Source of the DNA: Eledone cirrhosa
Lineage: Eukaryota
Reading direction: 5' to 3'
Assembly (NCBI GenBank): GCA_964016885.1
Contig: OZ024747.1
Span: 51,026,001-51,090,000 of the forward strand
Length of the DNA: 64,000 bases
Shown piece after piece: positions 1-64,000 of this stretch (positions within the stretch are counted from its first letter, which is position 1; each line of letters starts with the position of its first letter). Made by a program: the position numbers and the translations under genes. The notes beneath the pieces are model-generated. The model was given only the letters and a program-made list of their open reading frames with translations. It did not search any database and was not told where the DNA came from.

Positions 1-55
1 CCAGCAAAAATTAGGTATTAGGGTTGGTGTGCTCTGAAATAGCGATGTATACATG
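1..55 (-). mobile_element. Fragment of the hammerhead-bearing repeat family also at 53.1-53.4k and 63.15-63.6k (cut by window edge)
   Basis: ccagcaaaaattaggtattagggttggtgtgctctgaaatagcgatg matches the reverse complement of 53142-53187 and resembles 63460-63505. Confidence 0.55.
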
Positions 56-121
56 AATGTATGTATGGTATATTTGATATGATATAATATATACATATAT
101 ATTACATCATATTATATATAT

Positions 122-310
122 GGCAGTGGATTGGCAGTATCGGTAGAGGGTCGGACGCCATATTTGACGCATAGAGTTACGGCCCTTGCCATTCTGAGTT
201 CAAATCCAGCCGAGGTTAACTTTGCCTTTCATCCTTACGGGGTCGATAAAATAAAGTACCAGTAATGTACTGGGTAATTGCTGGCCTTGTGCCAATAGTA
301 GAAACAATTA
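122..310 (+). mobile_element. tRNA-derived SINE, family A (Deu/Nin-like core)
   Basis: A-box-like TGGCAGTATCGG, B-box GAGTTCAAATCC, core GCCTTTCATCCTTACGGGGTCGATAAAATAAAGTACCAG, tail CCTTGTGCCAATAGTAGAAACAATTA; more than 15 copies in window. Confidence 0.9.
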
Positions 311-393
311 TATATATAATTCGTTTATGTATTTGTTTTACAAGATTCTTGGCGTGAAATCATGCGTTGAAGCAGATAATGTTATACTTTGAT

Positions 394-640
394 AGGGCTG
401 AGTGGTTAGAGAATTGGATTCGCAATCGTGTGGTTGTGATTTCGATTCCCATACCGGGAGACGTGGTATGTCCTTGAGCAATACACTTTATTACACGTTC
501 TCCTCCTGCCTGGATTTGCGACCGACTGATAGTATTAGCAGTTGGAAGAACCAATGGCAAAATCGTTTCCTCGGTTCGATTTGACGAGCCCCACCACGCT
601 TGTTAAGGAAATGAGGTGTGGGATTTTGTCAATCGACTTT
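394..640 (+). mobile_element. Degenerate tRNA-derived SINE, family B (CORE-like)
   Basis: GGCTGAGTGGTTAGAG A-box, TTCGATTCCC B-box, followed by TGTCCTTGAGCAATACACTTT CORE-like motif; related to 14385-14705; right boundary approximate. Confidence 0.55.
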
Positions 641-648
641 TGCATGTC

Positions 649-677
<29 letters not shown>

Positions 678-682
<5 letters not shown>

Positions 683-888
683 AAAAAGTAGGACCCCGAC
701 GGCTGAGCTCAAGCCGTTTCGACGGCTAATTCTGGACTAAAATGATTTTAGTCCAGAATTAGCCGTCGAAACGGCTTGAGCTCAGCCGTCGGGGTCCTAC
801 TTTTTCCTATTACCCACTCTACTACCCTAAGTATTGAGTACTTTGGTGCGTTATGGTCCACCTGGTTCCTAACCACATTTCCTCCGTT
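678..888 (+). mobile_element. Penelope-like pLTR fragment with perfect palindrome, inserted in (TA)n
   Basis: Perfect 66-bp arms 678-743/745-810 around G744; right arm has the hammerhead 3' half GAAA-cggcttgagctcagccg-TC; (TA)n on both sides; homologous to 5798-5975. Confidence 0.65.
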
Positions 889-1114
889 ATATATATATAT
901 ATATATATATTCTGCCTTGCATCATTTTCAAATTATTACTCTCATTTTAATCACACTTATATTATATTTATATTTGTTATTTATCTATTTACCATTAATT
1001 TGGTACACATTTCTTCATTTTAACTGTCATATTTATAGTAACTACTTATAATCTGGCTGTTTCCTCATCTTTTTAATTACACATCCGATTTTTATTTATT
1101 CGCTTTATTTATAG

Positions 1115-1612
1115 CAGAGATTCTCAAACCTTTTGGGGCCACGTAATATCCCTCAGTCAGCGCCCCCACACAACCCTATTTCCAGACGCCTACACGCAAA
1201 TTATAAATAATATATAATAAAGAAAATCGTTAATATATAAATAATTGTTTCTACTTTAGGCACAAGGCCAGCAATTATCCAGTAAATTACTGGTACTTTA
1301 TTTTATCGACCCCCGTAAGGATAAAAGGCAAAGTCAACCTCGGCGGGATTTGATCTCAGATCGTAAAGGGACGTAACTATGCTGGAAAGCATGTCCGACA
1401 CTCTACCGATACTGCCAATCCACCGCCCTAATATATATATAATGATTGATATAATATATACTATGTATAAATAAATGTTATATATTTTTATTTTACTATA
1501 TTTATAAATATGTATTATTTAACATTTAATATACTATTATATCATCTCTACCGCCCCCTCTACCAGTGCTCCCTGAACCTTCTCAAAGTAGCGCCCACTT
1601 TGAGAATTATTG
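1115..1612. mobile_element. hAT(Charlie)-like MITE remnant with nested SINE
   Basis: Imperfect TIRs CAGAGATTCTCAAA / TTTGAGAATTATTG; no clear 8-bp TSD. Confidence 0.4.
1241..1427 (-). mobile_element. SINE family A
   Basis: Reverse complement of the 122-310 consensus. Confidence 0.9.
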
Positions 1613-1680
1613 TATTATCTTTTAACTCTTCTTCTTTTTAGCATTTGCATTTGTAATATCTATTTAATATTATTTGTTAT

Positions 1681-1793
1681 ATAATTGTTTCTACTTTTGG
1701 CATAAGGCCAGCAATTACGCAGTGCATTACTGGTACTTTATTTTATCGACCCTGTAAGGATGAAAGGCAAAGTAAACCCCGGCGGGATTTGAA
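1681..1793 (-). mobile_element. SINE family A, 5'-truncated
   Basis: Tail and core present, ends at B-box. Confidence 0.85.
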
Positions 1794-1809
1794 TGTTTGT
1801 TATATAATG

Positions 1810-3108
1810 TTTGAATAAAAGACGACATGGTCATATCTGGAACGCCTTCGATTATAGGTCTACTCAACCGTTGCTGACTTCGGGTTCAATAAGAACAGCC
1901 AGCTCATGAGCGTCCCTGTTTTTAGTTAAACACTTTATTTTATTTATTTATGTATTGTGGTAGTAGTAGTTGTTGCTGTTTTGTCCCAAGTCAGCCATGA
2001 TCGAGCAGACAATGACTAAAATATTTTAGTCGTGATCATCTCGCATTTTTCCATGATCACATTATCCAGCGAGACCCTTTTTTATGACTGGGTTATGGTT
2101 TGAGAACGGAGGTAGTTTGGACATAGGAACATTTGAGCAACGCCTTGAGGTCCAAAGCGTCTGGTTTTGAAATTTAGCTGAAAGAAATGTCCTGAAATTT
2201 GAGGCCATAACTGCAGTACAAAGACATGAAACGAAAACGAACCTCGCCTTAACTAAAAGTGAAAACACACCTCTAGTCCACAACAGTCAATAATCTGTTA
2301 ATTAGTGTTTCTCGGATTTAAGAGCAAGCTCGCTATGATTGGGAGAAATTTGGTTGTTATTTCTAGCTTGTTAATTAGTGTTTCTCGGATTTAAGAGCAA
2401 GCTCGCTATGATTGGGAGTTATTTGGTTGTTATTTCTAGCTTGTTGAAATACTGCACAGTTGTTCCTTTGTTGATTCTCGAATCTCCGTAGTTGGATGCA
2501 TGTATGAAAGGAAAGGAGATGGAGCAGGGGAGAGGGAGGGGGCGTGTGAAATTAATTAAATATGAAGTAAACAAGGAGTGTAAACAAGGTTAGCAAATAC
2601 GGGAAGTAAATAAAGGGACTTAATAAAGGGAGCAAATAAAGGGAGTTAATAGAGTAAATGAAAATATAAAAAAGGGAGAGGAATATTTGAAAAGAAAAGG
2701 AAATAGTTATAAAGGACTGTAAATGTGACGAAGTCAAATTATTGCAAAGATTTCATCATTTTGGGGTCAATAAAATGAAGTGCACCTCATTTAAAAATAT
2801 AGGTCGGTGGTTAATGTCATAGGTGTAGAATAAAAGACAAGATAGTCAAGACCGGAGCGCTTTTGATTATATGCCTGCTGGAGCATTGCTGACCTAGGCC
2901 CAAATAATGACATTAGCAACTTAAACCATTACGTGTTCTCTGGACATGCTAGAAAGAACAGCCAAGTCTCATTCAAATTACACCTTAAAGTAGGAAATTG
3001 GATAATGTAGTTTCAGATATGTACTATTTGAATAAAAGACAAGATCTTCATTTCTGGGACGCCTCTGAGGTACTATACCATTGATAACTTTGGGTTCAAT
3101 GAGAATAG
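1810..3108 (+). repeat. Dispersed degenerate copies of an ~80-bp old repeat (about 1810-1895, 2828-2905, 3027-3108)
   Basis: Shared motif GAATAAAAGAC...CTGGAACGCCT...GTTGCTGACTTCGGGTTCAAT. Confidence 0.5.
2296..2441 (+). repeat. 73-bp tandem duplication
   Basis: tgttaattagtgtttctcggatttaagagcaagctcgctatgattgggag...ttctagct present twice with 2 mismatches. Confidence 0.9.
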
Positions 3109-3164
3109 CTAAGTAAACTGTACTCACTGGTGAACATTTTTTTAATATTATATTGCATTGCTAT

Positions 3165-3423
3165 ATAAGGATGAAAGGTAAAGCTATCTCGCCGAGATTA
3201 GCTTTGCCTTTCATCCTTATGGGGTTGATAGAATAAAGCACTAGTAATGTACTGGGGTAATTGCTGGCCTTGTACCAAAAGTAGAAACAATTATTATATA
3301 GCTTTGCCTTTCATCCTTACGGGGTTGATAAAATAAAGTACCAGTAACACACTGGGTTCCATTTAATCGACTTTCCCCTCTCCCTAAATTGCTAGCCTTG
3401 TGCCTATAGTAGAAATCATTATT
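3165..3423 (+). mobile_element. Two truncated SINE-A copies; the first has an inverted 5' segment
   Basis: aaggatgaaaggtaaagcta-tctcgccgagat-tagctttgcctttcatcctt fold-back, then core+tail; second core+tail at 3300-3423. Confidence 0.8.
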
Positions 3424-3774
3424 ACAATATTTCATCACTAAATATAGTCAATAATGTCACGGAACTCTACTTTTAATTGGCAATATGTAGCATCTTAGGT
3501 AGTGTGTGTGTGTGGGGGGTCAGTAGAGCATCGGACAAAATACTTTGCAGCATTTAGTTATGGTTCTTTACTTTCGGAGTTGAAACTCTACCGCGGTCAA
3601 CATTGCATTATTCAGATGTGGATATGATAAAGTACTTAGTCACTCAGTGAGGTCAACAAAATTGACATTCACCACTCTACTCATCACAGGTCTTGTGGCT
3701 AAATTAGAAAAAAAACATGTGGCAGCATTCTGGAGTGACGCTGAATGGTGTACAGTGGCTGTTAGATTTTCTGA

Positions 3775-4672
3775 ACCCTTTTATGTATCGGGGTGCGTGG
3801 GGTGGGGTCTCTCAGAGCGATCATGGTTTACTTTGCATAACTTTAGTTACAAAGACTGGATATCAAATTTTGTAACAAGAAAAATCAAAGAAATATCGTC
3901 GTTTTACACCCTCTATTCAACTCCTGCTATTTGCGTGGCAACAGGGAAAATCCTTTCAGAATCAGGGATGTGAGCATTTAACAGGGTAAATCTCAGGAAC
4001 CATCACCAAATTTCAGTGAAAAATCTTCTAATTTCAAGATTACCAATCTAATGTATGCATTTTGAGTTGCATATCAACGCTGTTTCCATGGCAACCACGT
4101 GGTTACCATGGCAATTTTTTTAATCCATTTTGCAAATTTTTTGACAGTATTGTTTCAATATTAGTGAAGGTGTATTGTTTCAATATTAGAGAAGTACCTA
4201 TATATATATATATATATATAGTACCTCTATATATACAGTACCTATATATACAGTACCTATATATACAGTACCTAAATATACAGTACCTATATACATACAG
4301 TATCTATACATATACAGTACCTATATATATATATATACGGTATCTATATATACAGTACCTCTATATGACAGTACCTCTATATGATAGTACTTATATATAC
4401 AGTACCTATATCCCTGCAAATTTTCATGGTCGTTGAATAATAGGTTCTGGAAAAAGAACTAAATGTTAACACATCTGGGTACAACTGATGACGTCAGCAA
4501 CATTTTTGTAACGCGGAAATGTTTGACTATTAATGGTTTATACTTATTTTTGAATGTCATGGCTTTAGTGGTTCAGGAATAAACCAGGAAGGGAGGGGGT
4601 GGGGGCAGAGAGCCCCACCCCATTTCTTCCAGGTTTACGGATACCCTAAAACGACCAGGTTTTATAGAGTGA
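3775..4672. mobile_element. Possible non-autonomous DNA-transposon remnant with internal ~15-bp (cagtacctatatata)n repeat at 4193-4411
   Basis: Subterminal inverted motifs ggggtggggtctctc / gagagccccacccc; termini degenerate. Confidence 0.3.
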
Positions 4673-5199
4673 ACACTTGTATTTTTATCTTTGGCATGTT
4701 GATCGATTCCGAATTTTAGAGGGTTATTTTTTAAAAAATAAAAAATTAGAATTATACGCAGTAATTTACTGTATATAAATATCAACTACCAAAACATGTA
4801 TCAGGAGATGAAACCAACCGTTACTGTGTTCATACATCCACTTATTTCACTTAAAAGCGTCAATAATTGCATCATCTTTATGTAATCTTTTATATGATAG
4901 CCCAGGTTTTTTTGTTTTTTTTTTACACTGGGGCGTCGTTGTCATTCATTTTATTCCAATATAGTGAAACGAGATCATTTATGAAAAGGCGTAAGGGGTA
5001 TGTGAGTTTCTGCAATAGCTTGACGTGTTAATAGTAGTAGCCATCCCATGAATAAATGTGATATGTGTGTGTTGTTTGTCCATCGGTAATCGATGATGAT
5101 AACTTTGACTACATAAATAATTGGGTTTTATGCGTTCATAAATGGCGGATGAGTTCGATTTTGCTACAGAAATAATAGCCATATGTAAGGTAGAATAAA

Positions 5200-5480
5200 G
5201 TACATATTGTCGCAGACTTTAAATGTAGTACAGTTGATCAGGATTTGTAGAGTCCATGTTCGGCTTACACAAATTAAATACGTTTCTCTGCGAGGATTTT
5301 AGTTTTTGATGATGAGTTTGCACCATAGGGTCTTATTCCGAACAAGCTGTTCCCAAGGTTTTACATTAATATTCAGGCTTCCAGAGTTGCTTTCAGCCTA
5401 TTCTCATAGTGCTTTTCTGATTGTCAGCTGTTCTCTCTGATACCTTCTTGAAAAATTGAAGGGTACATTGAATAGTATTA
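5200..5480 (-). mobile_element. Decayed RTE-type LINE 3' coding fragment
   Basis: Minus-strand translation ...NINVKPWEQLVRNKTLWCKLI resembles the RTE C-terminal W..LA.DR..WR motif. Confidence 0.45.
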
Positions 5481-5623
5481 ACCGAAATCCCCGCAAAATG
5501 AGAAAATGCTTACCACTGCCTGCATGAGTCGCTATACGTAGTTTCTCGTTTCCAATCTTCAGGGCAATTGAGAAAATCCGTGAGATATGTTATTCATCTC
5601 CAATACATACACACAGACAGATA

Positions 5624-5797
<174 letters not shown>

Positions 5798-5972
5798 GGA
5801 AAAGAGTCAGGTCCCCGACGGCAGATCTCCGGGCGCTTCGACAGCTAGATCCGAAACTGCCGGAGCTCTGCCGTCGGGGTCCTGACTCTTTTACTTTTAC
5901 CCACTCTACTTACCCTAAGTATCGAGTACTCTGGTGCGTTATAGTCCACTTGGTTCCTTACCACACTTTCTT

Positions 5973-5975
<3 letters not shown>
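5798..5975 (+). mobile_element. Penelope-like pLTR fragment with inverted repeat (relative of 678-888)
   Basis: aaaagagtcagg-ccccgacggcaga / tctgccgtcgggg-cctgactctttt arms; GAAA...GTC half-motif; shared tail acccactctac(t)taccctaagtat; flanked by (TA)n. Confidence 0.65.
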
Positions 5976-6032
<57 letters not shown>

Positions 6033-6048
6033 CATGTATATATATTGA

Positions 6049-6300
6049 ATAAAATGACAGGAGGCCGGACTGGTGAAATTCCTTCAAAGTTTTATTTCTG
6101 TAAATACTATTTACATTTCAGTGGCCAGGTTACGTAGAATCCTGGTGGCAACATCAGGTGTATATTGCATAATAGTTATATAATAAAGAAATAATGGTAA
6201 ACACAATCCTAAAGATTAAAAGTAGAGAAAGCAGAGAAAAAATGGTTTGACTCGAAGGCGATCAGTTGGCTACGTGTTGGTATTTGGACTGACCATAAAT
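6049..6300 (-). mobile_element. Penelope-like pLTR fragment with degenerate hammerhead (6104-6161)
   Basis: Minus strand acac-CTGATGT-stem II ccagg/cctgg-GAAA-tgtaaa-TA-gtat, followed by the ccagtccggcctcctgt motif shared with 9181-9198 and 42913-42929. Confidence 0.55.
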
Positions 6301-7101
6301 ATGTGTGTGTGTGTGTGTGTTTGTGTGGGTATGTGTTTGTGTGCGTGTGTGCGCGCGCGTGTGTGTGTGTGTGTGTGTGTACGTGTGTGAGTGTATCAGG
6401 AGACAGCAAGAGAGAGAGAGAAACGTGTGCACGTTCGTATTTGTGTTTATGTGTTTGGTACATCGGTTAAAAACCCGTGTCGTGTCAAAAGTATGATCAA
6501 CTAAATCCCAGCAGTGTCTCTGCAGGATCACAGGCTGATACAAGTAAAAAGAATAAATAATAAAGGATATTGTATTATTGAGTAGTCTTAGATTAACTCT
6601 TCGATTGATTTAGCTTTTCGGGGTCTTCCTTGCCATAATATTTCTACTCCTTTTTCGCTTTATTTCTTTTTCGTTCTTTTGATTTCTGATACATTTTGTC
6701 GTTTCAACACAATCCTTATTATTATCCTTGATGGCGTTATTGAGGTTAATATTGTTGTTGCTGTCGTCTTTGTTGTTAGTATCATCGTGGGTTGTGCCAT
6801 TTTTGTTGTTGTTGTTAGTGCCATCCTGTATCGTGCTATTTCTAATATTATTGTTGTCATCATTATTGTTTCATCATCGTCGTTGTTATTTTTTTATTGT
6901 CGTCGTTGGTGTTCTCTTTATGGTCGTCATGGTCATTATTTATGTTCTTACTGTAGTTGTTGATGTTGCTGCCATCATGGCTGCTAGTTTTCTCATCATG
7001 GTTGCCGTCCTTGTCATTGTTGTTTAGCCCCAGGTCTTCCCTGACGAATCCAACGCATATATCTATATCTATATGTATGTGTGTGTATATACATATATAT
7101 A

Positions 7102-7220
<119 letters not shown>

Positions 7221-7248
7221 TATAGTAAGATAGATAGATATATAGATA

Positions 7249-7741
7249 CGGTATATACCGACATAGAAGTCGATCCGACGCAGAGTCAACCCTTAACATT
7301 CTGAGGCGTAATTCAGGTTAATGCCTTTATTCGCCGGATAAGATGACTCCCTGACCCCCGAAAGTTAAGGCAGTTGCAGAGTAAATAATTCAAAAAATTT
7401 AGTGGCACGCTAAAGGCTAAGACACTTTTTCTAAAACACTTCAGTCGCAAGTGAATTCTAACTCATTGAGTAAACCAGCCTAGCCAAACCTTAACGAACC
7501 TATGGTAACCTACCCTATAAGCTACGTCAAATAGACTTAACAAATATGAGATTCAGTAGGAAATAACAGTGGCGGGCTGTTAGATTTATGGTAAGTGGTG
7601 TACGAGTGTTAGGCAGTCAGTTTCATTGTTTACTCCTTAGTGGTAAAGTTTCACATTTTATATTCGGCGGACAAGTCAACCCCTGATTTTTGAGAGATAT
7701 TTTTAGACTCCAAATGACGACTTGTACGTCGGCATATACAG
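7249..7741. mobile_element. Tc2/pogo-like MITE
   Basis: Imperfect ~24-bp TIRs CGGTATATACCGACATAGAAGTCG / CGACTTGTACGTCGGCATATACAG, TA on left flank, subterminal gtcaaccc repeats. Confidence 0.6.
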
Positions 7742-7753
7742 TGTATATATATA

Positions 7754-7838
<85 letters not shown>

Positions 7839-7918
7839 GAGATAAGCGGAGCAAGAAAGATTCAAACAATTTTTTAAATAAATAAAAAAATATAATTTAA
7901 ATATTCACCTATTCCTTT

Positions 7919-8000
7919 TGCTTTTACCGACGGTTTCACCTCACAAAAGATTGGAAATCCTAGGGACTTCCAATGGAAATGTTCGGATCTTCAGAAAGCA
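7919..8000 (-). ncRNA. Type I hammerhead ribozyme (mirror copy)
   Basis: Reverse complement of 8278-8359. Confidence 0.7.
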
Positions 8001-8277
8001 TTTTCCCTACCTAGGACGTAAAGTCCCAGGAACGGCAAAATATATTGCTAACTGCCAGGTAGTACAGGGTCGAATGAGGCCGTAAACTTCACCTACACAT
8101 GAACCAGCCCTTAGTAGAAGCGGAAGTAAACATAGACATGTTGTCTATCACGCCACTAAAAATAGCAACTAAATAAAACAACGGATTTGTTCTCTACATA
8201 ACGGATAATATATAAAAAGGAGATCAATATCCCAACAGGTTGCCGTTCCTGGGATTTTACGTCCTAGGTAGGGAAAA

Positions 8278-8359
8278 TGCTTTCTGAAGATCCGAACATT
8301 TCCATTGGAAGTCCCTAGGATTTCCAATCTTTTGTGAGGTGAAACCGTCGGTAAAAGCA
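8278..8359 (+). ncRNA. Type I hammerhead ribozyme
   Basis: Stem I TGCTTT/AAAGCA, CTGAAGA 8284-8290, long stem II (attggaagtcc/ggatttccaat), GAAA 8341-8344, palindromic stem III ACCGtCGGT, GUA cleavage after 8353. Confidence 0.75.
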
Positions 8360-8550
8360 AAAGTAATTGGTGAATATTTAAATTATATTTTTTAATTTAT
8401 TTTAAAAAAATATTTGAAACTTGCTTGCTCCGCTTATCTCAATTTTATAGTTCTGGTATGTCAAATGAATACCATAGAACAACCACTGTATCATAGACAC
8501 CCTATATATTTCCAGGGGTACTTAGTGCATGTGGTGATATTGATCTCCTT

Positions 8551-8718
<168 letters not shown>

Positions 8719-8919
8719 CACTCTCGCCTATTTCTTTTCCTGCACCTCTCTCTTCTAGTCCTTCCATGTCTTTCTTTATATATTCTTATATCTTTTTGCC
8801 CTTCTATCTATCTATCAATATTATATCTACCTCCCCTTGTATGCATATATATATATATATATGTCATATATAATAAAATAACAGGAGCTGAACTGGTGTA
8901 AATCCTTGAAAGGTTTATT

Positions 8920-8977
8920 ATACTATGATCATTTCAATGACCGGGTTCCGTATGAATCCGGTGATATCATCAGGTAT
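8920..8977 (-). ncRNA. Type I hammerhead ribozyme (mirror copy)
   Basis: Reverse complement of 9100-9157 with one change in stem II. Confidence 0.65.
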
Positions 8978-9099
8978 TCGAAATATAACAAGGGAGGGCG
9001 ACCGACTGAGGTAGAAGATGCTAGATGGTCGGTCGCCCTCTTGTCTTTGATTTTCGGTCCCATGGATTTTATCTGTTATATTCCTTTGTTATATTTCGA

Positions 9100-9157
9100 A
9101 TACCTGATGATATCACCGGATTCATACTGAACCCGGTCATTGAAATGATCATAGTAT
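9100..9157 (+). ncRNA. Minimal type I hammerhead ribozyme
   Basis: ATAC-CTGATGA(9104-9110)-stem II accggattca/tgaacccggt-GAAA(9142-9145)-palindromic TGATCA-TA-GTAT. Confidence 0.7.
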
Positions 9158-9352
9158 AATAAACCTTTCAAGGGCTTACACCAGTCCAGCCTCCTGTTAT
9201 TTTATAATAATTAACTCCGTACTCGCACCACCAACTACACAAACGAAGACGGGTGAGTTGCATTACGTTGAGTACTCTCCATAATATTACATCAAGATTG
9301 ACCATACGGAATGACCAATTCTATCCAGTGGTGATCCAACAAACCTAAATAA

Positions 9353-9402
<50 letters not shown>

Positions 9403-10513
9403 TGAGTTTTTTACATTGATTTAATTTATTAATTATTTGAGTGACCCGAATCTTCCCGGTCGTTCTTTTTCGGCTGCACGGGTGATTTTAGGCATGATCT
9501 CTGTGTGTTGGTATTTTAACGATAGTTATAGCTCTGGTCTATCCAAACTATTGAACCCTCTGCCACACATGTCGGATATTGTTTATCGTGATTTCGTGGG
9601 CCGATATTCCGATTCTCGATCATTCTACTGTATATATATATATATACATATATATAAATATCTAGCGATATAAATGTATCAGACATATCAAACTTTAACA
9701 AGAGACAGTCTGTATAGAATGCAAGAATACATAGTTCGTTAGAGAATCATTTTTAAATTTAACAAAAATTTAAAATATAGATACCTGATAAAAATCATAT
9801 ATATCACCCTCATATGTATCCTTCACGAAACATAAATACATTTCACCAAATATCGGTGAAGTTAGATAATCGATTTTGAATCATCAGTGAGGGAATCGAT
9901 CCATCTAAACTTACACCCGTTAACATACAGAACTGAAGGCGACGAGAAAAGCTCATAGTATTATATAAAAAAACAACAATGCATGCAGTCAACGCCCACA
10001 TTGACAAGAAAGGTTTCAGGCCAACTAGAAATAGCAGTCGAACCTCTCTATATATTAAACAGCTCAAACAAATAGGAGCATAAATATAGTTTATATATTA
10101 CATTCAAAGTTGTTCATATATATATATGTATATGCGTGTGTGTGTGGTGTGTGTCTGTGGGTGTGTGTGTATTCCTTTCTATTTTCTTTTCTCCTTATTC
10201 CCGTCTCTACCTCTATTCCGCTCCCCCTCTCTCTCTGTCTCTCTCACTCTCTTTCTCTCTCTCTCTGCCTCTCGCTCCCTCTCTCTCTCTATCTCTCACT
10301 CTCTTTCTCACTTTCTCTCTTTGTCTCTCTGTCTCTCTCTCTGTCTCTCTCACTCTCTATCTCTCTCTATCTCTCTGTCTCTCCATCTCACTCTCTCTCT
10401 CTCCCTGTCTCCCCCCCCCCTCTCTCTCTCTCTCTCTCACTCACACTCTCTCCCGCTTTCTCTCTCTCTCACTCTCACTCTCACTCTCTCCCGCTTTCTC
10501 TCTCTCCCGCTCC

Positions 10514-10548
<35 letters not shown>

Positions 10549-11039
10549 TCTCTCATCTTCATTTCAACAAAATAAATATATAAATATAAATGAACTATAA
10601 TTAAACAGATACATAAGTAGAATAAAATAACAATAAAATAACAATAAAATAAAATAAATTAAAATAAATTAAAATAAATAAAATAAAATAAAATAAAATA
10701 AAATAAAATGAAATAAAAAAAAATATACAGAACAAAATACAACATGGTTATCTGCTACCACATCTCTGCCACACCTCCACCTTATCCTCCCGTTTTACTA
10801 TAGACTTGCAAGCAATACACATATACACACACTCAATGAATGTGTATGAATGTATGCGTCTATATATTATATTATATGTATGTAAATATATACATACACA
10901 AACTCGGTGAATATGTATGAGTGTATGCATGTATATATTATATCACACAGTCAGTTAATGTATATGAATGTATGCATGTATATATGATATATTATATTAT
11001 ATATGTATGTTAATATATGCACTTTTACACTCATTGAAT

Positions 11040-12720
<1,681 letters not shown>

Positions 12721-13042
12721 TATATGTTTTATGTCGTGTCAAATTTTATTTTCATTTTTATCTTCTAATTTATATCTGGCCCCTTAAAGATCAGTCACCC
12801 GTTTCTTTGCTGACCAATGTTTCCGCGGCTCATTAAAGATTGTCTAATGTTTAATGCTACGTATGAATCCCGTCTCTTTTCTCTGATTCTCCCCCCCCCC
12901 CCCCCCACCACCACCACCACACTTGTGTAACAGTGTCATCCTACTAATACAACTCTCAACTTCTTACTCCCTCTCTCTAACTCATTCTGTAACAGTGTCC
13001 TCTTACCACCCCTACCTCCTGCCTCTCTCTCTCTCTCTCTCA

Positions 13043-13101
<59 letters not shown>

Positions 13102-13205
13102 CCTTCTCTTCTCTTCTCTTTCTCTCTCTTTCGCATTTTCGTTACTGTTGGATCTTTCGATTATATGCCCTGGTGTTTTTATAACCCCTTGACTCAAAAT
13201 TTTGC

Positions 13206-13280
<75 letters not shown>

Positions 13281-13894
13281 GTGTGTGTGTGTGTGTGTGT
13301 GAGTATAAACCAGTTTCTGCCACTCTTCTTATATTCAACCGTATCTCTAACTTTACACTCCTTCTTATTTACACTCTCTTCTACTCTATAATCTACTCTC
13401 ACTTTCTCTCATATGTTCTCCCATCTCTCACCCTCCCCTCCTATCTGTCACCACATCATTCCGTCCTGCTTTGCGTCATTAACTCTTCACAATTTAACGT
13501 AACTCACAAAAACCACCTCACATTTTACCCGCTACTTACCCTTCTTTCTTTTGTTTTTTACCTCCATACCCTTGCCCTCCTACCCTGTCTGCCTCCGCCT
13601 CTTACTCCACCCTTTCCTTTGCTATTTCGGAGGGGAGGATGGAGCTGTGTTTAGTGAGTGAAGGAGTGAGAAATTTCTCAGCTTTAATTTCAACGAGATT
13701 CATCACAATTCTGCCAACTTTAGTCACCTTCCATTTCATATCACTACCCTGTTTCCTCCCCTCCTCCTTCTCCTATCCCCTCTTCTTCCCTCCTTCCATA
13801 TTATCGTGGTTGTTCTCGGTCTGTGTCTCGTGTCTCTCTACATCTACCTCCATGCTGACTGTCGTTCGGACATGAGACACAATGTCTTTTAATA

Positions 13895-14360
13895 CTTAGC
13901 TACGGCGCTTTACGTTCTGAGTTCGAATATTGTCGAAATCAACCTTGCCCTTCCTTCTTCCCGGGTCGATAATATAAAGTAGTGAGATCGATTTAATTGA
14001 TTCTTCTTTTTCAATTTCTTGTATTCTTTCTTAGTCTTTCCTATATATCATCTTGGTTGTCCTCATACTCTTTAGGTTCTGGGTTCAAATACCACCGATG
14101 TCAACTTTGTTTTTTATCTTCCCGGGGTCGATAAAATAAAGTAGCAGTTAAGAACTGAGGTCAGTATAATCAACTTTTATCTTCCCCCATATTGCTAGCT
14201 ATGTGCCTATGATAGACATAATTATTATTGGTAGAATCGGTAGATCGTCGGAGGAAATGCTTTCCTGTAATTTAGTTACAAACTTTTACGTTCTGATTCC
14301 AAACATCACGATATTCAACTTTACTTTAACATTTTACGAAATCGATAAAATGAAGTACCA
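13895..14360 (+). mobile_element. Three degenerate SINE-A-related copies
   Basis: Repeated gttctg(a/g)gttc..aaat...aacttt...gggtcgataaaataaagta motifs. Confidence 0.6.
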
Positions 14361-14384
14361 CACAAACACTGCGGAAAAGCCCGT

Positions 14385-14705
14385 CTTGGTCACAAATGAA
14401 TATAGGCTTTGCACATAGAAAGTTCCCCTCCGAGGCACAATGTCTAGGCAAGGTGTTTTGTGGAAGACCAGCAGTCGTCAATATATACCAGGCTCCCCTC
14501 TCTACACTACCGATGTTGTCTAAGGGAAAGGCAATGGCCAATATAGCTTGGCACCAGTGACGTCGCAATTCATTTCTAAAGCTGAGTGAACTGGAACAAC
14601 GTGAAATAAAGTATCTTACTGAAGTACGAACACACACCAATCCGGGAACCGAACTCAAAACCTGACGAATGTAAGTCCAACGCTCTAACCACAAAGCCAT
14701 GAAAC
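14385..14705 (-). mobile_element. tRNA-derived SINE, family B
   Basis: Minus strand TGGCTTTGTGGTTAGAGCG (A box), GAGTTCGGTTCCC (B box), CORE-like agtaagatactttatttcac, then body. Confidence 0.7.
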
Positions 14706-14880
14706 TTCACCAGTCAAGTATTGTAGTAGATATATTCACTCCGACTGTTCTTTCCCAACATGTGTGGCCTTTTCCATATGTGAAAAATTAACCTTATTTA
14801 TATCGATATCCACCGTCATACATTTGCATATATATATCTGTATACACTCCCTCATACATATACATACACATACATACATA

Positions 14881-15293
14881 CATACACACACATATACATA
14901 TAAATCGGTATATACAATCACATGTATACGAACATATACATACATACACACATATACATATATATCGGTATATACAATCACATGTATACGTACATATACA
15001 TACATACACACATATACATATATATCGGTATATACAATCACACGTATACGAACATATACATACATACACACATATACATATATATCGGTATATACAATCA
15101 CATGTATACGAACATATACATACATACACACATATACATATATATCGGTATATACAATTACACGTATACGTACATATACATACATACACACATATACATA
15201 TATATCGGTATATACAATCACATGTATACGAACATATACATACATACACACATATACATATATATCGGTATATACAATCACACGTATACGAAC
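14881..15293 (+). repeat. 60-bp minisatellite, ~7 copies
   Basis: Unit tacatacacacatatacatatatatcggtatatacaatcacatgtatacgaacatataca in exact 60-bp register. Confidence 0.95.
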
Positions 15294-15408
15294 ATGTTTG
15301 TGTACACAGCCTTACACGCATACATATTTATCTGTATACACACACTCTCACATATACATATATATCGAATATATCGTTACATACAATCATACCTACGCAT
15401 ACATATTT

Positions 15409-15466
<58 letters not shown>

Positions 15467-15599
15467 ACACACACACACACCTATACATAAGTATCTGTAC
15501 ACACATTCACACGTATACATACATATTGGTATATACACACACAAGCCATAACAAAGAACAACAGAATTCTGCAATAGAAGGGAGTATCCCTCGGGGGTA

Positions 15600-16100
15600 A
15601 TTTAGGAACCTTACAGATCTGAAATCCCGAAGAGCACACTGGGAAGGTGTCCCCCTCTTCTCTGAACTCTACAACTGACAGGCGCATGCTAAGAGTAGTC
15701 TCACTTACTCGGGCCATCCTCGCCTTCCCGACCTAAAGAAGATAGATTCGACCGATAGCCGGGTCCGTTCTACACGTGAAGAACAGTTTCTTTGCTGTGT
15801 GTGAATCTTGGATAGGTCCATCTAACAGCACTTCTGTGTCTGTAAGAGTTTGACCGGAAACTGCAGCGTCCATCGGTAACATTGTCAGGCCAGGGATTTC
15901 TATGGTGCACTGCATGAGGTGTAGACCATCGCGTATAGACCAGGTCAATATTGCACGCGTTTGTGCTACAGACTTTTGACAACAAGCACCAGCCTCGTTG
16001 CTAGCACCTTGGCCACAATCTTTAACTCTATGTTGAGAAGAGGTATGGGCCGGAAATTATCAATAAAATTCCTCTTGTCCTCGCCTATCTTAATCAGCGT
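15600..16100 (-). pseudogene. Decayed Tx1 ORF2 RT fragment
   Basis: DNFRPIPLLNIELKIVAKVLATRLVLVV...SIRDGLHLM aligns to intact ORF2 DNFRPITLLNTEFKILAKVLAKRLALVV...SIHDNLHLM. Confidence 0.8.
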
Positions 16101-16106
16101 TACTTC

Positions 16107-16396
16107 ATCACAACTTATAGATCCCTACATCCCGACTTATAGATCCCTACTACATCCCGACTTATAGATCCCTACATTCTGACTTATCGATCCCTACATC
16201 CCGACTTATAGATCCCTACATCACAACTTATAGATCCCTACATCACAACTTATAGATCCCTACATCACAACTTATAGATCTCTACATCACAACTTATAGA
16301 TCCCTACATCCAGACTTATCGAACCCTACATCACAACTTATAGATCCCTACATCACAAGTTATTAATACCTACATCCCGACTTATAGATCCCTACA
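16107..16396 (+). repeat. 22-bp minisatellite, ~13 copies
   Basis: Unit c(a/c)c(a/g)acttatagatccctacat. Confidence 0.95.
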
Positions 16397-16960
16397 CACT
16401 GATCCTGGACCAGTTTTCTCCTCGAGCAAGTTTCACCTCCAAGAATGTGTTGCTTCCTTTTAAAGCGAGACAGGCCAGCATCCACCAAATATTCACATCT
16501 GATGGGATCCTGAAGATGTTGAACCTTACCGTCCGTCTCCCTGAATATGATGGGTAGAGAACATTCTTGTGGCTCCGACGGGGAACACATATAGAGCACA
16601 GAAACGCATGCAAACTGCCTGGCCCTCAAGAATTGCTATATGTCCAGCATTATCTCATTCAGTGCTCTTTCTACGTCGGTATGAATCGCTGTCCCTGGTC
16701 AGTTTGTGTTTGTGGATACTATAGCTTTTTTTGTGTTACTGCCATGATGGTATGACTACGTCAGTCCATGATTATACTAGTTGGATCAGTTTGAGTGCTT
16801 GGGCCAAACCTGTGTCTTTTTCCAAAATGTTAATGTTCAATTGTTCTGTTCCTTTGGCAGCCGTTACTGTAAATGTATTGATTGTTGATGTTGTTGTGCT
16901 GCTGCACGCATTTTTTCCCATTGAGGGGCAAGTTTTGAAAAAAAACAAACGCATGTTTAG
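16397..16960 (-). pseudogene. Decayed Tx1 ORF1 fragment
   Basis: PSYSGRRTVRFNIFRIPSDVNIWWMLA aligns to ORF1 PSYCGQKIVRVKLTHVPPGMTPSWLAA. Confidence 0.6.
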
Positions 16961-17102
16961 AACCTAAGGGCTACAGGCTAACCAGCTTACACAGACACAG
17001 GTTAATTTAATTTAAAAAAACAATGACAAATGCCCTATATAAGACGTGTAACAATGGGAATAACATGAAACTTACGGGAGCGTTCTGTGACACGCGTCGA
17101 CA

Positions 17103-17886
17103 GACACAAGGCCAGCAATTATCCCAGTACATTTCTGGTGCTTTATTTTATCGATCCCATAAGGATGAAAGGCAAAGCTATCCTCGGCGGGATATGAAGT
17201 CAGAACGTAAAGGGCCGTAATTCTATGCGGTCAAGCATGCTATCCGACGCACTACTGATACTGCCATGCCAATAATAATGATAATAATTGTTTCTGCTTT
17301 TGGCACAACGCCAGCAAATACCCCAGTACATTACTGGTACTTTATTTTATCGATGCCGAAAGGATAAAAGGCAAAACTAACCTCGGCAGGATTTGAACTC
17401 AGAACGTAAAGGGCCATAACTCTATGCTGCAAAGCATGGTATCTAATGCTCTGCCGATACTGCCAATCCACCGCATGATAATAATAATAATAATTGTTTC
17501 TACTTTTGGCACAAGGCCAGCAATTACCCAGTGCATTACTGGTACTTTATTTTATCGACCCCGTAAGGATGAAAGGCAAAGTTAACCTCGGCGGATTTGA
17601 ACTCAGAATGACAAGGGCCGTAACTCTATGCGCCAAAGCATGGCGTCCGACCCTCTACCGATACTGCCAATCCACAATGATTTCTAATTTAGGCACAAGG
17701 CCAACATTTTGGGGAGAGGGGAAAGTCGATTAAATCGCCACCAGTGTATTACTGGTGCTTTTTGTATCGACCCTGTAAAGATGAAAGGCAAAGATAACCT
17801 CGGCGGGATTTGAATACAGAACGTAAAGGGCAATAATTCTATGCAGACAAGCATGTTGTCTGATGCTCTACTGATACTGCAAATCC
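17103..17886 (-). mobile_element. Tandem array of four SINE-A copies (17103-17266, 17284-17474, 17489-17674, 17677-17886)
   Basis: Each reverse-complements the 122-310 consensus; first three separated by (AAT)n, fourth abuts the third. Confidence 0.9.
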
Positions 17887-17909
17887 AACAACAACAATAA
17901 TAATAATAG

Positions 17910-19081
17910 TGGTTTACTTATTGGCCACAAGGGCTAACATGAAGAAAACATTACAGACGGCGCAGAACGGTACAGGACGATACAAAGTGGGTTTGGGCCG
18001 CGTAAAAAGGTTATAACAAGAAGATAGAAATGTGTAAAAACAAATCAAAGATATTCAAACAAAAATTCCCCCAAAAAGGGGAAATCTCCGATTATCACTC
18101 ATGGCGAAAACCATCCGGGGGGGGGGGGGGGGGAAGCGCCTCTCTCAGTTCTCCCACTCTTCAGACTACAGACGCATACTCAGAGCAGGCCCATTCACTC
18201 GGACCAGACTCGCCACTTTCACCCACCGTTCAACAAACTTACTAGAAGAGAGCATTGATTTTACTAGAAGACACCCTGATTTTCCTCTTCAAGTGAAATT
18301 TGAAAAAGTTAATCAGGGATTCGCTGAAGCGGAAAGTGTCTGACTAACACGGTTTCGATATTCGGGCCACACCTGCAAGAGAAATGGCCCCTTTTTCAGC
18401 AGCACCACTATTGCTGCCGCTACTGCTGCTACTGGTCTTGCTGGTGGTGCTGAGATCGCTGTTACTGGTATTGAGGTCATTGTTGTTGTTTTCGTTGGTA
18501 CTGTTGTTGCTGTTATTGTTGTCATTGTTGTTGTTTTCGTTGATACTGTTGTTGTTGTTATTGTTATTGTGACTGTTGTTATTATTGTTGTTTTTGTTGA
18601 TACTGTTCCTACTATTATTGTTGTTGTGGATGTTGTTATTGTTATTGTTATTGTCGTTCTCGACCTTACCGCTGATATTTTTGCTGTTGCTGTTGTTATT
18701 GATGGTGTTATTGTTGGTGTTATTGTTGTTTGTGTTAGTAATATTTGGTAATTTTAAATCTGTAACAATGTCATTAAAAATGATATTGTTCCTCTTTTCC
18801 TTCGTAATATTTTCTTTTATATTTACCTTCACTAGAACGCTGTCTTGTTGACATGTTGACAAAATCCCCCTCTCTCTGTGTTGTCTGACAGCGCTCTCTC
18901 TCATTCTCGTGTTATCCATAAAGGGGTGTCGTATTATTTACCAGTGAACTCCTGTATTAGGTGGGTCACTTCTTCTAAACTTTTATCAAGTTTAAAACTT
19001 GAATAAAAGGTTAAGAACGGTTGAAAACGAGGTAAACTGTTGAAAGAAACTGGAGCCGATAAGAAGCGTGGCTTCACCTTC
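17910..19081 (-). mobile_element. Internally deleted Tx1 derivative (5'UTR + ORF1 start fused to ORF2 end + 3'UTR)
   Basis: ORF1-like AISLAGVAR (cf. PISFAGIAK) joined near 18344 to SLINFFKFHLKRKIRV (ORF2 C-terminus); (AAT)n at both ends. Confidence 0.8.
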
Positions 19082-19096
19082 AATAATAATAATAAT

Positions 19097-20536
19097 GCTT
19101 TCTTTATTAACCACAAGGGTTGACACAAAGTATAACATTAAGGACAATACAGGATAATACAGGACGACAGAAATGGGCATTTCTTCGTGTAAAAAAAAAA
19201 AAAAATACAGAGGATGTAACAAAAAAAGAAAATGAAAAATTCCCCAATAGAGGGGAGACTTCCGAGGGACATTGGTGGAGAAAGCCCATTAAAAAAACCA
19301 CGGTGACCCTGACCACCAGGACAAGTGCCCTCTCCCAGTTTTCCACCTTCAATTTACAGGCGCATACTCAAAGTAGGCCCATTCACTCGGGCCATGCTTA
19401 CCTCTCTCACCCATCTTTCAACAAAATGATAGGAAGAGAGTACTTCCCTTTCTACCCTGATTTTCCTTTTCAAATAACATTTTAAAACGTTAATCAGGGC
19501 ATCACTGAAGAGGTAAGTGCTCGTCTTCAGCCCTTTCAAACGCGTCCATCATACTTTCTCTTTCGCCATGGCCACCAGACAGATAAAAACTGCCTGCCCT
19601 TCCCTACTAAAGGAAGAAGGTGGGGAAATGCTCACGATGGACTCAGCTGATAGCCGGATCCGTCCTACACGCGACAGCAGGTGTTCGACATAAACCCACA
19701 AGTCAACAATGCTCAGACACTGGACGAGTGCGTGCAGGACGTACGCGCATCTCGGACATGCCCGGCTGACGGCACTCCCATGCATGTAGAGTTTATCCCG
19801 GACTGGCAAAGCTCCTCGGTAGCATTGCCAGGCCAGGGATTTCTGGAAGTTGTCCATAGGCCTCGGCCAGAAAGTTCTCCTGAAGAGATTGGCTAGTTGA
19901 TTATCGTTGACGCCCAGAGTCTCCCAAGAACGTCTTCGCTCTTCCCCTCCACTAATCCTCTATAGAACGCCAGGGTGGAGTTTCCACCGATCGCATTGCC
20001 CGACTGGTCGAGGGCTGTAAGCGCCTGAAGACATTCCAGTCTCCAAGCGCTCCCTCTCGGTCTTCGCTTGACCCAGGACTGCAGCTCCGTCAAGGAGACG
20101 AGCTAGGGAAAGACGCATCTAGCAAACGGCGACCACACCTGATCACCGTCAAGGAAGAGGTGGAGATGTCGTAGTCTGAGCGCGTGTATGCGTATCATAA
20201 GCCACGGCAGATGGACCTCCTGACCATCGAAGAGCGTCCCTTCCACAAAAAGCGAAAGAGCAAACGCTTAGGACAAGGCACGACGGTCAGGTGGACGCGA
20301 TGTACGCATTCGCCATCTCCGCTCGACCTTTGAGGGATAGCTTCCTCTCTGCCAATTTCTGGGTGACAGAAGCCACCCTGCTCGTCACCTCATCCCAGTT
20401 TTTGTCTGTCTGGAAGTCCGGATCGAACAAGACCCCTAGCAATTTAACCGGGCCCTCCCTCCAGCGCCCGACGACGCTGTTGGACGGCATGGACCTGCCT
20501 CTCCATGTGTCCAGCTGCAGGGTCACCGAGCGCATG

Positions 20537-20537
<1 letters not shown>
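19097..20537 (-). mobile_element. 5'-truncated Tx1 copy, closely related to the full-length element
   Basis: Clear nucleotide match to 20590-22355 with small indels and a ~240-bp deletion; (AAT)n both sides. Confidence 0.92.
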
Positions 20538-20591
<54 letters not shown>

Positions 20592-20851
20592 TTTCTTTAT
20601 TAACCACAAGGGTTTACATAAAGTAGACATTAAGGACAGTGCAGGACAATGCAGGACGGTACAAATGGGCATTTCTGCGTGTAAAAAAACAAAAACAGAG
20701 GATGTAACAAAAATAACAATGAAAATAACAATGAAAAATTCCCCAATAGGGGGGAGACTTCGGAGGGACATTTGTGGAGAAAGCCCAGTAAAAAGCCACA
20801 ATGACCCTGACCACCAAGGCAAGTGCCCTCTCCCAGTTTTCCACCTTTAGT

Positions 20852-23800
20852 TTACAGATATATACTCAGAGTAGGCCCATTCACTCGGGCCATTCTTGCT
20901 TCTCTCACCCATCTTTCAACAAAATGCTGGGAAGAGAGCACTTCCTTCTCTACTCTGATTTTCCTTTTCAAATGAAATTTGAAAAAGTCAATCAGAGCAT
21001 CACCGAAGAGGTAAGTGCTCGTCTTCAGCCCTTTCAAACGTGTCCACCATACTATCTCTTTCGCCATGGCCACCAGACAGATAAAAACTGCCTGCCCTTC
21101 CCGGCTAAAGGAGGAGGGCGGGGCAATCCTCACGATAGACTCAGATGATAGCTGGATCCGTCCTAAACGCGACAGCAGGTGTTCGACATAAACCCACAAG
21201 TCAGCAATTTTCGGACACTGGACGAGTGCGTGCAGGACGGTTTCGTCGCCCTGCGCGCATCTCGGACATGCCCGGCTGACGGCACCTCCATGCCTGTAGA
21301 GTTTATCCCGAACTGGCAAGGCTCCTCGGTAGCACTGCCAGGCCAGAGATTTCTGGAAGTTGTCCATAGGCCCTGGCCCGAAAGTTCTTCCGAAGAGATT
21401 GGCTAGTTGATTTTCGTCGACGCCTAGAGTTTCCCCAAGTACGTCGTCGCTCTTCCCCTCCACTAATCCTCTATAGAACGCCGAGGTGGAGTTTCCACCG
21501 ATCACATTGCCCGATTGGTCGAGGGCTGTGAGCGCCTGAAGACATTCCAGTCTCCAGGCGCTCCCTCTCGGTCTTCGCTTGACCCAGGACTGCAGCTCCG
21601 TCAAGGAAACGAGCTGGGGAAAAACGCGTCTAGCAAACGGCGACCACACCTGATCACCGTCGAGGAAGAGGTGGAGATGTCGTAGCCTGAGCGCGTGCCT
21701 GCGCATCATCAGCCACGGCATGCCCAGCCCTCCACGTAGCGGGTGTTGACAACAGATGGACCGCCTGACTATCGGAGCACGTCCCTTCCACAAAAAGCGA
21801 AAGAGCAAACGCTCCAGCGCAGTCAGGCGAGGCTTAGGACAAGGTACGACGGTTAGGCGGTAGCAGATGACAGACGCGATGTACGCGTTAGCCACCTCCG
21901 CTCGACCTTTCAGGGATAGCTTCCTCTCCGCCCATTTCTGGGTGAGAGAAGCCACCCTGCTCGTCACCTCGTCCCAGTTTTTGTCCGTCTGGAGGTCCGG
22001 ACCGAACCAGACCCCTAGCAATTTAACCGGTCCGTCCGTCCAGCGCCCGACGACGCTGTTGGACGGCATGGACCTGCCTCTCCAGGTGCCGAGCTGCAGG
22101 CCCACTGACTTTTCCTGGTTGATCATTGCTCCTGTCACCGCTTCGTATTCTCTTAGTGTAGTGCCGATCGCCTCGATGTGTTTGGCGTTCGACACCACTA
22201 CGGTGACATCGTCCGCATATGCTGACACGGATCTTCCGCATCCTAGTTCGCGCGGGACTCCCCTCAACGTCTCCAGTTTGTGCAGTAATGGCTCGAGAGT
22301 CAATACGTACAAGAGGGACGAGAGGGGACATCCTTGGCGGACCGAGCGCATGATGTTGAACGGTTCCGACAGGTGACCGTTCACTCTCACTACAGAGCAG
22401 ATGTCGCTGTGCATGGCAGCGATCCAGCCTCTGAAGACGGGCCCAAAGCCAGCCGCCCTCAGGACTGCCGCTAGGTAACGATGGTCGACCCTATCGAAAG
22501 CTTTCGACTGATCTAAATTGATCAAGGACCCACCCGTGCCAGGTTCCCTAGCTACCCTCTCTACGATGTATCGCATGAGGTGGAGGTTGTCGTGGATGGA
22601 TCTGTCGGGAATGGCGCATGTCTGCGCCTCTCCCACCAGACCACCAACGACAAGCGCCAACCTCTTTGCTAGCACCTTGGCCAAAATCTTAAACTCTGTG
22701 TTTAGCAGAGTTATGGGCCGGAAATTGTCTATGTTATCCCCCTTGTTCGGATCCTTTCTCAGCAGTGCCACCGCTCCTCGGCTCACAGAACTGGGAATTC
22801 TCCCGTTCTGTTGCCAGTTGCAGTAGACGTCCGCCAAGAGGCCTCCGAACAAGTCTGGCATCTGTACGTAAAGTTCATAGGGCAGACCATCCAAACCAGG
22901 CGATTTACCCCTTGTGCAGCCAGTCATTGCCTCCCGTACTTCAGCGGCTGTTATCGGCTTTTCGCAACACTTCGCCTCAGTGGCCGAGAGCCGCGGCAGT
23001 CCGTCGAGGTAGACACTAAAGTCCATCCCTCTACCCGGCCCCCCGCTGCCCCCGAACAGCTGAGCGAAGTGTCGCTGAAAAGCTTCACACATTTGCCCGG
23101 GATCGAGTAGCATGCGCCCGTCGTGGTCCACCAAAGACCGGATCGTGGCTTTGTTGCCACGACGCGCCTCCGCCACTCGGGCCCATTGAACGGCTTTCGT
23201 CCCCTCGTGTCTGAGAGCACGCACCCTAGCTCTGACAACGCAGCCTTCGTGCTTTGCATTGAAGAATTGGTCAAGGGCCAATTTCGCCGCAAGCACGTCG
23301 GTCGCAATGCCTTTGCTAAGCGCCTCGTCTAATTTTCTAACTAGTTCTCCCTCTGCTCTATTTTTCTCTATTGCTAAAGCCTTACTAAACCTAATCGATT
23401 CTATTCTAATCGCTCTTTTCAGAGCAAACCACCACTTGTTGTTGACGATGGCCCCCGTCAACGCCCGCTTAACTAGTTCGCTAATCCGGTCTCTGTAGGC
23501 CTTGCGCGCTGGTAAGGACGCGTTTAGCTTCCAGTAGCCGGGTCCTCGTCTATGAAGCCTATCTAAGTCAAGCACACAGGTCACGAATTTGTGGTCCGTG
23601 TAGCTGACTATCTTGAATTGTGGACAGCCTATGCTAGACCTATCTATTTCCCTACAAAATACTCTATCTAGATATGATCTGGATGACCCAATGCGGTTTG
23701 TCCAAGTCCACATTCGCACATTCGGGAAATCCAATCGGTACCTGTCAGACAGTTCAAAACGCCTGAGCAGGTTGGTGAGGCTCTTGCACCCTCCACCCCT

Positions 23801-24271
23801 ATCCGCTAATCCCACACAGTCCCAGCGTGCATCTAAGATCCCGTTCCAGTCGCCCACTAACACTAAAGAGCGGGACGTTCCAAGAAAGGTCTCCAGACGC
23901 CGGAAGAAATCAGGCCGCCCTGCTCCTGTCGGGGCATAGACGGCCACTAGCCTGAAAGCTTGCCCGTCTCCGCTGGTCACGTCCAGCACCACCAGCTTAC
24001 CCTCTGGGTCCAGGAAGATGGCCCGTATGGCGAGATCCAAACCTCTCCGAAAAAGCACAGCAACTCCTCCACCCGATCCAGGACGGCTGGGAGATGCGTA
24101 CACATCGTAGCCGCCGAAGATCGGTGCGAAGGCCCGTGCTTCGGAGATTCTGGTCTCGCTGATGGCCACTACATCTATGTTTAGTGACCTGAGGTCGTTG
24201 AGCAGGTGACCCTGCTTCCATGACGACCCCAAGCCACGCGCATTTATGCTGCCTATTCTGAGTGAGGTCAT
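20852..24271 (-). CDS. Tx1 ORF2: APE endonuclease + reverse transcriptase + C-terminal CCHC zinc finger (1139 aa, intact)
   Basis: APE motifs SINARGL, ISET, VYAP, VGDWN, YLDRVF, TDHK; RT motifs KSPGLDG, FRPITLLN, LDQSKAFDRVDH, RQGCPLS, YADD; CPRC..ETVLHALVQC. Confidence 0.97.
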   Translation of the reverse strand: MTSLRIGSINARGLGSSWKQGHLLNDLRSLNIDVVAISETRISEARAFAPIFGGYDVYASPSRPGSGGGVAVLFRRGLDLAIRAIFLDPEGKLVVLDVTSGDGQAFRLVAVYAPTGAGRPDFFRRLETFLGTSRSLVLVGDWNGILDARWDCVGLADRGGGCKSLTNLLRRFELSDRYRLDFPNVRMWTWTNRIGSSRSYLDRVFCREIDRSSIGCPQFKIVSYTDHKFVTCVLDLDRLHRRGPGYWKLNASLPARKAYRDRISELVKRALTGAIVNNKWWFALKRAIRIESIRFSKALAIEKNRAEGELVRKLDEALSKGIATDVLAAKLALDQFFNAKHEGCVVRARVRALRHEGTKAVQWARVAEARRGNKATIRSLVDHDGRMLLDPGQMCEAFQRHFAQLFGGSGGPGRGMDFSVYLDGLPRLSATEAKCCEKPITAAEVREAMTGCTRGKSPGLDGLPYELYVQMPDLFGGLLADVYCNWQQNGRIPSSVSRGAVALLRKDPNKGDNIDNFRPITLLNTEFKILAKVLAKRLALVVGGLVGEAQTCAIPDRSIHDNLHLMRYIVERVAREPGTGGSLINLDQSKAFDRVDHRYLAAVLRAAGFGPVFRGWIAAMHSDICSVVRVNGHLSEPFNIMRSVRQGCPLSSLLYVLTLEPLLHKLETLRGVPRELGCGRSVSAYADDVTVVVSNAKHIEAIGTTLREYEAVTGAMINQEKSVGLQLGTWRGRSMPSNSVVGRWTDGPVKLLGVWFGPDLQTDKNWDEVTSRVASLTQKWAERKLSLKGRAEVANAYIASVICYRLTVVPCPKPRLTALERLLFRFLWKGRAPIVRRSICCQHPLRGGLGMPWLMMRRHALRLRHLHLFLDGDQVWSPFARRVFPQLVSLTELQSWVKRRPRGSAWRLECLQALTALDQSGNVIGGNSTSAFYRGLVEGKSDDVLGETLGVDENQLANLFGRTFGPGPMDNFQKSLAWQCYRGALPVRDKLYRHGGAVSRACPRCAQGDETVLHALVQCPKIADLWVYVEHLLSRLGRIQLSSESIVRIAPPSSFSREGQAVFICLVAMAKEIVWWTRLKGLKTSTYLFGDALIDFFKFHLKRKIRVEKEVLSSQHFVERWVREARMARVNGPTLSIYL

Positions 24272-24306
24272 GTTTAAAATAGAGTGGAAAAGATGGAAAA
24301 GACCAC

Positions 24307-26403
24307 TTACCGTACTTTTGGTAGAGGAGGGATGGTTTTTACATCCCTTTTCACTTGATCGTCTGGTGAAGGGACCGTTGAATCGTCCCTTCGGCTGGTC
24401 GTCGGCTCTTCTAAGAGAATGTCTGAATATACTCTTCGATTAATGGTTCCTCCTAGGTCCCTGAAATCACCAACTGCGTTGGGGAATTTCGTTTTAATGT
24501 TTGTGTATTGTTTCTGTGCTATTTTTAGCAGTCTTATGTTAGTTGGCGTTTTGATTGGTGCTGGTATTATGTAGTCCTGTTGTGAAATGTCTGTGTGTTC
24601 AATTATGTAAGTCATTAATTTCTTGTTGTGTGTGTTTATTGCCGTGCATTTGTTTTTCTGGGGGTGGGGTGGGGTTCTGCTATTTTCTTGTCGTTGTTGC
24701 TGGGTGTGTGTGTTTTGTTGTTGTGTTTGCGATGTTGGTGCTTGTGGTGGTGGTGTTGAAGGTGTTGTTGGCGGTGGGGTTGTCGCCGGTGGTGATGGTG
24801 GTGCTGGTGTGGGTGGTGATGGTGTTGGTGGTGTTGCTGCTGTGGGTCTCTTTGCAGTAGACTTTACCCTTTTCTCATTTCTTTCCTCCCTTTTCAAAGG
24901 CGACGATGCGCTGCTTCTGCGTTTGTGCCTTCTTGAGACCTTTTGCCATCCCTCTCCCACCTCACACTCCATGTCTGATTCTGTAAGGTCGGTGAGGGGT
25001 ACCAGCTCCACTCTTTCACTTGTTGTTGTTGGTGATGTTTGCACTGGAGTCTCTGTTGCAGCTGCATTTGGTATTGCTGTTGTTGTTGTTAATATTTCCA
25101 CTGCTGCTGCTGTCTTTGATTTCCGTGGAGTGGGTATGGGTGCCACGGACCTATCGTTCCTGGTTGCCGCTTGTCCTGTTGCTGGTAGCCGTGGAACCGG
25201 ATTCGGAAGGAGGGGGGTTTTCTCCTTTCTCAGGGTCTTCTCGTTGCAGAAGGCCCTGAGGTGAGTCTTCGATCCACAGCGAAAGCATTTCGGGCGTTTG
25301 CCCTCAACACTTATGGGCAGTTGAGTGCCGTTATCGAAGTCTATCACATCCGGGATAGCTTCGATGCACTCCTGGTTGGTTTGGATTAGCATCTCAATGG
25401 AGGAGCCGACCCAATCTTCTCTTACTTTTTTCTGTACTTGCAGTACAGTTGTTTTGTCCTCGATTCCGACGAGGACAGACGCGGCCAGCCAAGAAGGGGT
25501 CATTCCGGGGGGGACGTGGGTCAGTTTGACCCTCACAATTTTTTGCCCGCAGTAGGAGGGCACCAACACCATTTCCTCGCTCCTTAGGGTCACTACTGAT
25601 TGGGCCTTTGCCTCCTGGGGTGTGGCAAAATGTCCGTCTACGGTGGCATATTTTTTTCCTCGGGTGATGTGCGTTTTCCGCTGCCACACAGACCCCAAGG
25701 CTTTTTGTATTTGGGCCTCTGTAGCTCTTTCCACCCTACGGGATTTTGTACTTACTGTACGGTACGTGACCGTACAGTGCTCTTGGGTTTCGAAAAATTT
25801 TTCCGCTGCCTTGCAGATTGCTCGGTGTCCGTTCTTTGTCGCCATCTTCTTCGCTTCCTCTAATTCCTCATTTGTTATGAGGATTGTTTCCAAGTTTTTC
25901 GCAATACCTGCAAATGAGATTGGTTTTTCTCTGCTGTTGTTGTTGTCGTCAGAGCTGCTGGTACTTTTGTTGTTGCTGCAGGTACTACGACTACTGCCTC
26001 CGCCGCTGTTGCTGTGGTTGTTGTTGGTGTTGCTGCTGCTAATGCTGTTGTTGTTTATGCTGCTGGTGCTGCTGTTGCGGCTGCTACTGTTGTTTTCATT
26101 GTCACTGTTGCTGTTGTTATTACGGCTGCTACTGCTATTATTCCTGACGTCAGACGAATGAACTGGGTTTTCGTATTTCCCGCACACCTGTTTCGTGGCT
26201 GTCGTCGTCGTCGTGGAGAAACCTTGCACGCTTTGCACGAGACTTTTCTTTTCTTTCGTCACTTGCGAAAGAGAAGGGAGGGAGAGAGACACATTTAAAG
26301 AAGGGAGGGAGAGAGACAATCTTCTCTCTGCTGTAGTGATGATTGAGAAAGAAGAAGACGGAATGAGTGGGAGTGACGTATGAAATTTCTTTTTCGTAGC
26401 CAT
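24307..26403 (-). CDS. Tx1 ORF1, gag-like nucleic-acid-binding protein (698 aa)
   Basis: Open 698 codons upstream of ORF2; zinc knuckle CFRCGSKTHLRAFC (CX2CX4HX4C); S/N-rich and P/T-rich low-complexity tracts. Confidence 0.9.
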   Translation of the reverse strand: MATKKKFHTSLPLIPSSSFSIITTAERRLSLSLPSLNVSLSLPSLSQVTKEKKSLVQSVQGFSTTTTTATKQVCGKYENPVHSSDVRNNSSSSRNNNSNSDNENNSSSRNSSTSSINNNSISSSNTNNNHSNSGGGSSRSTCSNNKSTSSSDDNNNSREKPISFAGIAKNLETILITNEELEEAKKMATKNGHRAICKAAEKFFETQEHCTVTYRTVSTKSRRVERATEAQIQKALGSVWQRKTHITRGKKYATVDGHFATPQEAKAQSVVTLRSEEMVLVPSYCGQKIVRVKLTHVPPGMTPSWLAASVLVGIEDKTTVLQVQKKVREDWVGSSIEMLIQTNQECIEAIPDVIDFDNGTQLPISVEGKRPKCFRCGSKTHLRAFCNEKTLRKEKTPLLPNPVPRLPATGQAATRNDRSVAPIPTPRKSKTAAAVEILTTTTAIPNAAATETPVQTSPTTTSERVELVPLTDLTESDMECEVGEGWQKVSRRHKRRSSASSPLKREERNEKRVKSTAKRPTAATPPTPSPPTPAPPSPPATTPPPTTPSTPPPQAPTSQTQQQNTHTQQQRQENSRTPPHPQKNKCTAINTHNKKLMTYIIEHTDISQQDYIIPAPIKTPTNIRLLKIAQKQYTNIKTKFPNAVGDFRDLGGTINRRVYSDILLEEPTTSRRDDSTVPSPDDQVKRDVKTIPPLPKVR

Positions 26404-26636
26404 GTTGTTTTTTGTTTAAAATGAATATTGGGTACAAAACCCCAATAACTGGTTATTTAACCCCGAAGGGCCAAATAACGGACAGAAAGACCCCTCTCAC
26501 GAGGAGGAGGGTGTCTTTATCAACAATTTGGTTCAAGTTTTAAACAATTTACAATTGTTTTAACGGTTAAAAATTACTATACCTTACAGAGCCGAGCCTC
26601 CGTCAACCATGGCATTCAATAATAATAATAATAATA

Positions 26637-28346
26637 ATTAATCACTTGTTCTACATGGATGACCTGAAACTATTTGCAAAAAAAATGATGAACAATTGCA
26701 AGGGCTATTATCCACTGTGGAGCAGTGCAGTGATGACATTAAAATGGAGTTTGGACTAGATAAATGCGCCAAAGCAACGTTCACCAGAGGAAAGCTGCTG
26801 AAGAGTTCAGACATTAATCTTGATCGGGGGAACGTGATAAGAGAACTTGATCAAGAAAAAACTTACAAATATCTAGGTGTTTGTGAAGGAGACGGAATCA
26901 AACACTCGACAATGAGGGAAAGGATAAGGAAGGAATGTTACCGCAGAGTAAAAGCAATCTTAAGAACGGAATTGAATGCAAGGAATAGGATCGATGCCAT
27001 AAACACGCTTGCCATACCAGTAGTAACCTACAGTTACAATGTCATCAACCTGTCAAGCACAGAGATCCGTAGGCTCGATACAAAAATTCGAAAATTCTTA
27101 ACCATGCACAGAATGCATCACCCTAAGGCAGATACAAATAGAATATATCTTCCTAGGAAAGAAGGAGGACGTGGGTTAATCCAGTTAGACATTGCGTTGA
27201 AAACTGCAACAATTGGATTATCTACATATCTAAGGGAATCAAATGATTGGATGATCAAACTCGTTTTGAAACACGAAAGCATCAAAAGATCATATTCCAT
27301 TACAAAAGATGCACAAAGATACAGTAATGGACTACAAATTTCAGAAGTCCCATTTACTGCTGAAATGGAAAACACAGAAAAAGCAAAGCAGGTAAAAGTA
27401 ACTGCAAAGAAAGAACTGCTACAGAAACTGGCTAAGAAATGGCAAGAAAAGCCTCTGTATGGAAAATACCCAGAATGAGCTAACAATCCTGATGTTGACA
27501 AAACTTTAACCCATCAGTGGTTGGCATCCTCTGGACTGAAATCGGAGACTGAAGGACTGATTATATCAGCACAAGATCAGTGTCTGCCAACAAAAAATTA
27601 CCAAGCCAACATAATAAAAAATGGATGCAGCCCATTATGCCGTGTATGCAAAAAACAACCAAAGACCATTGACCATATAATTTCAATGTGCAGTCCTATA
27701 GCTCCAACCGAATACCTAAACAGGCATGACAGAGCTGCACAATACATACATTGGATAATGTGTAAGCATTTTGACATGCCCCATCAAAAGAATTGGTGGG
27801 AGCATCAACCACCTCCCATACATGAAAAAGATCACATCTCAATCTTGTGAAACTTTAGCATCCAAACAGACCGAAAAATAGATGCAAATAAACCTGATAT
27901 AATATTGAAAGACCTTAAAAAGAGGGTATGCCTGCTAATTGATATGTCCGTTCCAATAGACAAGAATGTATCTATAAAAACATTTGAAAAATTGAGCAAG
28001 TATAAGGACCTGGAGATAGAAATTGGAAAAATGTGGAAATTGAGAACTAAAACAATACCAGTGGTTGTAGGCGCTCTGGGAATGATACCTAAGGGGTCTA
28101 ATGATTACTTATCGCAAATCCCAGGAAACCTGCGTATAGGAGAAATACAAAAGATAGTACTAATGGGAACTGCCCATATACTAAGGAAGATTCTGTCAAT
28201 ATAAGTACATCACAATCTAAACACTAAAGATGCATGTGTGAGTATGTATATTCTTTCTTGAACATGGCGGACCTTGTTGTCTCTTGAGGTCACTGGTTGT
28301 GACTTGGTGATAACTCGTATGAACATAAAGCAAGATAAATGCAACT

Positions 28347-28347
<1 letters not shown>
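26637..28347 (+). mobile_element. 5'-truncated R4/Dong-like non-LTR retrotransposon (RT C-terminus + CCHC + restriction-like endonuclease), disrupted
   Basis: NHLFYMDDLKLFA, FGLDKC, YKYLG, RKEGGRGL, CRVC...DHIISMC, RHD, KPDI..D...LIDMSVP, K..KY.DL, PVVVGALG; frameshift in A-run ~26680, stops at 27476 and 27848; ends in (TAA)n 28348-28402. Confidence 0.92.
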
Positions 28348-28402
<55 letters not shown>

Positions 28403-28405
<3 letters not shown>

Positions 28406-28690
28406 CCGATACCAGGCCTTAAAGTGGGAGGTAAAAAGGATTTGGAACTGCCATGAAGTCAAAGTGGTCCCGATTGTCATAGGCGCACTAGGTACTATCT
28501 CAAAAAGTTTCCAGGGATGGTTAAAGAAAATTGGCCCCGCCACGCTTTTTGGAACGCTTCAAAAGGCATGCTTGCTGGGAACAGCAAGAACCCTCCGATA
28601 CGTCCTGAATATCTGAGGCTGCAGGTAGTGGCTTGATATTCATTTCAACAAACTTTCCAGTTAACTAACATCAATGACTGAGACTCAAAA
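28403..28690 (+). mobile_element. Short 3' fragment of a second R4/Dong-like family
   Basis: RYQALKWEVKRIW...VVPIVIGALGT...LQKACLLGTARTLRYVLNI*, 3'UTR, (AAT)n tail. Confidence 0.88.
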
Positions 28691-28711
28691 ACAATAATAA
28701 TAACAATAATA

Positions 28712-28836
28712 ATAATTGTTTCTACTTTAGGCACAAGGCCAGCAAATAACCAGTGCATTACTGGTATTTTATTTTATCGACCCCGTAAGGATGAAAGGCA
28801 AAGTCAACCTCGGCGGGATTTGAACTCAGATCGTAA
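28712..28836 (-). mobile_element. SINE-A, 5'-truncated, in (AAT)n
   Basis: Tail, core and B-box match. Confidence 0.88.
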
Positions 28837-28866
28837 ATAATAATACTACTACTAATAATAATAATA

Positions 28867-29580
28867 AGAGCAGGCCCTCAAAACGAAGTGGATGGAACAC
28901 CATAATTACAAAGAGGAGGCTAGCCCACTGTGTAGGATCTGTGGAGAGAGAGAGAGGAGACTGTGGCTCACATTGTATCCGAATGTAAACCCCTAGCCCA
29001 GAATCACTATAAAGGCTGGAGACAGATGTCACGGGCAGAGTTATCCACTGGCACCTATGCAAAGTAAACAATTTATCACATTCTGAGAAGTGGTATGAGC
29101 ATAAGCCAGAGTCGGTGATAGAAAACGATCAGGTGAAGGTGCTATGGGATTTTAGGATATAGACGGACAAGAAATTAGAACACAATAGGCCTGACCTGGG
29201 GGTTTTGGACAAGGAAAAAAGATCGTGCCTGATTGTAGATGTAGCCTGCCCATTTGACACGAGGGTGCATGAAAAGGAGAGGGCGAAAATTAACCCATAC
29301 AAGGACTTAAAGTGGGAGGTAAAAAGCATTTGGAACTTCCATGAAATCATCAGTCGTCCCGATTGTCATAGGCGCACTAGGTACTATCCCAAAGAGTTTC
29401 CAATGATGGTTAAAGAAAATTAGTCCAGCCCCGTTTTTGGAACAGTTCAAAAAGCATGCTTGCTGGGAACAGCAAGAACCGTCTGATACATCCTGAATAT
29501 CTGAGGCTGCAGGTGGCGGCTTGATATTCATTTCAACAAACTTTCCAGTTAAATAACAGCAATGACTGAGACTCAAAGAA
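28867..29580 (+). mobile_element. Longer 3' fragment of the second R4/Dong-like family
   Basis: ETVAHIVSECKPLAQ, KWYEHKPESV.END.VKVLWDF, HNRPDL...CLIVDVACPFD; 3' part nearly identical to 28403-28690. Confidence 0.88.
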
Positions 29581-29603
29581 CAATAATAATGATAATAATA
29601 ATG

Positions 29604-30376
29604 ATATCGATCAGCATGGCTAACTGTCCTTGTTCAGAAGTGTTTGTTTGAAAGCAGAGACTGAAGGACTAAACAAGGCCATTCTCTAAACACTCGGGCC
29701 TATAGACACAGAATTGTGAAAGAATAGACTAGCCCTCTATGCAGAATATGCTTCAAACATGAAGAAACGGTAGATCATGTTATCTCCGGGTGTCCAGAGC
29801 TGGTAAAAACTGACTATATCGAAAGATAACCGCATTGCCGAATATGTGCACTGGATGCTCTGCCTCTCTCATAACATCAAAACTTCTAACAAATGGTTTG
29901 AACATCAACCAAAAACAGTCATGGAAAAGGGCAACAAATCCATCTTGTGGGATCTGCCTGTGGTAACCGACCGAGAAATCGTTGCCAACAGACCAGATAT
30001 CATAAAAACAAAACAGATCAGACATGTAGTCTTTTAGATATTCCCGTACCAGCTGATAAGAATACATCTATAAAAACAATAGTAAAACTGTCAAAATTCA
30101 AAGACCTGGAAATAGAGACTAACCGCATGTGGAGGATGACCACAAACACTATCCCTGTGGTAATAAGAACATTAGGATTACTCAAATCCTCAGACCTCCA
30201 CCTTAGCGTCCTTCCCTGCAGATCAGCAATTATGAGCTACAGAAGATCGGACTACTAGGAACAGCACACATTCTCAGACGAGTTCTTTCACTACAATGAA
30301 AACATCTATTGCCCTAGGCTCAAGGCATAGACCCGGCAATAGAGAAACAGACCTGAGCTAAACGGAATAGCACAGC
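29604..30376 (+). mobile_element. 3' fragment of a third R4/Dong-like family
   Basis: LKAETEGL, PLCRICFKHEETVDHVISGCPEL, SILWDLPVVTDREIVANRPDII; (AAT)n tail 30377-30411. Confidence 0.88.
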
Positions 30377-30411
30377 AATAATAATAATAATAATAATAAT
30401 AATGATAATAA

Positions 30412-30520
30412 TGATTTTTCTATTAGCCACACGGGTGTCACATTAAGGAAACGCTAAAGACGATACGGGACGATATAGTGTGGGTTTTTTCATTGTGTAA
30501 AATAAAATTTATAAAAGACA
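30412..30520 (-). mobile_element. Tx1 3'-end stub
   Basis: gatttttctattagccacacggg...cattaagga...gacgatacgggacgat resembles the 3' ends at 17910, 19097 and 20590. Confidence 0.65.
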
Positions 30521-31552
30521 ATGACAATTTAGTTTATTCTCACAAACACCCAAATATAATTAGAACTGGGAATTGAAAGGTTTCTCACAGAGGCTTTTGA
30601 CACTCAGTGCAACGGCCTTTATCCTCTGGCCAAGTTTTAAACTAGAATTATATCTAATACTATTGATTGATATTACGAAGTTCAACATACCTTTTTCCAG
30701 ATAATATAGACAAGGTTTCACAATAGGGGAGCGAACATTGACGAATTAGATAGATGTTGTGAGGTTTATGCATTTTAGTAAGAATTATTAATGATGAATC
30801 TAAAGAAAGAATAGGTTTTGTAAAGGAGAGGTGTAAAGATGTATTTTTTTAAAAAATGTGTGAGTGCATGTGTGTGTTTGTGTATATACGTGTGTGTCTA
30901 TGTGTGTGTGTGTGTATGTGTGTGAGTATATGTAAGTGTGTATGTGTGTGTGTAAGCGTGTACATGTGTGTATGTATGTATGTGTGTGTATGTATTTGTG
31001 TGTAGAGGCAGAATCAGCAACTTGGAAATTCACTGAAGGAAACAATGGTGGAAGGAAAGAAGCTAAGTAAGAAATGAAAAAAAAAAATAAAATAAAACAA
31101 AACAACAAATACAAAAACAAATATAAAAAGATGAAAAACAACACCAAATAATAAAAAAGTAATAAATAAATAAATAAAAATAAATGGAAAAAAAGAAGAG
31201 GTTTTTCGGAATGAGAGAAAATAGGAGAAGAAAAAAGGAATGAATAAAGAGGGGTGTGGTGGGAAAAAGGTATATTAGTAATGTAAGAAGAGGCTGGCTG
31301 GGAAAAAATAATGTTGGAAATAAAATCGATGGAAGCAAGAGGAATGTGAATGTTAAAAGGTTTAGGGATAAAATATCTATTGCATGGCAAGAGAGGAAAA
31401 TAGTGGACAGTAAGGCGACTAGAAGAGTTGATATGTCATATGAAATGATGATGATGGGTTGATATAAAAGGAGGCTAGGTAAAGAGGTAGGAGCGGGACT
31501 AGGGTGATGTAGGATGACGGTGGACGATGGACAGTGGACGATAGTTGGTCGG

Positions 31553-31650
31553 TGGTGAACGGTGGGTGGTGGACGGTGGGTGGTGGACGGTGGGTGGTGG
31601 ACGGTGGGTGGTGGACGGTGGGTGGTGGACGGTGGGTGGTGGACGGTGGG
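31553..31650 (+). repeat. 14-bp G-rich minisatellite (ggacggtgggtggt)n
   Basis: ~6.5 near-perfect copies. Confidence 0.9.
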
Positions 31651-31659
31651 CGTTGGACA

Positions 31660-32800
31660 AAGCGGTGTGTAACGATGTAGTGGTGGCTGTAGTACTGGAG
31701 TGGTGGTTGTAGTGGTGGCTGTAGTACTGGATTGGTGGTTGTAGTGATGCAGTGGTCTATCGGTGGTGAGAGTAGTGGTAGTAGCGGTGTAACGATGTAG
31801 TGGTGGTTGTAGTACTGGAGTGGTGGTTGTAGTGGTGCAGTGGTGGATGTTGTGGTGCAGTGGTGGCTGTAGTGATGCAGTGGTGGCTGTAGTACTGGAG
31901 TGGTGGTTATAGTGCTGCAGTGGTGGCTGTAGTACTGGAGTGGTGGTTGTAGTGGTGCAGTGGTCTGTCGGTGGTGAGAGTAGTGGTAGTAGCGGTGTAA
32001 TGATGTAGTGGTGGCTGTAGTACTGGAGTGGTGGCTGTAGTGCTGCAGTGGTGGCTGTAGTACTGGAGTGGTGGTTATAGTGCTGCAGTGGTGGCTGTAG
32101 TACTGGAGTGGTGATTGTAATGGTGTAGTGGTCTATCGGTGGTGAGAGTAGTGGTAGTAGCGGTGTAATGATGTAGTGGTGGCTGTAGTACTGTAGTGGT
32201 GGTTGTAGTGGTGCAGTAGTCTATCGGTGGTGAGAGTACTGGTAGTAGCGGTGTAACGATGTAGTGGTGGCTGTAGTACTGGAGTGGTAGTTTTAGTGGT
32301 GCAGTGGTGGCTGTAGTGGTGGCTGTAGTGCTGCAGTGGTCTATCAGTGGTGAGAGTAAGGTGATAGTAGCGCTGTAGTGGTAGCTGTAGAGATGTAGCG
32401 TTGGGTGTGGTACTGTAATGGTGATTGTAGTGGTGGATGTTGTACTGTAGTGGTGTGGTGTGATGGTAGTAGTGGTGTAGTGGTGGCGTAGTCGTGGAGA
32501 CACTGGTGGGGTTTATGATGTAGTAGCAGTGGGAGGATGGTAGTAGAGGTAAGTGATGTAGTGATATAGAGGTGGATGTAGTGGTGTGGTGGAGGCGGTT
32601 GGGGTAGTGGTGGTGGCGGTAGTGCGGTAGTGCGGTAGTGCGGTAGTGCGGTAGTGCGCAAGTGGTCTAGTGGTGTAGCGTTGGTGTAGTGTTAGTGGTA
32701 GTGTACTGGACATGCAGTTGCAGTAGTGGTAGGTCAGTAGTGAGGTGGTGCAGGTAATAGTGTAGTGGTGACAGTGATGTAGTGGTGTGGTAGAGGTAGT
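31660..32800 (+). repeat. GT-rich minisatellite (gtagtggtggct/gtagtactggagtg units with higher-order repeats)
   Basis: Recurrent ~100-180-bp block containing tcggtggtgagagtagtggtagtagcggtgtaa. Confidence 0.85.
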
Positions 32801-32861
32801 GTCACTTGACATTCAGCAAAACACACTGGAGTAAAAGAATGAAAAATATGGAAGTTGATGA

Positions 32862-35800
32862 AGGTGAAGATATGAGTGACGGTGGGAGTGGAGGTGAAGA
32901 TATGACGGTGGGGGTGAAGATGTGACGGTGGAGGTGAGATGTGACAGTGGAGGTGAAGATGTGACGGTGGAGGTGAAGATATGAGTGACGGTGGGGGTGG
33001 AGGTGAAGATGTGACGGTGGAGGGGAAGATGTGACGGTGGGGGTGAAGATGTGACGGTGGGGATGAAGATGTGACGGTGGGGATGGAGATGTGACGGTGG
33101 GGGTGAAATGTGACGGTGGGGTGAAGAAGTGACGGTGGAGGTAAATGTGACGTGGAGGTGAAGATGTGACGGTGGGGGTGAAGATGTGACGGTGGAGGTG
33201 AAGATGCGACTGTGGGGTGAAGATGTGACGGTGGAGGTGAAGATGCGACAGTGGGGTGAAGATGTGACGGTGGGGGTGAAGATGTGATGGTAGAGGTGAA
33301 GATGCGACGGTGGGGGTGAAGATGTGACGGTGGAGGTGAAGATGTGACGGTGGGGGTGAAGATGTGACGGTGGATGTGAAGATGTGATGGTGGGGGTCAA
33401 GATGTGACCGTGGAGGTGAAGATGTGACGGTGGAGGTGAAGATGCGACGGTGGGGTTGAAGAAGTGACGGTGGATGTGAAGATGACAGTGGAGGTGAATG
33501 TGACGGTGGAGGTGAAGATGTGACGGTGGAGGGGAAGATGTGACAGTGGGGTGAAGAAGTGACAGTGAGGGTGAAGATATGACGGTAGAGGTGAGAATGT
33601 CACGATGGGTGTGAAGAAGTGACGGTGGAGGTGAAGATGCGACGGTAGGGGTGAATATGACGGTAGAGGTGAGGAGGTGACGGTGGAGGTGAAGATGTGA
33701 TGGTGGGATTGAGGATGTGACGGTGGAGGTGAAAATGCGCCGACGGTGGGGATGAAGTTGTGACGGTGGAGGTGAAGATGTGACGGTGTGGGTGAATATG
33801 TGACAGTGGGGGTGAAGATGTGATGGTTGAGGTGAGGATGTGATGGTGGAGGTGAGGATGTGACGGTAGAGGTGAAGTTATGACGGTGGAGGTGAAGGTA
33901 TGACGGTGGGGGTGAAGATGTGTTGGTGGAGGTGATGATGTGACGGTGAAGGTGAATGCGACAGAGGAGGTGAATGTGACGGTGGAGGTGAGGATGTGAT
34001 GGTGGGCGTGAGGATGTGATGGTGGGGTGAAGATGTGACGGTGGTGGTGAAGATGTGACGGTGGAGGTGAAGATGCGACAGTGGGGGTGAAGAAGTGACG
34101 GTGGAGGTGAATATGACGGTGGAGGTGAATGTGACGGTGGAGGTGAAGATGTGATGGTGGATGTAAATGTGACGGTGGAGTAGAAGGTTTGACGGTAGGG
34201 GTGAAGATGTGACGGTGGAGGTGAAGATGTGACGGTGGAGGTGAAGATGCAACGGTGGAGGTGAAGATGTGACGGTGGAGGTGAAGATGCAGCGGTGGAG
34301 GTGAAGATGTGACGGTGGGGGTGAAGATGTGACGGTGGGGGTGAAGAAGTGACGGCGGAGGTGAAGATGTGACGGTGAAGGTGAATGTGACAGAGGAGGT
34401 GAAGATGTTGGGTGTGAGGATGTGACGGTGGAGATAAATGTGACGGTGGCGGTGAAGATGTAACGGTGGGGTGAAGAAGTGACGGTAGGGATGAAGATGT
34501 GACGGTGGGGAAGATGATGTGATGGTGGAGGTGAAGATGTGATGGTGGGTGAAGAAGTGACTGTGGAGGTAAATCTGACGGTGGAGGTGAAGAGTTGACG
34601 GTGGGGGTGAAGATGTGACGGTGGAGGTGTATGTAGTGGTGGAGGTGAAGATGTGATGGTGGACGGGAAGCTGTAACGGTGGGGGTGAAGAAGTGACAGT
34701 GAAGGTGAAGATGTGACGGTGGAGGTGAGGATGTGACGCTGGAGGTGAAGATGTGACGGTTGAGGTGAAGATGTGACGGTGTGGGTGAAGATGTGACGGT
34801 AGAGGTGAATATGACGGTGGAGGTGAATGTGACGGTGGAGGTGAAGATGTGATGGTGGCGATGATGATATGACGGTGGAGGTAAATGTGACGGTGGAGTA
34901 GAAAATTTGACGGTGGAGGTGAAGATGTGACGGTGGAAGTGAATATGTGACGGTGGGGGTGAAGAGTGACGGTGGGGGTGAAGATGTAACGGTGGGCGTG
35001 AAGATCTGACGGTGGTGGTAAAGATATGACGGTGGGGGTGAATATGTGACGGTGGAGGTGAAGATGTGACAGTGGGCGTGAAGATGTGACGGTGGACGTG
35101 AAGATGTGACCATGGAGGTGTATGTGGTGGTGGAGGTGAGATGTGACGGTGGAGGTGAGGATGTGACGTTGGAGGTGAGGATTTGACAGTGGGGGTGAAG
35201 ATGTGACGGTGGTGGTGAAGATGTGACGGTGGGGGGTGAAAAAGTGACGGTGGAGGAGAAAATATGATGGTGGAGGTGAGGATGTCACGGTGGAGGTGAG
35301 GATGTGACGGTGGAAGTGAAGATGTGACGGTGGAGATGAAGATATGACGGTGGGGATGAAGATGTGACGGTGGTGCTGAATGTGATGGTTTAGGTGAATA
35401 TGACGGTGGAGGTGAAGATATGACGGTTGGGGTGAAGATGTGGCGGTGGGGTGAAGATGTGACGGTGGGGATGAAGATGTGACTGTGGAGGTGAAGATGT
35501 GACTGTGGAGGTGAAGATGTGACGGTGGAGGTGAAGATCTGGTGGTGGAGGTGAAGATGTGACGGTGGTTGTGTATGTGACAGTGGGGCGAAGGTGTGCG
35601 GGTGAGGGGAAGAGGGGAAGATGTGACGGTGGAGGTATATGTGGAGGTGGGGTTGACATGTGATCGCGGTGGTGAATGCGATGTGGCGGTGGAGGTGAAG
35701 ATGTGATGGTGGAAGTGAAGGTGTCACGGTGGAGGTGAAAATATGACGGTGGGGTGAAGATGTGACGGTGGGGTGAAGATGTGACGGTGGAGTTGAATAT

Positions 35801-36440
35801 GTGACGGTGGGGGTTAATATGTGACGGTGGGGGGTGAAGATGTGACGGTAGAGGTGAAGATATAACGGTGGGGGTGAAGATGTGACGGTGGAGGTGAAGA
35901 TGTGATGGTGGAGGTGAAGATGTGATGGTGGAAGTGAAGGTGTCACGGTGGAGGTGAAAACGTGACGGTGGAGGTGAAGATGTGACGGTGGGGGTGATGA
36001 TGTGACGGTGGAGATGAATATGTGACGATGGGGATTAATATGTGACGGTGGAGGTGAAGATGTGACGGTGGAAGTGAAGATGTGATGGTGGAGGTGAAGA
36101 TGTGATGGTGGAGGTGAAGATGTGATGGTGGAAGTGAAGATGTGATGGTGGAGGTGAAGATGTGATGGTGGAGGTGAAGATGTGATGGTGGAGGTGAAGA
36201 TGTGATGGTGGAGGTGAAGATGTGACGGTGGAGGTGAAGATGTGATGGTGGAAGTGAAGGTGTCACGGTGGAGGTGAAAATGTGACGGTGGAGGTGAAGA
36301 TATGACGGTGGGGGTGAAGATATGACGGTGGAGGTGAAGATATCACGGTGGGGGTGAAGATGTGACGGTGGAGGTAAAGATATCACGGTGGGGGTGAATG
36401 TGGCGGTGGGGGGTGAAGATGTGATGGTGGAGGTGAAGAT
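32862..36440 (+). repeat. 20-bp satellite array (GTGACGGTGGAGGTGAAGAT)n, ~3.6 kb
   Basis: On the order of 180 diverged units; produces the spurious 849/562/411-aa minus-strand ORFs. Confidence 0.97.
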
Positions 36441-36659
36441 GATGATGATGATTATGATGACGTTGAGGATGAGGTCGTTGATGTTGATGATAACGATGAT
36501 GAGAGACGAAGGAAGACGATGGCGTTGGTGGTGTTGATCTCTCTTTGGGTGATGACGGTAGTATGGGTGGTGGTATAAGTGGTACTATTAGTAGTACTCG
36601 TCTTAGTTGTACCGTGGATTGTTTTAAAGGTTTGGTGTTGGTGACAGTGATGGTATCGG

Positions 36660-37800
36660 TGGGTTTAGTGGTAGTGGTGTTGGTGATGGTGCTGGAGGTG
36701 GTGTTATAATGGTAGTGCTGGTAGTGCTGGAGGTGGTGGGAGTGGTGGTAGTGCTGGGGGTAGTGGGAGTGCTGGTAGTGCTGGAGGTGGTGGTAGTGGT
36801 GGTAGTGGTGGTATTGATGGTAGTGGTGGTAGTGCTGGAGGTGGTGGTAGTGGTGGTAGTGCTGGAGGTGGTGGTAGTGGTGGTAGTGGTGGTATTGATG
36901 GTAGTGGTGGTAGTGCTGGAGGTGGTGGTAGTGGTGGTATTGATGGAGGTTGTGGTAGTGCTGGAGGTAGTGGTAGTGATGGTAGTGGTGGTATTGATGG
37001 AGGTGGTAGTAGTGGTGGTAGTGGTGGTAGTGATGGTAGTGGTGGTATTGATGGTAGTGAAGGTATTGATGGAGGTAGTAGTAGTGGTGGTAGTGGTGGT
37101 ATTGATGGAGGGGTTGGTAGTGATGGTAGTGGTGGGGTATTGATGGTAGTGGTGGTATTGATGGTAGTGGTGGTAGTGGTGGTAGTGGTGGTATTGATGG
37201 TAGTGGTGGTAGTGATGGTAGTGGTGGTAGTGCTGGAGGTGGTGGTATTGATGGTAGTGGAGGAAGTGATGGTAGTGGTGGTAGTGATGGAGGTGGTGGT
37301 AGTGCTGGAGGTGGTGGTATTGATGGTAGTGGTGGTAGTGCTGGAGGTGGTTGTAGTGGTGGTAGTGGTGGTATTGATGGTAGTGGTGGTAGTGCTGGAG
37401 GTGGTGGTAGTGGTGGTAGTGCTGGAGGTGGTTGTAGTGGTGGTAGTGGTGGTATTGATGGTAGTGGTAGTAGTGCTGGAGGTGGTGGTACTGATGGTAG
37501 TGGTGGTATTGATGGAGGTGGAGGTAGTGCTGGAGGTGGTGGTAGTGGTAGTAGTGGTGGTATTGATGGTAGTGGTGGTATTGATGAAAGTGGTGGTAGT
37601 GGTGGTAGTGATGGAGGTGGTGGTATAGTTGGTAGTGTTGGAAGTGATGGTAGTGGTGGTATTGATGGCGGTGGTGGTAGTGCTGGTACTGGTGTTATTG
37701 ATGTAGGTGGTGGTACTTCTGGAGATGGTGGTAGTGCTGGTAGTAGTGGTAGTGGTGGTAGTGAAGGTAGTGATGATGGTGCTGGAGGTGGTGGTAGTGA
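36660..37800 (+). repeat. Triplet-phased (GTAGTGGTG/CTGGAG/TTGATG)n array
   Basis: Direct inspection; gives poly-Val ORFs. Confidence 0.92.
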
Positions 37801-37899
37801 TGGGAGCTCGAAGTAAATGTGATGGAAAACAAAGTCATTTGGTGTGATAAACAGGTGGATGAATGGTGGGTTGTTTGGACATAGATGGATATGACATTA

Positions 37900-38380
<481 letters not shown>

Positions 38381-38506
38381 TACTATATATACTTGTACAT
38401 GTATGTATATACCGCATAGAAATACATATATCCATAAAAGACAAAAAAATACATGAGAGCTAAAGAAATAGCAGTATGTCTTAGGTAGAGATGAAGAGAG
38501 AAACGA

Positions 38507-38715
<209 letters not shown>

Positions 38716-38959
38716 TGAAATGGAGAAGGGGGCTGGGGCTAGGAGCTGTAGATAATTCGTTGGATTACAGAGTAGAAGAAAATATAAATAGCTACAAAGG
38801 GAAAGTATTTGAGATTATAAGGGAGACACCGAAATCCAAAAAGAAATAGAAAAACAGGAGAGGACATTACATATATGTATGTATGTATACATGCATAAAT
38901 TTATACATATACAAATGTGTATGCCTGTGTGTATACATAAATACATACATACACACACA

Positions 38960-39007
<48 letters not shown>

Positions 39008-39514
39008 CTGTGTGTGTGTTTATATATGTACATATGTATGTATATAATTGTGTTGGTATATTTATACACGCATATATATATATATATGTATTACGAGAGA
39101 GAGGGGGAAGGGGGAGGTAGTGATGGTGAGAGAAAACAGTTAAAGAGGCGAGGGAGAAATAGATAATTAGATAGGTAGATAGAGAGAGAGTAAAAAGGGG
39201 ACGAGAAGATGCAAGGCCTTGCAAAAATCGGATGACTAGTAGTGGACAACAATGCCAAATGATTTTGGAAAAAATGAAGGAGGAAAAAATTCTGCAGGAG
39301 GGTAAGGGAGAGGAGAAATTGAGTGGTCAAGGAAGAGAAAAATGAAACCAAAATGGCGGTTGTTAGTAGAAGAAAAATGACGCAAATGAAGGTTTGGTGA
39401 GAGGAAGAGGGGAATGGAAAAATACGTGAGTAAGTGTATGTCCGCACGTTGTTGGGTTTAGATGCATATATATGAATCAATGCATTTATGGGTGTATGTA
39501 TGAAACTCTGCATG

Positions 39515-39547
<33 letters not shown>

Positions 39548-40053
39548 ACAAGAGGTGTATGTGACTCTGTGTGTGTGCGTGTATGTATGTATGAGTTGTC
39601 AGTAGGAAGCTAACCCAATGTTCCAGAACTTTCTCACGTGGAAAAAATACAGAAAGAATCAGTAAAAGCAGAAAAAAGGGAAGAAAAGGAAAAAATGATA
39701 GAGAGAACGAAATAAAGAATAAAAGATGAATAAAGAATGATATTTTGAACGAAAGGAAGAAAAAAGGATAAAAAGAATCCAAAGGGGTGGGGGGTGGGGC
39801 ATTTTTTTCTTTCTTCCTCAAGATGAAGAAGAGTAAATTGAGCGAGTAGTCCAATGGAAAGAATGGTGGGATATAGGGATCTAAGTGAGATGATGTTGGT
39901 GGTGTTGATGATGGGGGTGATGAGTTTTGGACGTGTTAATGGTGGTGTTGGTGATGTTGACGGTAGAGGCGGCTTTGGACGTAGACATAGCAATAATGGT
40001 GGTGTGTTATAGGATGCAAGGAGAGTGGCGAATGGTTACACAAGAAAATATCT

Positions 40054-40083
40054 GTAGTAGTAGTATTAGTAGTTGTGGTAGTG

Positions 40084-40126
<43 letters not shown>

Positions 40127-40338
40127 CAGTAGTAGTAGTAGTAGTGGTGGTGGTGGTGGCGGTGGTGGTAGTGGTGGTGGTGGTGGTGGTGGTGGTGATG
40201 GCGGTAGGAGTAGTTGTAGTAGTAGTAGTGGTAGTAGTAGCAGCAGTAGTAGTAGTAATAGTAGTAGTAGTAATAATAGTAGTAGTAGTAGTAACAGCAG
40301 AAGCAGCAGCAGAAGTAGTAGTAGTAGTAGTAGTAGTT

Positions 40339-40378
<40 letters not shown>

Positions 40379-40400
40379 CAGCAGCAGAAGCAGCAGCAGC

Positions 40401-40459
<59 letters not shown>

Positions 40460-40511
40460 CAGCAGTAGTAGCAGCAGCAGAAGTAGTATCAGCAGCAGCA
40501 GCAGGAGCAGC

Positions 40512-40558
<47 letters not shown>

Positions 40559-40560
40559 CA
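40054..40560 (+). repeat. (AGT)n/(GGT)n/(AGC)n compound triplet tract
   Basis: Direct inspection. Confidence 0.95.
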
Positions 40561-40689
40561 GATATAACAATGGTGGGCAAAAATGTAAGTAAAGGTTGGT
40601 GTAGGTATGTAGAAGGGAGATGAGTTGAGGAAGAAAGATTACCGTGAATATGAGGTATGGAGAACAAAGGCACGTATGGAGATGATAGT

Positions 40690-41630
<941 letters not shown>

Positions 41631-41816
41631 TAGATAGATACATGAGGTGGGGGTGAAATCAAAAGTAAGCAAATTCGAGGATAGGCAGATGTGATGGAAA
41701 TACGATTAAGTTAAAGAATGAAGAAAATTTACAATGTACGCATACCATTTTATACTACTAACACATATGGCTATGCATATAAACATACATATACACACAC
41801 ACAGGCACACACACAG

Positions 41817-41848
<32 letters not shown>

Positions 41849-42032
41849 GCATGTATATACATGTTTCGCCGATACATTGATAGATCTAATAGAAAGGTGA
41901 ACTTTTGTAACTATGTCTACGCACATATATATATATATATATGTGTATGTATATAAATGTCTGTTTATAGCTAAACATATATGCGTATCTGTATACATAT
42001 TTTTATATATGCACTCACATACACATACATAC

Positions 42033-42069
<37 letters not shown>

Positions 42070-42780
42070 GGCTTTAGCGTGTATTAAGGGGAGGTGTGCA
42101 TGTGTGTGTGTATGTGTGAGTGCGCGCATATGTGTATGCGTGCGTGTTGTAGCTGTGGTTTGAGAGGAGATATAATCTATTAAACTCTAAGAGCAGCAAC
42201 CTGGTTATACTTCCAAGTCATAGAAGAACTTTCCTTTTACTGCAGATATAATGGGGAAGGGCATATACGCCACACAATCCTATTTAAATTTTGCAATCGG
42301 GCATATTTCGAAGATTATATCATCCTCACTATACACCTACGTATACATGTTCTGTGTATTTGGGTATAAAAATATAATTCTTTGACCTTATGTAATATCA
42401 GATAATACAGTTTTAGATAGATTCTGCCTTAAGAGAGAGAGACTCGTATATCACTTTCTTTCTTGCTTAATATTTTGTTTTCATTATTTTCTTCATTATA
42501 ATGTTTGCACTATTCGAAATCTGAAATCTGAGTAAAAAGTAAGTCATTGACAAAAAGTTGTTACATTTTATTAGGGAAATCCATGGATGCGTGGATCGCA
42601 ACCGCATGCGTGGTTTCGTGTTCAATCTCGCTGTGACATCTTAAGTAAATTTCTTCTAGTGTTGAAGAAGCAATATACCTAAGATGGGTAAATATACCTG
42701 ACGTGGGTAGTCTAATGACTTGCGATTAAAATTTGGCAGTCGGGAGTGCAGAAGCTCGTCATGCATATATAGATATAGCT

Positions 42781-43065
42781 TAAAACAAGAACAGAAGGCC
42801 GGACTGGAAAATTTTACTTTAGAATTTTTATTCTTCGAATCATCCGAGTAAGGTTATAGGGCTGGGCCATCGAAATGTGTATAGTGATTTCTCGGAATTA
42901 AAAATAAATTTTCCAGTCCGGCCTTCTGTTGTTGTTTAATTAACACTTTACTATGTTCCTGCACCAACCACAGGATAGCTCATCTACGATGGATGATTTG
43001 CCACACCGTTTACCAACCCGAACAACCAGTCCTACCCATTGGTAAACAGCCTAATATAAAGGATA
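42781..43065 (+). mobile_element. Truncated inverted-repeat Penelope-like element (relative of 8872-9355)
   Basis: aacagaaggccggactggaaaatt / aattttccagtccggccttctgtt arms; hammerhead 3' half GAAA-tgtgta-TA; tail with gcacca, ends in (TA)n. Confidence 0.6.
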
Positions 43066-43078
43066 TATATATATATAT

Positions 43079-43110
<32 letters not shown>

Positions 43111-43124
43111 ATACATACATACAT

Positions 43125-43560
43125 GGTGGCTGCCAACTCGTTTTCGAGTACGGCCACTACTTTATATCCATGTAGGAGAACGCCTACCCATGCGCTGAAC
43201 GAGTGTGACTTTTTAGTCCAGCCAGCGAGTTGAAAACTCTGGTACAAACACTACACTTGTGACAATTATTGACACATAGTGCTGGGCCCATGGTACCATG
43301 TGATGACAAGTGCAGAGAGGTCTCCAGATATAAAGCAATGCCTGTGCCGTGAAGCTTTTATAGTGAGCAAAGGCACTGCACAAAGCCAGTCCCACTCTCT
43401 TAACCAAGATGATATTTACCAAAAAGAAGAACAAGTCAACGTCATTGGATACCATCAGGGTTGCAGGTGTTATATCAGAGTTTTCCTTCTCCTAGAATTC
43501 TGCCTTGACAAAGGCTAAGGGGTCATCTCTCCCGGTGATTTTGGATGGCCATTGACTCTT
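43125..43560 (-). mobile_element. Non-autonomous RTE-derived element with (ATGT)n tail
   Basis: Minus strand contains RTE 5'UTR-like motif GGCA..TCTAGGAGAAGGAAAACTCTGATATAACACC; fixed end GGCAGCCACC+(ATGT)n; (TACA)n both sides; three copies in window. Confidence 0.75.
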
Positions 43561-43639
43561 ACATACATACATAATGTAAGGAAAGGACCGGCATGGGCTT
43601 CAAAAATTCAGCTCCACAAAATATGGAAGTCTAACATAG

Positions 43640-43850
43640 ATAAAAAAACTGAACGTAATATTTTTAGGACATGTGTATTCTGCTATACAATTCAGAAACT
43701 TGGACCACAACATGAAATAAAGAGATAAGGATTATATACTAAGCAATCGAAGAATTTTAAACATCAGATGATATAACTAACAGAGAGTTATACCAAGACC
43801 TGCCATGGCAGTCAGATATAATTTGACAGAGAATATTACGCTATGTCACA
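43640..43850 (+). mobile_element. Decayed RTE LINE fragment
   Basis: ILLYNSETWTTT...RRILNIR...ITNRELY resembles the RTE post-RT region. Confidence 0.45.
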
Positions 43851-44467
43851 GAAATGGGGACCAACAAGTTTCTAAGTTTCGGCCAGTGGTACCAATAATT
43901 ATTGTTTCGTTGAAACGAGGAAAGATACCTCATTAAACAATTTTTTTCTTGCTCCAGAATAATGTGATCAGAATTAAGATTCTTTGGTAACATAACATTG
44001 ATATACTCATCTGTCTTCCAAATCACATATATTCAATATTTCTGACAAAGTAAGGCTAACAAAGAACTTCCGGAAATAACAGCACTTTCGCTTAAGGAAG
44101 CTTGTGTGTATATTTTGCTATTATTGTTAATAAAGTAACTTTTTAAAAATTCATTGTAACATTTTTTCTTTTCGAGTGTTTCTTCTTGCGACAAAGGAAC
44201 AGTTTTTCATTTATTTTGTTCCAAGTATTTTCTTTATCAGTGTTTTTTTTCCGTTTTCTATATGTTAAGGGCATATTTATTTGTTATAAAAATCACAGAG
44301 ATAGCCCACCTTCCTATTTTATACAATAAATAGAACAATAAACTCTGTTGCTTCATAATGTTCTGTTTTGTATTAATCCAAGCGAAGAAAACATTTCATC
44401 CATTTTAACTGGTATTAAGTCACCAAACTATCTGGACGCAACATGTATAGATATTTTGGCATACACC

Positions 44468-44504
<37 letters not shown>

Positions 44505-45616
44505 GCAGCAGAAGCAACCACGGCAGCGGGAACACCACCACCACCACCACCACGAACAACAACAACAACAACAACAGCAGCAGCTGTTAAACTTATTCAT
44601 TGCAATTCAGCCAAATTAATAAATATTTAAAGAAAAGCCTTGGTCGTTAATTCTCTGTAGAGAAACTATTACGGAAAAATATAGAGATCTGATGAAAAAA
44701 TATGGCATTTGCAACGAACAAATGGCATGGCAAGGTCTAGTAAATATTACCGACCTCCGGAAGGATGAAAGGCAATATCGACTCCAGTGGGATATACATT
44801 TGAACGGGACGACCCCTAACTAAATATCGCGTTCTATATCGATTACTGTGACAATCACCCTAATAATAGTAAAAATACTAACAGTAAAAAAAAAAAATTG
44901 AAATATAGATGTCCAGAATGATGCAGCAAGGCGGTGATATCGGAAACAGAAACACTTCACCTAAATAATAGGGGTCTTGGGAATAACAAAAAAGGGACAC
45001 AGACAAATATATAAACAATACTTTAGAACTCACCACCCTGTCACAATATGCAGAATATTTGATTGCTTTAGGAATTGAACATACATATATAGAGTACATG
45101 TCATATAACACAAAATAAATAAAACAAAAGAAAAAAAATACACATCGTCTTGTGCCTGTATCAGAACCCATTCCATGCAAATAACTGTTTGTTGGTCATG
45201 TGTTGGCCTTATTAATGAAATCAAAATTTTGTTAATTTATGAAAAAACAAAACAATACATTATGTAAGGTATACTGGCATAAAAGTAAATTTCAAATATA
45301 GAACAATTTTGCGGCCATATTGGGAATTAGCATATATGTAGTTAATCGGCTCTTAATATTGATTCATAATAAGCCTTTCTTTCGACCTTGGGTGGATACC
45401 TCCAGTAGATGGTGCATACGAACTGAACGCTCATAGCCAACCCATCCTTCCCACTACAAGTGAGGGCTTGTGCATATCTCACACAAAGCACTGGCATATT
45501 AATCTCTCACCCAATCTTTCTATTTCTCTCATGTTTTCATGGTGCATCTGTAAAAGGATGTTTTACACAAAATACTGAGATCTTTTGAATATTACTAACG
45601 CAAAATTTCAATATTA

Positions 45617-45655
<39 letters not shown>

Positions 45656-45656
45656 G

Positions 45657-46058
45657 AGCGGTGGATTGGCAGTATCGGTAGAGGGTCGGACGCCATGCTT
45701 TGACGCATAGAGTTACGGCCCTTGCCATTCTGAGTTTAAATCCCGCCGAGGTTAACTTTGCCTTTCATCCCTACGGGGTCGATAAAATAAAGTACCAGTA
45801 ATGCACGGTGTAATTGCTGGCCTTGTGCCAAAAAGTAGAAACAATTAATATTATTATTATCATTATTGGATGGTGGATTGGCAGTATCGGTAGAGCATCA
45901 GACACCATGCTTTGGTGTATAGAGTTATGGCCCTTTACGTTCCGAGTTCAAATCCTGCCAAGGTTAACTTGGCCTTTCATCCTTACGGGGTCAATAAATA
46001 AAGTACCAGTAATGCAGTGGAGACTTTGCTGGCCTTGTGCCAAAAGTAGAAACAATTA
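45657..46058 (+). mobile_element. Two tandem SINE-A copies (45657-45846, 45868-46058) in (TTA)n
   Basis: Match to consensus; (TTA)n upstream and between. Confidence 0.9.
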
Positions 46059-46115
46059 TTGTTAGTAGTATCCATGGATACTGTTATGGCCTTCTATACT
46101 ATAGCAATTTCCTAA

Positions 46116-46154
<39 letters not shown>

Positions 46155-46239
46155 CCTACCCCTATCTTTCTCTCTTTCTCTCTCTCTCCTCCCTCTCTCT
46201 CTCTCTCTCTCTCTCTACCTCTCTCTTCCTATCTCTCTC

Positions 46240-46291
<52 letters not shown>

Positions 46292-47007
46292 TGGAGAGAG
46301 AGAGAGAGAGCGAGAGAGAGAGTGAGAGAGAGATGTGAATATGTGTATAAGTAATTGGTAATTGTATTTGTGTGTGTGTTTGTTTGTATGTGTGTATGTG
46401 TGTGTGTGTGTGTGAGTGTATGAGGACTCTACATAGTTTTGCTATTGTCCCACCAAAACTGTAGATATTTTAATATATCCTCCAGAATGTAGATATACAA
46501 CTACCACAAGTGATAACCACAATAACATTAGAATGGTATTAAACCCGTGGCAACCTCTGGTAGTAAATGATTCAATGATTGATTTTTTTTCAGCTATTAT
46601 TTTCTTTTCTTTTAGATTACGTTATTTTATTATCTTATTTCACTCTATTTTTGTTCAATTTCATATAAAAAGATTTGTTAAATTCCATGTAAATATATTT
46701 TCTTGTTTAATTCCAAAGATGACTTTTTTATTCAGTAATTCAATATAACAATATTTCAAAAAATTTTATTTGTAATCCCATATAAAAAAAAATTTCATTC
46801 CGTTTCTATAGTTTAATTCTTTTTTCTTCACCTATGTATTCCCCAAAATTTTATTTTTTACCTGTCAGAGAAATCTTTTACTTCCTTTGAATTCCTGTGT
46901 TCACCATTAATCGTAAGACTTCTGGATAGAACACTTCTGTTTTTTTGGATGATATCTTCTTTTGTTATTTTTTTCCGACCACACACAAGCGCAAGCACAT
47001 GCATACA

Positions 47008-47046
<39 letters not shown>

Positions 47047-47050
47047 CATT

Positions 47051-47965
47051 ATGGTTGAGTCTTTCAAGACGTGGTTCACTTCGCGCCTGTAAGTTTGTTC
47101 TATATTCACTGTTATTCAACATTTGGCATTGAAATTTTAATATCGTTTTGAAGCTACGTAAGCCAGTATCCTGGAGAGTTGGTTCGTTTAGCTCCACTTG
47201 CAGCACTTAGGGACCAAATTTATGTTTGTTTATAAAACACGCCCCTCAATTTTCTACGAAAATTAAGATGGCGGACAAAAATATTGTGATCGCTAAACAG
47301 AATGGCGGGCTGTCCATAGAGTGGAATAGCCAAAATTCTGAAAACAATAACATCAGCAACAGCAATAGCAAGAACAGCAGCAGCAACCAAAATTTATTTC
47401 GTGAAAACAAAGCGGTCTTTCCAGCTCTGCCAATGTTTACCACGCTGAATGCCATCAACAACGAGACCTGTAGTAGCAGCAGGAGCAGTAGCAGAAACAC
47501 CAGCAACATCAGTAGTAGCAGTAGTAGCAGCAAAATAGATGCTGCTGAATAAGGAACCATTTTTTGCGAGGGTTGGCCCGGAATGTAGATACTGTGATAG
47601 TCAGGGAAGATGAGATTGCAGTCACAGGAGCGTTGGTGACTAGAAAAGCCAATCGAGTCTCCCTGAAACCTCCACCCAATTTTTTTAAAGACCAACACCT
47701 GCGCATGGTGACGTACCGCACGATAAGGAAAAAATCTCATCGGGTGGAGAGAGCCACGGAGGCTCAAATTCAAAGGGCCTTGGGTGCGTGTGGTCACGCG
47801 AAACACACATCACCCGACGCAAAATGTATGCCACCGTCGATGTGCTTTTTGCGACCGCCAAGAGGCGAAGTCCCACTCCTTGGTAATCCTAAAGAGTGAG
47901 GATGCAGTGTTAATGCCCCTCTACTGCGGATAGAAAATTGGCTGGTCGCGTCTGTCCTTGCCGGA
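47051..47965 (+). pseudogene. 5' part of another Tx1 element (5'UTR + broken ORF1), preceded by (TTA)n
   Basis: ATG 47268; S/N tract; GLARNVDTVIVREDE...MVTYRTIRKKSHRVERATEAQIQRALG aligns to ORF1 TVTYRTVSTKSRRVERATEAQIQKALG. Confidence 0.85.
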
Positions 47966-47979
47966 GATGACCACGCTGC

Positions 47980-48233
47980 AACCTTTAACCTTCGTCTTAT
48001 GGAGCTATGTTAATGAAAAGAGTCTATCGTACAAACGTTTAAGGCCTTAATGATATCAAAGAAAGAATACACCAAGCCTTATCCGCTATTGATGAAGAGA
48101 TACACCAAATCGCATGGTCAGAAACTGACAATCGCCTAAATCTGGTGCACAGACCAATCGAGTCTATATTGAAGTGTTCCGATATTTTCAATAAAACCTT
48201 ATTCGATTATCTATCTTTCCTAATAGACCCTGT
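47980..48233 (+). mobile_element. Tc1/mariner transposase C-terminal remnant and right end
   Basis: PLTFVLWSYV.KRVY...LNDIKERIHQALSAI....W....RL resembles PLDFFLWGYVK..VY...L..LK.RI; ends gaccctg-TA. Confidence 0.6.
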
Positions 48234-48288
48234 AGAGTTATCTTATTTGAACATTACATAACATGATATTTATATACTATACTATAAT

Positions 48289-48478
48289 ATAATTGTTTCT
48301 ACTTTTGGCACAAGGCCAGCAATTACCCAGTACATTACTGGTACTTTATTTTATCGACCCCATAAGGATGAAAGGCAAAGTTAACCTCGGCGGGATTTTA
48401 ACTCAGAATGGCAAGGGCCGTAACTCTATGCGCCAAAGCATGGCGTCCGACCCTCTACCGATACTGCCAATCCACCGC
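48289..48478 (-). mobile_element. SINE-A
   Basis: Full consensus match. Confidence 0.9.
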
Positions 48479-48649
48479 AATATAATATAATATATGATAC
48501 AATATATATCTATATATCTATATATACGTATCTATCTATATATAGATGAAGTGGCGGGGCGGAGGGGGAGTGTCTGTCTGTGTGCGTGTGTGCGTGTCAA
48601 TATATTTATTTTGGCATGTATATATATATATATATATATATAAAGGTTT

Positions 48650-48726
<77 letters not shown>

Positions 48727-48802
48727 CGTGTGTATGTGCTTTGCAACGGGTCACTTTGTGGCTCAATGAAGAGTTAAGAAATTAAATAATCAGAACTATA
48801 TA

Positions 48803-49505
48803 TCATAAAACATATCTATAGAATCACCAGATAAAATATATACCGTTTCCTCTCCCAATTAGCATAATTAACCATACAAAAATTCGATTAGACCAAGCTA
48901 TAAGAATAAAGGCTTCTATGAAGAAATCTCCGACAAATAACCGAAAGCAGCCCTTCGCGGCGGTTGCACGGAGTATTTATCGAGTATTTCGACAGCGTGT
49001 ATAAATCGACCAGATATACAGTCAACTAAACAGAATCCCGTTAGGTTGAGATACAATTTTGGCTGTATTGGGCTGCGCTTTCTAGCAAAAGGCCACCAGC
49101 CGTAAGCAACTAATCACATTCTTTCTAACTTGATCGCTGCTACGTCCCGATTCTTAGCCATTTTTTAATGTATTCATGGCGCGATCACTTTGGAAAATTA
49201 ATTGTCTAAATTTTAGCTAACTCCTGAAGAGTCCGGTGCTCCAGATGTCCAATGTTATCGGATATCTTAAAATGCGGACGAAACCATGGTAGAGGTAACT
49301 AAATATGTTCACTTTTTTCCTAGTTTATTTTACACCTGATTCTGTTTAGTTGACGAAGGGCTGCTTTCGGTTATTTGTCGCAAATTTCGTCATAGAAGCC
49401 TTTATTCTTATAGCTTGGTCTAATCGATTTTTTATATGGTTAATTATGCTAATTGGGAGAGGAAACGGTATATATTTTATCTGGTGATTCTATAGACATG
49501 CTTTA

Positions 49506-49508
<3 letters not shown>
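48803..49508. mobile_element. Inverted-repeat element with central hammerhead (third family)
   Basis: ~150-bp arms 48803-48957 and 49354-49508, plus inner pair 49021-49037/49338-49354; (TA)n on right. Confidence 0.75.
49214..49301 (+). ncRNA. Type I hammerhead ribozyme, canonical core
   Basis: Stem I tagctaactc/gaggtaacta (8 of 10 pairs), CTGAAGA 49224-49230, stem II GTCCG/CGGAC, GAAA 49280-49283, palindromic stem III ACCATGGT, GUA cleavage after 49291. Confidence 0.82.
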
Positions 49509-49567
<59 letters not shown>

Positions 49568-50215
49568 GTGTGTGTGTTTGCGTATATATGTATGTGTGTA
49601 TGTGTCTATGTATGTGTATGTGTGTGTGTGAGTTTTGTGGGGTTTGTGTCTATGTGTGTGTATCTCTGTGCGCGTGTCCGTATATTCGTTTTGGCTGCAA
49701 AGCTATTTATAGGGGGTCGATAGGTAGTATATCGGCATCTTAACTAAAAGCGATAGAATTTCACTGGAGTTGTAGTAAGATTCAAATCAAATGATGGACA
49801 TACATTATCTATATGCCAGAATGAATTTTAATGTAAAAGCTAATTCGCTGTAATTTCAGTGGCTTCTTTTCTGACGTCAACACTGTAACGTAATTCACTC
49901 AATATTGATATGTCAATTATTAAAATACTATTGGCATTTTAGTCATAGAAAATTATATCAATTTTCCTCCGCGTATGTATGTATGTATGTATGTATGTAT
50001 GTATGTATGTATGTATGTATGTATGTATGTATGTATGTATGTATGTATGTATGTAGGTAGGTATGTATGTAGGTAGGTATGTATGTATGTATGAATGTAT
50101 GTATGTATGTATGTATGTATGTATGTATGTATGTATGTGTCTATGTATGTATGTATCTATGCATGTATTCATGCATGTATGTATTTATGCACACATATAT
50201 ATATATATATATGTA

Positions 50216-50252
<37 letters not shown>

Positions 50253-50315
50253 TTATGTATGAATATATATATTTTATTTATATATATATATATATACATA
50301 TGTATATATATATAG

Positions 50316-50414
<99 letters not shown>

Positions 50415-50502
50415 TACATATGTATATATATACATATATATATATGCAGGTATATAATATATATATATATATATATACATATATATATACATATATATAT
50501 AT

Positions 50503-50564
50503 ATAAGGGTGATGAATTAATTTTGCGATGTTTTTGATATGAAATCGTGTGTCGAAACAAATAT

Positions 50565-50630
<66 letters not shown>

Positions 50631-50700
50631 ATATTGTTATATTTGTTTCGACACACGATTTCATATCAAATACCTCGCAAAACTAATTCATCGCCGTTAT
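50503..50700. repeat. Inverted repeat (~68-bp arms) around a (TA)n spacer
   Basis: gatgaattaattttgcga...gaaatcgtgtgtcgaaacaaatataacaata versus its reverse complement at 50633-50700. Confidence 0.85.
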
Positions 50701-50766
50701 ATTTATATATATATATACCTGCAAACACTCACACACATATACACACACACACACACACATACACAC

Positions 50767-50797
<31 letters not shown>

Positions 50798-51014
50798 CAT
50801 ATACACTTACATATAAATATATACATACACGCACACACACACTATATGTGTAAGTGGGCGTGTGAGTGCCTATGATAGTATTAGTTAGTCTATATGATAT
50901 AGTGATATGATATAGTAAAAAAAAAAAAGATTAATGGCGGTCTATCCGTTTCGACTTTGCAATGAATAGTTGTTTCGGTCAACCGAACGTCATGCACATG
51001 AAATTAAGGTATAA

Positions 51015-51355
51015 ATGCCTTTATTTTATTGACTGCCAGAAAGATGAGATTGAAAGCTGGCCTCGGCGCGATTTGAACTCAGAACTTGAATGATCGGACA
51101 AAGAATTTTGTCCGCTCCACTAACAATTCTGCCAATCTCGCAATAACAATAACAATTCTTTCGTTCAGTTGAACAAGGCCAGAAATGGGGGTGGAAAGCC
51201 GATTATACCAACCCTAGTTTTTAACTGATTCGCTTTTTTTATTGAACCCGGACGGATGAAAAGCAATGTTGACCGCAGTGGGATTTGAACAGAAAGAGGA
51301 GAAACAAATACCGCGATACATTTTATCCGACGCTCTAACGATTTTGACAACCCTC
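51015..51355 (-). mobile_element. Two old SINE-A-related copies
   Basis: Degenerate core ...gatgaaa...cctcggc..gatttgaac. Confidence 0.55.
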
Positions 51356-51748
51356 CAATAAAAATAATAATAATATTTTATATATATATATATTTTATTA
51401 TGATCATTGGATCGGAGAGGATGGATTGATGGTGGTGAAGTGGATATTAGTTGGTTGAATGGATGGGTGGAGAAGGGGGAGGCGCAAAGAAACGATGTCC
51501 ATGTGTTCAGCGCTAGTCCACAATGGTTTTATGGGTTTTAATCCTGTCCAAAGACAAATGGCGTTTGATGTGCAATTAGATAGTTGTAAAAATATCAAGA
51601 CACACACTGAGAGGGGAGAGAGAAAGAGATAGAGAGAGAGAGAATTTGTTATCTGGATGGAATAGCTTTTAGCCATTCACCATACTTAATATACATATGC
51701 ACATACACATACGCAGAAACAGATGCATGGATGTATATGTGAATGTGA

Positions 51749-51792
<44 letters not shown>

Positions 51793-52222
51793 TTTCATAT
51801 ATATATATATATATATACATGCACATTTTCGTGTGTCTGCTTGTGTGTATGTGAGTCAGTTTTTCCTACATCTATATACGTATCTGTATGTATGTGTTTG
51901 CGTTTGTTGTCCTGTTTTCATGAATGGTATTAATTAGAAAGACGAATAAGAAATAAAACGCCAAAGCAAGAAGGAGAGAAAGAAAGAAAGAGAGACAACT
52001 GCAACAATAACAACAATAACAACAATAACACGAACAAAAGTAAAACAATAAGGAAGAACAGAAGAAATGTGATTGAATGAATGAAATAATAGGTTTATGA
52101 AGGAAAGAAAGATGGATTAAAATTAGAGAGCGGGGCTGGGAGAATGAGAGGTAGAGATAGAGAGACAGATAGAGTAAAGAAAATAAGAGAGAAAGATACC
52201 ACCTTATAGATAAATACAAACA

Positions 52223-52265
<43 letters not shown>

Positions 52266-52267
52266 AT

Positions 52268-52318
<51 letters not shown>

Positions 52319-52898
52319 GAGAGAGACAGGTAGACACACAGAAAGTAGAATATGCAGAGAGGAATGATATAAAAAGGGAGACTGTTAGATATAGCATAAG
52401 AGTGAGATAGAGAGGAAGAGAGAGAATAGATTGAGCGCGCGTGTGTGTGTGTGTGTGTGTATTTATATATGTGTGTGTATGAGTGAGAGCAATGCAGAAA
52501 TAACATTTTCTTAAATAAGCACAAAGATACATGTTCTGTGTAGTAGAGACAAATTAGGGGAAGTGACAATAAAATTCCTTCTCTCAGTAATTGACTGTTA
52601 TTTTATCGAAACCATAGTTAACTAAGAGTATAAAGTTGAACAGAGCAGGATTTGAATTCAGAACGCATGTATTCACAACGAAACATCGCAATGCCGTGTA
52701 CAGCAGTCTACACACTACATTTTATTTTACTTATACAATTTCATGCATCAGACTACTTTCCCTTAATATTCACACTTCTTTTTGTTTAATTATGTAAATT
52801 ATATCTGGTCAACAATATAGATAATTTTATATTCCAATATATAAAACGAATTTTTAAGCGGCAAGGCTAGGATCGACAGGAGTCTGGGGCAAATTATA

Positions 52899-52942
<44 letters not shown>

Positions 52943-53134
52943 TTGGTGCATATATATATTGTTATACTTGGGTAGGGTCATATTGTTGTAAAAATATTGC
53001 CAATATAATAACAGAACACACTCTCTGTTTGGTTGTTTTTCGCTTCTCTATTTTTTTATATTACAATCAGCGTTTATCATTGATTGACCAACGGTGAAAA
53101 ATACACATATAAATATATATAGATAGACTATATA

Positions 53135-53440
53135 TATGTGTACATCGTTATTTCAGACCACCAATCCTAATATCTAATTTTTGCTGGACCGGCAATGACT
53201 CTGTATAATCAGCTCTTGATTATTACTGGAATTCTATAAGAATCCACCTTCTATAATTTTCGGCGGAAGAAGGGGAGTACGTGGGTCTGATGAACGCCAG
53301 CCAGCGTGAAACAGACTGTCAGCTTCTCTCCCTTCTTACGCCGAAAAGAAGTAACTGACATAGTCACTACTTTAAAACTGATAGAATATGGTCTTCTAAA
53401 TATTTTTAATTAAACATACGGTATATTGCCAAATATACTA
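53135..53440 (+). mobile_element. Hammerhead-bearing short element (fourth family)
   Basis: Homologous to 63154-63620 (minus) and 1-55; shared ataatcagctc, tctataagaat and gtcactactttaaaac motifs. Confidence 0.7.
53257..53347 (+). ncRNA. Type I hammerhead ribozyme with extended stem I
   Basis: CTGATGA 53287-53293, stem II ACGC/GCGT, GAAA 53308-53311, stem III ACAGaCTGT, GUC site 53320; distal stem I ttttcggcggaagaaggggag/ctcccttcttacgccgaaaa; proximal stem I has a mismatch. Confidence 0.75.
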
Positions 53441-53490
53441 TACTATACATACATACATACATACATACATACATACATACATACATACAT

Positions 53491-53941
53491 GGTGGCTGCC
53501 AACTCGTTTTCGAGTACGGTCACTACTTTATATCCATGTAGGAGAACCCCTACCGATGCGCTGAACGAGTGTGACTTTTGAGTCCAGCCAGCGACTTGAA
53601 AACTCTGGTACAAACACTACACCTGTGACAATTATTGACACACAGTGCTGGGCCCATGGTACCATGTGATGACAAGTGCAGAGAGATCTCCAGATATAAA
53701 GCAATGCCTGTGCCGTGAAGCTTTTATAGTGAGCAAAGGCATTGCACAAAGCCAGTCCCACTCTCTTAACCAAGATGATATTTACCAAAAAGAAGAGCAA
53801 GTCAACATCATTGGATACCATCAGGGTTGCAGGTGTTATATCAAAGGGCAAAGGAGCTCTTAAGAGTCAATGGCCTTCCAAAATCACCGGGAGAGATGAC
53901 CCCTTAGCCTTTGTCAAGGCAGAATTCTAGGAGAAGGAAAA
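53491..53941 (-). mobile_element. RTE-derived non-autonomous element with 5' inversion (53844-53941)
   Basis: Same as 43125-43560 but distal ~95 bp in opposite orientation; (TACA)n both sides. Confidence 0.8.
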
Positions 53942-53957
53942 AAAAAACATACATACA

Positions 53958-53985
<28 letters not shown>

Positions 53986-53988
<3 letters not shown>

Positions 53989-54549
53989 GATGGGATAGCT
54001 AGAACCATCTGGAACGCACTTCGGAAAACAAAATTAACAACAAACGAGGAAGAATATATTGAGACAGATGGCACTAAGGAATACTGGTGGAACCTGAAAA
54101 TAAAAACTGCCACCAAATTAAAGCACAACCGGTCTGATATTGTAGTTTGGGACCACACATTGAAAACGTGTTCTGTTGTGGAGATCAGCTGCCCACTTGA
54201 TGTAAACGTTGTCAGAAAAATACAGGAGAAGGAGGACATCAACGGACCATTGATGAGGAGTTTACAAATCCAGTATCCAAGATACACCTTTAGCTTCATA
54301 CCCATCATTATTGGTGCTACGGGTTATATACCAACCCGCTTGGACCAAAGTATAACTGAACTTGGATTTGCGGACAAAAAGCGCAGCTCCCTAATTCATA
54401 GTCTACAAATGGCTGCGATAGCTGGCACCTTCAAAATTTGCAAATCATTCTTGCGATTCAAGAGATGACAATTTCTTTTCTTTTACAACCTTGCCACCAG
54501 GAAGGTGGCCGGTCAAAAAAATATACTCGAAATTAAGAGAAAGAGAAAA
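53986..54549 (+). mobile_element. 3' fragment of an RLE-type (R4-like) non-LTR retrotransposon in (TACA)n
   Basis: YWWNLKIKT...KHNRSDIVVWD...CSVVEISCPLDVNV..K..EK...FIPIIIGATG; stop 54468; (CATA)n tail. Confidence 0.85.
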
Positions 54550-54933
54550 CATACATACATACATACATACATACATACATACATACATACAAAGATATAT
54601 ATATATATATATACATAATTAAAGTACGAAGGAAACCTCTTTAAAACTACTCTAGTTAAAATTTATTTGTAGAATTTCCGAAGACGTCTTCACATTTTAA
54701 TTGTGAGAGGAAGTGAGTCAGTGACCAGGTCATAGACAGTACGGCGAATATTTTTATGAGAACTGTTCAACAAAGCAGATGTTACCTTAGACTCTTCAGC
54801 CTCTTCTCTGAACAGGTTTATCATATACTCGCTTTGCTTAATCATTGTAGATATATTATAACAAAATGAAAGAAAATTGAGTTTAACACACCTATTCACG
54901 AATCGAAGTGATAAGAAGCAACAAAAATAAAAC

Positions 54934-55119
54934 ATAATTGTTTCTACTTTAGGCACAAGGCCAGCAATTACCCAGTGCATTACTGGTACTTTATTTTATC
55001 TACCCCGTAAGGATGAAAGGCAAAGTCAACCTCGGCGGGATTTGAACTCAGATCGTAAAGGGACGTAACTATGCTGGAAAGCATGGCGTCCGACCCTCTA
55101 CCGATACTGCCAATCCACC
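54934..55119 (-). mobile_element. SINE-A with apparent target-site duplication
   Basis: Consensus match; acaaaaataaaacataat occurs at 54921-54938 and 55121-55138. Confidence 0.92.
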
Positions 55120-55586
55120 CACAAAAATAAAACATAATGGAAGAGTATGAGTTTAAAAATCAGGAAGTGTGACCTCCACCCCCAATGAAACAGAGTTTCG
55201 GGCTACATCTCACTTACAATCCACCGGGAAACGGCTTCTCCATTATGTCAGCCGGGGCTGTGGGGCGGCCAGCACGTGGGACCTGATTTGTTCACAATAC
55301 AGAGAGATGAGGAGGGCGAGAGTGATGAGGGCGATGACGGTGGGAGTTCGGTTCTTCCGTGTTCGGGGGGAACATTGCACCTGTCAAGAATGTAATTTCA
55401 TACTTGTGACCACGGACATTGCATGTAAAGCATTGATGTTCGTTTTTCTCTCTGCTGTCATCCCATTCTTATCACCAACTTCACCCCAAGTCTTCAGATG
55501 GACTAATACTAAAGACAGACAAATGTTAATTCTTCAGAATCTAGACAGAGAGGAAGGACAAATGACAGAAAGTAAGAGAAATGTGC

Positions 55587-55648
<62 letters not shown>

Positions 55649-56334
55649 AACAACAAACAGCGCAGGACGCGTTTCGCACCTTTCCGACAGACAACCTTTC
55701 CCCCACCCGGAAAAAAAACCCACTTGATATATAGGGACAATTAAATCTCTCCCAAGGTAACTCTCTCTCGTGTTGTTATTTTTATTTTATCCTTTATACT
55801 CTTTCCTTCATTCTTCTACACGTCTTATACACACCACGCATCTCAACGTACACCCACTTACATCTCTCTCTCCACCACCGGATCTTGTTACCCGGAGATT
55901 TACCCATTTGCATTGTCGAGGCTTCCAAACGACTTAAAGATATTTACTTATTATTCCACAAAGCTTCAAGCAAACTTCAATACTCTCTTATATATATATA
56001 TATATATATGTATATATGAGTGTGTGTGTGTGTGTGTGTTCCTGTGAGTGTGTGTGTGTTTGTATACGTGTGTGTGCAAGTGGGAACAATTAAATTAAAT
56101 TGCTACAAAGATTGCATAGCGTGAATACGCGCGTTTCAAACGTTCAGTTACTGTAGGTTAACCAAAATGTTTTCGGACTTCTGTTATGGTAATGCCAGAA
56201 TGATCTGGCCTTACCATAGCATAAGTCCAACAACCTTTTCATTCCAGAGGCGGGTCAGATCGATACAGATCGAATCTTGCGTTGATCAATCGCGAAACGC
56301 ACGTGCCCTGGTCCTTTTTATAATTATTATTATG

Positions 56335-56678
56335 AGGCGGGGGATTGGCAGTATCAGGAGAGGGTCGGATCCCTTGCTTTGCAGTATTTTAGAGTTACGT
56401 CCCTTTATGGCCTGAGTTCAAATCCCGCCGAGGTTAACTTTGCCTTTCATCCTTACGGGGTCGATGAAATAAAGTACCAGTAATGCACTGGGGTCAATTT
56501 AATCGACTTTGCCCTCACCACAAATTACTGACTTTGTGCCTATACTAGAAATCATTATTATTATTATTATTATTATTAGAGGTTAACTTTGCCTTTCATC
56601 CTTACGGGGTCGATAAAATAAAGTACCAGTAATGTACTGGGTAATTGCTGGCCTTGTGTCTAAAGTAGAAACAATTAT
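56335..56678 (+). mobile_element. Two SINE-A copies (56335-56556 full, 56579-56678 truncated) joined by (TTA)n
   Basis: Consensus match. Confidence 0.88.
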
Positions 56679-56835
56679 TATATATATATATATATATATA
56701 TACATGCATTCATACACATACATACATACATACATACAAACATACACATACATACATGCAAACATACACATATATACATACATACATACATACATACATA
56801 CATACATACATACATACATACATACATACATACAT

Positions 56836-57151
56836 GGTGGCTGCCAACTCGTTTTCGAGTACGGCCACTACTTTATATCAATGTAGGAGAACTCCTACCG
56901 ATGCGCTGAACGAGTGTGACTTTTTAGTCCAGCCAGCGACTTGAAAACTCTGGTAGAAACACTACACTTGTGACAATTATTGACACATAGTGCTGGGCCC
57001 ATGGTACCATGTGACGACAAGTGCAGAGAGATCTCCAGATATAAAGCAATGCCTGTGCCGTGAAGCTTTTATAGTGATCAAAGGCACTGCACAAAGCCAG
57101 TCCCACTCTCTTAACCAAGATGATATTTACCAAAAAGAAGAACAAGTCAAC
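56836..57151 (-). mobile_element. RTE-derived non-autonomous element, 5'-truncated
   Basis: Third copy; truncation at ACAT microhomology with (TACA)n. Confidence 0.8.
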
Positions 57152-57176
57152 ATACATACATACATACATACATACA

Positions 57177-57207
<31 letters not shown>

Positions 57208-57511
57208 TGTTTAGTCAGGTACTTTAGTTCAGTGATTCCTCTTCCGAGTGAGGCTGATAGCAATAGGTCACCAAACGAAACCGACCCTGCTTTTATGCAT
57301 GTCTCTATGTAATTTTGTGCATATATTTAGTGTGTTCATATGTGTATTTGCGCGTGTGTCCGTGCGTGCTTGCGTATAGGCTTTTATATGAATATGTGTG
57401 TTTGTTGGTGTACAGATATGTCGGGTGCAGAAATGACAGCATGATCTGCCATTAATAGGGCGCCATCTTTGTTATATGCGTACGTACACACACACACACA
57501 TATGAATATAC

Positions 57512-57573
<62 letters not shown>

Positions 57574-57575
57574 AT

Positions 57576-57657
<82 letters not shown>

Positions 57658-57676
57658 GTATGTATATATACATACA

Positions 57677-57759
<83 letters not shown>

Positions 57760-58029
57760 GTATATACATACATACATACATACATACATACATACATACA
57801 TACATACATACATACATACATGCATGCATACATACATACATACACTTATAATATACACACAACCCACACGCAGTCACATATCCTTTTCTTTCACCGTGAA
57901 TAAGTCGTTTTGTTTGGATCTTAGATATTTTCTCATTGAGAAATCTTTCCTTTGGTGTTTTATTTCAGCCATTCCATCCGGTCACTCATTCACTATTATA
58001 AACACTATTATATGATGTCCTCTCCCAAT

Positions 58030-58370
58030 GCTACCCCCACAGGCACCTACAACAACTACACTAACAACAAAAACAAACCACAACACCATCACACTAACTC
58101 CAACACCACTACAATACCAGCACGTCCATCAAGAACAAGTACAGCAAACAAAACAATAGCAACACCACATATCTTCTCCTGAGTATAGCTCCATAACCAC
58201 TACAACACAAACACCTACACCTCCAACACTAAAACCTAGAATAACTAACACAACATCAACACCATATACATTCTCCTCACACTAACTCCATCACCACTAC
58301 AACACAAACACCACAACAATACCAACCTAAACACCTACAGCACCACAGGCACCTACAACAACAACAACAC

Positions 58371-58414
<44 letters not shown>

Positions 58415-59398
58415 GCAACGTCGCAAATACCATCACCACCACAAACCCAGCATCACAACCACCATACCACCAACACCACCACCATACAACCACCACCACC
58501 ACAACCACCAACACCACTACCACCACAACCACCACCACCACCACCACAACCACCACCACCACCACAACAACAACAACCACCACTACCACCACCACCACAA
58601 CAACAACAACCACCACCACCACCACCACAACAACCACAACCAACACCACCACCACCACAACCACCACCACAGCCACCAACACAACCACCACCACCACCAC
58701 CACCACCACCACAATAACAACCACCACCACCACCACCACAAGCACCACCACCACCACCACAACCACAACCAACACCACCACCACCACAACCACCACCACC
58801 ACCACAACCACCAATACGAAATTCAAATCGTTTCTAAACGGAAAGAAAAATAATGTTGCTGTTGTTGGTGATGGTTGTATGGTGGTGATGGTGGTGATTG
58901 TGATATGCTGTTAGGGGATGGTGGTATGGCGGTATGGTGGTGATGGTGGTGATGGTGGTATGGTGGTGGTGATGGTGATATGGTGGTTGAAGTGGTACAT
59001 GTGATGGTGGTAGTGGTGATGGTGGTGTGGTGGTAGTGGTGATGGTGGTGTTGTGGTAGTGGTCATGGTGGTGTAGTGGTAGTGGTCATGGTGGTGATGT
59101 TAGTGGTAATATTGGTGGTGGTGGTGCTGGTGGTGTTGTCGGTGAGTAACGATATTGAAAATATGATGAGCCTAATGATGATGATGATGATGATGATGAT
59201 GAAGACGATAATGATGAATATGGTCGTGCTGACGACAATCACAACAGCAATGTGATTGAAGATGATGATGATGATGCTGAATAACAATATTAACAACAAC
59301 AATAACAACAATAACAACAATAATAACAATAACAACAATAATAACTACGATGACGGTGTTGTAGTAGAAGGATGTCATAACAAGAAAATATGCAGCAG

Positions 59399-59451
<53 letters not shown>

Positions 59452-59700
59452 ACAAATGCAGCCTTAACAACAACAACTATAACAACAACAACAGCAAAAA
59501 ACAAAGAAGAAGAAGAACAACAACAAAATGCAGCCTTAACAACAACAACTATAACAACAACAACAGCAAAAAAACAAAGAACAACAACCACAACAACCAC
59601 AACAACAAAATGCAGCCTTAACAACAACAACAGCAAAAAAACAAAGAACAACAACAACAACGAAGAGAAGAACAACGACACATCAAAAACTGAAAACAAT
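58030..59700. repeat. Compound triplet tracts (CAA/CAC)n, (GGT/GAT)n, (AAC)n
   Basis: Direct inspection; includes an internal ~70-bp duplication aaatgcagccttaacaac. Confidence 0.9.
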
Positions 59701-59845
59701 AAAAAGAAAATGTCAGAAAAACTAATGGTCGGTCGAATCCATGTTTGAATGGCGGACAGGTGGACACTCTGGCGGTGACTGGACAGAGATGACTGGAATC
59801 ACAAACTGGAAAGATAGCCAGATAGAAGTAAATGGACACACACAT

Positions 59846-61400
<1,555 letters not shown>

Positions 61401-62576
61401 GTATATGTAGATTTTTTCATTTTTGGTCCCAATTGTCGGACAACTGGCTAGGCCGATGGCTTAACGACCTGGTTTAACGACAGCCAAGTCAATTAAACGC
61501 AAGGCAAGCACTCGCCTTATATTATCCCCTCCTCCCCCCGTTCACTCTTTGCCTCTACATCTTTTTTTTTTTGTTTTTTTTTTGCCTTTACTATCTCTCA
61601 GTTCCCTTTCTCACTTTCTCCTCTCTCAGTTTTTCCTACTGATGTTTCTTACACAACATCTCTCTCTATCTCTTCCTCACACACACACACACATAATCTC
61701 TCGCCCTCTCTCCCTCTCTCTCTCTCTCTCATTATTATTTTCTCCATTCCTATTTACCTACCACCAGACCAGAGCAGACCAGACCAGACGCCAAACCCAA
61801 ACCTATGCCTCCATATTTTTGCTTTTTACATTTATATTTCATTTATATATTTTTTATCTTCTTCTAACCATTCCAATTCTCTGAAATATAACATTCCTCC
61901 TTCCCCCTCAACCTCCTCTACTCTTGAACCAGTCACATCTCCCCCCCCCCCCACTACTAACACTTACACCACCACAAACATCACCACTACCATGACTGCC
62001 ACCACAATCACCACCACTACCAACACCACCACTACCAACGCCACCACTACTACCTCGACCACAACCATGATCACCACCATTACAACTTTATAGAACACTT
62101 TTACCCCCCCCCCCCCCCCCACCACCATTAAACCCCCCCCCCCCCCCCCCCTCACACACACACACCACCATCATCACTACCACCACTGCCTACGACCACA
62201 ACCACCACCACCACCACCACCATCACCACCAACACCACCACCAATACCACCATCACCACCATTACCACCATCACCACCAACACCACCACTACCACCACCA
62301 CCAATACCACCATCACTACCTACGTCATCACCACCACTACCACCACCACCACCACCACCACCACCATTACCTCCTCAATCCCTGGCAACCATCCTAGCCA
62401 CTCTAATAACCCAGGCCAATATCACACGGCTATATAACTCCCTCTGCAATGGCTAAAGACAGCCAAGTTGTAATGTATGCCAGGACTTAATGTTGACTTT
62501 TTGATTTGCATGTATAGTCTATACATGCATTAACATTTTTTTGGTTTCTTTATCTCACCTGCTTTGAATATCTCTG

Positions 62577-62663
<87 letters not shown>

Positions 62664-62776
62664 CTCTCTCTCTCTCTCTCTCATACCCGAATATATAAGA
62701 ATTCTAACTCTCTTTCCCTCATCTTTCCTGTGGCCATTCTGTTCCTATATATATATATTATTATATTTGGGGAGGG

Positions 62777-62831
<55 letters not shown>

Positions 62832-62999
62832 CGTTGACGTACATGTAAGTCAATATTCATCTTTTTCCATTTATCTGAGGGTTCTAAACCCCATTATCAG
62901 ACTAGCATTTCTTTAGTCGAAAAATACGGTGAAAGCTATTCTATTTTCTAATTTCAAACCTGCTCACTGTTTCAAAACATACTTACATATATATATATA

Positions 63000-63121
63000 G
63001 ATAGATAAGGATAGGAAGAGATAGAGGGATGGAGAGAGAGTGGGAGAGGGAGAGAGAAACTGAGTAAACAGAGAGAGGATATTCTGAATAATGTTAACAA
63101 ACACACACATATATACACACA

Positions 63122-63160
<39 letters not shown>

Positions 63161-63622
63161 TTAGAATTGGAGCTCTGAAATAGCAATATATATATGGATG
63201 TATATATAATGTATTTTGCAATACACTTTATGCTTAATTAAAAGCATTTTGAAGACCGTAAGCTATTGTTTTAAAGTAGTGACAAATTCACTCACTTTGA
63301 TCTCAGCAAACAGGGGAGATAAGCCGACATGACATGTTTCGCTTTTGTTGAAGCTTATCAAGGCCAACTACCCCACCTGTCTACTGAGATCAATGATGTT
63401 ATATTCTTATAGAAATCTAGTAAATAATCAGGAGCTGATTATGCAGAGCGGTTGTTGGTCAGGCAGAAATTAAAAATTAGAATTGGAGCTCTGAAATAGC
63501 AATATATATATGGATGAGATCAAAGTGAGTGAATTTGTCACTACTTTAAAACAATAGCTTACGGTCTTCAAAATGCTTTTAATTAAGCATAAAGTGTATT
63601 GCAAAATACATTATATATAGAT

Positions 63623-63659
<37 letters not shown>

Positions 63660-63779
63660 TGTGTGTATATATGTGTGTTTGTTAATATTATTCAGAATAT
63701 CCTCTCTCTGTTTACTCTGTTTCTCTCTCCCTCTCCCACTCTCTCTCCATCCCTCTATCTCTTCCTATCCTTATCTATC
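63000..63779. mobile_element. Nested inverted duplication around a degenerate hammerhead element
   Basis: Outer arms 63000-63153/63626-63779, inner arms ~63191-63303/63516-63630, direct repeat 63154-63200=63470-63516; minus-strand ggcc-TTGATAA-gctt..aagc-GAAA-catgtcatg-TC-ggct at 63322-63365. Confidence 0.75.
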
Positions 63780-64000
63780 ACACACGCTCTATAATTATAT
63801 GGTCTACATTTTCTGTTGTAATCCGCCATGCTCACTCGTCTCTATAGATTACTTAAACAGTTACAACATAATTCAATGTCCATTCCATAATCTCTTTCTC
63901 TCTATCGCTCTCTCTTTATATACATACGCACACACACACACATATATATACCCAGACATACATATGTATATCCAAATATATGTATGAATATAAATATAAA

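What the first reader, a model, noticed from the sequence alone, without database searches (positions are those of the whole stretch)
8872..9355. Second, sequence-unrelated double-hammerhead element with relatives at 6.1k and 42.8k
Seen: the same architecture (diverging arms each with a hammerhead, unique 3' tail on the right arm, ending in (TA)n) but different sequence; stem III is only the palindrome ATGATCAT, and the spacer holds a separate 12-bp GC-rich hairpin. Relatives at 6049-6300 and 42781-43065 share the ccagtccggcc(t/c)ctgt motif downstream of the cleavage site. Inference: stem III likely needs dimerisation, and the recurring layout points to a common integration mechanism rather than chance palindromes.
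Basis: partly seen in the sequence, partly recalled or inferred. Interest (0 to 1): 0.72.

Follow-up and report, generated by a model that had tools for sequence, protein, structure and literature searches.

The report
Non-coding passenger of Hydra-Penelope retroelements
This is one cut-short, two-armed insertion of an abundant non-coding repeat (about 1.9 kb at full length) that carries a predicted self-cutting hammerhead RNA and likely borrows the copying enzyme of Penelope-like jumping genes; the mirror-image layout is a known footprint of those elements, and the two ribozyme motifs lie on opposite strands, so they are not a working pair.

Summary
In detail: two minimal type I hammerheads on opposite strands, palindromic stem III, one tail, (TA)n flanks. 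But the 484 bp are not the unit. They are one insertion of a family with at least 5,470 arms: variable 5' truncation, two fixed 3' ends about 144 nt apart, and a non-coding 1.9-2.0 kb unit in head-to-tail partial tandems. This is the published Penelope-like (PLE) layout. Stem III covaries between families at a pair that only a dimer can form, which supports dimer folding. A read-through RNA of this locus would be one long hairpin. Arm ends show no excess at the cut site, so the template was uncut or religated. Both ends fall 5-10 nt before a small repeated hairpin that coding Hydra-clade PLEs of this genome share, which points to Hydra as the carrier. The scan noted this twin hairpin and similar two-armed elements before on other DNA. 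The window's 6.1k and 42.8k relatives are broken copies without a working hammerhead. The direct parent, cleavage and circles are not shown. Verdict: a long variant of a known kind.

The parts
8846..8868 (.). (TA)n target remnant, left
   Evidence: sequence
8869..8995 (-). short arm: 5'-truncated copy that stops at end A (no tail)
   Evidence: inner junction varies between copies
8920..8977 (-). minimal type I hammerhead motif of the short arm (core from 8973, predicted cut after 8924)
8994..9355 (+). long arm: 5'-truncated copy of the ~1.9-2 kb non-coding unit, running to end B
8994..9040 (+). GC-rich hairpin, 13 bp; part of the unit and a modest hot spot of 5' truncation
9100..9157 (+). minimal type I hammerhead motif: stem I 9100-9103/9154-9157, core 9104-9110, stem II 9111-9141, stem III palindrome 9145-9152, predicted cut after 9153
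9181..9197 (+). motif shared by families A, B, C just before end A
9205..9210 (+). end A: where tail-less arms join (TA)n (inferred first start site of reverse transcription)
9214..9276 (+). first copy of the twin element (ACTCC, 48-nt loop, GTTGAGTACT); the second copy lies just past end B in the template and is absent from this insertion
9211..9355 (+). tail between end A and end B
9356..9400 (.). (TA)n target remnant, right
   Evidence: sequence
6043..6298 (-). family B relative: single tail-less arm, core broken in this copy
42774..43061 (+). family C relative: tailed arm truncated inside stem II plus short inverted arm (42783-42814); no core in this copy

Best explanation
The locus is one truncated, two-armed insertion of a non-coding repeat with a 1.9-2.0 kb unit that is likely copied in trans by the reverse transcriptase-endonuclease of Hydra-clade Penelope-like elements. 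Shown: thousands of dispersed arms, two fixed 3' ends in (TA)n, variable 5' ends, head-to-tail partial tandems with one junction, no coding remnant found, a covarying hammerhead, and a twin hairpin shared with coding Hydra families. Inferred steps: (1) a partial tandem is transcribed into a longer-than-unit RNA; (2) the Hydra protein, probably as a dimer, binds the two hairpins and nicks both strands of a (TA)n tract; (3) one subunit starts 5-10 nt before hairpin 1 and the other 5-10 nt before hairpin 2, giving a tail-less and a tailed cDNA; (4) both stop early, often at the GC hairpin, and are joined head to head. The hammerhead would act only as a dimer in same-strand tandems, where it could trim the RNA or release a unit for circularisation. 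It is copied through uncut, and in this inverted locus it would be locked in a long hairpin.
For: Copy number: 3,916 candidates, 40 scored at 87-93% identity apart from itself; 5,470 exact 24-mers across the cut site, control 0. Ends in 30 position-ordered loci: 16 at end A, 11 at end B, 3 others; a TA run follows in 26 of 30 against 11.7% of random flank places. Inversion junction differs copy to copy. Tail runs into the next unit with one junction in 21 of 30 loci; spacing 1,903-1,980 nt in 9 arrays, 2 arrays differ. 41 PLE ORF pieces give no tblastn hit inside units. Of 38 diverging pairs 31 have one tail; arms agree at subfamily sites (34 of 34 against 17.1 expected; five more sites alike). 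In 38 joined one-tail pairs the tail-less arm is longer in 17, the tailed arm in 10, which a DNA fold-back of one strand cannot give. GCTCC-N4-7-GTTGAGCACT: 1,185 matches against 3; of 30 loci 25 lie just before a Hydra ORF and 5 just after end B of this family; at least four more Hydra types share it. (TA)n starts 5-10 nt before each hairpin in this family and in two coding families, spacings 144, 89-90 and 91-93 nt. Literature: PMC8557442 (inverted copy, one-sided tail, Hydra in (TA)n with hammerheads), PMC11167929 (two internal start sites define the tail; uncut RNA is the main substrate), PMC4209133 (dual minimal hammerheads 100-700 bp apart on opposite strands).
Against: No coding element with this family's own hammerhead and tail was found in 47 + 30 + 16 loci around PLE ORFs; the link to Hydra rests on short shared motifs and their positions. 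Only a few Hydra families were sampled, and Neptune-like elements are also abundant. The 145-nt tail is longer than the 30-40 bp in print. Arm concordance could be raised by gene conversion between inverted arms, and the window's own arms disagree at one such site. The covariation is one change per family pair among related sequences, on 22 hand-picked rows. Stem II begins with a U-U mismatch in 132 of 134 arms, which may weaken cleavage. In the young coding family the first hairpin is only a partial match.
Confidence: 0.8

Rival explanations
1. It is a large retrozyme in the strict sense: the dimeric hammerhead cuts tandem transcripts into 1.9-kb monomers that are ligated into circles, and the circle is the template copied from both DNA ends. 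This differs from the best reading only in the form of the template.
For: Copies run through the cut site and round the unit junction; one locus has three 1,903-nt units; one locus repeats a private 465-nt deleted unit three times over both arms; the hammerhead is kept with compensating changes. Smaller animal retrozymes do form circles (PMC7229834).
Against: An uncut tandem transcript explains the same data. No excess of 5' ends at the cut site: 14 true ends against 15 and 10 at two control places. Arrays are mostly one unit plus a part. For the anole element no reads end at the cut site and ribozyme mutants still insert (PMC11167929).
Confidence: 0.35
2. The arms are 3' stubs of an ordinary coding PLE whose ORF was not reached, not of a non-coding element.
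For: Most hammerhead stubs in this genome belong to coding Hydra families. For families B and C the full unit was not traced.
Against: For family A the unit closes on itself at 1.9-2.0 kb with no ORF over 114 codons in five loci and no PLE protein match; after hairpin 2, where Hydra has its ATG, the family has no coding match.
Confidence: 0.07
3. A fold-back DNA transposon or MITE that targets (TA)n and carries hammerhead-like words by chance.
For: Long inverted repeats; (TA)n hides any target-site duplication.
Against: Single arms, unequal ends, a new junction in each copy, 5' truncation and partial tandems; covariation on the RNA structure.
Confidence: 0.02
4. The 484-bp layout is itself a functional unit whose two hammerheads cooperate to release a small or circular RNA.
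For: The 30 best full-length matches look alike.
Against: That set was selected by the query; position-ordered loci show every other layout. The motifs are on opposite strands; the whole transcript folds at -253 kcal/mol into one hairpin.
Confidence: 0.03

Closest known systems
Hydra clade of C-terminal EN+ Penelope-like elements, incl. Hydra-1_Obim (Craig et al. 2021, PMC8557442; passages, section 11 whole, supplement passages)
   Same: (TA)n targets, hammerhead in the repeat, partial tandems, inverted 5'-truncated copy, one-sided tail; the hairpin before the ORF of this genome's Hydra-type elements follows end B here.
   Different: No ORF; tail about 145 nt against 30-40 bp; first hairpin has a 48-nt loop; the twin hairpin is not in the passages read.
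Poseidon of Anolis carolinensis, PAc (Frangieh et al. 2024, PMC11167929; parts 1-2 of 4)
   Same: Two internal start sites define the tail; AT-rich targets on both strands; RNA downstream of the start is needed; uncut RNA is copied.
   Different: PAc is coding and starts in an AC-rich stem loop without homology to the target; here both ends are AT-rich and resemble the target.
Minimal PLE hammerheads (Cervera and De la Pena 2014, PMC4209133; parts 1-2 of 4)
   Same: Short stem I, long stem II, palindromic stem III, predicted dimer; pairs 100-700 bp apart on opposite strands read as truncated PLEs.
   Different: Here stem II starts with a U-U (families A, B) or A-C (family C) mismatch and keeps a C-C mismatch at the fourth position.
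Metazoan non-LTR retrozymes (Cervera and de la Pena 2020, PMC7229834, passages; Li et al. 2026, 10.64898/2026.07.22.740005, part 1 of 5 and passages)
   Same: Non-coding, type I hammerhead in each unit, tandem copies, proposed PLE dependence.

Membership tests
Penelope-like element (insertion structure) | partial head-to-tail tandems (pLTR) | tested here: met
Penelope-like element (insertion structure) | inverted 5'-truncated copy and one-sided tail | tested here: met
Penelope-like element (insertion structure) | hammerhead within the repeat | tested here: met
   (motif and covariation only)
Autonomous PLE | ORF with RT and GIY-YIG endonuclease | tested here: not met
Hydra-dependent element | (TA)n insertion | tested here: met
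   26 of 30 loci
Hydra-dependent element | end signals shared with a coding Hydra element | tested here: met
Hydra-dependent element | a coding parent with the same terminal region | tested here: inconclusive
   not found in the loci sampled
Non-LTR retrozyme | non-coding tandem units, each with a type I hammerhead | tested here: met
Non-LTR retrozyme | unit of a few hundred bases | tested here: not met
   1,903-1,980 nt in 9 arrays; 465 nt in one locus only
Non-LTR retrozyme | self-cleaved linear and circular RNA in tissue | not testable with these tools
   needs RNA data or bench work
Dimer-type minimal hammerhead | conserved core and spacing | tested here: met
   113 of 134 core, 129 of 134 spacing (arms chosen by motif score)
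Dimer-type minimal hammerhead | self-complementary stem III kept by covariation | tested here: met
Dimer-type minimal hammerhead | G10.1-C11.1 pair next to the core | tested here: inconclusive
   U-U first, then G-C, G-U or A-U
Dimer-type minimal hammerhead | cleavage as a dimer | not testable with these tools
   bench assay needed
MITE / fold-back DNA transposon | fixed, equal terminal inverted repeats | tested here: not met
MITE / fold-back DNA transposon | target-site duplication | tested here: inconclusive
   hidden by (TA)n flanks

The most novel reading that the evidence does not exclude
A protein-less 1.9-kb RNA hijacks Hydra retroelements through two copies of a small hairpin that place the two subunits of the enzyme, so that hairpin spacing alone sets the Penelope tail. 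This family stretched the first hairpin's loop to 48 nt and its tail grew to 144 nt, a natural test of the rule. Its dimer-only hammerhead may turn tandem transcripts into the largest retrozyme circle yet described.
Probability: 0.4. Interest if true: 0.65.

Novelty: new variant of a known kind. Interest (0 to 1): 0.42.

Why it matters
How Penelope-like elements choose their start sites and make lopsided inverted insertions is open; one element has been studied in vitro. This family and its coding neighbours give a concrete rule (start 5-10 nt before each of two hairpins), a long-loop variant and a young, intact 713-codon Hydra ORF with which to test it. The counts also show that these hammerheads are conserved yet copied through uncut, which narrows what they can be for. 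The double-hammerhead layout itself is known.

Tried and rejected
1. First idea, a 365-nt unit starting at the GC hairpin: a selection artefact; position-ordered loci run further. 2. A 465-nt short-unit subfamily: only one locus has it; the other 27 of 30 loci fetched show no short tandem. 3. Cut-site footprint: 25 pattern hits at the cut against 18 and 20 at control places; after inspection 14, 15 and 10 true 5' ends (I corrected the script's label by eye in 2, 2 and 3 rows): no excess. 4. Search for a coding parent with a profile of 26 hammerhead-to-tail stretches: only nested or neighbouring copies. 5. Rfam: no hammerhead model among the 150 hits listed for the window or the 11 for 7830-9400. 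6. Expression: no RNA holder listed. Contigs of four runs of unknown kind were laid; two runs under other organism labels gave 11 and 6 short contigs, nearly all partial; not used as evidence. 7. DNA fold-back from one cDNA: fails on 17 pairs with the longer tail-less arm. 8. The spacer hairpin as an HDV-like ribozyme or tRNA-type promoter: no fit by eye to recalled patterns, no Rfam hit. 9. Lunse et al. on dimeric PLE hammerheads is not held; known only as cited in PMC6765202 (passages), so the U-U variant may be described there. Paper searches; none listed a paper on the twin hairpin or this family. bioRxiv supplements could not be seen.

Full report
Setting. The window lies in a 3.0-Gb, microsatellite-rich animal genome. 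An octopod host is my inference from genome size and from the likeness of its elements to Hydra-1_Obim; I did not test it.

Observation. The relatives share more than the short motif: a profile of the family finds both. In the window both are broken: 6.1k is one arm with core CTGATGT, and 42.8k starts inside stem II.

The family. A search with the 484 bp gave 3,916 candidates; the 40 scored are 87-93% alike apart from the locus itself. In the 30 loci fetched the outer ends are fixed but the inner junction differs each time. These loci were chosen for looking like the query, so I took 30 loci in genome order by the shared motif (4,113 exact matches, control 0). They show single arms, pairs, and 5' ends from a few bases to over 1.4 kb upstream. 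The 3' ends are two: 16 of 30 just after the motif, 11 of 30 about 145 nt further, 3 others; three loci appear twice in this set. A TA run follows in 26 of 30 against 11.7% of random flank places. Walking upstream closes the unit on itself: in 21 of 30 loci the tail runs into the next unit with one junction, at 1,903-1,980 nt spacing in 9 arrays, with 2 arrays off that range. Of the 29 other closest matches to the window's spacer, 4 run to the 1.5-kb edge of the locus, so the window's copy is a truncated long unit. No tblastn hit of 41 PLE ORF pieces falls inside a unit and five loci have no stop-free stretch over 114 codons.

The hammerhead. Among arms chosen by motif and score, family A has the core in 113 of 134, the 31-nt spacing in 129 and ATGATCAT in 109; 81 are intact on all counts. 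Family B (6.1k type) has ATGTACAT in 13 of 28, family C ATATGTAT in 10 of 18. Between A and B, stem I pair 3 changes T-A to C-G, stem II pair 8 G-C to A-T, and the two central bases of stem III AT to TA. Those two bases are neighbours and can pair only between two molecules. On 22 hand-picked rows 83.8% of cells pair against 25-36% for slid controls; related sequences count many times, so this is about one event per pair. A monomer stem III costs +4.7 kcal/mol, the duplex gives -7.2. This matches the dimer-type PLE hammerheads of PMC4209133 (parts 1-2 of 4) and the review PMC6765202 (passages). Against easy activity: stem II starts with U-U in 132 of 134 arms. The two motifs of this locus are on opposite strands, and a read-through RNA folds into one hairpin at -253 kcal/mol. 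Same-strand tandems are where a dimer could form.

Is the RNA cut before copying? 5,470 arms read intact across the cut site. Arms that begin exactly there are not in excess: 25 hits against 18 and 20 at control places, 14 against 15 and 10 after inspection. So the template is uncut or religated, as reported for the anole element (PMC11167929, parts 1-2 of 4).

How the two arms arise. Of 38 diverging pairs 31 have one tail, 4 none, 3 both. The arms agree at six subfamily sites far more than chance (29 of 33, 35 of 38, 34 of 37, 34 of 34, 35 of 37, 34 of 37, against 17-26 expected), so both come from one source; conversion between arms could add to this, and the window's own pair, not in that set, disagrees at one site. 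Of 59 pairs examined 48 join directly; among the 38 with one tail the tail-less arm is longer in 17, the tailed arm in 10, equal in 11. Two RNA-primed starts fit; a fold-back of one DNA strand does not. The GC hairpin is a modest stop: 11 of 23 arms that reach it end within 30 nt, against 6 of 29 in the 30 nt before.

The carrier. The genome holds many PLE ORFs. One young family (150 matches at 96-100% identity, 713 codons) has the Hydra marks listed in PMC8557442 section 11 (RW[R/K], DKT, CxCX5C, CxxC, CxH) and resembles Hydra-1_Obim by eye (not computed). It shows the same layout. Just past its second end, before the ATG, lies GCTCC-loop-GTTGAGCACT, which also follows end B of our family. 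The pattern has 1,185 matches against 3; of 30 loci, 25 precede a Hydra ORF (24 by same-strand tblastn, 1 by its flank) and 5 follow our end B. More divergent Hydra types carry it too. A second copy, ACTCC-loop-GTYGAGTRCT, follows end A; a relaxed pattern gives 30,162 matches against 60. In family A this copy has a 48-nt loop in 102 of 118 arms. (TA)n begins 5-10 nt before each copy in family A (105 and 69 arms), in the young coding family (67 and 25) and in a second coding type (20 and 28); the copies are 144, 89-90 and 91-93 nt apart, the last from 2 loci only. The record printed just before Hydra-1_Obim in the paper's supplement ends with a similar hairpin (name not shown). A coding element with our own hammerhead and tail was not found.

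What is known. The layout is in PMC8557442, opposite-strand hammerhead pairs in PMC4209133, two internal starts in PMC11167929, PLE-dependent non-coding elements in PMC7229834 (passages) and 10.64898/2026.07.22.740005 (part 1 of 5 and passages). Six searches listed no paper on this family or the twin hairpin. Earlier notes of this scan describe two-armed elements and the twin hairpin on other DNA. I saw the hairpin; the notes are not independent support. No note matched this sequence.

Verdict. Real, and explained by a known mechanism. What it adds is a long non-coding passenger, dimer-only covariation, a negative cut-site test and a long-loop case for the twin-hairpin rule. Interest 0.42.

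Noticed in passing
window 7836-8443: The first two-armed element has hammerhead motifs at 8284 (+) and 7994 (-) with stem III ACCGTCGGT; a related motif occurs twice 459 nt apart in L099.
   Followed up: no
window 49224-49291 (+) and 9887-9813 (-): Two more hammerhead-like motifs of other families.
   Followed up: no
window 680-900 and 5798-5975: Very short fold-back stubs of another family with a tail that holds a similar ACTCT-loop-GAGTACT hairpin just after the arm.
   Followed up: partly
L390:2230-3620: One insertion repeats a private 465-nt deleted unit three times over both arms; no other locus among 40 scored has the whole junction. A weak hint of repeated copying of one small template.
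   Followed up: partly
L332, L348 (young Hydra-type family): Its hammerhead-like motif has core CAGAAGA instead of CUGANGA in most copies, with a U-U pair at the base of stem II as in this family.
   Followed up: no
window 9111-9141 and relatives: A C-C mismatch at the fourth position of stem II is kept in families A (126 of 134), B (22 of 28) and C (12 of 18): a possible tertiary contact.
   Followed up: no
L092:3740-4130 (-) and other full units: The unit holds an internally duplicated module of about 280 nt, shared by subfamilies only 70-80% alike; possibly promoter elements.
   Followed up: no
L457-L483: A very young long-unit subfamily (99% alike over 99 nt), often as inverted pairs 2-4 kb apart: the best material for RNA tests.
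   Followed up: partly
window 20852-26415 (-): Two-ORF LINE with an unbroken 1,195-codon ORF (Exo_endo_phos, RVT_1, zf-RVT).
   Followed up: no
window 123-318 and at least 12 other places: A 197-bp dispersed repeat, SINE-like.
   Followed up: no
window 26663-27850 and 53908-54468: Fragments that read like another LINE by eye; no Pfam hit for the first piece.
   Followed up: no

What the first reader, a model, noticed from the sequence alone, without database searches (positions are those of the whole stretch)
20590..26617. Intact, potentially active Tx1 retrotransposon apparently targeting (TTA)n microsatellites
Seen: both ORFs are open with all catalytic motifs, and both ends abut (AAT)n; other Tx1 ends at 17910, 19081, 19097, 20537, 30412 and 47051 also abut (TTA)n in the same relative orientation. 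Established: several Tx1 families are sequence-specific (Kibi (TC)n, Koshi (TTC)n, Keno U2 snRNA, Mutsu 5S). Inference: an APE endonuclease specific for (TTA)n/(TAA)n; I cannot tell whether this family is already catalogued.
Basis: partly seen in the sequence, partly recalled or inferred. Interest (0 to 1): 0.7.

Follow-up and report, generated by a model that had tools for sequence, protein, structure and literature searches.

The report
Young LINE family homing to ATT repeats
This is an intact copy of a young, very abundant jumping gene (a LINE retrotransposon) whose full-length copies almost all start right after an ATT repeat, likely because its own cutting enzyme picks that repeat; repeat-seeking is a known habit of such elements, but I found no report of this target for this group.

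Summary
Confirmed. Window 20590-26617 (minus) is a complete 6,028-bp L1/Tx1-type LINE. ORF1 (698 aa) has two predicted RRM-like domains and a CCHC knuckle; ORF2 (1,139 aa) has APE, RT and zf-RVT with the catalytic motifs present. Genome-wide, 2,352 of 2,459 matches to this 5' end (95.6%) and 1,574 of 1,735 to a second 5' end on the same ORF2 (90.7%) follow (ATT)4 in exact phase; the window background is 0.05%. 12 of 25 5'-truncated copies also abut (ATT)3 or more (null 0.7%). Some 3' ends carry only one ATT, and imperfect target duplications of 7-42 bp occur, so the repeat is a target, not a self-made tail. The family is young: 11 of 40 sampled sister copies keep both ORFs. Expression and the activity of this copy are untested. 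In 2 of 9 tandem pairs the upstream copy carries its neighbour's private 5' alleles, which points to 5' completion by homology. Endonuclease specificity is inferred, not shown. Microsatellite-targeting Tx1 families are known; I found no (ATT)n one in print, and Repbase/Dfam could not be searched. This scan had already reported the family, its target and the neighbour copying at other loci of this genome.

The parts
20590..26617 (-). Full-length L1/Tx1-type LINE, 6,028 bp, 5' end type A
26404..26617 (-). 5' UTR (214 nt); starts with G directly after ATT; 2,459 genomic matches to its first 22 nt
24307..26403 (-). ORF1, 698 aa: low-complexity N-terminus, two predicted RRM-like domains, CCHC knuckle, Thr/Pro-rich C-terminus
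25246..25287 (-). ORF1 CX2CX4HX4C zinc knuckle (residues 373-386)
   Evidence: the four ligands are invariant in 17 aligned ORF1 cores
20852..24271 (-). ORF2, 1,139 aa
23555..24271 (-). APE endonuclease domain (residues 1-239)
   Evidence: Pfam PF03372 E 3e-14; matches L1-EN structures
22010..22741 (-). Reverse transcriptase core (residues 511-754, YADD)
   Evidence: Pfam PF00078 E 1e-28
21194..21352 (-). zf-RVT zinc-binding region (residues 974-1026)
   Evidence: Pfam PF13966 E 6.5e-8
20590..20851 (-). 3' UTR; AATAAA at 20601-20596, six bases before the end; no poly(A) follows
   Evidence: no A6 within 40 nt in any of 92 copies
26618..26638 (.). (ATT)7 target repeat at the 5' junction, shared head-to-head with a Dong/R4-like fragment
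20537..20589 (.). (ATT)17 target repeat at the 3' junction
19097..20536 (-). Older 5'-truncated copy of the same family (85% identical), head-to-tail downstream
19082..19096 (.). (ATT)5 spacer
17910..19081 (-). Third tandem relative with another 5' end and a large internal deletion (ORF1 start, ORF2 C-terminus about 61-67% identical)
26639..28347 (+). 5'-truncated, broken Dong/R4-like LINE (YMDD RT remnant, CCHC, PD-(D/E)xK-like endonuclease motif read by eye), facing the opposite way, followed by (TAA)19 at 28348-28404
   Evidence: the family label is from recalled motifs plus PMC3812793

Best explanation
This is an intact copy of a young, two-ORF L1/Tx1-type LINE family whose full-length copies sit in phase after (ATT)n repeats, likely because its APE endonuclease nicks (AAT)n/(ATT)n DNA and reverse transcription is primed there. 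Inferred steps: (1) The transcript likely runs a few bases past AATAAA into the flanking ATT run. The nicked (AAT)n strand would pair with those 1-3 AUU units and prime cDNA without poly(A), which explains why 89 of 92 3' ends begin with ATT and none has poly(A). (2) A second cut in the ATT strand, typically 12 or more bases downstream, would give target duplications and leave repeat on both sides, so each insertion renews the target and copies stack head-to-tail. Both junction phases fit cuts at TpA steps, but the repeat hides the exact bond. (3) Truncated cDNAs join by microhomology, often with target loss, hence their weaker ATT association. (4) When a copy already lies just downstream, the new cDNA can likely finish by annealing to that neighbour and copying its 5' part plus the spacer, making a full-length chimera.
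For: Shown: 2,352 of 2,459 type-A and 1,574 of 1,735 type-B 5' ends follow (ATT)4, against 0.053% background. The two 5' modules differ (ORF1 cores about 53% identical) but share ORF2, so the target follows ORF2/3' end. 12 of 25 truncated 5' junctions have (ATT)3 nearby against 0.68% (p 4e-20). Imperfect target duplications: 17, 11, 7, 7 bp in truncated copies (L059, L042, L054, L041) and 34, 42, 42 bp in tandem full-length copies (L100, L164, L165). In 62 full-length copies the 5' run is >=4 units in 60 and the 3' run in 50; discordant 12 vs 2 (p 0.013), so the long run lies on the side a primer cannot pair with. L165 is identical to neighbour L164 for 577 bp and L164 to L163 for 1,290 bp, with private alleles. 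Their remainders are 0.34% and 0.13% from unlinked young copies and about 3% from L163. Established: target choice is mainly set by the endonuclease, and Tx1 families target microsatellites (PMC4494074, passages); Tx1L-EN nicks almost only its target (PMC1950540, passages).
Against: No biochemical or expression data. 13 of 25 truncated junctions lack (ATT)3: 2 abut (TTC)n, 4 have short or degenerate ATT, and 7 have none, including two young copies (L132 99.8%, L141 98.4%). Only 6,455 of 9,045 3' ends (71.4%) are followed by (ATT)4. Insertions at degenerate sites (L054, L042) show that the core motif is short. Neighbour copying is clear in only 2 of 9 same-head tandem pairs (one more, L100/L099 at 357 bp, is borderline: 3 of 810 unrelated pairs reach 350 bp), and both clear cases are in one array. 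No empty pre-insertion allele was seen.
Confidence: 0.75

Rival explanations
1. Specificity comes mainly from base pairing. A generic AT/TpA-nicking endonuclease cuts widely; only primers ending in AAT pair with the RNA tail, and full-length RNAs carry upstream (AUU)n whose cDNA anneals to the target, as in R2 elements whose RNA keeps upstream 28S sequence.
For: Full-length 5' junctions are far more uniform (95.6%) than truncated ones (12 of 25), the pattern described for R2 (PMC3774820, abstract). Degenerate targets are used by truncated copies. Homology-based 5' completion is visible in tandem copies.
Against: Truncated copies cannot carry a 5' AUU leader, yet are about 70-fold enriched for upstream ATT. 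3' pairing can be as short as 3 nt (L093, L116, L146), too little to give this selectivity alone. No Rfam family reached its gathering score in 17000-31000, so no ribozyme was found.
Confidence: 0.17
2. The ATT run is a self-made tail; 5' association only reflects copies stacked behind other copies' tails, with arrays expanded by unequal crossover.
For: 22 of 92 sampled 3' ends run straight into another full-length 5' end. An array with a repeated [Dong fragment + element] unit (L154-L156) looks like unequal crossover.
Against: Many full-length 5' runs are preceded by unrelated DNA, Dong-like fragments, a SINE or (CTT)n. Some 3' ends have one ATT and then non-repeat. Imperfect repeats are duplicated on both sides. 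The 3' parts of L164 and L165 match different unlinked copies, not each other.
Confidence: 0.04
3. Insertion is broad, and copies persist only in ATT repeats through selection or passive accumulation.
For: PMC3812793 (passage) cites passive accumulation for Drosophila Waldo-A/B near CA repeats.
Against: Exact triplet phase and fixed strand in thousands of copies, including copies under 1% divergent.
Confidence: 0.02

Closest known systems
Kibi (TC)n, Koshi (TTC)n and crocodilian Tx1 families in (TTCC)n/(TTTC)n (PMC4494074, passages and section 15; PMC3812793, passages)
   Same: APE-type Tx1-clade LINEs inserting into microsatellites
   Different: Their targets are pyrimidine-rich repeats in vertebrates; here the target is (ATT)n, with over 4,000 full-length 5' ends. 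Relationship not tested by a tree (no named sequences available).
Dong, DongAg, DongBg (TAA-targeted; PMC3812793, passage; R4 clade with restriction-like endonuclease per PMC4640811, passages, and recall)
   Same: Same trinucleotide repeat; a Dong-like fragment shares the 5' run at 26618-26638
   Different: Unrelated endonuclease class, single ORF, opposite strand: convergence on one target, not kinship.
Xenopus Tx1L and human L1 endonucleases (PMC1950540, passages; PDB 1vyb, 2v0r)
   Same: Same APE scaffold and catalytic residues; the hairpin-loop anchors align
   Different: Different loop sequence and target; no poly(A) tail; type I ORF1 rather than the mammalian type.
R2 uniform 5' junctions by cDNA-target annealing (PMC3774820, abstract) and L1 templated insertions by strand annealing (bioRxiv 10.1101/2024.08.27.596794, passage)
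   Same: Homology-driven completion of the 5' junction
   Different: Here the template is the adjacent copy of the same family (577-1,290 bp plus spacer), which yields full-length chimeras.

Membership tests
L1 group (L1/Tx1) non-LTR retrotransposons | ORF2 with N-terminal APE endonuclease, RT and C-terminal zinc-binding region | tested here: met
   Pfam; best PDB match human L1 ORF2p E 2.6e-52 against R2 1e-21
L1 group (L1/Tx1) non-LTR retrotransposons | Two ORFs, no terminal repeats, 5' truncations, target-site duplications | tested here: met
L1 group (L1/Tx1) non-LTR retrotransposons | 3' poly(A) tail | tested here: not met
   0 of 92 copies have A6 within 40 nt of the end; typical of mammalian L1, and I did not find it stated as required for Tx1
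Tx1 clade | Type I ORF1: RRM(s) plus CCHC knuckle (PMC5203782, passages) | tested here: met
   CCHC motif; model mean pLDDT 75 whose top Foldseek hits are tandem RRM proteins, E 2e-4 to 1e-3; VIA Z at most 7.6, a common fold; no significant Pfam hit
Tx1 clade | RT phylogeny groups with Tx1L, Keno, Kibi, Koshi | not testable with these tools
   34 homologues found had no source names; no Repbase/Dfam
Target-specific element (Kojima's criterion: over 20% of flanks share the target, PMC4494074) | Flank enrichment | tested here: met
   95.6%, 90.7% and 48%
Target-specific element | Endonuclease nicks the target in vitro | not testable with these tools
   needs a bench assay
Kibi/Koshi families | (TC)n or (TTC)n target | tested here: not met
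   Target is (ATT)n; only 2 of 25 truncated junctions abut (TTC)n
Dong/R4 | Restriction-like endonuclease, single ORF | tested here: not met
   APE at the N-terminus, two ORFs

The most novel reading that the evidence does not exclude
An APE-type LINE has converged on Dong's (TAA)n target from the opposite strand, and it routinely rescues unfinished cDNAs by copying the 5' end of the copy next door. That would explain both its unusually high full-length share (63 or more of 92 sampled) and its swapping of 5' UTR/ORF1 modules on one ORF2. Thousands of near-identical copies would make second-strand and 5' joining of L1-type elements readable from one genome.
Probability: 0.3. Interest if true: 0.7.

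Novelty: new variant of a known kind. Interest (0 to 1): 0.45.

Why it matters
It adds a target, (ATT)n, to the L1/Tx1 repertoire and gives an endonuclease whose specificity can be tested directly. How LINEs finish their 5' junction is poorly understood, and this family offers thousands of young insertions, with chimeric neighbours, as natural experiments. It also explains stacked retrotransposon trains in this genome. It extends a known habit rather than revealing a new kind of system.

Tried and rejected
The 3' UTR DNA search returned nothing, a filter effect, since exact patterns found thousands. Rfam over 17000-31000 gave six weak hits below gathering score and no ribozyme. No RNA holder was listed among 24 runs, which is no evidence on expression. 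Contigs of seven runs and one raw-read run gave no empty allele or usable junction: repeats were skipped, and the raw-read run X22 laid 0 reads. The ORF1 core found no homologue among longer proteins and no significant Pfam family. The ESM Atlas could not be used. Supplements of PMC4494074 were unavailable, and its Fig. 3, which lists more Tx1 targets, cannot be seen, so an (ATT)n/(TAA)n Tx1 family could be listed there or in Repbase/Dfam. Literature searches with Tx1, target and microsatellite terms showed none; Kojima and Fujiwara 2004 itself was not read. A self-made tail and passive accumulation were rejected (see rivals). Neighbour copying as the general rule was rejected: 6 of 9 same-head tandem pairs differ within the first 200 bp. 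The host looks like an octopod by my recall of its repeats and by earlier scan notes; this was not tested.

Full report
Observation. Window 20590-26617, minus strand, is a 6,028-bp element with a 214-nt 5' UTR, ORF1 (698 aa), a 35-nt gap, ORF2 (1,139 aa) and a 262-nt 3' UTR. Pfam finds Exo_endo_phos, RVT_1 and zf-RVT in ORF2. The best solved relative is human L1 ORF2p (E 2.6e-52), with the APE catalytic positions and YADD aligned. ORF1 has no significant Pfam hit but has a CCHC knuckle. A model of its core from 13 copies (mean pLDDT 75) is closest to tandem-RRM proteins by Foldseek (E 2e-4); VIA-align gave only middling Z scores. This is the type I ORF1 that PMC5203782 (passages) links to the Tx1 clade.

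Family size and age. The genome has 3.0 Gb. An exact 40-mer of the 3' end occurs 5,808 times and a 23-mer 9,045 times. I took the first 94 listed places on contig C1 as 92 loci (12 short loci, 80 regions). They hold 40 full-length copies with this 5' end (type A), 22 with a second 5' end and ORF1 on the same ORF2 (type B), one with a third, and 25 counted 5'-truncated events. Four were dropped: L055 as a duplicate of L054, L096 and L128 with unresolved 5' ends, and L121 as internally rearranged. 11 of the 40 type-A copies keep both ORFs and 19 keep a 1,139-aa ORF2; intact copies differ by 0.25-1.2%. All 150 scored matches to the APE domain were listed at 100% identity without stops. The window copy's nearest sampled relative differs at 30 of 6,028 sites; it carries two ORF2 and seven ORF1 residues seen in no other sampled intact copy. 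The family is therefore recently active; the competence of this copy is untested.

Target. 2,352 of 2,459 type-A 5' ends (95.6%) and 1,574 of 1,735 type-B 5' ends (90.7%) follow (ATT)4 in exact phase. The window background is 68 of 127,976 positions, itself inflated by these elements. Because full-length heads might carry the repeat themselves, truncated copies are the harder test: 12 of 25 have (ATT)3 at the junction against a null of 0.68% (p 4e-20). Of the other 13, two abut (TTC)n, four have short or degenerate ATT, and seven have none; three or four of those abut Dong-like sequence and two are young. At the 3' end, 89 of 92 copies continue with ATT, 70 with four or more units, 71.4% genome-wide, and none with poly(A). 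Copies such as L093, L116 and L146 have one ATT and then other sequence. Imperfect repeats are duplicated across copies: 17, 11, 7 and 7 bp in truncated ones, and 34, 42 and 42 bp in tandem ones. So the repeat is pre-existing target, not a tail made by the element. In 62 full-length copies the 5' run reaches four units in 60 and the 3' run in 50 (12 vs 2 discordant, p 0.013).

Mechanism (inferred). Target-primed reverse transcription from a nick in the (AAT)n strand, primed on a few AUU units past the AATAAA signal, with a second cut in the ATT strand downstream, accounts for the phase, the absent poly(A), the asymmetry of run lengths and the stacking (22 of 92 3' ends lead directly into another full-length head). 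The phases fit TpA cuts on both strands, like L1's TTTT/AA (PMC1950540, passages), but the repeat hides the exact bond. That the target follows ORF2 across two different 5' modules, and that truncated copies stay enriched, favours protein recognition. The rival is pairing-driven specificity, as in R2 elements that keep upstream target RNA (PMC3774820, abstract); the much greater uniformity of full-length junctions fits it, and I cannot exclude it.

Neighbour copying. In one three-copy array, L165 equals its neighbour L164 for 577 bp and L164 equals L163 for 1,290 bp. They share alleles absent from the other 38-39 aligned sequences, including a 6-bp deletion and a frameshifted ORF1 stretch, and both repeat the same imperfect 42-bp spacer. 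Their remainders are 0.34% from L148 and 0.13% from L161 but about 3% from L163 and about 1% from each other. Two independent young cDNAs completed by annealing to the downstream copy explain this most simply; strand annealing of L1 cDNA to nearby DNA is described (bioRxiv 10.1101/2024.08.27.596794, passage). It is a minority route in my sample: 2 of 9 same-head pairs, one more borderline, and six differ within 200 bp. Another array (L154-L156) repeats a Dong fragment plus element and fits unequal crossover.

Context. The 5' run is shared head-to-head with a broken, 5'-truncated plus-strand LINE with a restriction-like endonuclease motif and a (TAA)19 tail, which resembles Dong, a known TAA targeter (PMC3812793, passage). 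Two older relatives lie head-to-tail at 17910-20536. Nine or more public runs under several organism codes hold half or more of the sampled words, some with contigs about 99% identical; I cannot tell sister species from contamination.

Comparison and novelty. Known microsatellite-targeting Tx1 families use (TC)n, (TTC)n, (TTCC)n or (TTTC)n (PMC4494074, passages and section 15). Five searches showed no (ATT)n Tx1 family. PMC13282606 (passages) counts recently active L1-Tx1 and Dong-R4 families in Octopus vulgaris, and the word 'target' does not occur in its text. Repbase, Dfam, the figure and supplements of PMC4494074 and the 2004 survey could not be seen. Tx1 membership rests on architecture; no named tree was possible. 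Earlier notes of this scan report the same family, target, Dong pairing and neighbour copying at other loci; I reached these readings first (note 34), and they are not independent support. Verdict: real, a new target variant of a known kind; interest 0.45.

Noticed in passing
window 24300-24315 (minus); L096, L124: ORF1's stop codon lies inside a GGTAAGT donor-like motif followed by a pyrimidine tract before the ORF2 start, in both type A and type C copies; donor-like GTAAG/GTATAG motifs also sit about 30-50 nt into several 5' ends.
   Followed up: no
L091-L167 (type B copies): One ORF2/3' end is joined to at least three different 5' UTR/ORF1 modules (ORF1 cores 53% and 36% identical to type A), all starting with G after ATT.
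   Followed up: partly
window 26639-30376: Four consecutive 5'-truncated Dong/R4-like fragments of at least three families on the plus strand, each ending in (AAT)n.
   Followed up: partly
window 17105-17890, 28717-28836, 45661-46054 and others: An abundant SINE-like repeat of about 200 bp, bordered by AAT units, shares the ATT runs with the LINEs.
   Followed up: no
L008, L010, L014, L029, L048, L050, L116: Many insertions sit at the boundary of compound (CTT)n(ATT)n repeats.
   Followed up: partly
L109; C1:62859826-62859990: Rare inverted neighbours of the same family: head-to-head across SINE pieces in L109, and tail-to-tail judged from positions only.
   Followed up: no
L159: 13-nt inverted piece at a truncated 5' junction, like twin priming.
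   Followed up: no
window 31500-41000: Long G-rich, strongly skewed minisatellite region (GC skew 0.5-0.9).
   Followed up: no
runs X5, X6: Runs filed under other organism codes hold contigs about 99% identical to the element and the Dong-like neighbour, X5 at low depth.
   Followed up: no

What the first reader, a model, noticed from the sequence alone, without database searches (positions are those of the whole stretch)
48803..49508. Best-formed hammerhead, enclosed in the loop of a 150-bp inverted repeat
Seen: a canonical core at 49214-49301 (stem II GTCCG/CGGAC directly closing the core, stem III ACCATGGT, GUA triplet). Here only the sequence 3' of the ribozyme is duplicated in inverted form, so the ribozyme stays single-copy in the loop and is not sequestered by an antisense arm. 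Inference: the most likely active ribozyme in the window and a third independent family.
Basis: partly seen in the sequence, partly recalled or inferred. Interest (0 to 1): 0.75.

Follow-up and report, generated by a model that had tools for sequence, protein, structure and literature searches.

The report
Lone hammerhead in Penelope-type insertion scar
This is one ordinary copy of a roughly 650-base, protein-free repeat whose self-cutting (hammerhead) RNA motif recurs about 1,800 times in this animal genome; the inverted repeat around it is likely the scar left when Penelope-type jumping-gene enzymes inserted it, and the lone motif is predicted to fold into its cutting shape better when paired with a second copy than alone.

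Summary
In detail: a canonical type I hammerhead (core 49224-49291, cut after 49291) lies between 161-bp inverted arms, and only sequence 3' of it is inverted. It belongs to a non-coding ~650-nt repeat family: 1,865 intact cores genome-wide, subfamilies 72-100% alike, stem II covariation, tandem dimers and a 45-unit array. This fits an animal non-LTR retrozyme. The inverted repeat is Penelope-type insertion anatomy: two head-to-head arms with scattered breakpoints; 47 of 48 scorable insertions have one short and one tailed end. A ribozyme in one arm only is the majority state (40 of 58), not a special design. The 'most likely active' inference is weak. Helix III is a 2-bp palindrome predicted to favour a double hammerhead. 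The enclosure does not help folding. This copy has one ribozyme, a private 64-nt deletion and comparatively diverged arms. No autonomous partner was found and no RNA data exist here. The scan reported this architecture earlier for other families in this genome. New member of a known kind.

The parts
48639..48651 (-). Long (tailed) end of the inverted arm: first 13 nt of the next unit, running into (TA)n
   Evidence: L001 end class L13
48652..48739 (-). (CA)n(TA)n spacer that is part of the repeat unit, between tail and unit start
   Evidence: 89-nt spacer in L001
48740..48796 (-). Unpaired ~57-nt tail (unit 568-624), present at this end only
48797..49036 (-). Inverted, 5'-truncated arm, unit positions 327-567; no ribozyme
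   Evidence: 97% to the reference unit
49035..49037 (.). Head-to-head junction of the two arms with 1-2 nt microhomology; not seen in any other fetched locus
49036..49514 (+). Forward arm, unit positions 24-342 plus 407-567, ending at the short end in (TA)n
49221..49294 (+). Type I hammerhead motif; predicted cleavage after 49291 (GUA)
49283..49290 (+). Palindromic helix III (ACCAUGGU): 2 bp plus tetraloop as monomer, 8 bp in a double hammerhead
49354..49355 (+).
   Evidence: junction found only in L001, the window's own locus
49515..49564 (.). (TA)n target microsatellite at the short end

Best explanation
This is one copy of a non-coding, roughly 650-base hammerhead repeat family (an animal non-LTR retrozyme), likely inserted into a (TA)n tract by a borrowed Penelope-type reverse transcriptase/endonuclease, and its inverted repeat is likely a by-product of that insertion rather than a cage for the ribozyme. 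SHOWN: family, copy number, non-coding unit, covarying ribozyme stem II, two fixed 3' ends, one short and one tailed arm per insertion, scattered 5' breakpoints, arms often longer than one unit that cross the cut site without a stop. INFERRED: both DNA strands at the nicked (TA)n target prime cDNA on the same RNA at two internal start sites about 100 nt apart; the two cDNAs are truncated at random and joined head to head by microhomology; the template is a ligated circle or an uncut uniform multimer. PREDICTED: the ribozyme cuts tandem transcripts into unit-length RNA mainly as a double hammerhead through its palindromic helix III. This copy has one ribozyme and a deletion, so it could at most cut once, alone or with a partner in trans, and would not release a unit-length RNA.
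For: Family: 221 exact copies of this core and 1,865 of the relaxed core, both with 0 control hits. 30 of 30 sampled relaxed-pattern loci align to the unit at 72-95% with the same ends. No long ORF in the unit; GC 37%. Tandems: dimers 690-881 nt apart and a 45-ribozyme array with 660-nt period. Structure: 91% of cells paired and 4 of 5 stem II pairs with compensatory changes; 0 of 500 shuffles reach the covariation score. In a subfamily 76% identical to this one and sampled with a ribozyme-free query, 19 of 26 matched ribozyme regions have an intact core (2 of the 7 failures are 5' truncations; 4 of 30 loci lacked the region). Anatomy: 58 head-to-head insertions; 47 short+long, 1 long+long, 0 short+short, 8 with an interrupted arm, 2 at locus edges; 116 breakpoints spread over unit positions 1-590, none at 270-290. 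This matches PLE anatomy (inverted 5'-truncated copy, tail at one end, (TA)n; PMC8557442) and two internal RT start sites (PMC11167929). Private variants are shared by all passes of an insertion 90 times against 25 partial sharings; three-pass comparisons are mostly star-like. Young coding PLEs with the same two-end anatomy exist in the genome, one with an open 995-aa frame. Folding: two copies of the window fragment fold as a double hammerhead at -55.6 against 2 x -22.1 kcal/mol; in 3 of 3 natural tandems the double fold costs 8-11 kcal less than two monomer folds.
Against: No autonomous partner was identified. The unit shows no similarity to the two coding PLE families examined, whereas Xenopus retrozymes often match PLE pLTRs (bioRxiv 10.64898/2026.07.22.740005). 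Cleavage, expression and circularity are untested. In the three tandems the double fold costs about the same as a single monomer fold (8.9 vs 9.6, 12.7 vs 14.5, 4.4 vs 3.9 kcal), and ViennaRNA ignores loop-loop contacts. Most invertebrate retrozyme hammerheads were reported to self-cleave efficiently (PMC7229834), so monomer activity is open. The covariation alignment was selected on the core and helix III, which are therefore invariant by construction; only 27 of 500 shuffles separate the 'pairs with both-side change' count from chance, and relatedness inflates the other measures. One three-pass insertion (L143: 11/3/10) is not star-like. The window copy's own arms share no private variant. 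Loci were chosen by similarity or by having a ribozyme, which biases breakpoint counts.
Confidence: 0.8

Rival explanations
1. One reading: the inverted repeat is a functional enclosure that leaves one ribozyme free, making this an especially active, perhaps selected, monomeric ribozyme in read-through RNA.
For: Core and G10.1-C11.1 closing pair are canonical. Stem II is predicted to form in context (P 0.87). No antisense copy of the ribozyme exists in this insertion. Invertebrate retrozyme hammerheads can cleave efficiently (PMC7229834).
Against: One-arm ribozymes are the majority (40 of 58). Stem I and helix III have P about 0.001-0.003 with or without the enclosure. The same intact core is in 27 of 32 ribozymes of close relatives, so it needs no local selection. 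Arms differ at 7 of 161 sites, 49th of 54 insertions in arm identity.
Confidence: 0.07
2. It is a truncated pLTR remnant of an autonomous Penelope-like element that has not been found, with the ORF lost at insertion.
For: All PLE structural hallmarks are present. Most PLE insertions are 5'-truncated (PMC8557442). Only two coding PLE families were examined.
Against: The unit repeats head to tail with no ORF between ribozymes. Arms read from unit start back into the tail, not into coding sequence, in every subfamily from 72 to 100% identity. PLE reading frames seen near some copies belong to families with other ribozymes and ends.
Confidence: 0.08
3. It is a MITE (DNA transposon) with ~160-bp terminal inverted repeats that happens to carry a hammerhead.
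For: Inverted termini flanked by TA; a few other copies have a similar layout.
Against: Inverted arms vary from about 40 to more than 600 bp with scattered breakpoints. Many copies have no inverted arm. The two ends are asymmetric and tandem units occur.
Confidence: 0.02

Closest known systems
Animal non-LTR retrozymes (Cervera and de la Pena 2020, PMC7229834: passages and section 14 read; Li, Clavereau and Pollet 2026, bioRxiv 10.64898/2026.07.22.740005: parts 1 and 3 of 5, section 12 and passages read)
   Same: Non-coding, low-GC repeat unit with one type I hammerhead; monomers, dimers and long arrays; short palindromic helix III; coexists with autonomous PLEs.
   Different: Unit ~650-690 nt exceeds the 150-450 bp of the 2020 paper but lies within the 51-972 bp of the 2026 preprint. 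Two-arm insertions with fixed ends were not described in the passages read. No homology to a PLE pLTR was found. The unit contains a microsatellite. RNA circles are not shown here.
Penelope-like elements: pLTR, inverted 5' copy and tail (Craig et al. 2021, PMC8557442: passages read; Frangieh et al. 2024, PMC11167929: parts 1-2 of 4 read)
   Same: Partial tandems, inverted 5'-truncated copy, tail at one end only, (TA)n targets, two 3' ends downstream of the hammerhead.
   Different: No RT or GIY-YIG frame. Distance between the two ends is about 100 nt or more including the microsatellite, against a 30-40 bp tail.
PLE hammerheads (Cervera and de la Pena 2014, PMC4209133: part 1 of 4 read)
   Same: Type I topology, short stem I, long helix II, palindromic helix III suited to dimers, opposite-strand pairs 100-700 bp apart.
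   Different: Keeps a 2-bp helix III with tetraloop and a canonical core rather than the minimal helix-III-less variant; helix II carries a 39-nt insert.
Non-autonomous PLEs such as Chlamydomonas MRC1 (PMC8557442, passage read)
   Same: Non-coding, pLTR-forming, head-to-tail insertions.
   Different: Those resemble their autonomous partner at the 3' end; here no partner was found, and a hammerhead is present.

Membership tests
Type I hammerhead ribozyme | CUGANGA, GAAA and NUH core joined by stems I-III in type I order | tested here: met
Type I hammerhead ribozyme | Stems supported by covariation | tested here: met
   4 of 5 stem II pairs compensatory; stem I varies on one side only; helix III fixed by the search pattern
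Type I hammerhead ribozyme | Match to an Rfam hammerhead model | tested here: inconclusive
   No match; the 39-nt stem II insert is the likely reason (inference), so this is not a test of the fold
Type I hammerhead ribozyme | Self-cleavage | not testable with these tools
   Only folding energies
Animal non-LTR retrozyme (family level) | Tandem units each with a type I hammerhead | tested here: met
   Dimers with two intact cores; array with 45 ribozyme motifs, 33 with intact core
Animal non-LTR retrozyme (family level) | Non-coding, low GC | tested here: met
   (37% GC)
Animal non-LTR retrozyme (family level) | Unit size | tested here: inconclusive
   ~650-690 nt: outside 150-450 bp, inside 51-972 bp
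Animal non-LTR retrozyme (family level) | No LTR, primer-binding site or polypurine tract; larger target duplications when present | not tested
   No dedicated search; (TA)n flanks hide target duplications
Animal non-LTR retrozyme (family level) | Expressed as linear and circular monomer RNA | not testable with these tools
   No RNA holder listed
'Active retrozyme' as defined by Li et al. 2026 (this copy) | [quoted passage not shown] | tested here: not met
   One ribozyme only; this copy is a monomer derivative
Autonomous Penelope-like element | RT plus GIY-YIG reading frame | tested here: not met
Autonomous Penelope-like element | Inverted 5'-truncated copy, tail at one end, (TA)n target (works like) | tested here: met
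Non-autonomous partner of a named PLE | Sequence shared with an autonomous PLE end or pLTR | tested here: inconclusive
   None with two coding families (37 loci); other families not examined
MITE | Fixed terminal inverted repeats shared by copies | tested here: not met

The most novel reading that the evidence does not exclude
A Penelope-type enzyme copies one ~650-nt circular ribozyme RNA from both strands of a cut (TA)n target, starting at two fixed sites and rolling past the ligated cut site. That single mechanism would explain the Penelope tail, the inverted 5' copy and retrozyme spread, and this family, with at least two young lineages 24% apart that keep ends and palindrome, would be a ready substrate for reconstitution.
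Probability: 0.4. Interest if true: 0.6.

Novelty: new member of a known kind. Interest (0 to 1): 0.3.

Why it matters
The copy itself is ordinary. The family is a large, multi-lineage test set for the proposed but mechanistically unproven link between animal retrozymes and Penelope-like elements: one short and one tailed arm in 47 of 48 scorable insertions, and no stop at the ribozyme cut site, give clear predictions for in vitro work. The scan has already reported the same footprint for other families in this genome, so this adds a further family, not a new principle.

Tried and rejected
Rfam: no hammerhead hit (only microsatellite-driven miRNA and other low-score hits). Expression: no RNA holder listed; three contig runs of unknown kind from one sample only confirmed very high copy number, and no piece bridged this copy's junctions; neither is evidence for or against expression. 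Partner hunt: hammerheads with shorter stem II and the same helix III (16 hits) were deletion variants (12), two or three copies of a related family, or chance-like, none beside a PLE frame on the sense side. Two abundant coding PLE families found beside copies share no sequence with the unit. Pfam did not classify their fragments and gave only a sub-threshold RVT_1 hit for the 995-aa frame; the GIY-YIG call is by eye. End-hairpin folding showed no structure clearly shared with the coding family, so the shared-hairpin claim of e1-8809842 was not confirmed for this family. A scar at the cut site (template jump, as in e1-8664908) was not seen: G at the first base after the cut in 87 of 92 copies, similar to its neighbours; the pattern used would miss insertions or deletions there. 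Circle versus uniform multimer could not be separated. MITE rejected. Literature searches found no description of this family; the term 'octopus' was my guess at the host from recalled repeat content and was not established by any search. Supplements were not read: PMC8557442 file S1 (PLE sequences) might hold the partner, and the bioRxiv supplements are closed.

Full report
Observation. The window reads stem I CTC (49221-49223), core CTGAAGA (49224-49230), stem II GTCCG/CGGAC (49231-49235 / 49275-49279) with a 39-nt insert, GAAA, helix III ACCATGGT (49283-49290), A49291 as cut base and GAG (49292-49294). A strict descriptor finds it once in the window and never in 100 shuffled windows. Rfam does not score it. 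Inverted arms of 161 nt at 96% lie at 48797-48957 and 49354-49514.

The family. The host genome is 3.0 Gb; a DNA search gave 3,734 candidates, of which 40 were scored. The exact core pattern occurs 221 times and a relaxed one 1,865 times, with no hit for the reversed controls. All 30 loci fetched from the relaxed search align to one unit at 72-95%; at least one of the 100 listed matches looks like a related family, so 1,865 is approximate. I used one natural 625-nt unit from L020 as ruler: ribozyme core at 212, cut after 279, short end at 567, tail 568-625, then a microsatellite spacer and the next unit. The unit has no long frame and 37% GC. It occurs as dispersed copies, as dimers 690-881 nt apart and as a 29-kb array of 45 ribozyme-bearing units with a 660-nt period on contig C1. 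A subfamily only 76% identical to the window's is itself young: the 30 best matches to one member are 96-100% identical, and with a query that excluded the ribozyme 19 of 26 matched ribozyme regions had an intact core (2 of the 7 failures are truncations; 4 of 30 loci lacked the region). Across 28 ribozymes, 91% of cells pair, 4 of 5 proximal stem II pairs show compensatory changes and slid controls fall to 28-51%. Core and helix III were fixed by the search pattern, and a subfamily with a broken core would not have been found, so this evidence for constraint is good but not unbiased.

What the inverted repeat is. In unit coordinates the window copy is an inverted arm [327-625 plus 1-13] joined head to head to a forward arm [24-342 plus 407-567]. 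The forward arm has a 64-nt deletion found in no other fetched locus, which is why the visible repeat is 161 rather than ~240 bp. I examined 136 loci and dropped 28 as repeat views or segmental duplicates; 58 of the remaining 108 contain a head-to-head junction (L114 and L121 may still be duplicates). Of 48 with both ends scorable, 47 have one short and one long end, 1 has two long ends and none has two short ends; 8 have an interrupted arm and 2 touch a locus edge. The 116 breakpoints run from position 1 to 590 with none at 270-290, so there is no pile-up at the cut site; selection for ribozyme-bearing loci forbids calling this a depletion. A complete ribozyme lies in one arm in 40 insertions, in both in 15 and in neither in 3; among the 39 not chosen for likeness to the window copy, 25 have one and 11 have two. 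This is the published anatomy of Penelope-like elements: inverted 5'-truncated copy, tail at one end, (TA)n targets (PMC8557442, passages). Two internal RT start sites define the tail in vitro (PMC11167929, parts 1-2 of 4). The 'two arms, one tailed' reading was also in earlier notes of this scan on other families; I ran the end-class count after seeing them.

Mechanism. Shown: the anatomy above. Inferred: a PLE endonuclease cuts (TA)n, each strand primes at one of two start sites on the same RNA, and the two truncated cDNAs join by microhomology (1-2 nt here). Many arms exceed one unit and cross the cut site, so the template cannot be a cleaved linear monomer copied once. Private variants are shared by all passes of an insertion 90 times, by a same-arm subset 13 times and by a cross-arm subset 12 times, with 577 singletons. 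Three-pass comparisons are star-like in L020 (5/4/5), L038 (8/9/9) and L117 (4/4/5) but not in L143 (11/3/10). This fits one unit-length template, that is a circle, but a uniform tandem transcript would look the same. No scar was seen at the cut site. The genome holds abundant young coding PLEs, one with an open 995-aa frame, inverted arms, two 3' ends and (TA)n flanks, but neither family examined shares sequence with the unit, so the driver is unidentified.

Is this copy the most active? Predicted cost of the monomer hammerhead fold is +3.8 kcal/mol in a 131-nt fragment and +6.9 to +7.1 in the loop, the forward arm or the whole insertion; the enclosure makes no difference. Helix III alone is unstable (+2.9) but forms an 8-bp duplex (-11.2) between two copies, and the lowest-energy fold of two window fragments is the double hammerhead (-55.6 against 2 x -22.1). 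In three natural tandems the double fold costs 8-11 kcal less than two monomer folds, but about the same as one. Short palindromic helix III is described as impeding monomer cleavage and rescued by a neighbouring copy (PMC4209133, part 1 of 4). Against this, most invertebrate retrozyme hammerheads were reported to cleave efficiently (PMC7229834, passages and section 14). Base rates are sobering: 1 of 9 Xenopus dimers cleaved (bioRxiv 10.64898/2026.07.22.740005), and an anole PLE hammerhead needed its protein and was dispensable for insertion in vitro. The window copy's arms differ at 7 of 161 sites, 49th of 54 insertions, so it is probably among the older ones, if arms start identical. With one ribozyme it cannot release a unit-length RNA. 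It may still cut once; that is untested.

Independence from the other hammerheads in the window. Loose scanning finds motifs at 8284(+)/7994(-), 53287(+) and 5562(-). None resembles this unit beyond chance, so 'independent family' stands at the sequence level, although the 8-kb element shows the same two-arm layout.

Comparison and verdict. It works like a non-autonomous Penelope-type element and meets the testable criteria of an animal non-LTR retrozyme at family level (tandem units with type I hammerheads, non-coding, low GC; size within 51-972 bp); circular RNA is untested. It is not an autonomous PLE and not a MITE. This copy is a monomer derivative. My four paper searches found no description of this family; supplements were not read. 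Novelty: new member of a known kind. Interest 0.3.

Noticed in passing
window ~7830-8570: A second, unrelated hammerhead element with the ribozyme in both inverted arms (210 bp, 95%) and an unpaired tail; its long end reads CCTTTATA into (TA)n like this family's long end.
   Followed up: partly
window 53287 (+) and 5562 (-): Two further hammerhead-like motifs with short stem II, unrelated to this family.
   Followed up: no
window 20852-24439 (-) and 24307-26415 (-): Open 1195-aa LINE-type frame (endonuclease, RVT_1, zf-RVT) preceded by a 702-aa frame without Pfam match: an apparently intact LINE.
   Followed up: partly
L107:5663 to L110:6034 (G000:C1:92.986-93.016 Mb): 29-kb satellite of 45 family units with higher-order variants that still begins with an inverted arm and ends at the short end: a two-arm insertion later expanded. 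Helicase-like frames lie beside it (L111; Helitron-like by recall).
   Followed up: partly
L112-L141, ribozyme region: A young subfamily has an A-A mismatch where the canonical G10.1-C11.1 pair closes stem II, yet spread recently.
   Followed up: no
spacer between tail and unit start, e.g. L011, L020 versus L065, L084: In the window's subfamily the spacer has become an expanding (CA)n(TA)n tract (about 20 to over 200 nt); in the divergent subfamilies it is a ~30-nt complex AT-rich sequence, so the element appears to seed microsatellites.
   Followed up: no
L023:2278-2721, L094:2382-2424, L114:2976-3042; L068 and L071 central ribozymes: Distant non-coding relatives share the tail start and unit start motifs (one with a CUGACGA core and ACCGCGGU palindrome) or the same helix III and long-end motif: a likely superfamily using one driver.
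   Followed up: partly
L165:2037-5021 (G000:C2:111.87 Mb): Open 995-aa Penelope-like frame with 772-bp inverted arms, from a family with 39,077 search candidates, two 3' ends 54 nt apart and its own hammerhead variant.
   Followed up: partly
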